Source: Magallana gigas (taxonomy: Eukaryota). Taken from it: DNA of 64,000 bases. Positions 1 through 64,000 of the stretch are shown here, piece by piece. The stretch spans positions 1,054,001-1,118,000 of the forward strand of contig NC_088854.1 in the NCBI RefSeq assembly GCF_963853765.1, in the 5' to 3' direction. Made by a program: the position numbers and the translations under genes. The notes under the pieces were generated by a model. It saw only the letters and a list, made by a program, of their open reading frames with translations. It did no database searches and was not told the origin of the DNA. Position 1 is the first letter of the stretch. Each line of letters opens with the position of its first letter.

Positions 1-216
1 AATTATATTGTCAAATAAAATGACTTCTCCAAGAAAAATTTAAAAAGTAAATAAGATTATTCTGTAAATTTTATTCTGAATCTTTAAGACCTGCACTCCT
101 TCATGTCCTTGGCAGTTGTAAAAAATTTAGAATTTCCGAATTGAAAATGACAGTGAAATTTACATCAAATGTTATCTTCTACAACAGTCTACACATAAGT
201 TGAAACAAGCACTTAC

Positions 217-358
217 AGCTCCTTATGGATATGAGGAGACTCTTTCATCGACTTGGCCTCGTAATATGTGCATTTACTCGGCAAGTCTGGTCTCTGCCAG
301 TTACGGAAAGGACTGGCATTTGCCGCAGGACAACTCTTTTCTGACATTTTCTGATATT
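217..358 (-). CDS. CBS: Cystathionine beta-synthase, first coding exon (N-terminal heme-binding segment); gene continues leftward out of the window
   Basis: Exon bounded by ttgtag| and |gtaagt. It translates MSEKSCPAANASPFRNWQRPDLPSKCTYYEAKSMKESPHIHKEL, matching the CBS heme motif as I recall it from human (WIRPDAPSRCTW...ESPHHH), with both the Cys and His heme ligands present. Confidence 0.85.
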
Positions 359-456
359 CTACAATTACAGAAAAGGCACAGTGAGTAGTTACAATTAGAA
401 AAAAGCCCGGCGAGTGGGAACTCAACAAATTTAGATACTATGCAGTAATTTGAGAA

Positions 457-1032
457 AAGGACTATGTGCGGTATGGTCTAATATATGCCCCCAACTTTAA
501 CCAATTTTTAAATAGTGTCGTATAAAAATCAAATCTTCATAAATCATTGTACAGTGGACGCCTATCACTTTAATCTTGATTTTAACCACCATTGCTCATT
601 GGCTATTTATCAATGATGTCAAATTTATGACCTTTTTCCCGCAAATTTGCAAATGGATGAAAATATTCTCATTTTTGCTTTATATTTTTCATTCGGAAGT
701 ATAGAGCGCAGGTCTGCTCAAGTAAGATTTTAATATATGTTTTTCTTCAGATTATTATACACACTAAAAAACTGTACTTGAGCAAGCCTGCGCTCAATGT
801 TTCCCAGTCAAAAAACCATCGGAAAACACCCATATTTTGCTTCAAAACATCAATTTATCAAAATTAGGCAATCTTCATGACGTCATTTCTACATTATGAC
901 GTCACAGTGGTGATAACCTTTTGCACCCTTATTTTTAAATATGATTCTTACTATCTTCACCCTTATTTTTAAAGTGCTTTATAAAACTTTAATTTTGGGG
1001 GCAAAAAATGCATAAAACCGCACATAGTCCTT
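457..1032. mobile_element. Non-autonomous TIR DNA element (MITE), copy 1
   Basis: TIRs AAGGACTATGTGCGGT...ACCGCACATAGTCCTT; homologous inverted copy at 18754-19324. Confidence 0.8.
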
Positions 1033-1571
1033 TATCCTATATATTATTGTCTAAATGATGTTTCTCGTGATATTACTTGATTGGCATTCCTAAAAAAAAA
1101 TACATGTCAGAATATTTGATTTTAATAACAATAAAATGAGAAATGCTATCTACTGCAGTGGGTCTTGATTAGATCATAGCAACACATATTTCATCTTCAT
1201 TTTTGACCATTTCGATCCTTATATTGCTTTAAATTATATGGGAGAATACATACATTATTTATGTCTATGAGTACATGTAGTATAAATATCTGTAAACAGA
1301 AACATCTGCTATAGGAAAAATCACACAAACCGTGTTTAATTATTTAAAAAAAACCCGAATGGGCCTGTTTTAAAAAATCAGTCATGCAATTGTCAAAATA
1401 TATGACAAAAAGTAACAATCAGGAAGCGTGATCATTTATAAACATGATAAAATATAGCGTTACATCATTCATGGTCTTTCAGACATACCTGCTTTTTTGA
1501 TATATGTAATTTTACATATCAAAGCGATTTATTAAAAAAAAAAACTGTGTCCAAGATATAGAATAAGTTAC

Positions 1572-1640
1572 CTGGCCAAGCCTCCACGGTGTACAATTTC
1601 GATTGGTCGAGTTGTGGTTTGGTGTCATATGACCTTCACC
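1572..1640 (-). other. CBS: Probable non-coding first exon of CBS
   Basis: Good donor CCAG|gtaact at 1572 in a GC-richer patch adjacent to the divergent receptor gene start. The upstream boundary is a guess. Confidence 0.45.
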
Positions 1641-1887
1641 TTTCTCTATTTACCAAATTTATTCTCTAGTGCGCACTTGTTGACCAAAATTATGTGATGG
1701 ACTATATGAATGATAAAAAAATATGAATAATTGGAATAGGATATGTTCATTGACAAATTAATAATAAAAAAAAAATTCGGCTGTCGGTCGGCACACCCTA
1801 CAGTAACAACTCCGAGTATCTTTCGTCTGACTTATCTAAACCCGATTCCCCGTTCGTCGGGAAAAGCTGTGTTCGTCTGCTGGGGAA
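1640..1887. promoter_or_regulatory. Putative bidirectional promoter / 5' UTR region between CBS (-) and the receptor pseudokinase (+)
   Basis: The two first exons diverge within ~300 bp (donor at 1572 on minus, ATG at 1888 on plus). Confidence 0.45.
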
Positions 1888-4800
1888 ATGTTTCAATATT
1901 TTTCATTTCTGTCATCGTTTGTTGGTAAGGTTACATTGTGCTTTTTATTCGCATTGAAATTTAATGTTACCATAGTTCTGTTATTAATCAACATTTCCTA
2001 AAGTTAACAACTTAGCAAGTTGGCAGTTGCTATTATAGTTCCTTGTACAGTGTATCAATCAAGCATAGCTAAGTTTGTACAACATGCCAATGGCCCAAAG
2101 ACACCTTCACAGTAACTTCAATACTGCTCTTTTGCTGGGAAAAATGACATAGTTTGTTGAAATTTGACGTAACGGTAATTATGTCGTTTAATCGTCTACC
2201 TATAGTATTCTGGCTATTCACTCTGGTGCCAAAATTATGTCAATTTTTTTTCTTTTCACTACATGTATATATATTCCATTGAAAACTAACATTTTTAAAG
2301 AAATGTTAATAGGTAGCCCCTTGACTAGTTTTGAAAAGACCTGGAATTTAAATTTTATCTAGGTGTTTTTTTTGGTGGCATCATATTTGAACTATTTTTC
2401 CAACCTTCTGTAAGCTATATAGTGTTCATGAGATTTCATATTTATAATTAAATAACATCAATCCAAAGTAAGATATTTGGCTCATGTATCACAAATGATA
2501 TAAAGTAGAACTCTTTAAAAATATCTTGGTGTTAATTGTGTTTGAAATATCAAGATATCAATTTTCCCAGTAAATAATGTTTTCAATCTTGTTTCTCATG
2601 AGTCTTTTAAATGTAAAGAAAATTGATAAAGCTGCTGTATGTGTTTCGGTTTCCCTACCATGAAAGAGTCACAATATTCTTGTTCTTATGATTTTGAAAA
2701 TGTATGTTTATGGAGAACATTTTTTGGGTATTTCCATTTTAATATGTGACAATCAGACTGGTTTGAATACCAGTGCCAGATAGCTTATGTGGTAGAGCAC
2801 CTGACTAGAGGTTTAGGGGGCACATGTTCGGATCCTGGTCAAGTATGTCATTATTTTTCCCCTCCCCGATACATTTGGTGCTCTGACCAACCCCTGGAAT
2901 GTGGAACTGACAGGAAAACTTCTTTCAAGGGAAAGAGCCTGGAGTAATCTTCAAGGGCAAAGATATTAATTTAAGAGGTAGGGGGAGATGTGATGATCAG
3001 ACCAGTTTAAATACCAGCGCTAGATATTTCAGTTGGTAGAACACCTGTCTAGAGATTCAGGAGGCCAGTGTTCAAATCTCAGTCTAGTCTGTCTTTATTT
3101 CTTCCATCCTGTTGCATTTAGTACCATACCCTTCCCTGGAACTTACAGGTTAACCCCTAATGCCAGGGGAAAGAGCCTTTAATACCAGGAGTGATCTTTG
3201 CGGACAAAGATCATTTTTAAAAGGGGGAGGAATGTGACGGTCAGATCGCTTCTGAGTCACATGCCGGCGCCAGAGAGCTCAGTTTGTAAAGCACCTGACT
3301 AGAAATTCAGGTGGTCCATGTTCAAATCTCAGTCTGGTCTGTCATTTTTTCTTCCTTACCGTTACAGTAATATTTAAATCATATAATTTGGTCTTTCTAT
3401 GCCTGCAATCCATATTTTTTTTTTTTATAAAAGATAATCATGTTTAAGATTTCTTTAGTGGAAATACATTAAGAGAAAATAAAATCTTGGTTCTATAAAA
3501 ATTAAAAGAAGCATAACAGCCATTATTTGTATAATAATATCATCTTTAATGCTAATTTAAAAATTAAAGATTTAATTTTTTTAACCCAGCCAGCTCAGTT
3601 TTTGAATGTACCAGTTGTATATGATGATATCAGTAAGATATTTATATCAAGAGCTACAGTGTAATGCAATTATAAAGTTCTTGAAAGTGTTTTCCACATA
3701 AACATTTTGTAACATATGTAGAGTATAACCTACCTATACATTTATAGTGTTACTTTTAAACAAACTACCGTAATAGAGAATAGTCTAATTAAAAGAAACA
3801 TATTTCTCAAAATAGACTCCTGTCCTCACACTGCATGTTAAATATTGAATCTGGGAGGTACCGTGCAGGAAAATAGCAAGCAAGATAGATTAATCTTAAG
3901 ATGCTTGTGACACCCAGTGTTTTATTTTATTCTCCAGTGCCCACATCATACAAATTCGATAAGAAAAAAAATTCATAATCGAGTTGTATTATCAATAATG
4001 CCAAGTTGTTGGGTTCACAACATATATCTACCTTGGTTGGTCTCAGTAAATTTAATCATTTTGCTCTTTTTTATGTAACAATAAAATATTACATTGATTT
4101 GATTTAAATTTTATTTTAATTTTTTTATCTACTTTTCAAATGGAGGACACATTTCTCTTCATTCTCCAGTGCCCACATTATACAAATTTAATAAGGAAAA
4201 AATACATAAGGGAGTAAGTTATTTTCTATCGCCATGTTCATTTTAATTTGGTTCAGAACATGCATCTTCCTACCACAGTTGGTTGCATCTCATGAAATGT
4301 ACATTACATTGATTCCAGGTTCATATATTATTGCAATTTATTTGATTTATTTTACTGTATGTCTGTATATTCTACAATAGTACTTCTTCAACAAACACTG
4401 TTTTACAACTATGTGATTGAACAAACAATATGACAAATTGTATGTTAATTAAAAGTTAAAATAGTTACTGTTCAGTATCTGTTACACATGTTATATACAC
4501 AAGGATTGAACTGTTGAATACAGTGAATGCATAAATTGAAGTGATTATTCAGTATGTGATGCTTTTTATATAATAGATACATTCTGTTGACTACACCTAT
4601 ATTTAGTTGTAAATACTCTTGAAATTATTTGCAACTGATTTATTCAGGATATATTAATCATGAAGTGATACTTCACAATATAAAACACATGCAGAAGCGA
4701 ATGTTCTGAAAGATCAGAATATGTTCTTTAATGTTTAATACTGTGGAATCATTAGATTTCGTGGTGGCTCAATTTTCGTGGAATTTGTGGGTACCTCTCA

Positions 4801-5078
4801 TCCACGAATTAACATCCTCCACGAATTATATATTAGGGTTAAAAAGTCATATTTCATTTTGTAGGTATAAGAAAATACACAAAATTACGTCCCCACGAAC
4901 CTATAAAATTTCAGCAATCCACGAAAATTGACCCCCACCAAATTTGATGATTCCACAGTAACAGATACAAGCTAGAATTTTATGTTGAACTATATTATGG
5001 TATATAGATAAATTAGCAAGACATTAATTTGGACAATAATTTGGGTTAATTTTATTAATTTACTCTGAGCAAATACTG

Positions 5079-5116
<38 letters not shown>

Positions 5117-8100
5117 AAATTTAGTTCAATTTTTTTATTGTATTATACTCCATATACATGTATATGTAAGATCAGTCATCAACAGCAATATAACAGACAG
5201 TCTGCCAATATCATGGTCAGTGTACAAGCCTTAAAGATAATTAGTAGCAAGTATGAATAATTAAAAACTCCCAGAACAGTTCTGGTGGTTGTATAGTGAT
5301 GAGATTATCTGTAATTATTTGTTTAATGAAATTTACTGGAATTGTGGTAAACACAGCTCTGATAGAGATCTGAGAGAATATGACAGATGTGAGTACAAAT
5401 AGTCTACAGATGCAGAAAACACCCATAAACTTCAGATATCACACATGCAACTATTTTATTTTTAGCTGACAAAGGACACATTATCCTATTGATTTCCTGA
5501 ATGTGTGAACAAAGAACTCAGATCTAATAAGATATTGCATGTAGAGGGTGGTAGTTCTATTCCCAGTCTCTGTCAAACAAGAGAGTCATGATGGGCCAGC
5601 TAGTCTTTGTTATACATCGTGTGCATAATTGATGAATTAACAGTCACACACCTCATAGACTCTGAGTATGAAGGTAACCTCTGCCCTGAAGTGATGATAA
5701 TTGAGCCCATTGGTCTGTGAAGGTGCTGCATTTTTTATGATGTAAAACAATAAAAACTATTGGTGTCAGAAATTCATTTTGCATCACTGGCTCCAAGCCT
5801 AATGTGTTAGATTTTTACCAGTAACATTAATTATATAGATCTCAAGTTATAGGGAGATGAATATTGTTGATTGATGAGCATGCATGTACATACATGTATT
5901 ACATTTTAAAAAATATTATTTGGAGCAAATCAAACTCCATAACCCCCTCCCTCCCAGTCCCATCCCCTCTCCAACAACTTGCTGACCCTAAAATTAACAG
6001 GAGCCATATAGTATCGTTTCAAACCAAACTTTGTTCCATTGATCCAGTTAAAATACATGCATATATATAATTTGCATGGTTATTGTCACAGGATTCTAAT
6101 AACCTCAACTTAAACAGACTTGATAAAGCTTTGTTCTCTGGATAAAATCTAAAAACCCCTGTCAATGAGATGCTGCTTTTACTAATCAGCCCAATGTGAT
6201 CAATAACTAGACAATGCTTTGTCTTTACAGTATCGGCGGGTCTGTTGACACTCCAGGGCCCAGACAATCGCACGGCAGTGCTACACCGTGGAGCTAATCT
6301 GAGCTGTAATATTCTGAAGGATGGCAAGGCTCTCGCCAGTCTCCACGAGGTGGAGGAGCCGTACAGACTCACCTGGAGCTTTACAGGTAATTAGCATTAA
6401 TAGGCTCATTACAGGTGTGTAGTACTAGCTGAATGAGTGGCCGCTAATCAATAGATTTTATAAATAACAAAGTGTATAGTCAGTCTGTTCGTGCAACATA
6501 ATTAAATGTCATTCATTAGTTTTTATATTTTATTCTATTATTTATGCCTTACAGTCCTTAAATTACAAGATCAATATTCATAAACAGAAAAGAAAGTAAA
6601 CAATTTCATAGAAGCCGAATTCTAGCATAAACTAAAACTATTTTTTCATAGCTTCTTCTTTGCAAGAGTGTATATAAATATATTTCAGTGAATATTTAAT
6701 GAATAATGGAGTGAGAGAGGATAATGATATAAAGATATAGCTTTGTAAAGACTTCAGAAATTCCTCCATTGTCCTCTGCGACTGTCAATATACCGATGTA
6801 CCTAACAATTGTATGGACTTCTTGCTGTCTTTATAGATCTTGGTTTTTGCAAGTATTGATATCAGAATTTCTTATTGAGTTGAAACTTGTTAGATATATA
6901 AAAAATAGAAATGCATTGTCAATAATCTTTTGTTGAATCCAGGCAACTGAATTATTTTTCTTTTAAAAATGGTTTAATAGATAAAAAAAATATATTAGGT
7001 ACATAAGGAAAAATTGCGATTTAAACCAACAACCTTTATTTCATTTATATGCCAGTAGTACCTTTTTTCCATGTATAGTTCACAATAAATTGAACATCAT
7101 AGAGGGATGAGTAATTTTTAATCGGGTAAACATTTAAAGCACTGTGTTTTTAATTACAGGGGTAGGGGACACGAAGCCTACGCCAATCCATGAGGTATAC
7201 AGCAATGGATTTGCTCTACCGCAGGCCTCCATTAAATACAACAACTCTCACTACAGCAGTGACTTTGACACGACGCTCTACATCTCTAACATCTCCTTCT
7301 CTGATGCTGGCACCTACTCCTGTTCTATAAGGACGGACAGTAAATCTTTTGAGCTGTACGTCATTGGTAAGGAACAGACATCCCAGACTTTAGATTATCC
7401 TATTACACCTTTAGTATTTTTGGGCCACCTTACACACTCAGTCATTGTGATTGCTATTGGTCGTTGACCATTGTTGATCTTATATTGTTTGATGCCTGTT
7501 TTTGGTGAACAATTTTACATTTCTAGATCCATTTAAAAACTGAAGATTTTTTGTCAAAATCTCTGGTATGTATTAAAGCTTCTTTGTAATATGAAGGCCT
7601 GGAGCCTCATAGGTGTGGTCAAAACTTCACCCGCACTGAAACATAAAAAATTCATAACCCAGCTCTTTAATTAATTATGTGTAAGTATTTGAAATAACCT
7701 ATGCTTCATGAAATGATGTAATTTTACAGAGGAGCCTCACTGTCATAACTACAACAGCAGTGTCCAGGTCAGTCAGCAGGCCTTCTTCGACTGTGATGTG
7801 AGTTTCCATGGTAACAATCCTCCAGAAATAAGCTGGAAGCATGACAATAAAGATTTAAACTATTCCTTGGTATATAAAAACAAAACATATACCTTAGCTC
7901 GTTTGTCATTGGTTGCTTCCGAGGAGGATGATGGGAATGTTTATATTTGTCAAGTGACTTTCCCGTCAGTTCACGGCTTTATCTGCCAGACTCTACCCAA
8001 GCTGAAAGTTTATTGTAAGTATAATATCCAATGTATGTAGGTTTTAATGTTTCTTTCTATATAACCCTGTAATTTATATTCTTTTATTTTAAAAAAAGTT

Positions 8101-11100
8101 CTATAAATGTAGGATGAACTGGATTTGGATTTATTCTGAATTTGACAAAATGAACACGATAAATAGTTCATTCGTTCCTCAGTTTTGATCATGTCATCAA
8201 CCCTAACTATATTCTTTTGAATATTTTGAAAAACTTTTTCTTGGTAGTTCCGGTGAAAGAAACGGACATAATCGTGAGTCCCTATCAGGTTGTGTACGAG
8301 GAGGGGACCAGCATCAACCTTCGGTGTGTGGCCAAAGGGGAGCCCCACCCCCATTACTTCTGGACCTTTACCCCCCTTTCTGACCCCCTCAAGGTCTCCA
8401 ACCTGACCACTCACCCAGCTTACAAGATCATCAACGTCAAGAAATCAAACATAGGGAACTATACGTGTAGTGTTCGCAATGAAATAAACCGGACGGTCTA
8501 TACAGACGCTAAGATTGTTTTCCTCAACATCACTGGTGAGTGTCGCTGTAGGTGCATGGGCAGGTCAATAAACTTAATGATCTCTGTGCAAATATGTAAG
8601 GACTCAATAGCATAACTCTTTGTCTCTAAAAATAAATAAATTAGGTTGCTGTTAGCCCTAACCTAATGGCAAAATATTTGAATTTTATATCCTAGATAGA
8701 AAATAATTTTACAAATCTACTGTACATGAAAATTATCAATAAAGATAATCATGAACTAGACTTTATTTATATAGAAACCCCCTATCTTTTTCTATATTTA
8801 CACAGAAAAAGAAGTGTCATCTGTAAAACCTGGATACAGATTGATGGCGGAGTCCACGACAACAGCCGCTGAGCAGACCCACAGTGGGGATGTTAACAGT
8901 GTGTATCCTCTAGTCACTCTGTACCATTTACAGAATCAGCTCACATTTCTCATGTGATCCTTATGATTTTGTTGAAGGTTCCATATTTACCTTACATTTT
9001 GAAGGGTTTACCTGCTAAATTTATCAATTTTTTCTCTTTGACTTTCCTTCTCTCTCCTCAAGTTCATAGAAAGTGAATTAGAGCTAGATTTCCATATTCT
9101 TTGTTATTTTACCCATACTTGGAGTCTTACATTGTGAATGCTGTATTGTACCCTATTTGTAGTTGTAGACAGTATTTTACTTTCATTAATGCTGTATGTT
9201 TTCATAAAATTGATTTTTAACTGTAGAATATAATATGAATGCTGTATTTGACCTCCATTTGGAATTACATAGTGTTTTATTGTTTCTTTATATTAATGCT
9301 GTGTATGACTTTGGTCTCAAGTAGTACATTGTTATATCAATGCTGTTTGTTGACCTAAATCTCTTTGAAGTTGTGTAGTGTTTGATTGTTGCTTTTAATT
9401 ACTGTTTTATTTGAGGCCAGTATGTTGACATTCTCTGTTTCAGTGTGTGCCTATGCAGTGGGTGTTTATTACTGTTGTATTGAGGCCTGTATGTTGACAT
9501 TCTCTGTTTCAGTGTCTGCCTATGCAGTGGGGGCTGTTGTGAGTGCAGTGCTGGCAATATTTCTGATTGTTGTCTTCATCTTGTTAGCCATCAAATTCAG
9601 GGTATGCTCCTTCATCAAATCATTTCAACTTTACAAACTTTACACATTGAAATAAAATATGGCAAACTACTCAGATAAAACATGAAGTTTTTAATTACAA
9701 AGATTCACATTTTTGTCGATATAATTCTATTAGCATTAGGTAAGTTCACTTAACAATAAACTTCAGCATTAGGTAAGCTCACAGGGCATGCTAAAATGTC
9801 ATTATGTTCAAGATTAATGTATCAAAGAAATGAAGACTTCTTTGCATGTGAAACATGAACTCAACAACGAAGCATAAAAGGGTTGTTTACAAATATTAAG
9901 TTTTAAATATAACATGTACATGTGTTCATTTTATAAAAATCAAACAGCCAATCATTGAATAACACCGTAATCATTGTGTGAAATGACAAGAATATTAGCA
10001 TGTCTGAATAAGCCAGTTGGATGATGGTATGTTGTAATCAGATATAAGGTTTTGTGTTATACCCTTACATTAACTTTATGTGTAATGATCTGACCATGTT
10101 CTATCATTACCTTAATCTGATGATTACCAGGTAGGCTAAATTCTTCCATTTACATGCATAAAATTCTGTGTTATAATCAGACCAGATCTACCATATATTA
10201 ACATAAATACGTTCACTTAATTAATTATATGTATATGTAAAGATCAGGCTGAACTCTATTTTACATTAATACATTAATTAACTGTATAATTATGTTATGA
10301 TCAGGGGAGAGAGCGGCGCTACAGAGAAAGGATGGCCCTGGTACAGGATGATTTCACTGACGATCAGGAGCAGGAACTGTTGGACGAGGATATCCCCAGT
10401 CCTAATGATGTCAACATGGAGGTGAGAGTCAGTACAGGTGTAATCAAAACAGGTGTAATCAGTACAGGTATAATCAGGACAGGTATAATCAGTACAGGTA
10501 TAATCAGGACAGGTATAATCAGTACAGGTGTAATCAGTACAGGTGTAATCAGTACAGGTGTAATCAGTACAGGTGTAATCAGTACAGGTGTAATCAGTAC
10601 AGGTGTAATCAGTACAGGTGTAATCAGTAAAGGTGTAATCAGGACAGGTGTAATCAGGACAGGTATAATCAGGACAGGTATAATCAGTACAGGTATAATC
10701 AGGACAGGTATAATCAGTACAGGTGTAATCAGTACAGGTGTAATCAGTAAAGGTGTAATCAGTACAGGTGTAATCAGTACAGGTGTAATCAGGACAGGTG
10801 TAATCAGTACAGGTATAATCAGTACAGGTATAATCAGGACAGGTATAATCAGGACAGGTATAATCAGTACAGGTATAATCAGGACAGGTATAATCAGTAT
10901 AATCAGTACAGGTATAATCAGGACAGGTATAATCAGTACAGGTATAATCAGTACAGGTATAATCAGTACAGGTATAATCAGTACAGGTGTAATCAGGACA
11001 GGTGTAATCAGTACAGGTGTAATCAGTACAGGTATAATCAGGACAGGTATAATCAGTACATGTATAATCCTATTGATGTCAACGTGGAAGTGATAGAATA

Positions 11101-14100
11101 GGTGTAATCAGTACAGGTGTAATCAGTGCAGGTGTAATCAAAACAGGTGTAATCAGAACAGGTGTAATCTTTGTGATTTCACCATGGAAGTGATAGAACA
11201 GCTGTAATCAGTGCAGTTGTAATTATAACAGGTGTAATCAAAACAGGTGTAATCCTAGTGATGTCAACATAGATATGATAGAACAGGTGTAATCAATAGA
11301 GGTGTAATCAGTACAGGTGTAATCAAAACAGGTGTTATCCTTGCGATTTCACCATGGAAGTGATAGAACAGCTGTACTCAGTACAGGTGTAATCAAAACA
11401 GGTGTGATCAGTACAGCCTTATGACTAAATTTATTAAATGCCATTTATAAACTAATCAGTGTTTCAATGCTGATTATGTGTTGATGCTAGTAAAATATTA
11501 CCTGGTAAATTATACAAATAGAAAAAAGATGTGAATAAATTGTTTTATATAAATTCTGTTCATTAAAGATCATACCATGTGACTGACTATATATAAGTCT
11601 TTGTTGTAAGTTCTTTTGTAAAACGCACCCCAGGTAATCAGAATGTTAGAGATGGAACTGGTGTAAGTATAGAGTAAATGCAGGTAGAAGAACAGGTAAT
11701 CAGGAGGTCAGAGCAAGCAGAATAGGCTGTGCATAGTATAAATACAAGTCATATAAAAGATTCTGTGAATGAAACAATAATGATGAAATCAGTGCACCTG
11801 CTAGATGCAACACTAATTTATTAGAATGATAGCATTGATGTTCAATGTGTTATAGGTACCGGGTCAGTACAGTAGACTAGGCGAGTACTGGGAGATCCGT
11901 ATGCGAGATGTGGTACTAATTATAGGAACTAATGACATTGATGTCCATTGTGTTTTAGATACAGGGCCAGTACAGGAGACTAGGGGAGTACTGGGAGATC
12001 CCCAAGAGAGACGTACGGCTGATGGACCTGATAGCGACCGGCTCGTACTGTGAGGTGTGGAGGGGACGGATGAGAAAACACTCGGACAGCACCGATGTCC
12101 TAAGAGTGGCCATCAAGAAAATGCTAGGTACCATCTCTGGGAAGCTAGTGGCTATATCAGTCCTTTCATGTCCACAACTTTTATTAGGAAAAATATCAGT
12201 TAGAGGTTCATTCTTGGCATAAAAGTTGCTTTTGACATGAGTGTCAATGTCACAGCATCATCATCAGTATGGAATTTATCTAAAACAGGCCTTTTTGGAT
12301 GAATGGAGGTGTTAATAGTCATATGTGGACACTTTATGTTAAATTTATTTCTGTTTTAAAGTACATTAAGTTATCACTTGAATGGTACAGTAATTATACA
12401 TTTGTCTGAATTGATGGTACATGTACTTGGAGGCTTAAGTCAAAAAGATATATTCTTCCTTTTTGTTCTTTTCTTTTACTTCAATTACTATAGAAGGCGT
12501 TGTTTATAAATCTTTCATCAGGGATATGATGTGAGTAAATTATCTATATGTAACAATGTCTGAGTATAAAAGATTCTATAGCATAACAGTTACAGTATCT
12601 TATGATGTAAAAGTCTGTTAAACTTTGTTGTATCAGATGATGCCTCAGCTGTGGGAAGAAAGTACTTCTTAGCAGAAATGGAGGTGATGAAGTCATTGAA
12701 GGCCCATAGTAATGTCATCACCCTCATCGGCTGTTACACTCTCACAGGTAATGTCATCATCCTCACCCTAATGTCATCACCCTCATTGGCTGTTACACTC
12801 TCGCAGGTAATGTCATCACACTCACAGGTAATGTCATCAACTGACAGGTAATGTCATCACCCTCAAAGGTAATGTCATCACCCTCACAGGTAATGTCATC
12901 CCTCTCATTGGCTGTTAGACTCTCACAGGTAATGACATCACCCTCATCAGCTGTTAGACTCTCACAGGTAATGTCATCACCCTCATAGTAATTTCATCAT
13001 CTTAAGGTAATGTCATCACCTTAACCGTAATCCCAGCACCCTCATCAGCTGTTACACACTCACAGGTAATGTCATCACCCTCACTGTAATGTCATCACAC
13101 TCACAGGTAATGTCATCCCCCTCATTGGCTGTTACACTCTCACAGGTAATGTCATCCCCCTCATTGGCTGTTACACTCTCACAGGTAATGTCATCACACT
13201 CATTGGCTGTTAGACTCTCACAGGTAATGTCATCACCCTCATAGGCTCCAACACTCCCACAGGTAATGTGATCACCCTCATAGTAATTTCATCATCCTAA
13301 GGTAATGTCATCACCCTAACTGTAGTGCCATCACCTCATCAGCTGTTACACACTTGGTATACAAATTTATCATAAGTCAAGTTCGATTTTAGGTACAATT
13401 GAGCAGGTTTGGACAGAGTTATGCCCGTTGGACTTAAAAAAATTCAAATTATTTGCAGTTTCCACTCATTTTTTTTTCATGGATGTTTCCAAGGGAGGGG
13501 GGCATAAGTGTTTTACAAACATCTCTTGTTTTTTTAGAGATTTTTCATTCATAACTTTTCACATGCAAGTTGGTTTTCACCACAATAACCTGCTTACAGA
13601 GCCCTGGATGCTGATGTTAGAGTACGCCCATGAGGGGACCTTACAGCGGTACCTCCAGAAACACAGCCCCGGGGCTCAGCACGTGGAGATACAGTCCCAG
13701 GAGTCAGTGCGACTCAAGAACAGCAAAATAGACGCCAAGAAGCTGCTCTCTATGGCCACCCAGGTCATCAACGGCCTGCTACACCTCACTAAGTACAAGG
13801 TGGGATCTGTAATAACCCTGCAGTGTTTGTATCTACTTGCAATAGCAAAATAGATATTTTAGGGTTAAAATCAATGATTTTTTTTATTGAAGAAATTAAT
13901 AATGCCATAATCATGAAATTATATCATGATTATAATTATTATTGTATTTATGGATGTGTACAAGACAATTTAAAATTTGTAAACATTTGCATTTCTTTTA
14001 CATGTGTTGCTGTAATGTTAACTTTAAGTTATGAATGGTAACATTTTATGCAACAGCTGATATACTACCGCTTGTCGGCATCGAGTATTCTGGTTGCCAA

Positions 14101-15609
14101 GGGAGGGGTCTGTAAACTCTCGGGCTTTGGATTCCAGAAAGAAATCACAGAAAGAAATATTTACGAGAAGGTAATAAACGTTTTGTACGAGAGATTCAAC
14201 ACACAAACGATAATAAGAGAATCAGGACTCATTTTCTTGTTGATATGAATCATATGATAACCATCTTTTGAGGTTGAATTTGTTTGTATATGGGGCATGG
14301 ACACTGGCTGAGATGTCATTTCAAAAGTTTCATCATTTAACCTGTTTTAATTAAAAATCATAGATATCAATGATACAATTTTGTTTTGCATGTTATTTAT
14401 TTAAATAAATGTAATGCTGCACTAGTGCCCATTTTTTTAACAATATTGTTTTTGATCACCGCATTGTTAGAAAGCAACAAAATAAAAATACACAGAGCAC
14501 TGATTTATTCCTTTGTTTTAGGAATCCCTTCCTGTTAGATGTATGGCCCCAGAATCCTTATCACAAAATATCTACGACACAAGGTCTGACACATATGCTT
14601 TTGGCATCCTACTGTGGCAAATAATACATTTTGGTAAGAAATATTTGAATTTATATTTGTTATGTAAATGAATTTTATATTCTTATGCATTTCATGTATC
14701 CATACATGTATTAATGAGTTTTTAAAGTGCAATGCCTAAAAAATTATTTAGTTACTGTGTATCAGTCAGCAATATCTTGATCATCCTGCTAAATACATGT
14801 ATGTCTTGATTTAATATAATAAAGTGTGAGAAAATTGATAGACAGATAGAATGATAAAAAATCAAAGATGATTGAAGCTTTTTGACATTTACTAAAAAAA
14901 CCCAACTTTTATTCGCCTGCGAGAAATTATAGAAAGGTTTACGAGAGCCTCATTATTGCAAATATATCTCACTGCGGACCAGTATATCAAATGAAGTCAT
15001 GATTGTTATAAGTACATGGTCTATTTTTTTTAACATCACAGGGCAGGTACCTTACCCCACCATGGACATAAATGAAGTGAAAGAGAAAGTATTGAATGGA
15101 GAACGCATGCCCCAGCCCCAGCACTGTAGTCCCCAGTTGTAAGTTAATATTCTGTGTCACAAAATTAACTATAGGCATATTGATATACTGTATATAAGAA
15201 TCCATAAGGCATAGAATATTGTAAACACCCATCTCTGCGTTGATAAGGCATACATGTTTTAAAAGACATATCTGATTTGGATAAGGAAAACAATGCTGTA
15301 AACAACTGTCTCTGTATTGATAAAGCATACATAGCTTTAAAAATCAGCCTCTGTGCCGATATGGCATACAATATACTTTACGCCTATGTTAATTAGGCAT
15401 ACAGCACTGTAAACATCTATCGGTGTGTTGACAGGTTTGGGTTGATGGAGCGGTGCTGGAGTGGTGACCCTGACCAGCGGCCTCTCTACCCCGACATCCT
15501 ACAGACACTGACCACGTTACTGACCCACAGCGACACAAACATCGTACTGGATGATCTCCCCTCTCTGCATCTCTCAGAGAGTGAAGTAGACTCAGAACAT
15601 AACCTGTAG
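1888..15609 (+). CDS. Receptor tyrosine kinase-like pseudokinase: signal peptide, 3 Ig domains, TM, degenerate TK domain (FGFR-like architecture), ~749 aa
   Basis: Phase-consistent GT/AG exons: 1888-1924, 6231-6386, 7160-7366, 7730-8014, 8248-8535, 8806-8898, 9513-9601, 10305-10421, 11959-12127, 12637-12747, 13600-13799, 14057-14170, 14522-14633, 15042-15138, 15435-15609 (2250 nt). Features: signal MFQYFSFLSSFVVSAG; Ig C-W-YxC patterns (LSC/LTW/YSC, FDC/ISW/YIC, LRC/YFW/YTC); TM AVGAVVSAVLAIFLIVVFILLAI; WEIP, VAIK, EMEVM, PVRCMAPES, SDTYAFGILLW, CWxxDPDQRP. Confidence 0.9.
2745..3365 (+). repeat. Three tandem ~245-bp units each containing a tRNA-like (pseudo-tRNA/SINE head) sequence
   Basis: Copies begin at ~2775, ~3019 and ~3269. 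Each has an A-box-like TAGCTCAGTTGGTAGAGCA, a stem CCTGA-ctagaga-TTCAGG and a B-box-like GTTC(G/A)(G/A)ATC; the T-stem pairs poorly. Confidence 0.65.
3910..4290 (+). repeat. Degenerate intronic tandem duplication (~230-bp unit)
   Basis: ttctccagtgcccacat(c/t)atacaaatt...aa occurs at ~3930 and ~4162. Confidence 0.6.
4741..4958. mobile_element. Tc1/mariner-type MITE
   Basis: ~24-bp TIR CTGTGGAATCAT...ATGATTCCACAG flanked by TA on both sides. Confidence 0.8.
5084..5114. repeat. (GA)n microsatellite
   Basis: Direct reading. Confidence 0.95.
10431..11415 (+). repeat. 15-bp minisatellite (AGTACAGGTGTAATC / AGGACAGGTATAATC), ~42 core units plus a degenerate tail containing copies of the upstream exon end
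   Basis: Core runs 10431-11060. The exon-end sequence cctaatgatgtcaacatgga reappears diverged at ~11069 and ~11254. Confidence 0.95.
12709..13352 (+). repeat. ~39-bp minisatellite derived from the 3' end and donor of kinase exon 12637-12747
   Basis: Unit GTAATGTCATCACCCTCATTGGCTGTTACACTCTCACAG, with truncated variants; the first unit is the coding NVITLIGCYTLT. Confidence 0.9.
13345..13533 (-). mobile_element. Short Helentron/HINE-like fragment in intron
   Basis: Terminus reads AAACAAGAGATGTTTGTAAAACACTTATGCCCC on minus, the same AAACAAGAG start as the other Helentrons here. Confidence 0.45.
15170..15434 (+). repeat. Degenerate ~39-bp intronic repeat ending at the last acceptor of the receptor gene
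   Basis: Recurring aaggcatac...tgtaaaca...tctgt...gat units. Confidence 0.6.
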
Positions 15610-18277
15610 CCATGTCAAATCTTTGACCACAATCTGCAGCCATGTCAAACCCTGAAACATAACCTGCAGCCCCATCAAACCTTCAATCATAGCCTATAGT
15701 AATGTGCAGCTACATTGGGGAATGAAAACTATAACTACATTTAATCTTCGAATATAATCTATGGCATTAACTATAAGACATGCAGCAGAACTAAAAAGAA
15801 GGAGTGTTTTTATGCAGAAGCTTGCTTGCATTGTATATTCTGCTTTGAATATTTCTCTCAACATTTGTTGATTAACAAAACTTTGTGAAAAAAAAACAAA
15901 AAATGACTTTTAAAGGCATTGGTTATCTTGATATAATGGTCATATACATTTTTGTCATGTATATTTTGTAAATTTGCAAGCTATGTGTAAGAATTTTATT
16001 AATATAGTTTCTTACTTTTAACCCTGAACAACACAAAGACATCAATGTGTAGGGAATTTTCTTTATATAAGATCTCACTGTTACTTATTCATATTTTCCC
16101 GTCCACTATAAGAGTGATTGAAAAAAACTTCTGCTATATTTTTTATTCACTTTTTTAATCTATATACAAATATTGATATTTCACATATTTGATAACCCAT
16201 TAGATATTTTGGGACAATGAGTAAATAGAAGTTATGTGTGTCTATTTACATACTTAGTAGGTAACAAGTTTCTGTGTGCGTTTATGATGTGTCTGTTTTG
16301 AAATTTTAGATACTAAAATTCAAAATCTTTATCTTTTATTACAATATACATACAAGTTGATTAATATTTTTTGCTTGAAAGTCAGGGTTAGGGTAAGCAC
16401 TTTTTACTTAGCTTTTTTACTTAGGGCTGTGAATTTGTTGTACAAGATAAGAATTAAGTTTGTAAAAATCACGTGGAATATTACAATTAAACAATCTTAA
16501 ATGGAAAGGGAAGGTTTAGGTTAAAACCAAGGATGAGAAATATACACAAATATTTTCCCACATGTACTAGTTCAAACTGTGCATACAATAAAATCTTTAT
16601 GTAGTGTATTGATATAGACACTCAGTGATGTAACAAGACTTAGCTTCTTTGTTATGTTTTATTATCAGTAACTAAATGATTACTATATTAACATGATAGA
16701 TTATATTTTCAATCTTATTATACATTATAACTAAGGTTGATTGAAATTTTAATGTATACATGTATTACTAGGATGTTTACTTGTAAAGGTTGCATAGATT
16801 GTTCTTATGCTTCACAGGTTTGTTATTCGCTTTTTTTAAAAGTTATACCAAACCGATTACACCAATGCAGTTCTGCTCAAAATAAGGGTATATTATACTG
16901 TTGTTTTCTATGAGTTACTGGTGAATATATGGTAGGTTGCAGGGATCATGACACAAATCTACAATTTTGTTGCCCACAGGGTGATTTTTACAACAACATT
17001 TTGTCATATTTTTTTAAAAATTATTTTAGATTGATATGGAATTGTTTAACCTCTATTTAGTCAGTTAGATATTTTGCTACGACTTTAATTTATAAGTAAC
17101 TGTTATCTTTGTATGGCCGTGTTTTGTTGTAGTATATTTGTTATATGATGAAATAGTGCTTCACATATTTCACTAAACTTTTTCATGTCTATCTGTCCTT
17201 TTTTTGGTGCTTGATTTGTTGAACGTATATATTGGTTGTTTATAATTTTTTTCATGCTTATCTTTTATTTATACGAAGTGCAATGAAGTAAATAATAAAA
17301 AAAAAAATAAGCAGATGAATGGTAAATTATTATATTATTATAAGCATACTTTAATTATGATGAAAAACCATGCTGGACCAAATAATAATTATTTGCCGTT
17401 TAAACATATTTCTAGAGCTCTTTTTAGAAATTAGGACTAGACTATTCTCTTGACGTTTGTTTTAGAAATTGTCTCTGTTAAGTATGTAATATTTGACTTG
17501 GCCCACTGACAGACATGCCCTTGTTTTACAAATTCACTTGTTTTCCTCTCTTTTCTGTAAAGTAATATTTCTTTTGATGATGAATAATTGATAAGTGCTA
17601 TAAGTCTTCCTTTTAAAAAGTCATGTGCTGTCAAAAGAAGAAATATTCCTTAAGATACTTCACTTTCCCTGACCATTGTAATACCGTTTATACGTGTTTG
17701 TCACCGCTCAATTGGGTATCTTTACGTCTATGACAAAGGTCTGTATAATTGAATTGATCACGTCGAAACCGAAATTATTACCACATAATATTCATTGATG
17801 CCTAATTACATATATTTATATAATTTTCAGCAATTGTACGATTTAATATTTGAATATAAATAAGCAAACCCCGCTTGCGCCCTAATTGTACGTCATTTGA
17901 AATTTATTTGACTGTATAGTACAAAATCGATATGTAGTATTATCACAGGCAAAGATATTATAAAATGTAAATATTTCTAGGTGAGTGCCAATGCCTTGTC
18001 ATGCTACCTCCTATATTTTAAAATGTCCGTACTGAAAAGTCAGCTGTACTCTCGAATTTATACTTTTAGCAATCATCAGCTCTTTTAAGGGTATTAAATC
18101 TAAACGTTTTAAATACATGTAGAATTTCCACTTCAAAACTTCATAACATATTCAGAAATTTTAGAGACCACCAAATATTCTTTTAGAATGTAATCATTGA
18201 GCAGACGATATCATAAGATAAAAGAAGATGGGCGAATAAGGCGTATAAAAACCTAAATGAGGATATATATAAGATAC

Positions 18278-18740
18278 TACTAGACTTTGACCCGTGCATG
18301 CACGGGTTGACATTGCATATGATAACGGACATTTACGGAATAGATACATCAACACACCGTATTGTTGACATTTACATAACCAAGCTTTCAGCCTACAATA
18401 ATGCTATTAATTTCACTACAGTCTGTTTAGTTTGAATAATCTAACTGTGTCTCGAGACAGGCCATCGCCACAGTTAAAATGCCTCCAATATGCCCATTGC
18501 AGAATCGCTCCGAAATTGCATTAAAAATAACAGTTCAATTATTCATAGCAAACCATTTTGAGGCTACAAATATCTTTCACCTAAAAATTTAATTCATATT
18601 GATGAAGAATTCAACACTTTTTCACCAACGTTTTTTAACTCGCTCCGAATTTACACACCAATTTGACATTCGAAACTCTCGGGGTTTTTCATATTTAATA
18701 CACTGAGTTAGAGTTATCGCCCGTATTTCCTTAGATGAAC
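18278..18740. mobile_element. Putative non-autonomous element with a terminal palindrome (Helitron-like)
   Basis: ACTAGACTTTGACCCGTGCATGCACGGGTTGAC with an 18-bp perfect palindrome at 18290-18307. The family assignment is from recollection only and the right boundary is approximate. Confidence 0.4.
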
Positions 18741-18753
18741 AGAAAATATGACA

Positions 18754-19324
18754 AAGGACTATGTGCGGTTTTATGCATTTTTGCCCCCAAAATCAAAGTT
18801 TTAAAAGAAGAGCTTTAAAAATAAGGTGAAAGATAGTTGAAATCAAGGTGTAAAGGGTTATCACCACAGTGACGTCATAATGTAGAAATGACGTCATGAA
18901 GATTGCATTATTTGGATAAATTGATGTTTTGTGGCAAAATATGGGTGTTTTCCGATGGTTTTTCGATGGTTTTTCGAGCGCAGGCTTGCTCAAGTACCAT
19001 TTTTCAGTAAAATGTGTATTACATAACTATCTGAAGAAAAACATACGTTAAAATCGCACTTGAACAGTCCTGCGCTCTATACTTCCGAGTGCAAAATATA
19101 GAGCAAAAAAGAGAATATTTTCATTTGTTTTAAATTTGCGTGAATTAGGTCATTTATGTGACGTCATAAATTAACAGCGAATGAGCAATGATGACTAAAA
19201 TCAAGATTAAATTGATAGGCATCCTCCATACAATGATTTGTTAAGATTTTATTTTTATACGATTCTAGTTAAAATTGGTCGAAATCGGGGGCAGATATTT
19301 GACCATACCGCATATATAGTCCTT
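18754..19324. mobile_element. Non-autonomous TIR DNA element (MITE), copy 2, inverted relative to 457-1032
   Basis: Same TIR and internal sequence (gtgacgtcataatgtagaaatgacgtcatgaagattg) in reverse orientation. Confidence 0.8.
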
Positions 19325-20386
19325 TTCAATGAAAATTAACATGTATTTGTAATATCGTTTCTGAGTTTATTAATGCAAATGTGATATTGTGGAAACATAA
19401 ACTAAAGAGCCTCCTTTGATTTAGCGTGAATGTAATGCGCATGCGTAAGATTGTAAAATTCAAAAAATCCAGATGATTTCCGGATTTTTTAAAGGAATTT
19501 TCGTTGATTATTAAAGAGCGAAGCTTGATTGAGAAAAAATAAAACAAATTGGTTATCTTTAAGTACCAATGATGTTTAAAATATATAAAACGAAAGGCAG
19601 TACTCTTCCGATTTCTCGGTATTAAAGCCCAAAAATTAGAGTCTATTATTTTAATACTGTATATAGTAGTAAAGATAAAATTAGAATATCAACAAATTTA
19701 ATATTTTTTTCTAAATTGTTACAAACAATGTATATTTATCCTAACATCGATTTATAATATGTTAAATACTTTGAATAGATGATTAAAACTGGGGTATACG
19801 TGTCAAAACCTCCATTCGGCAGTTTGTGTCTCATTCGTTTTGGGTATGTTTAAAATAACATGGTCGGATCCGTAAAATGTAGTCAAGTTTACGATCCTTA
19901 AGCTTGTATACCTTATAGGTCGGTATTTGAACTAGAAATAGTGGTGAAGAACAAAACAATATTATTTTTAATTAACTTTTATTTATTACATGTATGTACA
20001 ATCATAAGAACCGTCATACAACAACCAAGTCTTATTTTTAAAACAATCAAAGGAAATTATAACTATGATTTAAAAAACATTGAAATTGACTATACAGTAG
20101 CCCAATTACAAAACCATTGAGATACATCGGCTGAATCTTAAATATCGATAAGAAAATGTTCTAGGATTATATCCCTTTTTTCTTTTTTTCTTTCTTTTTT
20201 TTTTTGGGGGGGGGGGGGCGGGGGTAAAGGTTTAGTATTAAAACGTTGTACAGAAAAGAAAAGGATTAAGGCCTTTGTAACTGACCAATCTTAAATGTCA
20301 AAGCTGCGGGATTTTGTAATTAGTGACAAGAACGATTCAAAGATGATGTGTGACATTTGGAAATACGTCTTCCACATTGGATAGTC

Positions 20387-21967
20387 TTATGTTTTATCTC
20401 TGTCATATTCTAACTCAAACGATGCTTTTATCTTTTCTTTATTCGCCGTATCACAACATTCTATCCGGATGCTAGTCTGTCCAAAGTATATTTTTGTTGT
20501 ATGATCTACCCTGTCCGGCCAACCATTTTCAGGAGGCGTACTAACAACTTTTCCAATAGCTTTGAAACCTTCATCTGTTACAAAAGCCAACTGACCCCTT
20601 ACTACGTTCTTTGCTTGAAAGAGCTCATCCTTTAACGTAACAAATTTTCTATCCTCATTACGATGACTTGAATATGTCATATGAGTTCTCTCTTCTTCGT
20701 ACTTTACTAACTCATCTTTATACACCAAAACGCTGAAAACGTCATCGCATTTCTCTTCCTCGTCGACGATAATATGTTTGCTTTGAGGGTGTATCTTGCT
20801 ATCAAAATCCTCTAAAACGCTAAAACCGTATGTATATCTACAAATTCTTGCAGAGACTGCACGAGGATTGTATCCAAATAAAACGGCTCCTTTCAGGACC
20901 ACCGTGCCAGGTTCGTTGGGAGAGATGAATTTAATCGAAGAGAAAGCAGGGTTGTTTTTTATCTCGTCTGTCAAAAACTTAGAGCCTGAAAATCCCCCGA
21001 CCAAGATGATGAAATTGATTGTCCCTATTTCAACCAAAATGTTTTTGAGAATACCAATAATTTTATCTTTTGGAGTGGTAAAAAAACTCTTGAAATGATC
21101 ATTTTGAACATGCATGTGTGCTAATGTAAGTGTTTGCTTATGTTCCTTTTGAATCGCAGTGTTTGCAAACTGCATTAACCGCGCAGGTAGTTGAAGCCGA
21201 ATGTTCCCCTTCGTATTACTGCTGATTTGTCTTTTCTTTGCCTCGAATTCTCTCTCAAAATCTAAAGCATCTAAAGGAGCCAACTCCCACAAATTTTCAA
21301 AACATTCCTTGTTTTTGAAAAGTTCATTGACAAAATCCTTGAATTGGGCATCCACAATGGTCCCACCCCAATCGCCACCGCTGGCTTTATAGACCTCTGC
21401 CAACGTGCCATCTTCCATGATCTTATGAACAACTATGTCGATAGTACCTCCTGATGAAACAAAAATAATCGTTTTACTCTTATAAATATTTTTATACTAG
21501 TTTTCTCAATAGTTAATAAAACGTGTCAAACATGTCATGTTGACCTGTCTTTCAGTTCAAAATAAACATTGTTAAACCACTGCGTCTCACTCAGCGAATT
21601 AATATTTGTCCGATTTCGGCGGATTTTGGGAAAAACCAAAAAAGGTGTTCAACACAAATGGCTGGTTGCTACTTACAATTATACTGAGGTTACAGTTGTT
21701 GACTAGGATTCGGCCAATACTAGTATATGATTTATTGGAACTCGAGACTGAAATGTTGTACTCGGCCTTCAGCCTTTGGGCAACACATCTGTCTTCAAGT
21801 CCAACAAATCGTGTGTTGCACTCAATAAAGTAGCCCATATGATGAATCTATATTAACTTCTTGTTTAAACAATTGTAGAATTTAAAAGATAAGAAGAATA
21901 CCGATAATGCAAATCAATTAAAAGCAAAAGATTTTATCTAAAGTCTTTTCAGCGTCAGACAAACAGC

Positions 21968-22047
<80 letters not shown>

Positions 22048-23502
22048 AACTTGTTTAGTTCGAACACGGATATAGCGAGATCTCGGACATAGAAAAGTTT
22101 GTTCCTAGCAATATTTTTATCAAATCCTTCCATAAGTGTATGGATCTGACGATTTGAAATATAACGACTTCATGGATAATGATAATAGAGGTGTCAAATA
22201 ATGAAATTCAATACGTTTTATCATTTGAAGTTTCGGAGGAAAGCAGTTTATATAAAGAAGTTGCTATACTTATTTTAACGAATTCGTTTTACGGATACAG
22301 TTATAACAATTAAGGATGTTGTGAAACTAATAATCTGGTCCATGGGACTTTACCATGATCGACCGAGTACTGTTGCTAGATAGATATTAAACCATGCTTA
22401 AGAAAATGGAAATCTAGATCATCTAAATACACATTCCTACCTCCCATATCCAGGACCATGTACTTTGTTCCTGGTTCGAACGACTCTGTCAGCATTCGGT
22501 CCGGCAGGTTCTTACAATAAAGGGCTGCCGCTTCTGGTTCTAGCGCAAGGACAATCTGGTACTCTGCAATGTCTGCCTAGTTCAAACAGGTATGACAAAT
22601 TCAGTAGAAGTCTAAAGTTAATAAAGTTAATTCAAAAACGTTTCTTTATAAAGGTATCATTTTTGGATGCAATAAATTCACACACAGTTCCATAAAATCT
22701 ATTGTAAATTCATAAAATATTTTTATATCAGTCAAACTGTAAAATAAATTATAAATTCAAAGCATTTTCAATTTTTTTTTTTCAAACTAATTAAACAAAT
22801 TTGTTATAAGGTGAATGTGCATGCATGTACATTCTAAATAACTTACCTTGATTGCTGCCTTTCTCATAAACTCTTTGGCGGATTCCGACCAGATTGCAGG
22901 AACTGTAAACACATAAAGTACATTTTCAGGTTTGAATACCACTCCTCGGTTTTCGGCCGCATTTTCAAAATGAGTCTTTAGCGCCTTTATCGTGTGTACA
23001 AATATCACCATGGCAGGAAGTGATAGTTTTCCTCGATCGTCTTGTAATACAAATGCTTCTGTAATATTCTACAATTAACCAACATTAATGTCTTCTTTAC
23101 TTAATATTCTTCAATTTGATTCTTTATTTTTATTACTATCGTCAAAGCTGTTGCATTGTTTACCTTTTCATGATATAGTTTCATTTTAAAGTTTCGAAAT
23201 CTGTAGCATTTATTGTGAGTTTTTTCCTCCACCCTCTGAGCATAACGTTCTTCTGCCTCATAACCGAAAGAGTCGAAGGTTTGATCTTCATTCAACAGAA
23301 CAGTTGTAGGGGCCTTGGCCTTCGGGTCTAGAGTGGAATTCCCTGTCCATTCATTGAGATTGATCGTGTTTGTTTCAATTTCCTTTTTGTCACTGTAAGC
23401 ATACCCTGAGTAGCTCGTTCCTATGTCAAATGCTACTATTATATCCCATTTGTACTTCGAGGGAAACTCCGATACTTGAACTGGAAGCTTTCCTGTACCC
23501 AT
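20387..23502 (-). CDS. HSPA12: HSPA12-like atypical HSP70, copy A (~586 aa)
   Basis: Exons 23502-23164, 23068-22847, 22576-22441, 21450-20387. Motifs VAFDIGTSYSGYAYS, VFTVPAIWSESAKEFM, LALEPEAAALYC, VLDMGGGTIDI, SGGDWGG, ILVGGFSGS, VLKGAVLFG. No EEVD. Confidence 0.92.
21968..22045. repeat. (GATA)n microsatellite in intron 3 of copy A
   Basis: Direct reading, ~19 units. Confidence 0.95.
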
Positions 23503-24286
23503 CTTATCTTTGCAAATGTCTTTCAACTAAATATTAAGTTTTAGATACAATTATCTTGATTTTTTTAAAAAAATGAAGAAGAAAGAAATTGTGTAGCTTA
23601 TTGTTTTAATCACTGAACAGTTTAAAAAAGACGTGTGGACATAATGTATTCGAAAATTGAAATTTGTTTAATAAAACCTTGTTGAAACGAACATGTATGC
23701 TTCTTGTTGACAAAACAACACTACATGTATACTAGACAGTTGATTGTCAGTACCTTTGTAAACTTTTTTCCAAATGCAGAATACCAATTCTCAATTCTAC
23801 TAATACCAATTAGAATTTCAATATTATGTATAATCGTCATGTTTTTGTTTTTTGTTTTGTTTGTTAATAAACATGTTTTCTTATCTTTGTTCATACTGAT
23901 TAAACAGCACATTAAGCATCTTAAAATACAAATTTACTTACCTGTTATTAAGAAATTAATATATTTCACCTGCAATAGAGGTTTTATAAGTTCACAATGC
24001 GTGTTAGTGAACTTTGTCCTTATGAGATATTATCAGGTAGGAAAACGTTTGATATTGTAAATCTTTATCAGTATCACAACGCCATTAAATGTGTACAAGC
24101 AATTCAATTTGTCAAAATGAAAGTATAATGTACAAGAATCATACGTTATTATATGTAAACAAATATCAGTCTGAAAATTTGTAAAAGAAGATAAACTACA
24201 AGATTTCAAAAAAATAAACATGATTAACTTCACATTGTTAGTAGGCATGTGTAATCAACGTAAACATTTACAAATAACGAACATGC

Positions 24287-24483
24287 AGGCACATAATATT
24301 AGGAGAGGGGGAGGGTGGCAGAGGCCCCCATCACTTTTTCTCGCAGAAGACATTCTTTTTTAAATTCACATATACAAAATTGAATTTTAGTGGGATTGCC
24401 CCTTTCCCACTTTTTTTTTTTGCTTATCAAGATTTTTTGGATGAGATTGCCTCCTCCACTATCAAAAACGATGCTACGTGCCT
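24287..24483. mobile_element. Small MITE-like remnant
   Basis: Imperfect inverted ends AGGCAC(A)TA.../...GCTACGTGCCT around a G/C-run-rich interior. Confidence 0.4.
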
Positions 24484-25211
24484 ATGTGCTACGTGCATAA
24501 AATAATTATGATTTTAGATAAATTGTAATGAGTGAAAATCATGTTATTTGATCTGTTTACGTAACAGCATTTGATTTTTTATTTGATTTTAATTAGTTAC
24601 CCATGGATTAATCCCATGTGAAATTGGCGTCGATCCAATGTCATTTATAGTTTAATGTATTGTTATTACCTTGAATTAACCATATAAAGATGAAGCATTT
24701 ATTGTCTAGGTCTTCAAACAAAGAGTGAAACTGATGTATGAACTAACAGGACTACAATCTACAATATCAAGTAAAAACGACACACAGTCGACAAATGAAC
24801 GTGTGCGTATTAGATTTACTTTTGATAACTTCTTTTAAATGTGCTATTTAGTTTAATAATGTTCAAGAAAGTCATTTATAATTCAAATCAATGTTCAAAT
24901 AACTATAATAAAAGGTTTTGACACAGTTCATAGATGTCATTTTCTACATTTAATGTTAACCTTGTGTTGATCATTTCTTAGTTGAATTAAACGTAGCGTC
25001 AAGTATGGCAAAATGAGAGTCCCTTCACACAATACTGAATAGTAAATTATAGCTTTTATTATTGTAAATGTTATAAAGTCATCTTCCGAAGTCAGTGTTT
25101 TCTTATCCGCTCTTTTCCTTACATAACCTTGACAGATCTGGAGAGGGCGTTTTAAGTTTACAATCTTAATGAATATACTAGGATCTACCTAGATTTCAAG
25201 TAATGGTGCTG

Positions 25212-25741
25212 TGTAACGTGGTTGAGCCAGGCGATCTCCAAATAACACCCAAGACAGTTTTAATTAATGAATTTATTTATAATAAACTAAATCAATAGAA
25301 AATATTTACATATTCTCACTCACTTTCACACTCTCGTTCAAAAACTAAATGCTTAAATCTAAACCCCAAAAATCAAATTCCCTTCTTGACAATTATAAGC
25401 TATAATAATAGACAGCTAAGTTATCTTACTAATAATGTTCAGTTTCCAAACACAATTATACTGTAATGCTTATAGATGTATTATCTATGTTGCCAAAATT
25501 TCACAAAAACACTTCTTGTCCACTAGTCCTATCGCTATAGAGTTCCAATTAGATCAACCATCGACATCTAGATATGGACGTCTGCGCTGATGGTTCAATA
25601 ATGACATTCACAAGTCCACCCTCATCACTATTTCTGGGGTTGAGTCCTAGAACTGTTGTGGTGTGGCGTGGTAGTGAAATAGTCCTATCGGATCCAAACG
25701 TGTGCTACATCATGTTCATCGACCACTGTCACAACGCTACA
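25212..25741 (-). mobile_element. Possible solo LTR
   Basis: TG...CA ends (minus: TGTAGCG...CGTTACA) and AATAAA on minus ~60 bp before the end. No TSD found. Confidence 0.3.
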
Positions 25742-27929
25742 AAGTCAACACTAATAAATCAACTGCAACATTAACACAGTATATAAATCCATGTAGGCAA
25801 CAACCGTAGGCAACATTATTATATCAATATGGTATATACTATCTTATAGCTATCTATTTTTATTAAAATACATATGCATGGTAACATGTAAACAAAATTT
25901 AAACCAATATGGCTTCCGCTTCCGAGACAGCTTCCGCCCAACACATGAAATTCATTTTACCAAAAAATATCTTCACAGTAGAAAAATACGTTTAAAAGGT
26001 GGGGAAAATAAAAAAAGGCATTTAAAGTTATAGATAGAAATAAGAATAGGGTAATTAAACCTTCTCTCCACTGTCACACCTAAGTGAACAACACAGGTAA
26101 GTTTTGTGAATGCTAGCCAAGCTATATTTAGAAATAGGTTAAACGACAAAGTTTTACTTTATAAGTAAAAATGACAAGAATACATATCGAATGCACTGTA
26201 CATTACTCATCACGGTCTGTTTTTGTGCCCGTGTTTCGAAGCAAGTCAAGCAGCTATATGCATAGACATGCTAGTAGATAAATCGTGCGCCCCTCTTGCA
26301 ACACGACCGAAAATTGGCTCGATTCTACTACGTCACAAACGATCACGTGATATATGTGATTGTTATATGCTGAAATGACTGAAATGTCAAATTAAGATGC
26401 AAAATTAGATTTCTACATTGAGTAAATTAGTTAAGAAATGTATTCTTAGGAATAGTTTACTATTCGGAAAGCTATTGATCAAATCATCCCTTATCTCTGG
26501 CCCCTGCAGTTAATATAGGGTAAAAACGCTTTACACACCCTACATGGTAAAGCTTAAAATAATAGCTTATGCCCCAATCTTTTGCTACATAAATCATTAA
26601 CAGATGAACAATAGCCAAATTTTTGAATACAACATACCAGCTTAGTCTCCCTAGTGTGAAATAGCACTAACAATTATTTAGGAAATTAGAATTTGCATTC
26701 AGAAGAGACTTAATTTGAACCGTGTCAATTTTTTTGGGGAGGGAAGGGGAGTGATTATATAGAGATCATTTCACTATACACTTTTTTCTTCCACGTATTA
26801 CATATGCATCAATATTCTGAACATTTGTTGTATTTGCTGATCACAAAAAACCCATGATTTTAGTTTGATTTAATAATAGTAAACTTTTATAATGACTCAC
26901 TATCAAATCTAGAGTTATCTAGATAGGTTATCTCGATGGAATGGTCAATACTTATTGATCGTATGTTGCTATATCAATATTACTAGTATAGGTTAAAACC
27001 AATGCTATACAATATAAATCAATACCATTTTAGTATATTAATCTTTTTTCTCTGAATTAAGCATTCAAACAAATACAACATTCAACTCTGGTGTTGCAAA
27101 TTGAGGGTTTTTTTTTCTTTTTTTATGTTATTTGGTTTTTAATGTAATATTCCTTTAAAGTCAAATTATTGTTCTTATAATTTCAGTGTATAAATGGTTT
27201 GTATTATTAGAGGAATGAAGATTCATTCTGTAAGAATTATGAGGGGTTCAAATACGGTCGCTGTAATAAAATCCAATAAAGCATGAATAATTTTATGATT
27301 TACTAAGCCTGACCATTATTGTAAAAATTTGACCCACTTATTAAACCAATAGTTCTTGAAGATACTCCACCTTCCCTGACCATTGTAATAAGTGTATGAT
27401 ACCACTCAATAGCGTATCTTTACGTATATGTCAATTACAGACTTGTCATCAAAGAATGCCACAAGGTCCATTGAACAGAGAAATATTTCTAGGTTAGTGT
27501 CAATACCTTGTCATGCCACCCTGATTATAAGGTTCGTACTGAAAACTCAGCTCTATTTCAAAGTTGTTGAATTTAATTTTTTGAAATACTTGCAGAATTT
27601 CCACTTTTCAATTAAAAGCTTCAAATCAAATCCAAACTTAAGAAACCACCAATTTTTTTTTATCATTTAACCATTGACGATATTTTTTATATTTTGTTTA
27701 TGTTTTGTAGATCAGAATGAAAATTTTAAACCTTTTCACTAATTTCGCCATGTTACTTTGTTATATCTAAAGTGTAAAAGTTCAAGAATAAGATATGGGT
27801 CTGACTATTTAGAAGAAGGACAGATCAAAGAACTATTTTTATTGGATACAAGTATGTTCTCTCACACATCATTGTTTCATCTCAAGAAATGAAAGGATCA
27901 GATTAAAGATATCTTTATTCATATACATT

Positions 27930-28124
27930 NNNNNNNNNNNNNNNNNNNNNNNNNNNNNNNNNNNNNNNNNNNNNNNNNNNNNNNNNNNNNNNNNNNNNNN
28001 NNNNNNNNNNNNNNNNNNNNNNNNNNNNNNNNNNNNNNNNNNNNNNNNNNNNNNNNNNNNNNNNNNNNNNNNNNNNNNNNNNNNNNNNNNNNNNNNNNNN
28101 NNNNNNNNNNNNNNNNNNNNNNNN
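27930..28124. other. Assembly gap (195 N)
   Basis: Direct reading. Confidence 1.
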
Positions 28125-28201
28125 TTTACTAAATTATTATAATATTAATTTTCTTTTTTATTGGCAGTTTTGAACATTAATCTGTTCTATTGTTTTAATT
28201 T

Positions 28202-29520
28202 TCAGTCCAGGTTGACGTAATCTGTTATTCGCTGTATAGTAGTTTTCCAACCGTATGCAAATCTGTCCAAAGTAAATCTTGATTGTATAGTCTACTGTGT
28301 CTGGCCAACCATTTTCAAGATGCAAACAATTGTTCCAACAGATTTGATACTTTCGTCTGTAACAAAGACCAACAGACCCTTTACCTCATTCTTAGCTTGA
28401 GAGAACTCTTTTTAGCTTATCTGAGCTGAAAGCTCAAGTGAACTTTTCTGATCACATTTTGTCTGTCGTCCCTCTGTCTGTCCGTCTGTCTAAGAACTTT
28501 TCATATTTTCAACATCTTCTCAAAAACCACTGGGTCAATTTCAAACAAACTTAGCACAAAGCATCCCTATGCTAAGGGAATTCAAAATTGTGAAAATTAC
28601 TAATAATTTGGAATTATTAAAAAAAATTGAGACATTTTCAAAAATCTTCTCCTCACGAACCATGAGGCCAGGAAGACTGAAACTTTTGTGGAAGCATCCC
28701 CAGGTAGTGTCTATTCAAAGTTGTGAAAATCATGACTCCCGGGGGTAGGGTGGAGCCACAATGGGGGTTCAAATTTTTTTCATAAGAATATATAGAGTAA
28801 ATATTAAAAAATCTTCTTCTCAGAATCAGCCAAGAAATCTGAAATTTGTGTGGAAGCATATTCGGGGTAGCGTGAATTCAAAGTTGTGAAAATCATGAAC
28901 CTCGAAGGTAGGGAGGGGCAAAAATGGGGGGTAGACTTTTTACATAAGAATATTTAGAGTAAATCTTTAAAAAAATCCTCTTCTCAAGAACCATTTGGCC
29001 AGGAAAGCTGACAATTATATGGAAGCATCCTCAGGTAGTGAAGATTCAAAGTTGTGAAAATCGTGACTCCCGATGATATGGTGGAGCCGCAATTGGGTTT
29101 TTTCAATTTTGCATATGAATATATTGAATAAATCTTTAAATATCTTCTCAGAAAGCAACCAGCTATGAAAGCTGAAACTTATGTAGAAGCATCCTCAGGT
29201 AGTTTAGATTACCTCCATTGTGGCCGATCCTACTCCCGGGAGTCAACATTTTTACTACTTTGAATCTTTACTACCTGAGAATGCTTCCAAAAAAGTTTCA
29301 GCTTTCCTGGCCAAATGGTTCTTGAGCTTTCAGCTCAGGTGCGCTAAAAACTGCATTGACGTAAAAAAAATTCAGACTGCTGACTAGTTTTGAGAGAAAT
29401 TATCTTTAACTTCTCGCAGCGTCTACAGTTAAAGAGCTAAAGAAAGAAATCTTGTAGGATTAAAAACTGGCTATCACCAATATCACAGTTGCACGACTCC
29501 GGCATATTGTAATCCAAAAT
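28202..29520 (-). pseudogene. HSPA12: HSPA12 last-exon relic (psi1), split by a Helentron insertion
   Basis: Minus strand reads ...SMQ|KEFSQAKNEVKGLLVFVTDESIKSVGTIVC(fs)ENGWPDTVDYTIKIYFGQICIR...; the sequence rejoins in frame across the 28409-29350 insertion. Confidence 0.8.
28409..29350. mobile_element. Non-autonomous Helentron with Cg170-like satellite units; fold-back structure with two 3' termini
   Basis: Left end TTAGCTTATCTGAGCTGAAAGCTCAAG, then (CTGT)-type microsatellite and ~3.5 units of 166 bp. Orientation flips at ~29205; right end TTGAGCTTTCAGCTCAGGTGCGCTAA. Confidence 0.85.
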
Positions 29521-30604
29521 GTATGTAATTTAACTTGCTCTATCCCTAAATTCCTTTATTTTGTTAATTTGATGGTTATTTTTGTACCAAATTTTGCAAT
29601 TTGGATATTGTGACATTGCTTCATGCATTTAACTTCCTTTTCACATGTCTCTATGTATGTTAAAAATTAGTGCTTTATTTTTAAGTTATTTGATGTTTAT
29701 AAATCAATTAATAAATACTTATAAATTATAACTGCAAATAAACAACAACATGTAATCATAAACAGCAGATAAATGGAAAACTATTTTTAAAAAAATCGCT
29801 CTTAACGTTTGTTTTAAAAACAAAAATTTACCTAATCAGTATTTCAAGAAACGTAGCTCAGGCGTGTCCTCGTTTTTCAAATTCACTGTTTTTCTTTCTA
29901 TTTTCTGTGTTTTTTCTGTAATATTCTTTTAATAATGAGATTTCTAAACAATTGTTTAAAATGATACATTCTTTACCGTTATTTAGAAAGTGATTTACTC
30001 TTTCACTCCTCCATGTTGCAAGAGTAGTTTTTTTGTGATGAGATTTCTATACATTAAGTTTTTTAATGGATTTTAACATAGGGTTTGTCATCCAATTATT
30101 CGTTACGCATTTATTTCATTAACTTTAAGTATATAAACACTTTTGCTTATTCAAAAGCTTGATAGCATATCTACAAATCGAAAAACTAATGAATATAATT
30201 CTACGTAATTTTATTTACTGAATCATGAAATAAATGATTTTTCAAAATTTGTTTATCAAATTGAAAATAATCTTCTTTTTAAAAAAATCCAAAAGTATTG
30301 TAGACAACAAAGCAATACGAAATAAACTCAAATGATTAGGAGACAAACAAATCTAAAAAACTAAGTTTTATTTAATTAAAGCAGTGTGTTTTTCAAGAAA
30401 CAGAAATTATCGTAACTTCGCAAATAATGATAATGAGATCGAACCGAAAATATCTAGCATATTCACATTGTTAAAAACAATATTATGTGATTTGTACATA
30501 TATTTAACCTTTTGAATATTCTAAAATAGACGTTTTGCTCTTTTTTACTGTTTGGAAAATACGTCTCTCACATTTCGTAGTCTTTTGTAAGTATGCTGTG
30601 GAAT

Positions 30605-33600
30605 TCAGTCTAGCTCAAAGGATGCTTTTATCTGTTCCTTATTCGCTGTATCGTAGTTCTCTATCCGGATGCTGGTCTGTCCGAAGTATATCTTAGTTAT
30701 AAGGTCTACCCTGTCCGGCCAGCCATTTTCAGGGGGCATGCAAACAATTTGTCCTATAAACATGAAGCCCTCATCTGTAACAAAAGCCAACTGATCCTCT
30801 CTGACGTTCTTAGCTTGATAGAGCTCTATCGTTATTGAAACGAATTTTCTATTCTTGTTCCGATGACGCGAAATACTCTTAAAAGTCTTCTCTTCATTGT
30901 ACTTTACTATCTCATCTTTGTACGCTAAGACATGAAAAACATTTTTGCACATCTCCTTTCCGTCAATAATAGCGCGTTTTCTTTGAGGGTGTTTTTTGCT
31001 GTCAAAGGGCTCGAGAATACCTATGCCATAGGTATATCTACAGATTCTTGCCGAAACAGCACAGGGATTGTAACCAAAAATTACTGCACCTTTTAGGACC
31101 ACTGTACTACGCTCGGGGGGAGAGATGATCCGAATGTTAGAAAAAGCAAAATATTTTATTATTTCCTCTCTTAAAAATGTTGAGCACGAAAACCCTCCAA
31201 CCAACAAAATCAATTCAATTGCTCCTACTTCACCTATGATTTTTTCAATGATGCGAATTATTTCTTCTTTTGAAGTTTTAAAAAAACCTTGGAACTGTGT
31301 TTGGTCAACGTAAATGTGTTCCAATGTCATTGATTTGCCCTGATTTTGGATTTCTGTGTTTGCAAACATTTTTAATCGATTGGGAATCTGGAGTCGGATG
31401 TCATCCAGACTTGTATTACAGCTGATTTGTCTTTTCTTGGCTTCAAATTCTCTCTCAAAATCTAAAGCATCTCTAGGGGCTATCTCCCATAACTTATCAA
31501 TACACTCCTCATTCTTGAATAATCCAGTGACAAACGCTTTAAATTCGGCGTCAACAATATTTCCACCCCAGTCTCCACCGCTGGCTTTATAGACTTCCGC
31601 TAATGTCTTGTCCTCCATGATCTTGTGAACCACTATGTCAATGGTACCCCCTAAAATAACAGAGAATGTTACGGTGGTTGGCTTTATGTAAAACTAAAAT
31701 CAACACATATACAGATAAATGGCACCACAAAACCCAAAACAACTTTTTCAGCGACCTCAAAACTGTTTCATTGTTTAAAACATTGAGAATTTTTGCTGCT
31801 CATTAGAAGAACATATTTATCGACCCTGTTAATGTAACTCTAGTTTTTTTCGTATCCGGTTCTTTTTTTTTTACACAGCGTGATAAATTTCCCGTTATAG
31901 TTTTGGGCACATAAATGATTATTTAAGATGACATGTATTTCACTTAAAGTACATGTATAGTACAAGTATGGTGGCTTCAGTACAAATATATAGCTCGTAT
32001 TTTTCAAAAGGAGAGAAAACCATAAATATGTCAAAACACTTGGTGAAAATAGGCTTGCCGGACTGGGGATACTAATGCAATTTTTTCAACGATGTTCCAT
32101 GTTAGGACCAAAATTTTAATACTTATAATACTAATATTATTAAAATTTAAATTAGTATATTCTTTTAAGGGACTTTTAGATTATGTGTATTTGGAACATT
32201 TCAATTTTTTCCAATGTTTGCAGAAAAAAACTTGTGAAACTAAATCAAAGAATATGGGATAAGATATGTTAAACTAGCTGTTCAATATAAATATACATGT
32301 AAGTTGTTTTAACTGTTCAAATTTTTTTTTAAAAGTTTAATTGGACACAAATTTCTAAATGACCCGGTCTAACTTAACATGTATAGAGTAAATATCCATT
32401 GGTACGTAGAAATTTTGGTCATAATTTCATGGTTTGTTTGAAATGCATCTCTTTAGAATTTTCATAAGTTAATATAAATCATAGTTTTGTGACAGTGACA
32501 AAAATGTATGTATGGTATTTCATTGAAGATAATAAAGTGTTTTTGTCGTAATAAGGAATAACATTTTGTAAAAAGCATGCATATAAATAATGTTAAGGTA
32601 GCTTTTACATCAGTAAAGCAGATAGGTTGAATGGTTCTATTGGAAACCAAAATTTTATTTCAACAAATTAGTATGAATAATACATGAGTGTATATTTTTA
32701 ATATTTTAAAAGAAAGATAACTCTTGTGCGCTTGCTTCAATTGAAAGTATTTCATTTTATTTGTAACTGGGTCTAAATAACTTTGTAAAAGATTAAAAAT
32801 TTTCATTTAAAATTAAACATAAAAGTTGAGGTTGAGAACCAGACTGGTGTGTTGTGAGTTTCGGTATTTTAAGGTTTTCTGTTACGACCACTTGTATCCA
32901 AAATTTTTGGAGAGGTACTAGCTTTTAAAATCTATTTTAGTTGTATATTGCTATATGTTTTGCCAGATATTCTATCGTGTATGGAGTCTAAGTACTGATA
33001 CTTGTTTTCAGATAACTTTTATCGGTCATTATTATATAGTCATATATGATACATTGTCGTTTCTTTAAAATAGACTATAAATGTCACATATAATATTCAT
33101 TTTTGTCCCAAAAAAACCCCAACAAAACAAAAAACAAGAAACCCATGGGCAACATTGCTCACCTGAACAATAGACATCATAAAATCAGCTTTATAGAGTC
33201 ATACAAAAAAAAAATATGAGCAATGTAGTATAACAGATCCTGTGTTAAAAAATCAATTTTTTCCTGGACATTCTGTTTATAATTGGTCCCTTATTGTCAC
33301 AGTATAGTCATTTCACATATTTAACATTACAGTTCTCAAGAATATCTAAATTAAATGGGATATAAACCGATATCAAACTTGTGAAGCCCAAGAATTGCCA
33401 GGGGTCAACGTCTAAACAATTTTAAAGAATCACAATTATTTCAAAATGCTTGCATATAAGTAAAATCATACATTTAAGATAACATTTAAGATTTGGTAAA
33501 TTTGAAATATTTTCCTTTGTAAAATTGCGCCCCCGCCCCCCCCCCCCCCTCTCCCACGTGGCTCCACTCTACTCTTGAAAAATATGATTTTGACGAACTT

Positions 33601-35280
33601 GAATCTACACTATCTAGGTTGCTTTCACTAATCTCCCAAAACGTTTCCCCATTGTGCGCCTACCCTACCCCTGGGGAACATAATTCAACCAAATTTACCC
33701 TACACAAATTGCAGCTTTTCTAGTCAGTCGTGTTCTGGGTAAAAGATTAAAAATAAAATTTCTCTTTATATTCTCATGTAAAAATGTGACCCCCACCCTT
33801 TGTGACCCCACCTTACCCCCGGGGACCATGATTTTAACAAATTTAAATCTACACTATCTGAGGAGGCTTCCACACAAGTTTCAGTTTTTCTGGCCAAATG
33901 GGGTTAAGAAGAAGATTTTTAAAAATTAACTCTATATACTCCCATATAAAAATTCGCCCCTCCCCCCCCCCCCCATTTTTGCCCCACGTTACGCCCGGGG
34001 ACCATGATTTGAACAAACTTGAATCTAAACTATCTGAGGATGTTTTCACACAGGTTCAGCTTTTCTGGCCAAATGGTTTTTAAAGAAGACTTTTGAAAAA
34101 TTAAACCAAATTTTCAATAAATCCTAATTATATCTCCTTCAAATAGGGTGTGAACCTTTAATTAAAGATGCTTTGTGCCAAATTTAGTTGAAATTGGCCC
34201 ATTGGTTCAGGAGAATAAGTCGAAAATGTAAAACGTTTACCGACAGAGAGACGGACAGACGGACGGACGGGCGGACAGACGGACATCGGACAAAAAGTGA
34301 TCAGAAAAGCTCAATTGAGCTGTAGCTAAGGTGAGCTTATAAATAAATAAACTCATAACCTCCCATATCAAGGACCATGTACTTGGTTCCTGGTTCGAAT
34401 GCCGATGTAACCATATGTTTCTGTAGTTCCCTACAGTACAGTGCTGCCGCTTCCGGTTCTAGTGCTAGAAGAATCTGATACTCTGCTAAATCTGCCTAGT
34501 TAAAATAACATTTAATCAGATTTAGAAATGTTTATGATGTTTGTAAATTTATGTTATATTCGCTAAGTGGAGAATGATTTCACTAAAATTTTCGTTATTT
34601 ACTTGATAAAATACATTGTTTAATAACCTTAATGGCTGCCTTTCTCATGAACTGTTTTGCAGATTCGGACCAAATTGCAGGAACTGTCAAGACGTAAAGG
34701 ACATTTTTAGATTTGTACACTGATCCGCGTCTTTCTATAGTGTTTTGAAAGTGACCCTTTAACACCCTAATTATGTGTGCAAATATATCAATTGCTGGTA
34801 TCTTCCTTTTCCCTCCGTCCTCTTGTATCTCAAAAGTTTCATTGATGCTCTGTTATCAAATTAAAATATATCATATTGATTATAAAATTATGCTTCTTTT
34901 TTAATGGCAGCAAACTATTTTATTGTAAAACCTACCTTTTCGTGGTACAGTCTCATTTTGAAATTGCAAAATCTGTAGCATTTATGGTGCGTTTTATCCT
35001 GAACCATCTTAGCGTAATTTGCCTCTGCTTCATAACCAAAAGAGTTGAAGGATCTGTCTTCGTTCAGTAGGACGATGGAAGGGGCCTTGGCTGTTTTATC
35101 ATGACTAAAATTTCCTATCCATTCATTGAGATTGATCTTGTTTTCTTTGATCTGTTTTCTGTCACTGTATGCATACCCTGAGTAGCTTGTTCCTATGTCA
35201 AATGCTACTACAATATCCCAGTTGTAGTTGTCGGAAATATGTTCTGATACATATACTGGTAGCTTTTCTTGATCAGCCAT
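30605..35280 (-). CDS. HSPA12: HSPA12-like atypical HSP70, copy B (~582 aa)
   Basis: Exons 35280-34936, 34849-34628, 34495-34360, 31650-30605; same motifs and intron phases as copy A. Confidence 0.92.
33132..34339 (+). mobile_element. Non-autonomous Helentron with ~2.5 Cg170-like units, in intron 3 of copy B
   Basis: Start AAACAAGAAACCCATGGGCAACATTGCTCACCTGA; (GGAC)n near the end; terminus AAAAGCTCAATTGAGCTGTAGCTAAGGTGAGCT. Confidence 0.85.
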
Positions 35281-35440
35281 ATCGCTTTGGAAATAACATT
35301 TACACACTTTCACTGCTGCAAAAAATTGTTATTATAAGAATTCACTACTCAAGCATATAAGCAATTCAAAATTAAATTGAAATAATTGGTGTTGTTGAAA
35401 AAGAAAATAAGGTATGTAATACCTTAAAGTTTTGAAATAT

Positions 35441-35483
35441 GGGGTTTCCATAATAAACCGAAAACGAAAGTTAAATGACGTAA
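35441..35483. promoter_or_regulatory. kappaB-like + ISRE/IRF-E-like + CRE-like module upstream of HSPA12 copy B
   Basis: GGGGTTTCC (35441-35449), GAAAACGAAAGT (35460-35471), TGACGTAA (35476-35483). Confidence 0.6.
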
Positions 35484-36129
35484 AAATAAGTGATTTAAAG
35501 CTTGAACAATTATTAAACTTTACATGATGAAACAATAAAAAAAAATGACTAAAAAAAGTTCTTAAACATATGCGTAATAATTGACCTACATTTAAACTTC
35601 AAACAAAAATTACATAAAATAATGGCCACCATGATTAATATTTTGATTTTATGCATATGCACTAGCTATGACAACAACTTTTATTTTTACTTATTAATTC
35701 GTTGTACTACTTCGCTGTTTCTTATTTCTTGTTAAAAGACGTTCTAAATCTATACAAAATGATGGAACACCAACCTTAGACTATAAATCCACGTGCCAGC
35801 TAGGTCTCTTTAACAGCAGAATGACGTATTTAAACTGATAAAACGTGTTTGTTTGACATAATACCGAAAACTAAGGGGCATGGTCATGTTTGACCTGATA
35901 TTTTCAAATGTCTTTTCTTCTATTTTTACTCTTTCAACACTTTACTAATGTATTTCTTATGTGTAAGCCACTGTCAACTGCCGAGTAAAAGACAGAAATC
36001 AACCTCTGAATCCCAGTTGGGACTACACAAAAGGTGTTTGTGTATTGTCAATTCCACGTTTATGTTGACCACAAATTTTGTCAGTTATATTCTTTACCTT
36101 TCGAACATGCATTAAAATTTAAGATTAAA

Positions 36130-36132
<3 letters not shown>

Positions 36133-36168
<36 letters not shown>

Positions 36169-38432
36169 CGATAATAGGCATGATAAAATCAGCTTAATGT
36201 AGTCATAATAAAACAAGAGGCGCATGGGAAACATCGCTCACCTGAGCAACAATAGTCATAATAAAATCAGCTTCATGGAGTCATAATAAAAAATATCTGA
36301 ACAGTGTAGTATTATACATTTAGATCCTGTATGAAAAAATCAGTTTCCCCCTGAATATTCTTATATTTATCATCAAGTCCCTTTTCTAAACTGATGATTA
36401 TATTAGTCATATCACATTCAGCATTGCAGTTCTCAAAAGACCTTAAACAATTGTTTATATACAGGATATAAACCTACATCAAACTCTGAACCCCCTGTGA
36501 GGCCCAATAATCGTCCAGAGGCCAAAGTTTACACAATTTTAAAGAATTAGCAACATGTAAAAATGTTTGCATATAAGTAAAGGCGTTTATAATAACATTT
36601 CAGTTTTTGTGAATAATTAAAATGTTTTCCTTTGTACAACTGAATCCCCAATGTGGCCCCACCCTACTTCTAAAGATTTTGATTGACAGATATTCAAATC
36701 TACACTATCTGAAGTTGCTTTCACTAAAGATACACCTTTTCTACGCAATTGTTTGTTTGGATTGTTTTTTAAAATTGAAGGATTCTAAAGATTTACTCTA
36801 CATATTCCTATATAAAGAGTCGATCCCCAATGTGGCCCTACCCTACCTCCGGGGATCATGCTTTTCACAGCTTTGAATTTATACTACCCGACGATTCTTC
36901 CAAATAAGTTTCAGTTTTCCTGGCCTAACAGTTTCTGAGAAGAAGAATTTTAAAGATTTACTCTATATACAACTATGTTAAAATTCAACCCCCCATTGTG
37001 GACCCACCCTAATCCCGAGGGTCATGATTTTCACAACTTTGAATCTACACTATCTGAGGATGCTTCTACACAAGTATCAGCTTTCCTGGCCTAATGGTTT
37101 CTGAGAAGAAGAATTTTAAAGATTTACTCTATATATTCCTATGTAAAAAGTCGACTGCCACTGTGGCCCCTTCCTACCCCTCGGGGTTATGATTTTCACA
37201 ACTTTAAATCTACACTATCTGAGACTACTTCCACATAAGTTTCAGCTTTCCTGGCCAAATGGTTCTGAGAAGAAGATCTTAAAGATATACTCTATATATT
37301 CCTATGTTAAATTTTGACACCCATTGTGGCTCCAACCTACCCCCGAGGGTCATGATTTTTACAGCTTTGAATCTTCATTACCGGAGAATGCTTTCACATA
37401 AGGTTTATTTTTTCTAGCCAAATGGTTCTTAAAAAGATTTTTAAAGATTTACAAAATATACTTGTATGTTAAAATTCGACCCCCATTGTGGCCCCACTCC
37501 ACCCCGGCGGTCATGATTTTCACAACTTTGAATCTACACTACCTGAGAATGCTTCCACATAAGTTTCAGTTTTCTTGGCTTAACAGTTTCTGTGAAAGAG
37601 ATTTTTAAAGATTTACTCTATATATAACTATGTTAAAATTCACCCCCCCCCCCCCCCCACTGAGTCCCCATTCTATCTAACCCCGAGGGTCAGGATTTTC
37701 ATAACTTTGAATCTACACAATCTGAGGATGCTTCTACACAAGTGACAGCTTTCCTTGCCAAAAGGTTTCTGAGAGGAAAATTTTTGAAGCTTCACTCTAT
37801 ATATCCCTATGTAAAAAGTTAACTCCCATTGTGGCCTCACTCTACAACCGGGGGTCATGACTTTCATAACTTTGAATCTACACTATCTGAGACTGCTTCA
37901 GTATATGTAACAGCTTTCCTGGCCACATGGTTTTTAAGAAGAAGATTTTAAAGATATACTTTATATATTCCTATGTAAAATTCGACCCCACCCACCCCCC
38001 CCCCCCCCGCTATTGTGGTGCTACCCCACCCCCGGGGGTCATGATTTTCACAGCTTTGAATTTACACTACCTGAGGATTCTATATATTCCTATGTATAAA
38101 TTCGATCCCCCATAATATATTTATGGCCCATCCTACCCCCGGGGGTCATGATTTTCACAACTTTGAATTTACACTACCTGAGGATGCCTCCACACAAGTT
38201 TCAGCTTTCCTTTAAAATTTCCCGAAAATTTGTAATAATTCCTAGTTATCTGCCGTTATAAAAGCATGCGGTCCTTAATTTTCACAACTTTGAATCCCCT
38301 TAGCCTAAGGATGCTTTGTGCCAAGTTCGGGTTAAAACGGTCCAGTGGTTCTTGAGAAAATGTGAAAAGTTTACAGACAGACGGACAGACAGAAGGACGA
38401 CAGACAAAATGTGATCAGAATAGCTCACTTAA
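36133..38432 (+). mobile_element. Non-autonomous Helentron with duplicated 5' end and ~9-10 Cg170-like 166-bp units
   Basis: Two AAACAAGAGGC(C/G)CATGGG...ATCGCTCACCTGAGC starts (~36133, ~36211); satellite array ~36640-38210; (GACA/GGAC)n and GTGATCAGAATAGCTCACTT end. Confidence 0.9.
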
Positions 38433-39594
38433 CCTATTAGCTAGATACGCAAACAGGAAGGCGGTTTAATAATATCAAACCAAAGAGCCGTTTATATTAT
38501 AATTAGAGGAATTGGATAACATACTTCATAATAGTCACGAGACGAATGATGTTAAGTTGTCAAAAGAATTTGAAGATCTTTTGAAGTCAATTGAGTTCGT
38601 TTGAAGGGGTTGAATGAGCAAAAATAACTTGAAATACCAACAAATATGAAACTCTCAATTGTCTCAAAATCAGTCAAAAGAGAAAATGACTGAAAATATC
38701 AAAAGATTTGAACATGTATTAGGTTTTAAGCTCAATGCCCAGAATTGTATTTCTTCTAAAATAAAAAAATTAATAAAGACTTATCCAAAGTGACCAACAG
38801 AAATGAACATTACAATAGATCAATGCCGTTTGGTATTTGACAGGCTAACGTGGTTATGGCTAAAAGTGAAATAAACCTGTCCAGGCAATTGTTCCATACC
38901 TTAATGAAATAGAATTTATCATTTTAACCTATTGCAGTTTGCTTGGATGAACTATTCTTTAAGGAAGCAAAATGTATTTCTTACACTGGCAAGACAATAT
39001 AGGTTTGTGTGAAAATATAGATGACACTTTACATGTAAATTATTGACGGCTTAATAAATATTTAACTTTGGTCATTTTTTTTCATATCACTATGCAATTT
39101 TCATCGTTTTAAAAGTACCTTTACAAAATTTGACACAATCCAAATTGTCGTTGTCGTTTTATAATATCAAACAACAATTAATTGAAGATGAAATTAACGC
39201 GATTAAGGTGATATAACATAATTGAGGCAATAACATAGAATGTAATGAAAGACCCACTTCAATGTAAGTTGACTAAACCCTTGTTGATTTAACTTTTGTG
39301 TTACCCTTTACATCATTCATTTAATCATCTATATATATAAAATATGTTTAAAATATCGTATCCGAAAAAATGATAGGTTTTGTTTTACGTATTTCTTTCA
39401 TATGATATTTTCAAACATATTTGAAGATTTGAAAAGCCTAACAAAAAGGCTTTTTTATGAACTTTTCACTTAGATACTGATCACAAGAACGTAGAACTTT
39501 TATATGTTTGATACACATGAAGTATACAATAGCCCCCGTACACCCTTCCGTAAAGTCTCACATTACATAGTATTTTGTTGTAACGCTGTGGTAT

Positions 39595-42011
39595 TCAGTC
39601 TAACTCAAACGATGTCTTCATGGGTACTTTATTTGCCGTATCGCAGGTTTCTATCCGGATGTTAGTCTGACCGAAGTATATCTTAATTGTATAGTTTACG
39701 ATGTCTGGCCAACCATTTTCAGGGGGCTTGCAAACAATTTTTCCAACAGGTTTGAACCCTTCATCTGTAACAAAAGCCAACTGACCCTCTCTGACGTTCT
39801 TGGCTTCGTAAAGGATAATTTCTATTGAAACAAATTTCCTATCCTTGTTTCGATGTCGAGAAACTCCGGTATAACTTCTCTCTTCGTCGTACTTTATTAA
39901 GTCATTTTTGTACACCAAGGCATGAAAAACATCTTTGCATATCTCATCACCATCAATGATAACAAGTTTGCATTGAGGGTGAATCTTGCTCCCAAACGGC
40001 TTATTTACGCGCATACCGTATGAATAACGGCAGATTCTTGCCGAAACAGCACGAGGACTGTAGCCAAACTTCACAGCACCTTGAAGGACCACCGTACCCG
40101 GTTCGGGTGGAGAAATTACCTGAATGGTAGAAAAAGCAGGATGACTTCTTATGCTGTCTCTTAAAAACTCTGAGCATGAAAACCCTCCAACCATTATGAG
40201 GAACTCAACTGATTCTACTTCAGCAATGATGTTTTCAATGATATGAATTATTTTGTCTTTGGCAGTTTTAAAAAAACCTTGGAACTGTGTTTGGTCAACG
40301 TAAATGTGTTCCAATGTCATTGATTTGCCCTGATTTTGGATTTCTGTGTTTGCAAACATTTTTAATCGATTGGGAATCTGGAGTCGGATGTCATCCAGAC
40401 TTGTATTACAGCTGATTTGTCTTTTCTTGGCTTCAAATTCTCTCTCAAAATCTAAAGCATCTCTAGGGGCTATCTCCCATAACTTATCAATACACTCCTC
40501 ATTCTTGAATAATCCAGTGACAAACACCTTAAATTCGGCGTCAACAATAGTTCCACCCCAGTCTCCACCGCTGGCTTTATAGACTTCCGCTAATGTCTTG
40601 TCCTCCATGATCTTGTGAACCACTATGTCAATGGTACCCCCTAAAATAACAGAGAATGTTACACTTTTTAAATAACTAGCTTCATGTATAGATAAAAGTT
40701 TGTAGCTTACTACTGCAAACAAAAGCCCAAAACCACACAAAGCCCACTAGAACAAAACACCATTATTCATTGATATTGTAATGAAAGTCTAGAATAGATA
40801 TCAGTTGAAAGGATAGTTTGTGTTTAGAACTTATCTAATATTTATCTCTAATAGTGTCTAATCCATAATAATATACCATGAATGTTGTATATGTTACAAT
40901 CCATATTGTATTGGCGATAGTATTGTTTTTTTTTAATTCGGTCAGCTAGTTTGTTTTTATGCATTTTATTAAAACTTTACTGCGAGTCAAAAAATTGATC
41001 CTGAATTGTTGTACAAATACGAATATAAGAATATAAGAATATACATGTTTTTATTATATTTTTATCATATTTATGATCATTTAAGTTTCCTTACCTCCCA
41101 TATCGAGGACCATGTACTTGGTTCCTGGTTCGAACGCCAGTGTAAGCATATGATCCTGTAGTTCCCTACAGTACAGTGCTGCCGCTTCCGGTTCTAGTGC
41201 TAGAAGAATCTGATACTCTGCTATCTCTGCCTGTTTCAAATAACATTTAAATAGATATAGACGTCTTTTTTTTTACATATTAATAGTGTCTTATATGTTG
41301 ACACTCATTATCTTCCACATAATTAAATGATACATTTTTTATCAACCTTAATTGCGGCCTTTTTCATAAACTCCTTTGCAGATTCAGACCAAATTGCAGG
41401 AACCGTCAAGACGAAAAGGACATTTTCACATTTGTACACTGACCCGCAGCCCTTGGCAGCGATTTCAAAGTGACCTTTTAGCACTCTTATTATGTGTTCA
41501 AATATGTCAATAGCTGGCATGGACACACTCCCTGTGTCGTCTTGAATCTCAAACGTTTCAGTAATGTTCTATTACAAAAATACAACAACAAAAATAAAAA
41601 TAACAAATGATCAATGAATTACGATATCTTTCTAAAATGCCGGCAAACTATTATATATAGAAACGGTACCTTTTCATGGTAAAGTCTCATTTTAAAATTG
41701 CGAAATCTGTAGCATTTATGGTGCGTTTTATCTTTAACCATCTTAGCGTAATTTGCCTCTGCTTCATAACCAAAGGAGTTGAAGGATCTGTCTTCGTTCA
41801 GTAGGACGATGGAAGGGGCCTTGGCTGTTTTATCGTGACTAAAATTTCCTATCCATTCATTGAGATTGATCTTGTTTTCTTTGATCTGTTTTCTGTCACT
41901 GTATGCATACCCTGAGTAGCTTGTTCCTATGTCAATGGCTACTACAATATCCCAATTGTACATGGAGGAACATTCTGATACCTGAACCGGGATTTTTTCT
42001 TGACTCGCCAT
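39595..42011 (-). CDS. HSPA12: HSPA12-like atypical HSP70, copy C (~581 aa)
   Basis: Exons 42011-41670, 41568-41347, 41230-41095, 40640-39595; same motifs and phases. Confidence 0.92.
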
Positions 42012-42138
42012 ATTTCCTGTTGTTTTATTCTGCTGAAAAATGAATTGCTTTTATAAGAATATACTATTGTATCAAGATGTTAATCAAATAAATATGTTAC
42101 ATTGTTGGTAACGAAAAGCTCTTACAACACAAAAGTAT

Positions 42139-42169
42139 GGGATTTCCATATGGAATCGAAAATGAAAGT
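42139..42169. promoter_or_regulatory. kappaB-like + ISRE/IRF-E-like module upstream of HSPA12 copy C
   Basis: GGGATTTCC (42139-42147) and GAAAATGAAAGT (42158-42169); same 10-bp spacing as in copy B. Confidence 0.6.
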
Positions 42170-42639
42170 AAAGTTGAGTTAAGAAAATTAATTTTTTAAT
42201 ATAAAATAATTAAAAATTAATTTTGTCACAATGAAGCATTACAAAATACAAAAGAAAATTAATAAATATATGAATAATGATTAATCATTCTTCAAACTTC
42301 AAACTAAAAATACAACAAACAATGGCTCCCACAAGAAAATAATATTATTAATTTTATAAAAATGCATTAAATAAACCGACATTTTTTATCTTAGATATCT
42401 TCATTTCTTTATCTTCATCTACATCTACTCTGATGTATCTTTTGTTTTGTAAAATTTCTAAATATATACAAAATACCTAAACACCAACCTTGGACCAGTA
42501 ATCAACATGTCCGCTAGGTTTCTTTAAATAGAACAATGACGTTGTTCAATTGATAAAAATTGTCTAATATTGACAGGATACTAAAACTTTAAAGGGGCAT
42601 GGTCACAGTTTAAGCTGAAATGGATAATAGTTGATCCGT

Positions 42640-44600
42640 TGACGTTGGGTATACAACGCTGACCCAATGTTAAGCCAACGTCGGGTATTTGTTGGTTCGT
42701 TGGCATTGGGTACAGTACGTTGGCCCTATGTAGGGTTAAGGACCACATAATGTCCACACATCCTTGCTTGAGTACCGATGTTAGTTGGGAACACAATCTT
42801 TAGTCGACGTTAGGTCATCCTTGTAAATTTCTTTTAATTTTAGCGGAAAGCACGACATTTTCCAAACATTGATAAAACGTCTGTTAATTAACAATTATCT
42901 TTTTATATTGTAGTTCACCTACATTACAGGGTAGTTTATGTTTGATACACAGACTACTGTAACATTTACTATCTGTATATCAGAATTCCAGAAAATCGGG
43001 TTGTTTAAATAATGTCAAACCTAACAATAATATTTACATAATATCATGGGAAACGTGTGAAAATATACAATTTTATGTTTTACCGTTTAAAGCTGCATAC
43101 AAAGAGCCGAAATCAAAACAAATAGATTATGCAAAATAGTACTCTGTTACATAGTTGTTCAAAAATGAAGAATTTACAGGTAATCTTGAGATCAGAGTAT
43201 ATTCACTGACCAACTAATTAAGAGAGAAAATTCAAGACCAACCAGTTTTTATGGGATTGGTTATATTTGATCGGTTGTTATGTCCAAGTATGCGTTCACT
43301 TAGCTTATACATGGAATAAAGTTAAACAGAGTCATGATAAATGCAGGGTTTTTTTTAAGAAAGGATTTTACAGTCATATCCAAGGAAATGAAACATAAAT
43401 TTAAGTATTTATCTCAATTTTTTGTAGTGAAATTAATTTGGTTTAGCTAATTACTAGATTGGTAAACTCTATATTAAACAATGTGACTTTTTTAATAAAA
43501 ACATGTTAACTGTCCACTGAACTGTTGTATACTCTACTGAGAAGAATCAATCTAATACTCTAATAACTAAGTAATCTGAGATATTTTAAGTGACTCCTAA
43601 AGACATTTTGATATATATTAATTACCATGCCATACCGATAGCAAGTTTCTTACCTCGGGCATATGTACAACCTGATAGATGTTATACATAATCCTTTCCT
43701 TTAATCCATTTATTTATTTAGAATCATTTTAACAAGGCATTGGACTTTCAGTAGACGTAACTATCTTTTACTTGCGTCAAAACAAGTTAAATATGTGCTG
43801 GTTTCAGGTGAAATATACAGACTGCAAAATCTTAGCTCAAAAGTCAGACAAACCTTGTTGATTTTAATAAGCCATGACTGAGTAGCCAACAATGAAATAG
43901 ACATGCATACGTTTTCACATTTCACATTTTGCTGGTTAGCGGGTAGTAGTAATTCCGGTGGAGGTAAAGGCTATCTTTATGAACTCTTTGTCTTTTCCTA
44001 ATTTTTCATGAACACGCCACATGCTCTCTGGCGAAAAAAATGAATTCAAATAACTACCATTTATTAATGATTTGACACGCGTTCATTAGTGTGCAAATCA
44101 AGGAAACAAAGAAAAATACATCTTTCTTTTAGTTTGCAAATATCAAATCGTCAAAGTTTCCCATCGTCCTTTTCTTTTCAGTTTAGAAAATCGTCAATCT
44201 TTTATACCGCCAATTTGCAGTATATAAAAATACTAGAGTGGACAAGGGAGAGTGATTTGTTACTTTTCTCAATTTCCGGAATTAAGTTAACTGTGGATAT
44301 TAATTTACCCTTGTATATGGTTGCTAAACCCATTGATGACATCTGATTCATTAAAATGATATTTATCGGGGTTTTTGCATTCTTGATTTCAGTGTTTTAA
44401 TATTTTGTGTATTGTTTAACCTACATTATATCAATATAACTTAACATTTGGCCAATGTTGAACTAATAAGGGACCAACATTGACCCAACATTAGACCAAC
44501 ATAGATCTTATGTAAAATAGTTTGGCCCACCGTCATTTGCCAATCTAGATCCAACGTAACCAATGATGTTGGCCAAACATTGGCCTAAAGTACGCTATCT
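42640..44600. mobile_element. Decayed TIR element with CCAAC/GTTGG subterminal repeats
   Basis: GTTGG-rich block 42640-42810 and CCAAC-rich block 44445-44600 ending GGCCTAAAGTACGCTATCT; boundaries approximate. Confidence 0.4.
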
Positions 44601-45014
44601 ATGAGACGCAAAAACTGTGGATCGTAAAAATGGGTCAGGCTAGCTACCATTTAGGAGATTAGATATTTCTTCGCATTTTGCAGTTCATTTCGGAGATTTA
44701 TACGTTTTGCTTGGATGAACTAAACTTTAAGGAATAAGTATGTCTGTTCTTACTCAGGCTAGACATTTTGAGTTTTTTATGAGATGATAATAAAGATGAC
44801 AACATACATATAAATTATTATCATTATCAAATTTTGATACTAGTTGAATTATCAACATTCTTAAAAACACTTATGAATGATTTTAGGGACTTATAAAAAA
44901 CTTATTGTACGTTTTGAATCTCGTGGAAATATGTTCCCTCCTTTTCAAACTCGGTCTTCTTTTTAGGATATTTGGCAATTTTTATTTCTACCATAGCATT
45001 GACTAAATTGATAT

Positions 45015-45160
45015 TCAGTCTCACTCAAAAGATTACATAATTTGTACTGTATTTGATGTCTCTTAGTTCTACTCAGTCCGAAGTACATTGTATATCTTGG
45101 TGGTATAGTCTACCCTGTTCGGCCAACAGTTTTCAGGAGGGAGCAAACATTTTTTTAATA
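45015..45160 (-). pseudogene. HSPA12: HSPA12 C-terminal relic (psi2)
   Basis: Minus reads PPENCWPNRVDYTTKIY, then a decayed FG..., ending tttgagtgagactga like the paralog stop context (FELD*). Confidence 0.7.
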
Positions 45161-46492
45161 AACCTTAATCCAATAACCAATTTTCGTTTTTAAAACAAAG
45201 CAATTTATTACCATGATTTACAAATAAAAACATTGAAATTGGAACTATACAGTAGACCACGTACAAAACAGTAGAAATACATCGGTTGAACCTTAAATGT
45301 TGATAAGAAAAAATGTTTGGGTTTCTTTTTTGTGTATTGGTTTTTTTTCTTGGTTTGTTTGGGGTTTTTTTGGAGGGGGGGGGGGGGGATTTGGGTGTTT
45401 TTTGTGTTTTTGTTGTTGTTGTTTTTAGGAGGTTTTTTTTTGGGGGGGGGGGCATAATATTTTTTCTTAGGTTCAGTATGTGCACTTAATGTCGGTAGTG
45501 GGTTTAAAATTTTGCGCCCTCTGCGCAGGGTATTGCGCATTACTGTTGTAAAACACAAATTCAAAGTAAAATGTTCAATGATACAGGTTATCATGTAACG
45601 TTTTTATTTCAGAAAAATTACACTCAAAAAATTATTTTAAGTGAAATGAATCGTTAGAATAATGTCAGAAGTATTTTAATTTTTTCGCTGCTTCTTTAAA
45701 ATCGAGGTAATTGTCGTCGGAGTCAACGTCTTATGATGACGTCAGTTGAGACTGTGACGTAACAATTGACAAAAATTAACGTCGTGCATTTTCTATATTA
45801 CAGCGTCAATAATGAAAATCAAAACTATAATTTGCAAAATAAAAACATATACGCGACCCTTCTACGTTCTGTGTGAGTGGAAATGTATTTTTTCCTCTAA
45901 TACAAATAAAATTAAATTTGATTCGTAAACATCCTTTTGTATCATACAATTCTATAATGTAAAATGGCTGGCACGGCACGTTTATAGGATCAAACTATGA
46001 GGACGGATAGCCTAAAAACCATCCGGTCAATTTCTTTTTAATTTGGCAAAAAGTTTACTTATACGTTAACCTTCCATCGCTGAAAATTGAAAATCGTATG
46101 TATGTAGTTTTTAGATATGAAATTGAAAATGAAAACCCTCATTTTCCTGTATAATCCTATATAAAATGTCGGTGATGAATCGGACATACGACCAAAATTT
46201 GAGCACGACAAACAAATAAACTATCCGGTCATTTTACTTTATATTTTGCACATAGTTAACTCATAAGTTGACATTTTACTGTAAAAAAACATTAAAGGAA
46301 ATCGTATGTTTGAAACATTCTCCCCCGAGACTCCTTAAGAAAAAAGATTAAAGCTTTTATAACTGACAAATCAAAAATGTCAAAACTGCGGAATTTCTTA
46401 TTAGTATCTAGATAAAAATTTTCAAAAATGTAGTATGACATTGGAAATACGTCTCCCACATTGGATAGTCGTGTGTTTTATCGCTGTAATAT

Positions 46493-47410
46493 TTAATCTA
46501 ACTCAAATGATGCTTTTATGCTTTCTTTATTCGCCGTATCACAGGTCTCTATCCGGATGCTTGTCTGTCCAAAGTATATTTTGGTTGCATAGTCTACCCT
46601 GTCCGGCCAACCATTTCCAGGAGGCGTGCGTACAATTTTCCCAATAGACTTAAACCCTTCACCAGTAACAAAAGCTAACTGACCTTTAACCACGTTTCTT
46701 GCTTGAAAGAGATCCTTTGTCATCGAAACAAACTTTCTATCCTTGCTACGACGATCTGAATGTGTCGTATGAGTTCTCACTTCTACGTACTTCACTAACT
46801 CATCTTTGTATACCAAGTCGCTGAAAACATCTTTGCACTTCTCATAACCGTCAATAGTAGCACGTGAGGATGTATCTTGCTATCAAAGTCCCTTAGAACG
46901 CTAAAACCGTATGTATATCTACATATTCTTGCAGAGACTGCACGAGGATTGTATCCAAATAAAACGGTTCCTTTCAGGACCGCCGTGTCAGGTTCATTGG
47001 GAGAGATGGATTTAATGGAAGAGAAAGCAGGGTTGCTTTTTATCTCGTTTGTCAAAAACTCCGAGCCTGAAAATCCTCCGACCATAAAAATATAATCTAT
47101 TTTTTCTAGTTCAACCAAAATTTCTTTGAGAATACCAATAATTCTATCTTTTACAGTGGTAAAAAACTCTTGAAATGTTCATTTTGAACATTCATGCGTA
47201 CTAATGTTAGTGTTTGCTTATGTTCCTTTTGAATCTCAGTGTTTGCAAACTGCATTAATCGCGCAGGTAGTTGAAGCCGAATGTTCCCCCATTGCATTAC
47301 TGCTGATTTGTCTTTTCTTTGCCTCCAATTCTCTCTCAAACTCTTAAGGAGCCAACTCCCACAAATTTTCAGAACATTTCTTGTTTTTGAAAACTCCGTT
47401 CACAAACTCT
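46493..47410 (-). pseudogene. HSPA12: Frameshifted HSPA12 exon-4 pseudogene (psi3), closest to copy A, 5'-truncated
   Basis: Three overlapping frames (47151-47339, 46795-47118, 46493-46816) together give one exon-4 paralog; the 3' flank 46346-46490 matches the copy A flank 20265-20386. Confidence 0.9.
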
Positions 47411-47949
47411 TTAGAAATGAGACAAAAATAATTGTTTTACAATATCATATATTCTTTTCATATATTATTTTATCTTATGAATAGATTTACAAAGAGATAT
47501 AGTGACAACAAACAGTGTTCAAATCAAATGTCCAGAGGAAAATACAAGACAGGAACAGAGCAAAGACGGTCATCCACAAAAATAAGAGGAGTGAGCATCC
47601 TCTGCTGACCGGTCACATTCGCCATGTCGCAATCGGGAAAAGGGAAAAATACCATAACAATTAAGTAACAATTACCCCAGTCAGCATCGATCAAAAAAAT
47701 TAAAAAACTAATGATTAATAATTAAATTGGTCAACCAAACACTGCGTTTAAATTGACCGGTCTGCCAGTTCATCATAAAATTGTTGACAATGACAATTTC
47801 TTTATTCTCCGAACTGCATAAATTACAGTGTTGAGAAAAATCACAAAAAATGAACAATAATACATATAATACATACATTGCATGCATTGGAGTGACAGTG
47901 AAAAAAAAAGGAAAAAAGTATGATTAGCAATTAACCTAGAGAGCTAACT

Positions 47950-49690
47950 CTCTCAATTATAACTTTAATGAATTTACACAGATTAATCAACAATTTTTTA
48001 TTTTTTATTATTAGTATTAAAGAGTTGAAATTTGTAAACATTTGGTATGTATAAAACTCTCTTATCTTTAATTGTCATATCTGTACAATGAAATAAATAA
48101 TGAAATCCATCTCCTATCTCAATACAGTTACATATGGTACATATACGGCTTTCACGAGGTATATCATACCATCTACCTCGTTCTATAGGCAATTTAGCAT
48201 CACTTGTTCTAAAAGTACATAAAGATTTCTAATATTTAGAAGGCAGATCTAATAAGTATTTTTCCAAAGATAATGTGGTTTTACAAATTCGATAGTTAAT
48301 ACCTTTTGATGAATTATACATTTCACTATTCCATGACTGCTTGAAATGGTCTAGAAGTATATGAAAAACAGTTTTCTTAAGCCACTGGATATTTACATTT
48401 TGTTGATACAAAATAAAAGATAGACCACAATCATTCAATATTCTAACAATAAATTTAAACCAGGGTCCGTTCATTTTACCCATTGCATATTGTAGTTTTG
48501 ACGAAACTTTATTATTTTGAGAAAAGACAAGTTTACTCCAAAATGATATCATGCAGACTTTAACATTAATTATTAGTGGGTATCGTCCAAGTTCCCCATA
48601 AACCATATAATTTGGTGTTGAAGACTTTAGGTTTAAGATATGTTTACAAAATTTCAGATGTAACTTTTCAACCAGTGTTATATTACCAAATCCCCAAACT
48701 TCACATCCATATAGTAAAATAGGTTTCGCAATTTTGTCAAACATATCTAATTTACAATCAATTGACATATCGTGTTTTCTACATTTGGCTATTACACTAT
48801 ACATAGCTCTAGTAGCTTTTTCACAAAGTTCTTTCACATTGAGACTAAATGATCCATTTTTACAAAAATGTACTCCAAGGATTTTTTTATTATCTACAAT
48901 TACTTAAATGAATAATCTACACGTGATCTACCTTTATTAAAAATGACAATTTTTGTTTTATCACTATTAACTTTGAGATGCCAGCTTTTACAATATCTTT
49001 GAAAACATCAGGTTGATGTTGAAGATCATCAGGAGATTCTGATAATAATATTGTATCATCTGCATATAATAATACAAAAAGTCTTAGATATAAATTACAT
49101 TTGTTTTCCAGTTGATATGATAGTGATGTCAAACCCTCTACATCCTTTTTTGATAAAAATTCTTCTAAATCGTTAGGAAAAAAAGGTGACAAATTTTCAC
49201 CTTGTCTAACACCCACTGTATATGGAAACATATCAGAGGTTAAACTCGTGGCAGTTACATTCGATTTAATTCCCTTATACATATTTGTAATAACATTAAA
49301 ATATTTGCCATCAATATTGTTCAATAAAATTTTGTTCCATAGACCAACACGCCAAACAGAATCAAAAGCCTTTTCAAAATCTATAAAAGCACAAAATAAT
49401 TTTATTTTAAGTGTCTTTGATAATTCAATCAAAGAATATAACGAAAAACTGTGATCAATAGTCGAGTAATCTTTACGAAACCCAGCTTGATTTTCTAAAA
49501 TAAGTTCTACTCTATTTGCATACTCAGTCAATCTTTCATTGAGGATAGAAGTAAACAATTTCCCAAGGCAGCTTATAAGCGTGATTGGTCTATAGTTTGA
49601 TGAATCAGTATTGTTACCTTTATTTTTATAAATTGGGATAATGTTTCCATGTATCCACTGTGAAGGTATAATTCCAGTTAGACCACTACC
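47950..49690 (-). mobile_element. 5'-truncated, frameshifted non-LTR retrotransposon (CR1/L2-like reverse transcriptase)
   Basis: PIYKNKG...NYRPITLISCLGKLFTSILNERL, ENQAGFRK, FIDFEKAFDSV, GVRQGENLSP, LYADDT, YGELGRYPL. Confidence 0.9.
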
Positions 49691-50256
49691 TCTCAGCTAA
49701 TTAAAATTTGTCCGATTTCGAATGGAAAAAACCTAAAAACGCCTCTGAGCTGTTCAACATAAATGGCTTGCTGTTACACAAAATTATACTTGCATCTGAA
49801 GTTGCGGGTGAAAGAAAATGGTTTTTGAATTGGACTCGGGAACATAATTCATTGGACTTCATGGCTGAAATGGTGTTCTTGTTCAGTTCCAACAATTATC
49901 ATGTAGCGTTCATGCTCAATCAATGATTGTATATTTTGATATCTAATCTTTTGTTAAAATGACTGTAGCTGTTAATATTTTATAGATATAAGAATATTGT
50001 GAAGCAATTAAAAGCAAAATTTTAAAAAAGGTTAATAATAACTCGAGTTTATTGAAAGTCAGACAATCAGACAACATACAAGTATAACTTATTTTTCTTT
50101 TGTTGCAGTTTGGAAATGCAGGTGAATTTTTTATATTTCATATTTTTGCCGCAAAAAGAATTTTCGTTCTTAAATATCTTTTTAACGTTTTTTTCACCTT
50201 TTGACAGTTTAGAAATAACTCTCTCACAAAATGAATTTTTTTAAGCGCTGTAATAT

Positions 50257-53200
50257 TTAGTCTAGCTCAAAGGTTGACTTAATGTGTTCTTTATTCGCTG
50301 TTTCGTAGGTCTCTATCCGAATGCTAGTCTGTCCAAAGTAAATTTTGACTGTATAGTCTACCCTGTCCGGCCAACCACTATCAGGAGGCGTCCAAACAAT
50401 TTTTCCAATAGACTGAAACCCTTCATCGGTAACAAATGCCAACTGACCCTCTACCATGTTCTTAGTTTGATAAAGTTCAACCTTTTTTTTAACAAATTTT
50501 TGATCCTTGTTGCGATGAGTTGATTGTAAATTTTTCGTCCTCACTTCGTCATACTTTACTAACTCATCTTTGTTTACCAAGACATCAAAAACATCTATAC
50601 ACTTCTCATCGCCGTCAATATTAGCACGTTTTCCAAGAGGATGTATCTTGCTATCAAAGACTTCACAAACACCTATTCCGTAGGTATATCTACAAATTCT
50701 TGCCGTAACAGCACGAGGATAGTAGCCGAATAAAACGGCCCCCTGCAGGACAACTTTGTCAGGATCTTTTGGGGAGATAAACTTTATAGAAGAGAAACTG
50801 GGGTGGCGTTTTATCTCATTTCTTAGAAAATGTGAACATGAAAATCCCCCGACTAAGACGATAAAATCGATTGTTCCTACCTCTGCAAAAATGTTTTCAA
50901 TGGCACCAATAATTTTGTCCCTCGCTGTTTTGAAAAAGTCCCTGAATTCTTCATTTTGAACGTATATGTGTGCTAATGTGATTGATTCAATTTTTTTATC
51001 TCCGAATTCTATGTTTGCAAACATCTTTAACCGTTCAGGGAGCTTAAGTCGGATGTCGTCATCATCGTCATCGCCGATTTGTCTTTTCTTGGCTTCAAAC
51101 TCTCTTTCAAAATCTAAAGCATCTCTAGGAGCTACCTCCCATAGCTGGTTAATACATTGATCATTTTTAAATAAATTGTAGACGAAAGCTTTAAATTCTT
51201 TGTCAACGATAGTCCCTCCCCAGTCACCACCGCTGGCTTTATAGACTTCCGCTAGGGTACCGTCCTCCATGATTTTGTGAACCACTATATCTATGGTGCC
51301 CCCTAAAACAGAATATTGTAGGATATATAGTCTAGAAAACCCGACATAACTTATAACAGTGAATACTAGAATACAGGACGAGATGAAGGAAGTGGTGCTT
51401 AAATCAGATGAACTTAGTTATTATATGTGTAAAAAAAAATTCGAATAAACAAAGTAACAAAAAACTACACTAGGTGCGACATCCGAAAGTAAGACATCCA
51501 CCTATTATATAAAAAAAAGATTGCTATATGTGAATATAACAACATTATAATAGGAAAAATTGCTTATCTAATCGATCTCTAAGAAATTGAGTATAGGTCT
51601 TATAGATACACATCCCTACCTCCCATATCCAGGACCATGTACTTGGTTCCTGACTCGAACGAATATGTCTGCATTCGGTCCGGTAAAGTCTTACAATAGA
51701 GGGCTGCCGCCTCTGGCTCTAACGCAAGGAGAATCTGACACTCTGCTATCCCAGCCTAGTTAGATTTATTAAATCTATACATAGACATAATGCAAGTACT
51801 CATTTGAAATGGTAAATACACGTAAATGTACTACAATCATCTGTTTGAACAAAATATAATTCAAAATGTAAAAATATAGAGAAGATAACCTTCATTGCAG
51901 CCTTTTTCATGAACTCTTTGGCGGATTCGGACCAAATAGCAGGAACCGTCAAGACATAGAGGACTTCCTCAGGTTTGAATACCACTCCCCTGTCCTTGGC
52001 GGCCTCTTCAAAATGATCCTTAAGCGCCTTTATTGCGTGTTTAAATATATCTATTGCAGGTAGAGATATGCACTTTCTCTCGTCTTGTATCTCAAAAGTT
52101 TCCGTGACATTCTGTAAATTTCAAAAAATACACCCAACGAATGGTCACACATAGATTAGTTTTAAACAAGGTATTATATGTCTTTGTACCAACTTGCATC
52201 CATTTTAAGTTAATATTTTGATACTCATAGATATATTATTTCCCCTAAAATATAATTTGTAGGGTTTGTCGAACTGTCTAACTAAGTCGAACGTATGAGC
52301 TACTAAGTTGTGCAAAGGAATATTTAATCATAATAACGAGATTAAATGTCGTACATACGAGGTAAAACGCCATACGAACGAGATAGTTAGTGGTTATAAT
52401 GACATCAACTGATTCGTACTTACAAGATAATAAGTCGCTTAAACGAGATAAAATGTCGTACTTATTTATTTTTCATACATTTTATTCATTTTTTACTATA
52501 TAAAACATTAGTTGCGGGAATAAATGATCATGGCATAGGATTCACGTACTAAGCTAATTTTTATGGATCGAATCGTAACAAAGCGTAACGGGCTTTATGG
52601 GATTTGATCACTTGACCAACCCGTATTTATATCCTGATATAAATCCAAAAATGATACCCTATTTCTTAAATAAAGAGATAACATGTCATTCATATGAGAT
52701 ATAATATGTCTTAAATTCGATACAATAGTCAACAATTAGTCGTCTGTACGATATAATGTCATAAAAACAAGATATTAAGTCGTTATAATGAGATCCTTAG
52801 TTTTAAGTATGTACGAGATAATAAGTCGTTATGACTAGATACCGGTAATATGTCAGATTTTTATTAAAAATTATTATCTCGTTATAACGACTTGTAATCT
52901 CATTATAACGACTTAGTATCTCGTTGAAACAACGTATTATCTCGTCGACATATTACAACGACTTATTTATTTACGTACGTACAACATATTATCACGATTT
53001 AGAATCTCGTACGTACGACATATTATCTCGTTATAAGGACTTAATATCTAGTACGTACGACTTAGTTTATGTCATTTATACAATATTATCTCGTTTTATC
53101 GACTTATTATCTCGTAGGTACGACATAATATCTCGTACGTACGACATTTTATGTCGTACGTATGACAGATTATCTCGTACATACGACATTTTATCTCATA

Positions 53201-53903
53201 TGTACAACATATTATCTCATAATAGAGACTTAGAACTTCGTACGTACAACTTAAGTTAATATCTCCTATGTACGACTTCATTAAAAGATCATTTTAACTG
53301 GCAGCAATACGCTTCCGTAGTTCCGTCAGATTGAATGACGTACAATCATTTTTAAAAATATGTTACAAAAATATTTTATTTCATTTTTCATAAGGTAAAT
53401 TCCATTCAGTCTTTGATAATCATTTTACATTTCTGTCAATTTCCAGGTAATAAGAAAAAGAATCATAAACATTAAAATATTATTCATTCAAAAGATCTTC
53501 AATGATTAATATGTGTATTTTTTAAATGAATTCGAAAAGAAAAGGGGCAATAAATGATTACCTTTTCATGATACAGTTTCATCTTAAAGTCTCGGAATCT
53601 GTAATATTTAAGGTGAGTTTTGTCCTTAACCATCTTCGCGTAAAAATCCTCTGCTTTATAACCAAAAGAGTTGAACGATTTGTCTTCATTCAGCATCACA
53701 ACGGTCGGGCACTTGGCCTTTTTATCATGGGTAAAATTTCCACTCCATTCGTTTAGATTGATGTCTTCTCTCTTTATCTCTTTTTTGTCGCTGTAAGCAT
53801 ACCCCGAGTAGCTAGTTCCTACATCTAAGGCTACAACTATATCACATTTGTATCTCGAAAGATGGTCTGATGTCTGATCTGTGGGTTTTTCTTGATCCGC
53901 CAT
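50257..53903 (-). CDS. HSPA12: HSPA12-like atypical HSP70, copy D (~581 aa)
   Basis: Exons 53903-53562, 52111-51890, 51755-51620, 51302-50257; same motifs and phases. Confidence 0.92.
52300..53322. repeat. Opposed arrays of ~21-bp repeats (TATCTCGTACGTACGACATAT / reverse complement) in intron 1 of copy D; probable MITE remnant
   Basis: ACGAGATAA/AAGTCGT orientation at 52300-52830 and TTATCTCGT/ACGACTT orientation at 52870-53280. Confidence 0.7.
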
Positions 53904-54073
53904 CTTACTGTTCGTGAAATTATTTTCACGCCTTATTTTTCATTTACTGAAAAATAAGATTAAATGAAAAAAGATTGATATATCATCAAACTGTATGTAA
54001 ATGAATGTAACTACAAATGGCAACTTATTAGGAGCTAGTAGCATTATCTATAACAGAGAGTAGAATTTCTGTT

Positions 54074-54085
54074 GAAAACGAAAGT
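54074..54085. promoter_or_regulatory. ISRE/IRF-E-like motif upstream of HSPA12 copy D
   Basis: GAAAACGAAAGT, identical to the copy B motif, ~170 bp upstream of the ATG and preceded by a degenerate AGAATTTCT. Confidence 0.5.
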
Positions 54086-54548
54086 AAAAACATAATAAAG
54101 TTTTATTACAAATATATACGATTTTAAGTTTGTTTTGCATTACAAAGAAGAAATGAATATAGGATATATTAAGTAATAAGTACTTTTCTGACTATTTAAT
54201 TTTATTTCAGAAGCAAAGGTTATCATTCATTATATCTATATATATTATCATTCATTTGATGAGGTCAACTCCTAGCGGAAGAAAAAAATTATTACAACTT
54301 CATGAAGCGTCATTTTACAGCAATTGTTGATTTATGCGTTTAATATTTTAGATATGCTCCTTTTTCTTGTTTTTATTACTTTACAATATCACACCTGTTT
54401 GTATAACCACATTCCTTTCTACTTTCGAATTCACTTACCTGGACTTGTTCTCTCTAATATCACACTTTATTGATTTGGCAAAGGTCCAGTTTTTAGTCAT
54501 ATATACGATTTTAAAGTTCTGTAAAAGGCCAATGATGACCAAATTAGA

Positions 54549-55981
54549 TATCACAAAATGTTCCAAATATGAACTCAACTTTAAATTGCTTGAAAAAGAT
54601 AGTAGTGGCTGCTCTATTTTTATCTTATCAATGTTTTTAGTACTGCACAGAGCGCATGTCATGGCCTTATTTATTTACAGTAAACATAGTCAGCCTATTT
54701 TAGCGGCGAACCTGCTGTTTCTGTTTAATGGTAGAAGTTTGTTATTTGTACCAAAAGGCAATGCAGAGACAAAAGGCACAGATGGTTAAATAGAAAATAT
54801 ACATGTGTTTTTTACATTCAATTTTCTTTGTTGTGACAAGGTGATGTTCACAAACATATTTATGAACATAAAAGGTTTATGGATAATGATCTTCTTTATT
54901 TAATTTGTATTTCGCGCCTTTTGTGTATGACTTAGTATTATTTACATTGTCTGCGCATGCGCTAGGAGATAGCGTCATTCGCCGTTGTTTTTATTCTGTA
55001 AAGGAGATCGGAGCAAGCCTTAGTGTGGTTTTTTGGTGTTTTTGCGAGCTTTAATTGATACCATACAGTACGATTGTCGTAGCAGAGGGAACATGTGACC
55101 TGAGGATACAAACTGATTGAAGACTCAGGTAATAATTCAGGAAAATCATTGTGTTTTTCATCGAATGGTGCTTCGATCGTCCGACTTTGGTGTAAATTCA
55201 AATCCGAGATCTATATTCGGACATTGAATTTCTCGGGGAATTAACTGTGAATTACATTTGGCGATTCTTATAACATTTCTAGTGATTGTATAGTTTAGGA
55301 CTAAGCCTTATTTGCTTTCAAACTCTATAAACTGGACTGTGAAGCAGAATCTCACAATGTAAACAAGAGATCACGTGACCAACAATGACACAATGACGAC
55401 GCTATGCATTGGCAGTTCACACGTACGGAGATTTCATCAATTCATAGGAACCCACCGATCTTCATCAGAAGTATTTAATATCGAACTACTACCTCAAGTT
55501 AGTTTCTTTGGAATTGGTGGAGCGAAAGTCAGTAGCCCGCGCCATCTGCAGGAGTTCGGTTGTGAAATTCAACGTATCAAACCCGTCCACCTGATAGTTC
55601 ACTTCGGTGGTAATGATCTTGACAGTGTAGAATATAGTGTGGACATTACTATTCATGGCTTAATAGCGTGGTTATCACAAAATGTTCCAAATATGAACTC
55701 AACTTTAAATTGCTTGAAAAAGATAGTAGTGGCTGCTCTATTTTTATCTTATCAATGTTTTTAGTACTGCACAGAGCGCATGTCATGGCCTTATTTATTT
55801 ACAGTAAACATAGTCAGCCTATTTTAGCGGCGAACCTGCTGTTTCTGTTTAATGGTAGAAGTTTGTTATTTGTACCAAAAGGCAATGCAGAGACAAAAGG
55901 CACAGATGGTTAAATAGAAAATATACATGTGTTTTTTACATTCAATTTTCTTTGTTGTGACAAGGTGATGTTCACAAACAT
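54549..55981 (+). mobile_element. Two identical 309-bp direct repeats (54549-54857, 55673-55981) enclosing an SGNH/GDSL-hydrolase-like ORF fragment; probable TE-derived structure
   Basis: No mismatch seen between the repeats by eye. ORF 55375-55680 has IGSSHVRR, GIGG and HFGGNDL blocks typical of SGNH folds and is truncated where it enters repeat 2. Confidence 0.6.
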
Positions 55982-56947
55982 GGACCGCCTATTGGATATC
56001 ATTCACCACGTGACCTGTAACCATTACGATTCCGTCATGTCTAGGGTGAAACTATGATAAAGTATTTATTGCAACAGGTTCAGTAATCGGCAATTTTAAA
56101 ACATACCTAAGAAAATCAAAGGTCTGGGTACCATTAGGCAGACTTTTCATTGTAATTTGACTTTAAAAGGTAGTAAAAACACAGTTTTGGTTAAAAAGAC
56201 AAGAGATAAGGGAATTTCATTAAAAAAGGGTAAAATTGGCCATTTTCAGCAGTCTAAGTCTTTCTATATTCAAATAGTTATTTTTTCCCGGTAAGTACAT
56301 AAAGAATTGTTTGTGAGTTTCAGATTCAACCATACAATGTAAGGTCATCTGTTTGATAATCCAGAACTTACATTGTATTCCCAAGAGTCATGTGTTTCAC
56401 GTCTATTAAATGAATGCAGAAAAAATTGAGGCTTTTTTATAATAGTATAATTATTATCAGCAGTCTTGCATACTTAATCATTAATCATAATCATTTATTA
56501 CAGATTAACCTATAAAGATAAAGAAGCTATGTAAAAATAGATTTTTTTACGGTTAAATGTTTAAAATATATTACTACTTTCGATAAGTCATTTTTTCTCA
56601 AAATTGTTTATACAAACACATATAAACTTACAAATATGATTTATTCTAGAGCAGTTGTTCCTATTGGCTACAGTAACAAAGTAAAACCACAAAATATTGC
56701 ATCACTCAGTATTATTCAAAACCGAGTTAAACTTATAAATACCAATTTTTGCTGTATCAATTTACTTTTCTTTCATTGTATCCAACGTAAATTCTTAACT
56801 GTCAAACTCTGTATGTACATGGTTGGCTGCCAAGTGGAAGTAATAACTCAAATAGAGGTAGTAGTAATTGTACAGTAGTTGTAGCAAAGAGTATTAAAAG
56901 TAGTAATTGAACTCCAATAACCTGACAGTTATTATAAGTTTGCTGTA

Positions 56948-58101
56948 TCACAGAAAATCAAATTCAACTTTAACAGTCACATTATTAGTAATATCAAAGT
57001 CTTCTATTTTGATTTCAGTTTGTCCAAAGTAAACTTTAGTTTTGAATTCTACAAGGTTTGACCACCCTTCTTTAGGGGCATGACTTATGATTTTCCCTAA
57101 GGACTTAATGCCTTCCTCAGTAACATACACAGTTCTATCTCGGGGGATGTTTTTCCCAGCAAACAGTTCCTTCCTTATTGGAATATGCTTCCTATCAGCT
57201 TGTCTGTGACTGCTTTTGGAGGTGGCAAATTTTGGATCATCGAATTTGACTTTTTCTCCCTCGTATACTAGAACATCAAACACATCCTTGCAGACAACTT
57301 CACCATCAACCTTATCTCGCTTGTCCGCCCGATGTATGGATTCATCGAAGTCTTGCAGAACACCGAACCCGAAGGTATACCGACAGATCCTGTACCGAAC
57401 ATCTTCTGGGTTGTACCCAAACAACACTGCTCCTTGAAGCACGGCAAGACCAGGTTCTTTTGGGCAACAAATATCGATGCCGGAAATGTCACTGTGGCTC
57501 TTAAGTTGATCGTAAAGATATCGAGAACTGGAGAACCCCCCGACCAGGATGATTTGGTCCAATCGCCCCACCTCATTCAAAATGTCTTTTATCAGCGATA
57601 TAATTCGGTTTTTGGGATTCTCAAAGAATTCCTTAAATTTAGGATACTGAACGTATATATGGTCGAACGTTATTGATGACGTCACAGGCACCTTCCCGAC
57701 CTGTTGTAACCGCGCGGGTAACTTCAGACGAATGTCGGCAGCCTTGTTGCTGATCTGTCTTTTCTGCATTTCGAACTCCCTCTCTAAATCATAGGCGTCC
57801 CTTGGAGATAAATTCCATAGCTCTTTTAAACACGTTTCGCTGTTGAATATATTTTGAATATATCTTTCAAACTCGCGATCTACCATCGTTCCGCCCCAAT
57901 CACCTCCAGACGCTTTATAAACTTCCGCCAGGCCGCCATCTTCTAACACGTCATGCACAACAACATCGACTGTTCCACCTTTAAAAAGACACATAATACA
58001 AATATCACTTATATCTTGTGTCGCTCCCAATAGAGGTATTCTCACACAACAAAATAAATAATGTACACTAATTATGCGGAAACAAATTGTGTCAATGTTA
58101 T

Positions 58102-58140
<39 letters not shown>

Positions 58141-59279
58141 TCACCGCCCAGATCCAGCACCATGTACCGTTTGTATGGTTTGAACGTGTCCGTCAATGTT
58201 TGTTCCGGAAGTGATTTACAGTACATTGCGGCAGCTTCCGGTTCCAAAGCAATCAGAAGCTGGGCCTCTGGAATTCCGGCCTATCAGAATTTTTTACCGT
58301 TCATAGTGATACTTATAATATTTCAGGAGATCGAGGAGTATAGATAATACAAAGGCAAGAATTATTTAAAGTTACCATATCTGTGCTTTCATGTGTATAG
58401 ATCGAATCAATGTTTAAAAACTAATCTTGTTTTTGGCACAATTTTGTCATTTGTTCTTCCCTACTCGAGTACGGTTTTGACACAAGAATCATGATATAAA
58501 AATTGGACACATCCATTTAATTCATATAGAGTATGTATAAATTTTAGCTCAATCGTCAGACATAAGGTTATTAATATGAATTCTTAACCAGAGATGCAAG
58601 TTTTATTTTTTATAACATGTACCTGCATTGCAGCTTCCTTCATTAAAAGTTTTGCCGACTGTTTCCAAATTGCGGGAACTGTGACGACATAGAGAACATT
58701 GCCCGAATCAAACTGCAGCGCCCTCTCCCTGACGGTGTTCTCAAAGTGGGATTTGAGGGATTTGATGGTCTGAGAAAACACCTCTGACGCAAGCAAGGAC
58801 GCTCTTCCAGAGTCATCCGAAATTTTCAAATCTCGGTGTACATTCTGTAAAAGAGATATACAAAATAATCGGACTGTCACTCAAGCGAAATGTTTAAACA
58901 TGGACTGAACGAACTAAATCATACTAACCTTTTCCCGGTATAAAACCATTTTAAAATTTTTGAATCTATACCAATCGTCGTTTTTCTTCTCACAGACTTG
59001 AGTAGCGTAGAAATCCTCTGCTTCATAACCAAACGAATGAAATCTCATGTTTTTGTCGAACAGCACAGTCGTTGGGGCTTTAGCCTTAGGGTCCGACACC
59101 ATATTCCCCGTCCATTGGTTGAAGGAGACAGACTTGAGGTCCATTTCTTTTCTGTCGCTGTAGGCGTACCCCGAGTAGCTGGTCCCGATGTCAAAGGCCG
59201 CCACTATGTCCCACGTGTGTCGGGGGGACCGCTCGGACACCTGTATCGGGTACTTTACTTCCGTTTTCTCTGTGCCCAT
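56948..59279 (-). CDS. HSPA12: HSPA12-like atypical HSP70, copy E (~579 aa), the most divergent copy
   Basis: Exons 59279-58929, 58844-58623, 58280-58145, 57978-56948. Motifs AAFDIGTSYSG, TVPAIWKQSAK, IALEPEAAAMYC, VLDLGGGTVD, ILVGGFSSS. Confidence 0.92.
58103..58137. repeat. (CT)n microsatellite in intron 3 of copy E
   Basis: Direct reading. Confidence 0.95.
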
Positions 59280-60472
59280 ATTCACTTGAAGAAAATTCGC
59301 GTCTAGGAAAACACAAACAAAGTTGGTGTATTTGTGTTGTTATCCGGTCAAACCAGCTACAGTTTTATTGGAGTTATAAAACTGATGACGTCCATTTCTT
59401 ACACATGATCGAAATGTTTATATCGAGAAAGAAAATAAATCAAATGTGAAGCTGTCTTGTCACAAAAAATATGTATAAAAATACAAGCATTAACAGTTAA
59501 GACACAGTTATTTTTTAGAAGAAATACTTACATAAGAGACCAGACAATTCCCGAGCCCTTTACGTTTTTGAGTATCTGTTTGTAAACATTCGATACTTTC
59601 TGCGGCAGGTTCTGACAGACCGATCTACAGGCGCCTATTTAAAACACCTTATTATGTAGGTCACAAGAGTCCCAATATATGTCGATATATATCTATCCCT
59701 GGGTATTGATCAGATTCCTGTATTTACGTGAAGATGTGCCTGCTAGAATCGACAAAATGTGCGTACTCTTTGTTCGAGTCCGTGACCCTTTTAAATTAAA
59801 ACGGTTAAAAACCAACTCGGTTGAATTACTTTTCTGATGAAGGCGTGCACTTCTTAGTATAGACCTTGAGTTCACGAGGCATATCTTTTTTTTTTTAAAG
59901 ATGTTGGATGTTTAAGAAAAAAGGAGATTTAAATCCATATCTTCAAATTTGACTTTATTTATCACATAAGAATGAAAGAAATAATATTAAAGCATTTTTG
60001 AAAGTTATATTTTTTTCAATTCATATCAAGCACTTTCAATATTTAAAAAACATTGCTATGCTGTTCCGAGCTATCTACATAGAAATAAATAATACACTCT
60101 GAAATAGATCATAGGGCGCGGTCCAAAACAGAAAAATCAACCCTAGGTGCCAGATCAAACATGTAATCTTGTTTGTATCGTATGCGATACACATAACTAA
60201 TACTCAAAGAAGATGTTACCGGTATTGTTATACACATTTTTAGGAATGAATTCGTCTCTAGAATTGAAAGGTTGTAACAGTTGCAGAACTTTGTTCAAAT
60301 TGTTACTCTGTGTTGTCAGCTAAATGTATCCATTTTGTTTTACAATGTAACAGACGGTTTGGATCTGCTGAGGGATCAGACGATATGGTAGCAGAAAAAC
60401 TGCCCAATAACTTATTCCATCTGTTTTAATGCGGATTTATCACGTTTTTAGCGATAACAATTCTTTTGCCGG

Positions 60473-63156
60473 TGTAACGAAGAATATTGACCCGGGTTGA
60501 AAATTGACCCGGGGGTCATTTTTCAACGTTGAATATTGACCCGGGGGGTCATTTTTCAACGTTGAAAATTGAGACCAAAATCGTGAAATTTATACCCGGG
60601 GTCATTTTTCAACGGTATGAGAAAGATTTTTCTAAACTCTGATGACCTCGACCCGTTGAAAATTGATCCTGTTGAGAATTGACCCAAACTTCAGAGTTTT
60701 GATCTGATCTGGAACTTACTCTACACGGTTTAAATGTACAATCATGCACATATTAAAATGTACATACATGTACTGTCCGATACATATGCGGACGTGGCTA
60801 ATTTCTTTTAGGCTGATATGTTCAATTAATCATTTAGTTTTTAGATTGAAAATATGATATCCATTTATCATTACAATACTATGTAAATAAAGCTAAGAAG
60901 ATGATCGTTTGCTTCGGAATGGAGCAGGCGAGTAGGGCTAGAATACTTTTTTACATAGGTGACATGGTTTTCATTCCCTCATGTGACAGAATTCAAAGTT
61001 TAAACTTGTCACAATCTCTGATAAACATATCTAACAAACATCTTGCCCGTTATCGTCACTTTTAAGGCAATTCAACCTCTATTCGACAGGCACCTGGCGT
61101 TGTATATTTTTCTAATAATTGAAAATATATAACCTCTATACTGCTTTATTGGGTAAAGGGTATATATATTTAAATCAAGACAAAAGGATATACTGTCAGA
61201 CACCTATGCTTAATTTGAAGAAGTCAGAATATTTCACTGACAAAATAATAAATGAATGGTTGTCATATTTTTATCCTTTTTCATATATACTGGTTTTTTA
61301 TACGTATATATACAGCATATATATATTTACACATGTTTTTAATTTTTTACGACTTAAAAATAATTTTTAATAAACTTGTATGATTAACTTTATTGAAGCA
61401 CCATCCAATTTTCTGCATAAAGAGTCATAGTTCTTTTTAAAAATGCAATTTATTTCTATTATTTTGAGTTTTCAATTCTATTATTTACCAGTAAATTAGA
61501 TAGGCAACTGACGTAATATATTTTCTCGAAATTAAAAACATATACCCTCTACAGCAAAAATGGTATTAATTTTAAAAAAGTAGGTTTGTATCTAAATATA
61601 CAGTCGGAGGATGGTTGATCTAATTATATTAATGGCATATACATGAAAAGGTATGCGAAAAGTATACAACTGATAGATATGTTGTTTGGAGCAGCTGTAT
61701 CAAGGACAAATCCGCTTCATTGCTTAAACATGTACAAATTGAAGCAACCAGGACAATGACAGGGATCAGAGTAAATTCTTCTAAACTAATTTTATATAGT
61801 GAGCTTAATTTGGAAACCTTGCAATCTCGAAGGAATAACCATAAACTAATTAAATTTTTTTGTGATATGTTTGTTAATATAGGTGTGAGTGAACATGTCT
61901 ACCAACAATATGTCATACAATCATATATGATAAATATTCAGATAATTATTTAATATTCAAGTACCTCATGTCTTATATACACATAATATACACATTTAAC
62001 ACGTTTAAATTAAATTTATAAAGTAGGTGGCTGTGATAGCAAGGCCAATCATCTACTCCAACGCTGCTGTGTGATCTTCTCCTACTTATTTCTATTCAAA
62101 ACATGCAATTTACCAATTTATTGACAAAAACAATTACTGTTAGTAAATTTATGATAAATTTTTGTGATCAAAGCAATTTAGAAACTTTAAAGCAAAATTA
62201 TATTGTCATCCTGTACAAAAATTAGGTAGCTAAGTTGCTACAGATTCGATCATGAAGCAGAATTGGTAATGCCAAGAAAAATTAGCGATTTGATGATATT
62301 TAGTTACATCATAAGTTATTCTAACGGAACAAAAAACCCCACCAAAAATCGGCTTTCAAGATACAGTTACTACAGCATCGTTCATGAAAGAGTACATGTT
62401 AGCATATCACCATTTTTGTAAACTGTTATTGGCTGGATGGGTGTGAATACAAAATTCAGATAGTCACAGTTTTAACAAACTGAGTGGGTGCAAACACAAA
62501 AATCTCAATATGACATACTGTAATTTTTTTTTATTTACACCTACTCAGAAAATTTACAATAAACAAGATCAAAGTTTCAATTTTCTGGGTGAACGTAAAA
62601 CCAATAATATGACGTATTGTAATTTTTTTAAAATTATTTATATTTGTACACTTCTCCAGCAAATTAATAAAAAAGAGTTTTACTGAATTGAATAATTTAA
62701 AGTGTAACCATGTATACAAATATTATTAAAAACATATATTTCTTTAAAAATATATAGATATCACACAAAACAACAATTATACGCGAAAAGTTTATTATGA
62801 ATAAAATAGTTATTACATGTACATATTTAAAGGGATACTATGTAAATTCAAAAAATAATTATGTAAGTCTCATTTTAATACCTCACCCCCGTTGAAACAT
62901 GTGAACATGTAAATCTAAAGAATAAATATATAAAAACTGATAATTTTTAATTAAATAAACTCAAGTTATAATATTGATTCGTTAATTTGTGCTTCTTTGC
63001 TATTGAATTTTGAACCGGTTTCATGATCAAAATTCCACGATGCGGGTCAATTTTCAACGGATTAGGGTCTTTATTCAACACCTTTGGTCTCAATATTCAA
63101 CGTGGAAAAATGACCCCCGGGTCAATTTTCAACCCGGGTCAAAATTCTTCGTTACA
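60473..63156. mobile_element. Ginger1-like DNA transposon, non-autonomous/decayed (2684 bp)
   Basis: TGT...ACA termini; TIR of at least 67 bp (TGTAACGAAGAAT(A/T)TTGACCCGGGTTGAAAATTGACCC...); flanking 4-bp CCGG duplication (60469-72, 63157-60), the TSD preference I recall for Ginger1. Confidence 0.75.
61690..61870 (+). mobile_element. Small LINE (CR1/L2-type) C-terminal fragment nested in the Ginger-like element
   Basis: KHVQIEATRTMTGIRVNSSKLILYSELNLETLQSRRNNHKL resembles the post-RT 'LExVQxxAxRxxTG...LYxELxxExLxxRR' segment. Confidence 0.6.
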
Positions 63157-63703
63157 CCGGTAAATTTGTATTATGTTCCAAACGTCATATTTTAACTTAC
63201 CTGGCCTCGACTTGTTAAGGTATGCATTCATTTCTAAAACAATACATTGGTTAGCTTTATATTGACAAATTCTGGCAGGCAATATTTTAAAATTAGAAAT
63301 AGCTTTTTTTCTTTACCTCTGTATTCTCAATTCTACCGTTTGTTTATTGAATTAAGATTGAAAGCGGGTTTTTTTTCTAAATGCTTTTATCGGGATAACT
63401 TACTTTTGCAATAACTATATAACATATCATATTATTATATTTATAACGTGTTACTGTTAAATAAAAACCGCCTTTAAGCATAAGAAGTAAATGTTATATT
63501 TTGAAACAAACCTACATAATAATAATAAAAAAAAAAACCTAAAAAAATGTCCAAAAACAAGTACTATATATATATAACAACTTATTCTTTATCAAAAATG
63601 TTTTTCCTCGGAAAAGAATAATTCAATTTATCCATACTTTGTAACTTTTGAATTATTTAGGGTTAATTTTGGTGGATTATAACTATTTGAAAGGTTCGTT
63701 GGG

Positions 63704-63903
63704 ATGTTATTTCGTTAATTTGATTCTATGTACATGCATGATAAATAGAGATCATGTTATTTCGTTAATTTGATTTCATGTACATGCATGATAAATAAAG
63801 ATTATGTTATTTCGTTAATTTGATTTTATGTACATGCATGATAAATAGAGATCATGTTATTTCGTTAATTGATTCTATGTACATGCATGATGAATAGAGA
63901 TCG
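63704..63903 (+). repeat. 50-bp minisatellite, 4 copies
   Basis: Unit ATGTTATTTCGTTAATTTGATTCTATGTACATGCATGATAAATAGAGATC. Confidence 0.95.
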
Positions 63904-64000
63904 TATTTTATGATTTGTTGGGATTTCCACTGAGCCCCACAAAATAAAGTGGATCAAACGAAAGTGAAGAAAAGACTGGATTAAAATTTTCATTATCATT

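What the first reader, a model, noticed from the sequence alone, without database searches (positions are those of the whole stretch)
11959..14633. FGFR-architecture receptor whose kinase is catalytically dead (pseudokinase)
Seen: Gly-loop LIATGSYCEV (canonical LGxGxFGxV); catalytic loop IYYRLSASSILV (canonical IHRDLAARNILV; base Asp->Arg, Asn->Ser); KLSGFG (DFG->GFG); PVRCMAPE (Trp->Cys). VAIK Lys and the alphaC Glu are retained, and the whole 749-aa frame, 3 Ig domains and all splice sites are intact. Established: receptor pseudokinases (PTK7, ROR, RYK, ERBB3, EphA10/B6) act as co-receptors/scaffolds, but I know of none with a 3-Ig ectodomain and this motif set. Inference: a lineage-specific decoy or co-receptor maintained by selection.
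Basis: partly seen in the sequence, partly recalled or inferred. Interest (0 to 1): 0.7.

Follow-up and report, generated by a model that had tools for sequence, protein, structure and literature searches.

The report
Mollusc-wide three-Ig receptor with dead kinase
This Pacific oyster gene, labelled "FGF receptor 3" in databases, encodes an expressed cell-surface receptor whose kinase has lost its catalytic residues, and the same dead version has been kept under strong selection in bivalves, snails and octopus, so it is a real, apparently undescribed non-catalytic signalling receptor family.

Summary
On the + strand a 15-exon gene (CDS 1888-15609, 749 codons) encodes a signal peptide, three Ig domains, a transmembrane helix, a juxtamembrane segment and a complete tyrosine-kinase fold in seven exons. 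The kinase reads ATGSYC (Gly loop), YYR for HRD, and GFG for DFG. The beta3 Lys and alphaC Glu are kept.

RNA contigs from three studies, plus raw reads, show exactly the predicted splice joints around the dead catalytic-loop exon. No alternative HRD/DFG exon exists.

It is not an oyster singleton. Thirty-five proteins from bivalves, gastropods and octopus share the same dead motifs and form one clade (100/100). Against Saccostrea, synonymous sites are saturated (pS 0.84) and kinase pN is 0.095.

The transmembrane helix, juxtamembrane segment and pseudokinase are more conserved than the Ig domains, which argues against a pure decoy.

The kinase fold is nearest FGFR/RET. The genome has a separate canonical FGFR, the ectodomain is not FGFR-like, and there is no acid box. 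It is therefore a new receptor pseudokinase family, not an FGFR.

I found no paper describing it. Its function is inferred: a non-catalytic co-receptor or scaffold. The same scan reported another oyster receptor pseudokinase (Tie-like) elsewhere in this genome.

The parts
1888..1924 (+). Exon 1 coding part: start codon and short hydrophobic N-terminus (signal peptide), ends in phase 1
   Evidence: Sequence; matches the first 12 residues of transcript-derived P0030
6231..6386 (+). Ig domain 1, first half (phase 1-1 exon)
   Evidence: splice sites AG/GT read directly
7160..7366 (+). Ig domain 1, second half (V-set-like, DAGTYSC)
   Evidence: Pfam V-set/Ig_3/ig, E 3e-5 to 1e-4
7730..8014 (+). Ig domain 2 (I-set)
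   Evidence: Pfam I-set, E 2.3e-8
8248..8535 (+). Ig domain 3 (Ig_3/I-set)
   Evidence: Pfam Ig_3, E 2.7e-12
8806..8898 (+). Extracellular stalk exon (least conserved part of the protein)
   Evidence: family majority fraction 0.22
9513..9601 (+). Transmembrane exon with conserved Y-A-[VI]-G-A-x-x-[STC]-A small-xxx-small motif
   Evidence: majority fraction 0.72 and 11 of 30 columns at 90% or more across 24 molluscs
10305..10421 (+). Juxtamembrane exon; near-invariant acidic di-leucine-like motif DDQE-x-ELLD at 10359-10391
11959..12127 (+). Kinase exon 1: conserved Y-x-x-L Tyr (11971-11973), degenerate Gly loop (12028-12057), retained beta3 Lys (12115-12117)
   Evidence: against Saccostrea, 1 nonsynonymous versus 28 synonymous differences
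12637..12747 (+). Kinase exon 2: alphaC helix with retained Glu (12675-12677)
   Evidence: The joint to the next exon is seen as a loose end at 13596 carrying this exon's own 3' end
13600..13799 (+). Kinase exon 3: hinge (EYA), short kinase insert, alphaE
   Evidence: Pfam, E 1.1e-5; RNA contigs and the joint 13799>14057
14057..14170 (+). Kinase exon 4: dead catalytic loop IYYRLSASSILV (14060-14095; Arg at the catalytic Asp position, 14069-14071), GFG for DFG (14123-14131), conserved activation-loop Tyr (14162-14164)
   Evidence: Spliced on both sides in contigs of 3 studies and in raw reads. No close second copy in the genome
14522..14633 (+). Kinase exon 5: PVRCMAPE (14531-14554) to alphaF
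   Evidence: Pfam, E 4.7e-9; joints 14170>14522 and 14633>15042
15042..15138 (+). Kinase exon 6
15435..15609 (+). Kinase exon 7, C-terminal tail with conserved [IL]-x-[LIMF]-[DE]-x-[LI]-P motif, stop at 15607-15609

Best explanation
The gene is the Pacific oyster member (NCBI XP_011439274, auto-named 'FGF receptor 3') of a single-copy receptor family found throughout molluscs. The protein has a signal peptide, three Ig domains, a stalk, one transmembrane helix, an acidic juxtamembrane segment and an FGFR/RET-like kinase fold.

In the family's ancestor the fold lost the catalytic Asp (now Arg) and the Mg-binding Asp of DFG (now Gly). The catalytic-loop Asn is lost in oysters and most members, though a few keep it. 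The beta3 Lys-alphaC Glu pair was kept. Shown here: the gene is intact, spliced as modelled, transcribed, and under strong purifying selection that is strongest on the transmembrane, juxtamembrane and pseudokinase parts.

Inferred: it does not phosphorylate substrates. It signals as a non-catalytic co-receptor or scaffold. The fast-evolving Ig ectodomain would bind a ligand or a counter-receptor. The conserved small-xxx-small transmembrane helix and the pseudokinase would pair it with an active partner kinase. Two near-invariant tyrosines would then be phosphorylated in trans to recruit effectors or direct trafficking: Y-x-x-L just before the kinase domain, and E-R-N-x-Y-E in the shortened activation loop. 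The acidic DDQE-x-ELLD motif may contribute in the same way.

Whether it still binds nucleotide is open. If it does, binding should be metal-independent.
For: Gene model and motifs.

Transcription and splicing:
- Joints 13799>14057, 14170>14522, 14633>15042 and 15138>15435 are seen in contigs of three studies. Raw poly(A) reads also show the first two (2 reads and 1 read).
- Exon depth is 10-50 times intron depth.
- 127 transcript-derived protein calls of 749/732 aa come from 2.4-4.6 kb contigs.
- No HRD- or DFG-like coding potential lies anywhere in 10422-15700, and there is no close second copy of the catalytic-loop exon in the genome.

Family:
- 35 mollusc proteins carry Y-[YF]-R-L, G-F-G, the retained Lys and Glu, the E-R-N-x-Y-E Tyr and DDQE-x-ELLD.
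- The clade has 100/100 support, sits on a long stem (1.13 substitutions per site), and gastropods are monophyletic within it.
- Scores drop from 388 bits or more within the family to 180 bits outside it.

Selection:
- Against the Saccostrea locus, the kinase has pS 0.836 (saturated), pN 0.095 and 84% aa identity. The ectodomain has pN 0.163 and 71% identity.
- Of 5 coding differences between the RNA and the window, 4 are synonymous.
- Across the family, conservation is TM 0.72, kinase lobes 0.68-0.72, JM 0.63, Ig 0.39-0.46.

Fold: the AlphaFold2 model has pLDDT 86 and pTM 0.84. Its nearest structures are FGFR1-4 and RET, with TM-score 0.72-0.89.
Against: - No biochemical test of activity or nucleotide binding is possible here. 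Some 'dead' kinases (CASK, JAK2 JH2) have turned out weakly active (PMC4718504).
- Partner, ligand and tissue of expression are unknown. The phosphotyrosine, transmembrane-pairing and sorting-motif roles rest on conservation only.
- Many gastropod members replace the Ala of VAIK with Ile or Val, so nucleotide binding may not be a shared property of the family.
- RNA evidence was laid only on 13450-15750. Three of the four runs are contigs, and two of those are only guessed to be RNA.
- The tree has few RTK families and no mollusc FGFR, RET or VEGFR, so the family's origin is unresolved.
Confidence: 0.78

Rival explanations
1. It is a kinase-dead paralogue of the FGF receptor in the functional sense. 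It binds FGF ligands through its three Ig domains and modulates the canonical FGFR by heterodimerising with it.
For: The kinase domain scores best against FGFR1/2/4 among all solved structures (166 bits, nearly gapless including the short kinase insert). Foldseek ranks FGFR first and RET next. The layout of 3 Ig + TM + kinase is the same as FGFR's. NCBI auto-names several members FGFR-like.
Against: - The ectodomain matches MDGA1, Robo, titin, DSCAM and contactin (49-57 bits). FGFR2 appears only at 23.6 bits, at the bottom of the list.
- There is no acid box between Ig1 and Ig2.
- The tree leaves FGFR, PDGFR and this family unresolved.
- The window gene is not among 78 genome hits at E<=1e-6 for an arthropod FGFR kinase domain, whereas a canonical FGFR at G000:C8:23.60 Mb matches at 60-68% per exon.
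- A scallop study found one true Fgfr and set aside four Ig+kinase genes as mollusc-specific (PMC11814522).
Confidence: 0.12
2. It is a pure ligand sink or decoy, like FGFRL1 or other decoy receptors. The intracellular domain would have no signalling role.
For: Catalytic residues are lost. The juxtamembrane part has Y-x-x-L and acidic di-leucine-like motifs that could drive constitutive endocytosis.
Against: The cytoplasmic pseudokinase and the transmembrane helix are more conserved than the ligand-binding Ig domains. The exon holding the degenerate Gly loop and the Lys is 98% identical between oyster genera although synonymous sites are saturated. A decoy would not need to keep a 300-residue fold intact across bivalves, gastropods and cephalopods.
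Confidence: 0.06
3. It is an atypical but active kinase that catalyses phosphotransfer with non-canonical residues, for example metal-independently as CASK does.
For: The beta3 Lys, the alphaC Glu and the EYA hinge are retained in bivalves and octopus. The N-lobe exon is extremely constrained. Precedents are reviewed in PMC4718504.
Against: The catalytic base is Arg and both metal ligands are gone in oysters. The third Gly of the Gly loop is Cys, Val or Thr. Many gastropods put Ile or Val at the adenine-contacting Ala. No human receptor pseudokinase with both HRD-Asp and DFG-Asp missing is listed as active (Table 2 of PMC13259870).
Confidence: 0.05
4. It is a decaying pseudogene, or an annotation or assembly artefact.
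For: Introns hold odd tandem copies of exon ends and splice sites. There is a partial pseudo-exon at 11856-11921.
Against: The reading frame is open across 15 exons. The splice joints are used in RNA. There are 127 transcript-derived calls. Orthologues exist in three mollusc classes with the same motifs. pN/pS is 0.11 against saturated pS.
Confidence: 0.01

Closest known systems
PTK7 / CCK4 / Off-track (Ig-ectodomain receptor pseudokinase, Wnt/PCP co-receptor)
   Same: Single-pass receptor with an all-Ig ectodomain and a conserved, catalytically dead tyrosine-kinase fold. It works as a co-receptor or adhesion scaffold (PMC13259870). This is the best functional analogy.
   Different: PTK7 has seven Ig domains and keeps HKD....N with ALG for DFG. 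Here there are three Ig domains, with YYR and GFG. The kinase domain is nearest FGFR/RET, and no PTK7 chain is among the best 60 sequence or 50 fold matches. A scallop study names a separate PTK7 candidate. Not an orthologue.
FGF receptors (FGFR1-4, heartless/breathless, EGL-15)
   Same: 3 Ig + TM + kinase with a short insert. Closest solved kinase domains by sequence (166 bits) and fold (TM-score up to 0.89). The EYA hinge is the same.
   Different: About 30-34% kinase identity. Catalytic residues are lost. The activation loop is 4 residues shorter, with one Tyr instead of YY. There is no acid box. The ectodomain is not FGFR-like. A separate canonical FGFR exists in the same genome. The tree does not nest the family in FGFR.
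HER3/ERBB3
   Same: Receptor pseudokinase that signals by pairing with an active relative and being phosphorylated in trans. This is the proposed working model here.
   Different: HER3 keeps DFG and HRN, binds ATP and has an EGFR-type ectodomain. No partner is known for the mollusc protein.
EphA10 (HRG / GFG) and MLKL (HGK) / STRADalpha
   Same: EphA10 is the only human receptor pseudokinase with GFG for DFG. Human MLKL has a basic residue (Lys) at the catalytic Asp position. MLKL and STRADalpha bind ATP only without cations (PMC4718504). That is the most this motif set would allow.
   Different: Unrelated families and domain layouts. EphA10 has also lost the beta3 Lys, which is kept here.
FGFRL1 / nou-darake type decoys
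   Same: Three Ig domains, one TM helix, no kinase activity.
   Different: FGFRL1 has no kinase fold at all (my own knowledge). Here a full, highly constrained pseudokinase is the most conserved part.
C. elegans KIN-16 family pair OLD-1 / FLOR-1
   Same: A lineage-restricted receptor tyrosine kinase family in which a pseudokinase member pairs with an active one to signal (abstract of PMC10523662).
   Different: Nematode-specific and not shown to be related. Offered only as a precedent for a clade-specific receptor pseudokinase.

Membership tests
Receptor tyrosine pseudokinase (the kind) | Type I membrane protein with an ectodomain, a single TM helix and a complete protein-kinase fold | tested here: met
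   Pfam tiling 2-258 of PF07714 plus three Ig domains. TM exon at 9513-9601. AF2 kinase fold with pLDDT 86. FGFR/RET are the top fold matches.
Receptor tyrosine pseudokinase (the kind) | At least one of the beta3 Lys, HRD Asp or DFG Asp is missing | tested here: met
   HRD Asp is Arg and DFG Asp is Gly. The Lys is kept.
Receptor tyrosine pseudokinase (the kind) | No phosphotransferase activity | not testable with these tools
   Needs a kinase assay.
FGFR family | Kinase domain groups with FGFRs as an orthologue or in-paralogue | tested here: inconclusive
   FGFRs are the best PDB hits. The tree is unresolved between FGFR, PDGFR and this clade. The genome has its own canonical FGFR at C8:23.60 Mb.
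FGFR family | Acid box between Ig1 and Ig2, and an FGFR-type D2-D3 ligand-binding region | tested here: not met
   Ig1 joins Ig2 directly with no acidic stretch. The ectodomain's best matches are Ig adhesion molecules. FGFR2 reaches 23.6 bits, last in the list.
FGFR family | Active catalytic loop, DFG, and paired activation-loop tyrosines | tested here: not met
   YYR, GFG, and a single Tyr in a loop 4 residues shorter than in the FGFR controls.
PTK7/CCK4 | Seven Ig domains; motifs GXSXXG, VLVK, HKD....N, ALG | tested here: not met
   Three Ig domains. The motifs differ at every diagnostic position (against Table 2 of PMC13259870).
FGFRL1-type decoy | Three Ig + TM + a short tail without a kinase fold | tested here: not met
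   A full kinase fold is present.
Nork (mollusc/annelid FGFR/RET-like RTK, Hislop 2004) | No Ig domains in the ectodomain, as described in PMC5176290 | tested here: not met
   This protein has three Ig domains. Nork's description was read. No Nork sequence was compared.

The most novel reading that the evidence does not exclude
Molluscs have a phylum-wide, obligate non-catalytic signalling receptor. Its conserved transmembrane helix and dead FGFR/RET-like domain would act as an allosteric partner (HER3- or STRAD-like) for an active receptor kinase. The Arg at the catalytic-base position and the retained Lys-Glu pair would form a metal-free nucleotide- or phosphotyrosine-sensing switch. If so, this is an independently evolved signalling module with no counterpart outside the phylum.
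Probability: 0.15. Interest if true: 0.7.

Novelty: new member of a known kind. Interest (0 to 1): 0.5.

Why it matters
Receptor pseudokinases (PTK7, ROR, RYK, HER3, EphA10/B6) are central co-receptors in animal development. All the well-studied ones come from vertebrate and fly work.

This result adds a family that arose independently within the FGFR/RET-like branch. It is restricted, as far as tested, to molluscs, and it has kept a distinct dead-motif set in all three mollusc classes sampled.

It also corrects a widespread mis-annotation. Members are variously auto-named FGFR3, PDGFR-beta, VEGFR2, EGL-15 and Cad96Ca. That matters for studies that count or interpret 'FGFR' genes in oysters, scallops, snails and octopus.

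The strong constraint on the transmembrane helix, the acidic juxtamembrane motif and two tyrosines gives concrete, testable handles for finding its partners.

Tried and rejected
- **Exon-by-exon PDB searches.** The 37 and 66 aa exons hit every RTK class about equally (ROS, PDGFR, FGFR, Trk) and could not assign a family.
- **Profile word search.** The search with full-length alignment A1 was swamped by Ig-word candidates and returned only four known members plus a hemicentin.
- **Ostrea locus.** The look-up of encoding contigs had no record for the Ostrea protein, so dN/dS used Saccostrea only.
- **dN/dS ratio.** Jukes-Cantor dS is undefined because pS exceeds 0.75. I report pN, pS and pN/pS as an upper bound instead of a ratio.
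- **The 732-aa 'isoform'.** It is only a 5'-truncated call of the same protein.
- **Alternative active exon.** Rejected: no HRD- or DFG-like frame in 10422-15700, only one set of joints, and no nearby copy of exon K4.
- **Closest paralogue as a sibling receptor.** Rejected as a like-for-like sibling: the paralogue at G000:C2:24.48 Mb has several Ig exons plus two calcium-binding EGF exons and an active kinase.
- **Literature.** Searches by accession and by topic found no description of the family. The oyster kinome paper lists two 'Cad96Ca' entries as TK-Unique and does not mention pseudokinases. I could not map accession K1Q1Y4 to either.
- **Joined model.** The window was searched exon by exon by reference, and database protein P0030 stood in for the spliced product.


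Full report
**What is there**

The window is G000:C2:1054001-1118000 of a 564 Mb, 29-contig oyster genome. On the + strand I read a 15-exon gene from the sequence:
- exon 1: 1888-1924
- Ig1: 6231-6386 and 7160-7366
- Ig2: 7730-8014
- Ig3: 8248-8535
- stalk: 8806-8898
- transmembrane: 9513-9601
- juxtamembrane: 10305-10421
- kinase exons K1-K7: 11959-12127, 12637-12747, 13600-13799, 14057-14170, 14522-14633, 15042-15138, 15435-15609

All introns are GT..AG. The Ig exons are phase 1-1.

Translated one by one, the seven kinase exons match Pfam PF07714 at profile positions 2-36, 45-71, 75-120, 127-159, 165-199, 203-231 and 236-258. That is a complete, collinear tyrosine-kinase domain. The upstream exons match Ig families.

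**The motifs**

A HMMER alignment of the spliced product to the FGFR2 kinase domain is nearly gapless. It puts Y-Y-R under H-R-D, S-S under R-N, G-F-G under D-F-G and Cys under the Trp of PVKWMAPE. The beta3 Lys and the alphaC Glu are retained. Only the coordinates are too narrow, because the kinase domain runs on to 15609.

**Is it expressed, and is that exon really used?**

I laid four runs on 13450-15750: contigs of three studies, one annotated as RNA-Seq and two guessed to be RNA, plus raw poly(A) RNA reads of a fourth study.
- All three contig sets show the joints 13799>14057, 14170>14522, 14633>15042 and 15138>15435 with GT..AG ends. Raw reads show the first two (2 reads and 1 read).
- A loose end at 13596 carries the true 3' end of K2, so K2>K3 is used too.
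- Exon depth is 10-50 times intron depth.
- First mates lie on the minus strand, as expected for a + strand RNA in the usual stranded libraries.
- No other joint was reported.
- Three-frame translation of 10422-15700 has no HRD-, AARN- or DFG-like frame.
- Exon K4 has no close second copy in the genome. The next best match has E = 0.7.

The refuting scenario of 'another exon with an intact HRD/DFG' therefore fails.

A 749-aa protein (P0030) represents a cluster of 127 sequences. Nearly all of the members read are called on 2.4-4.6 kb Logan contigs. It maps to every exon after exon 1 at 97-100% within my exon limits; exon 1 matches the window by eye. The locus spans 13.7 kb, so these contigs are spliced mRNAs.

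The window was searched exon by exon by reference, and P0030 served as the spliced product.

**Identity of the gene**

The same cluster holds three named entries:
- XP_011439274.3, 'fibroblast growth factor receptor 3 [Magallana gigas]'
- an earlier name, 'platelet-derived growth factor receptor beta', also used for C. angulata
- UniProt K1Q1Y4, 'Tyrosine kinase receptor Cad96Ca'

The gene is therefore annotated, but under inconsistent automatic names and as if it were an active kinase.

**It is a family, not a singleton**

An exhaustive phmmer search with exon K3 against 1.84 billion representatives gave 28 hits. The full-length ones all carry the same dead motifs. Further searches and name look-ups gave members from three classes:
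- Bivalves: Saccostrea, Ostrea, Pinctada, Mizuhopecten, Pecten, Mytilus, Sinanodonta, Potamilus, Dreissena, Mercenaria, Mactra, Tegillarca, Solemya.
- Gastropods: Patella, Haliotis, Gigantopelta, Pomacea, Littorina, Batillaria, Babylonia, Aplysia, Elysia, Plakobranchus, Lymnaea, Biomphalaria, Bulinus, Bradybaena.
- Cephalopods: Octopus, Argonauta.

Thirty-five sequences were tabulated:
- The catalytic loop is L-[IV]-[YCFS]-[YF]-R-L (Gln for Arg only in Saccostrea).
- DFG is G-F-G (G-F-M in Saccostrea).
- The second Gly of the Gly loop is invariant. The third is Cys, Val or Thr.
- The Lys is kept in all but Gigantopelta, which has Arg.
- The alphaC Glu is kept in every sequence tabulated.
- The catalytic-loop Asn is lost in most members but kept in a few (Mytilus, Dreissena, Mactra and one unnamed bivalve-like sequence).

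In the word search with the Patella kinase domain, scores fall from 388 bits or more (all molluscs) to 180 bits (vertebrate PDGFR-alpha), with nothing in between.

A maximum-likelihood tree of kinase domains recovers the family as one clade (100/100) on a stem of 1.13 substitutions per site. Gastropods are monophyletic (98/96) and octopus lies outside the bivalve and gastropod members. This is consistent with vertical descent of one gene from an early mollusc ancestor. In the oyster genome there is one locus.

**Selection**

I paired codons exon by exon between the window and the Saccostrea echinata locus L024, and summed the counts without building a joined sequence.
- Kinase exons (317 codons): 84% aa identity, pS 0.836 (saturated), pN 0.095, pN/pS 0.11. 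This ratio is an upper bound on omega.
- Ig exons (304 codons): 71% identity, pN 0.163.
- K1, which holds the degenerate Gly loop and the Lys: 1 nonsynonymous against 28 synonymous differences.
- Of five coding differences between the RNA runs and the window, four are synonymous. The fifth is Ser/Arg in the kinase insert.

Across 24 full-length molluscs the majority-residue fraction is 0.72 for the transmembrane helix, 0.72 and 0.68 for the kinase lobes, 0.63 for the juxtamembrane part, 0.39-0.46 for the Ig domains and 0.22 for the stalk.

**What kind of kinase fold**

Among solved structures, FGFR1/2/4 fill the top of the list (about 166 bits). The only entry ranked higher is a tandem EGFR construct that scores twice.

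An AlphaFold2 model built on the family alignment is confident (pLDDT 86.2, pTM 0.84). It is disordered only at the termini and in the kinase insert, and it predicts a helix in the activation segment. Foldseek ranks FGFR1-4 first and RET next, with TM-scores of 0.72-0.89 at 28-34% identity.

**Why it is not an FGFR**

- The genome has a canonical FGFR at G000:C8:23.600-23.602 Mb, whose exons are 60-68% identical to a tick FGFR. The window gene is not among the 78 hits at E<=1e-6.
- The ectodomain's best solved matches are MDGA1, Robo, titin, DSCAM and contactins. FGFR2 appears last, at 23.6 bits.
- Ig1 runs straight into Ig2 with no acid box.
- The activation loop is four residues shorter than in the FGFR controls and has one Tyr.
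- The tree leaves FGFR, PDGFR-alpha and this clade unresolved. The clade's apparent sister is a degenerate sea-star kinase, which may be long-branch attraction.
- A scallop study found a single true Fgfr. It set aside four of eight Ig+kinase genes as probably invertebrate- or mollusc-specific (PMC11814522).
- The closest paralogue in the oyster genome (G000:C2:24.476-24.488 Mb) is an active kinase (HRDLAARN, DFG, GQGRFG) with kinase exon breaks that look the same by eye. Its ectodomain has several Ig exons plus two calcium-binding EGF exons.

**How it most likely works**

Shown: the protein is made from a correctly spliced mRNA, it lacks the residues needed for base catalysis and metal binding, and its membrane-spanning and cytoplasmic parts are under the tightest constraint.

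Inferred: it is a non-catalytic signalling receptor. The pattern of constraint argues against a mere ligand sink. Four elements are candidates for function:
- the transmembrane motif Y-A-[VI]-G-A-x-x-[STC]-A, a small-xxx-small helix-packing pattern
- the motif DDQE-x-ELLD, present in all but 2 of the 24 full-length proteins aligned
- a Tyr in a Y-x-x-[LM] context just before the kinase domain (23 of 24)
- the activation-loop E-R-N-x-Y-E Tyr (23 of 24)

Together they fit a receptor that pairs with an active kinase through its transmembrane and pseudokinase parts, is phosphorylated in trans, and recruits effectors or is sorted by its juxtamembrane signals. PTK7 and HER3 are the functional precedents (PMC13259870).

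Nucleotide binding is open.
- The Lys-Glu pair and the EYA hinge are kept in bivalves and octopus.
- With neither metal ligand left, any binding should be cation-independent, as in MLKL (Lys at the Asp position) and STRADalpha (PMC4718504).
- Many gastropods have Ile or Val at the Ala of VAIK, so nucleotide binding may not be a family-wide requirement.

**Comparison with what is known**

[quoted passage not shown] Only EphA10 has GFG, and EphA10 has also lost the Lys.

Searches of the paper library by accession and by topic found no description of this family. The oyster kinome paper classes two 'Cad96Ca' proteins as TK-Unique and never uses the word pseudokinase. One of these may be this gene; I could not verify that.

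Nork, a mollusc/annelid FGFR/RET-like receptor, is described as lacking Ig domains (PMC5176290), so it is something else.

**Earlier notes of this scan**

One note flags the exon-intron junction duplications in this same gene. I saw them as well. Another reports a different oyster receptor pseudokinase, an EGF-repeat receptor with a Tie-like kinase, on another piece of the genome. I did not test that one.

**Verdict**

The pseudokinase reading is well supported. 'Lineage-specific' should read 'mollusc-wide'. 'FGFR' should read 'FGFR/RET-like fold, not an FGFR'. 'Decoy' is less likely than 'co-receptor or scaffold'. This is a new family of a known kind, of moderate interest.

Noticed in passing
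window 9398-9531, 10429-11416, 11856-11921, 12709-13338, 15591-15695: At five places in this one gene, an exon end together with its splice site is tandemly duplicated. The TM exon's acceptor and first codons are repeated (69 bp x 1.9). A 15-bp donor-like unit follows the JM exon about 67 times. A partial copy of the K1 5' end with an acceptor sits 100 bp upstream of K1. A 39-bp unit made of the K2 3' end plus its GT donor is repeated about 9 times. A 30-bp unit lies over the stop codon. RNA uses the authentic K2 donor.
   Followed up: partly
window 13480-13532: A stretch of about 50 bp inside the K2-K3 intron has RNA word depth in the thousands in all runs. Many different flanks lie on both sides, so it is a short piece of a repeat that is abundantly transcribed elsewhere, not part of this mRNA.
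   Followed up: no
G000:C2:24476000-24488800 (L026, L006, L009): The closest paralogue in the genome is an active receptor kinase (HRDLAARN, DFG, GQGRFG) with kinase exon breaks that look the same by eye. Its ectodomain has several Ig exons and two calcium-binding EGF exons. It is a candidate active partner or sister lineage.
   Followed up: partly
G000:C8:23600036-23602182 (L020, L023): The canonical oyster FGFR. Its kinase exons are 60-68% identical to a tick FGFR.
   Followed up: partly
P0109 (Patiria miniata, 1148 aa): A sea-star protein with thrombospondin type-1 repeats and a degenerate kinase domain (HGD, no DFG) is the apparent sister of the mollusc clade (96/95). This may be long-branch attraction, or a second degenerate receptor-like kinase worth a look.
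   Followed up: no
P0002 (Saccostrea), P0091 (Gigantopelta), oyster/Mytilus members: There are lineage-specific further changes inside the dead motifs. Saccostrea has YYQ and GFM. Gigantopelta has Arg for the beta3 Lys and lacks the activation-loop Tyr. Oysters and Mytilus have Cys for the Trp of PVRWMAPE. Caenogastropods and heterobranchs have Ile or Val for the Ala of VAIK.
   Followed up: partly
database names of family members: Automatic names for one orthologous family include FGFR1, FGFR3, FGFR4, FGFR homolog 1, PDGFR-beta, VEGFR2, EGL-15 and Cad96Ca. Counts of 'FGFR' or 'VEGFR' genes in mollusc genomes that rely on such names will be inflated.
   Followed up: partly
window 27930-28124: The only run of N in the window (195 bases). 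It was left untouched.
   Followed up: no

What the first reader, a model, noticed from the sequence alone, without database searches (positions are those of the whole stretch)
35441..35483. Interferon-enhanceosome-like module (CRE - ISRE - kappaB) in front of HSPA12 paralogs: HSPA12 array as a candidate antiviral/immune-inducible system
Seen: copy B has GGGGTTTCC, a 10-bp gap, GAAAACGAAAGT, then TGACGTAA. Copy C has GGGATTTCC, the same 10-bp gap, then GAAAATGAAAGT (42139-42169). Copy D keeps GAAAACGAAAGT with a decayed kappaB (54062-54085). Copy A has only partial forms (GAAAATTGAAAT at 23652; CAAAATGAAAGT at 24113). In B, C and D the ISRE lies 147-180 bp upstream of the ATG, while the surrounding AT-rich sequence has visibly diverged. 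Established: GAAANNGAAA(G/C)T is the IRF-E/ISRE consensus, GGGRNTTCC is a Rel site, and the IFN-beta enhancer has the order ATF/Jun-IRF-NF-kappaB towards the gene, the same order as copy B on its coding strand; oysters have IRF and Rel pathways. Inference: these HSPA12s are wired as IRF/Rel-induced immune genes rather than heat-shock genes. I saw no clear nGAAn heat-shock element array near them. The module may lie in a 5'-UTR intron rather than the promoter.
Basis: partly seen in the sequence, partly recalled or inferred. Interest (0 to 1): 0.8.

Follow-up and report, generated by a model that had tools for sequence, protein, structure and literature searches.

The report
Interferon-type switch in oyster HSPA12 introns
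Three tandem copies of an oyster Hsp70-like gene (HSPA12) keep a binding site for antiviral IRF transcription factors in their first intron, which suggests that part of this large gene family, usually filed under heat stress, is also switched on by infection; the claimed three-part interferon enhanceosome is not supported.

Summary
The motifs are at the stated coordinates. They lie in the 5'-UTR intron of minus-strand Pacific oyster HSPA12 genes, not in the promoter (splice signals; no reads over the module; one read ends at the predicted donor). Only the IRF-type site (ISRE) holds up. It is the sole 12-mer shared exactly by the B and D introns, although their fourfold-degenerate sites are only 53% identical, and it sits 125-144 bp from the acceptor in A-D. 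Family-wide, 21 of 121 HSPA12 first-exon loci carry an ISRE within 700 bp upstream, against 5 of 109 Ras/GPCR controls (p=0.003). kappaB, CRE and heat-shock elements are not enriched. The kappaB site is kept only in young copies B and C, the CRE only in B, and there are two IRF cores rather than four. A published poly(I:C) table lists 57 HSPA12 genes, 51 modestly up-regulated, but B-D could not be mapped to it, 23 of 42 'sustained' genes were also sustained in seawater controls, and two are also listed as heat-responsive elsewhere. Verdict: probably a real IRF-responsive intronic enhancer of ordinary ISG type. Binding, induction and antiviral action are untested.

The parts
35441..35449 (+). 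Rel/kappaB-like 9-mer, copy B
   Evidence: homologous site in C only; a kappaB pattern arises in 0.3% of shuffled introns
35460..35471 (+). ISRE/IRF-E (two GAAA cores), copy B; with the C at 35459 it matches CGAAANYGAAAGT
35476..35483 (+). CRE-like octamer, copy B only; probably incidental
   Evidence: absent in C, D and A; no family enrichment
35316..35774 (-). 5'-UTR intron 1 of copy B, which holds the module
   Evidence: GT..AG ends; zero RNA depth over 35360-35719
35775..35800 (-). 3' end of non-coding exon 1 of copy B (transcription start not mapped)
   Evidence: depth equal to one read of run X23 ending at the predicted donor
30605..35280 (-). HSPA12 copy B, four coding exons
   Evidence: joint 34494/34627 seen in reads; last exon held by 20 of 24 listed runs, 2 of them on record as RNA
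42139..42147 (+). kappaB-like 9-mer, copy C
42158..42169 (+). ISRE, copy C, in predicted intron 42033-42488
39595..42011 (-). HSPA12 copy C
54074..54085 (+). ISRE, copy D, identical to B, in predicted intron 53947-54438
50257..53903 (-). HSPA12 copy D
23652..23663 (+). decayed ISRE at the homologous place in copy A (125 bp from the acceptor; predicted intron 23527-23941)
20387..23502 (-). HSPA12 copy A
   Evidence: [quoted passage not shown]
56948..59279 (-). HSPA12 copy E, the oldest paralog (48-53% amino-acid identity), no ISRE

Best explanation
The conserved part is one IRF-binding site (ISRE type) in the first, non-coding intron, about 300-350 bp downstream of exon 1. It was present in the ancestor of copies A-D, kept by selection in B, C and D, and decayed in A. 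Inferred mechanism: dsRNA or LPS sensing activates and induces oyster IRF1-family factors; an IRF dimer binds the two GAAA cores and acts as a promoter-proximal intronic enhancer, giving a slow, modest (about 1.3-5-fold) rise in HSPA12 transcription. In B and C a Rel dimer at the kappaB site one helical turn away may add to this. A minority of the HSPA12 family (about one locus in six, at several places in the tree) is wired the same way, in addition to and not instead of other stress inputs. Shown: sequence, position, conservation beyond paralog age, family enrichment. Taken from papers: oyster IRF1 binds ISRE, and many HSPA12 genes rise after poly(I:C). Inferred: binding at this site, induction of B-D, Rel cooperation, any antiviral action of the protein.
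For: Sole exact 12-mer shared by the B and D introns at fourfold-site identity 0.53. Constant distance to the acceptor: 125, 144, 125 and 127 bp in A-D. The single B-C changes in the ISRE and in the kappaB site fall on degenerate positions. Family: ISRE within 700 bp in 21 of 121 HSPA12 loci, against 6 of 121 at 700-1400 bp, 6 of 121 for the reversed pattern, 2 of 39 Ras and 3 of 70 GPCR loci. Fisher p=0.003; about 14 of 84 against 3 of 97 after taking one locus per upstream-similarity cluster, p=0.002; 18 of 116 without this window's genes, p=0.008. Sites occur in both orientations (10 and 11). A quick tree of 108 of the 121 loci needs 14 changes of the label. CGAAANYGAAAGT occurs 1110 times against 326 for the reversed string. 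The viperin locus has a site matching C's over 19 of 20 letters, and an IRF gene has one abutting a kappaB site. Supplement S5A of PMC7064767 lists 57 HSPA12-annotated genes: 42 sustained, 10 priming-specific, 4 not regulated, 1 challenge-specific; 51 of the 52 regulated by priming go up. CgIRF1 is reported to bind ISRE (passages of PMC13524488).
Against: No binding or expression data for B, C or D; the CGI ids could not be tied to these copies. My positive controls were inconclusive: 0 of 4 IRF and 0 of 12 IFI27-family anchors have an ISRE within 700 bp (the anchors are not transcription starts), and 5 sites in 48,210 bases around 10 ISG-type loci is not clearly above the 2.6 expected. 100 of 121 family loci lack a proximal site. 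23 of the 42 'sustained' genes are also sustained in seawater-injected controls, and fold changes (log2 mostly 0.3-2.5) are below viperin's 2.4-3.4. That table was selected through enriched GO categories, so it gives no family-level rate. The 13-mer was defined after seeing the hits, so its 5 of 121 against 0.17 expected is circular. Controls are less AT-rich (0.63-0.67 against 0.68) and are only two families. Part of the genome-wide motif excess may come from repeats, as it did for another pattern.
Confidence: 0.6

Rival explanations
1. Neutral carry-over: a chance ISRE-like string in the ancestral AT-rich intron survived by luck or by a short gene-conversion tract; it does nothing.
For: B and C are young (fourfold identity 0.76) and the module is not their best-kept block. 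Some shared 12-mer arises in 10-21% of shuffles. The loose pattern occurs once per 18 kb (30,840 matches). The first stage scanned many motifs and windows.
Against: The one B-D 12-mer kept is the one matching a consensus defined beforehand (about 1% per shuffled intron; about 0.002 to be kept). The enrichment holds without this window's genes.
Confidence: 0.15
2. A real protein-binding site, but not for inducible antiviral control: a constitutive or repressive IRF (IRF2-like), or another GAAAG-binding factor such as Blimp-1 (recalled, not from a call), setting tissue expression.
For: Sequence alone cannot separate IRF activators from repressors. Published inductions are small and overlap with injection controls. 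The family's expression is reported as tissue-specific (abstract of PMC11268181).
Against: The kappaB neighbour in B and C, the near-identical site at viperin and the poly(I:C) response of many family members fit inducible use. The recalled Blimp-1 consensus has AG(T/C) before GAAAG, which B, C and D lack.
Confidence: 0.13
3. A splicing element: on the pre-mRNA the site reads as a pyrimidine tract with a branch-point-like TTAAC in B, serving an alternative 3' splice site.
For: The first AG follows the site at 39, 37, 37 and 5 nt in A-D, and the distance to the acceptor is constant.
Against: No reads in 35360-35719 (only 27 reads laid in the best run). Family sites lie on both strands. A central CG is kept in B and D, which a pyrimidine tract does not need.
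Confidence: 0.07
4. A true three-factor enhanceosome (ATF/Jun-IRF-Rel) as at IFN-beta, giving all-or-none virus induction.
For: The order CRE-ISRE-kappaB towards the ATG in B; the 10-bp ISRE-kappaB gap is kept in B and C.
Against: CRE in 1 of 4 copies; kappaB in 2 of 4; two IRF cores, not four overlapping ones; intronic; the strict composite recurs nowhere else in the genome; no family enrichment of kappaB (5 of 121 against 4 of 109) or CRE (8 of 121 against 10 of 109).
Confidence: 0.05

Closest known systems
ISRE / IRF-E enhancers of interferon-stimulated genes (two or more GAAA cores), including ISRE plus kappaB composite enhancers
   Same: Two GAAA cores at 6-bp spacing, as defined in passages of PMC7819612; promoter-proximal; kappaB neighbour in B and C. 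That CXCL10, CCL5 and MHC class I use ISRE-kappaB pairs is recalled.
   Different: Invertebrate host without interferon; target is an atypical Hsp70; the site is in the 5'-UTR intron; binding untested.
IFN-beta enhanceosome (PRD IV-III-I-II)
   Same: Order of element types towards the coding region in copy B.
   Different: Two instead of four overlapping IRF elements, spaced rather than overlapping sites, CRE not conserved, downstream of the transcription start.
Expanded bivalve HSPA12 (Hsp70-12) family
   Same: Copies A-E are members by sequence; tandem duplication is known (89 HSPA12 of 113 HSP70 in this species, passages of PMC11268181).
   Different: That paper discusses environmental stress and has no occurrence of 'promoter', 'cis' or 'virus' in its main text; the IRF-site enrichment is added here.
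Immune-induced HSP12-type gene of the coral Acropora millepora
   Same: [quoted passage not shown]
   Different: No cis-element was seen in the passages read; orthology to the oyster copies not tested.

Membership tests
IFN-beta-type enhanceosome | Four overlapping IRF elements | tested here: not met
   two GAAA cores in B, C and D, at most a weak third half-site; definition
IFN-beta-type enhanceosome | Conserved ATF2/c-Jun site | tested here: not met
   CRE in B only
IFN-beta-type enhanceosome | Overlapping or abutting sites upstream of the transcription start | tested here: not met
   10-bp gap; inside intron 1
IFN-beta-type enhanceosome | Order ATF-IRF-NF-kappaB towards the gene | tested here: met
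   copy B only
IFN-beta-type enhanceosome | Cooperative assembly that depends on spacing | not testable with these tools
   needs reporters or binding assays
ISRE / IRF-E element | Two GAAA cores in consensus spacing | tested here: met
   definition
ISRE / IRF-E element | Conservation beyond neutral sequence | tested here: met
   B-D comparison; not shown by B-C alone
ISRE / IRF-E element | Same motif near known oyster ISG-type genes | tested here: inconclusive
   viperin and an IRF gene carry close matches, but 5 sites against 2.6 expected overall
ISRE / IRF-E element | Bound by IRF and needed for induction | not testable with these tools
   no ChIP or reporter data
Interferon-stimulated-type gene | Induced by dsRNA or virus | tested here: inconclusive
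   family-level yes; copies B-D not mappable; run conditions are coded
HSPA12 (Hsp70-12) | Actin-like ATPase phosphate motifs and best hits named HSPA12 | tested here: met
   D[IV]GT and DxGGG motifs in A-E; named hits; Pfam HSP70 on the full-length copy A protein, none on the two single exons of B tested
HSF-driven heat-shock gene | Triple nGAAn element near the start | tested here: not met
   none in 900 bp upstream of the five predicted donors; 0 of 121 family loci within 700 bp, 5 of 121 at 700-1400 bp; no heat-shock positive control was run

The most novel reading that the evidence does not exclude
The bivalve HSPA12 expansion is largely an expansion of immune effectors: IRF sites were gained or kept repeatedly across the family, and these atypical Hsp70 ATPases act as ISG-like antiviral or antimicrobial proteins, a role that may be as old as cnidarians.
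Probability: 0.25. Interest if true: 0.8.

Novelty: new member of a known kind. Interest (0 to 1): 0.5.

Why it matters
Why bivalves carry about a hundred HSPA12 genes, and what these proteins do, is open; the usual answer is intertidal stress. A conserved IRF site and a roughly four-fold family enrichment give a specific, cheap test of an immune role, with built-in controls (B, C and D have the site, A has a decayed one, E has none). It would also supply native oyster IRF target sites. I found no paper on IRF sites at mollusc HSPA12 genes in the search listings (Creative Commons library only). The poly(I:C) paper never mentions heat-shock proteins in its main text, although its table lists 57.

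Tried and rejected
(1) Mapping copies A-D to CGI ids for paralog-level poly(I:C) data: cluster look-up gave only UniProt and RefSeq ids; a paper search and two supplement searches for them found nothing; 1 of 3 published primers mapped, to another family locus, L050, which is poly(I:C)-sustained and has a weak ISRE at -802. (2) RNA reads were too sparse for a transcription start: 1, 27 and 4 reads in three raw runs, 3 contigs in one. (3) An IFN-beta-like abutting ISRE-then-kappaB string occurs 8 times against 0 for the control, but 5 of the 8 are copies of one interspersed repeat, so I rejected it as a genome-wide grammar. (4) Two further control families (PF07534 as an ISG-type positive, PF00106 as a negative) returned no answer, so controls rest on Ras and GPCR loci. 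(5) The careful tree did not finish; the quick tree has 47 of 102 inner branches open, and 13 of 121 loci were left out for stops or short length. (6) GAS, kappaB, CRE and HSE patterns show no proximal enrichment. (7) B-C conservation as evidence was rejected. (8) One of the 21 family sites (L043) lies in a stretch shared with unrelated loci and is probably repeat-borne. No orthologs from other oyster genomes were available. Supplements of other OsHV-1 studies, which I did not see, may hold paralog-level data.

Full report
What is there. The window holds five HSPA12 (atypical Hsp70) genes on the minus strand, with ATGs at 23502 (A), 35280 (B), 42011 (C), 53903 (D) and 59279 (E), plus fragments. 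Named relatives place it in the Pacific oyster Magallana gigas: copy A matches a protein so named at 94-100% per exon. A search of the genome with B's first coding exon finds 121 family matches, a lower bound.

Position. Each of A-D has a donor 440-540 bp and an acceptor 24-43 bp upstream of the ATG, giving 5'-UTR introns of 415-492 bp. Reads laid on 34340-36120 were few (1, 27 and 4 in three raw runs). In the best run, depth is zero over 35360-35719 and equals one read of about 26 bases starting at 35775, the predicted exon end. The module is therefore intronic, 303 bp from the donor and 144 bp from the acceptor in B. The homologous sites lie 125, 127 and 125 bp from the acceptor in C, D and A. 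The transcription start was not mapped, and an inducible start inside the intron is not excluded.

Which part is conserved. Without assuming any motif, the ISRE is the only exact 12-mer shared by the B and D introns and the only site with 12-mers within one mismatch in B, C and D. B and D are old duplicates (fourfold sites 53% identical, 107 sites), so ten consensus letters would survive with p about 0.002. A dinucleotide-shuffled intron has an ISRE about 1% of the time. Against this, any shared 12-mer appears in 10% (B-D exact) to 21% (three-way) of shuffles, and between the young pair B and C the module (25 of 31) is no better kept than another block (26 of 31) in a 71% identical intron. The kappaB site is in B and C only. 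D's counterpart is 3 of 9 letters off and 3 bp away. The CRE is in B only. The strict kappaB-gap-ISRE string has two hits in the genome, B and C.

Family test. I took upstream DNA for all 121 matches and for 39 Ras and 70 GPCR first-domain exons as controls (these are 39 of 155 and 70 of 143 matches, chosen as top-ranked rows that start near the domain's beginning). An ISRE (GAAA, one or two bases, GAAA, S, Y) lies within 700 bp in 21 of 121 HSPA12 loci, against 6 of 121 further up, 6 of 121 for the reversed pattern and 5 of 109 controls; the genome rate predicts 3.8%. Fisher p is 0.003; about 14 of 84 against 3 of 97 after clustering similar upstream regions (p=0.002); 0.008 without this window. 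Sites are on both strands, and a quick tree of 108 loci needs 14 changes, at least 4 forced by well-supported branches. kappaB (5 of 121 against 4 of 109), CRE (8 against 10) and triple HSE (0 against 1) are not enriched. Positive controls were inconclusive overall (0 of 4 IRF and 0 of 12 IFI27 anchors; 5 sites against 2.6 expected in wider stretches), although viperin and one IRF gene carry close matches. The 13-mer CGAAANYGAAAGT is 3.4 times commoner than its reverse (1110 against 326), but it was chosen after the fact and repeats may contribute.

Published data. In supplement S5A of PMC7064767 (rows seen in full; sections 8 and 9 read) 57 rows are HSPA12-annotated: 42 sustained and 10 priming-specific after poly(I:C), 4 not regulated, 1 challenge-specific. 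One of the 52 goes down. Changes are mostly log2 0.3-2.5 against viperin's 2.4-3.4; 23 of the 42 are also sustained in seawater controls; and the list was built from enriched GO categories, so no rate can be drawn. The main text has no occurrence of 'heat shock' or 'HSP'. PMC11268181 (abstract, passages, section 10) reports both up- and down-regulated HSP70 genes under heat. PMC8303352 (passages) lists as heat-responsive two genes that are also poly(I:C)-sustained. PMC3723955 (passage) reports a coral HSP12-type gene as the top response to poly(I:C) and MDP. PMC13524488, PMC5869526 and PMC7819612 (passages) report that oyster IRFs bind or activate ISRE. PMC7411613 (passages) defines the enhanceosome. 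PMC8476169 (passages) reports IRF-motif enrichment at poly(I:C)-induced genes of a sea anemone and has no HSPA12 mention. PMC7848083 was searched in its supplement only.

How it probably works. An IRF1-family dimer, activated downstream of dsRNA or LPS sensing, binds the intronic site and raises transcription modestly, with possible help from Rel in B and C (confidence 0.6). Rivals are neutral survival (0.15), a constitutive or repressive GAAA-binding factor (0.13), a splicing element (0.07) and a true enhanceosome (0.05). It works like the ISRE or ISRE-kappaB enhancer of an ordinary interferon-stimulated gene. It fails the enhanceosome membership tests that could be run (four IRF elements, conserved ATF site, abutting upstream sites).

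Verdict. Observation partly confirmed, interpretation partly supported. The element is a new member of a known kind. What is new is the sequence evidence that a subset of the expanded oyster HSPA12 family is wired to IRF, which makes the immune reading of that expansion testable. Earlier findings of this scan on fungal HSPA12-type arrays were not tested and are not used as support. Interest 0.5.

Noticed in passing
L270 (G000:C3:46562952-46562973): About 4.5 kb upstream of the first coding exon of an IRF gene, an ISRE abuts a kappaB site and a second kappaB-like site lies about 35 bp further on. This is closer to the IFN-beta PRDI-PRDII junction than the HSPA12 module and is not part of the repeat that explains 5 similar hits.
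   Followed up: partly
L268 (G000:C7 near 18839437): The viperin locus has a tandem run of GAAA cores; its first site matches copy C's site over 19 of 20 letters.
   Followed up: partly
L278, L279, L280, L281, L284: An interspersed repeat of about 450 bp (72-92% identity between copies) carries an ISRE-like string next to a kappaB site and could spread such modules.
   Followed up: partly
L283 (G000:C9:31658853-31658882) and L282 (G000:C8:38235132-38235156): Two further single-copy ISRE plus kappaB composites; neighbouring genes not identified.
   Followed up: no
L006-L012, L015, L016, L024, L118 (G000:C7 about 2.44-2.68 Mb): HSPA12 first exons lie in divergent pairs about 500 bp apart, repeated several times; L006, L011 and L118 carry an ISRE-type site outside the 700-bp upstream window.
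   Followed up: no
G000:C1:44.68-44.76 Mb (L252-L257, L155): A cluster of IFI27/ISG12-family genes lies about 40 kb from an IRF gene.
   Followed up: no
window 45000-47412 and 28197-28411 (-): Broken HSPA12 last-exon fragments; an RVT_1 retroelement remnant at 48229-49696 lies between D and the larger fragment.
   Followed up: partly
window 28400-29330, 33100-34340, 36130-38450: Arrays of a roughly 165-bp repeat flank copy B and lie inside its long intron; they could have seeded the B/C duplication.
   Followed up: no
window 8163-15100 (+): Exons of an Ig-domain receptor tyrosine kinase-like gene, with a 15-bp coding-like tandem repeat at 10290-11100; the ISRE match at 15079 looks coding.
   Followed up: partly
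window 24113-24124: A one-core ISRE-like string upstream of copy A's predicted first exon could be a turnover site replacing the decayed intronic one.
   Followed up: no
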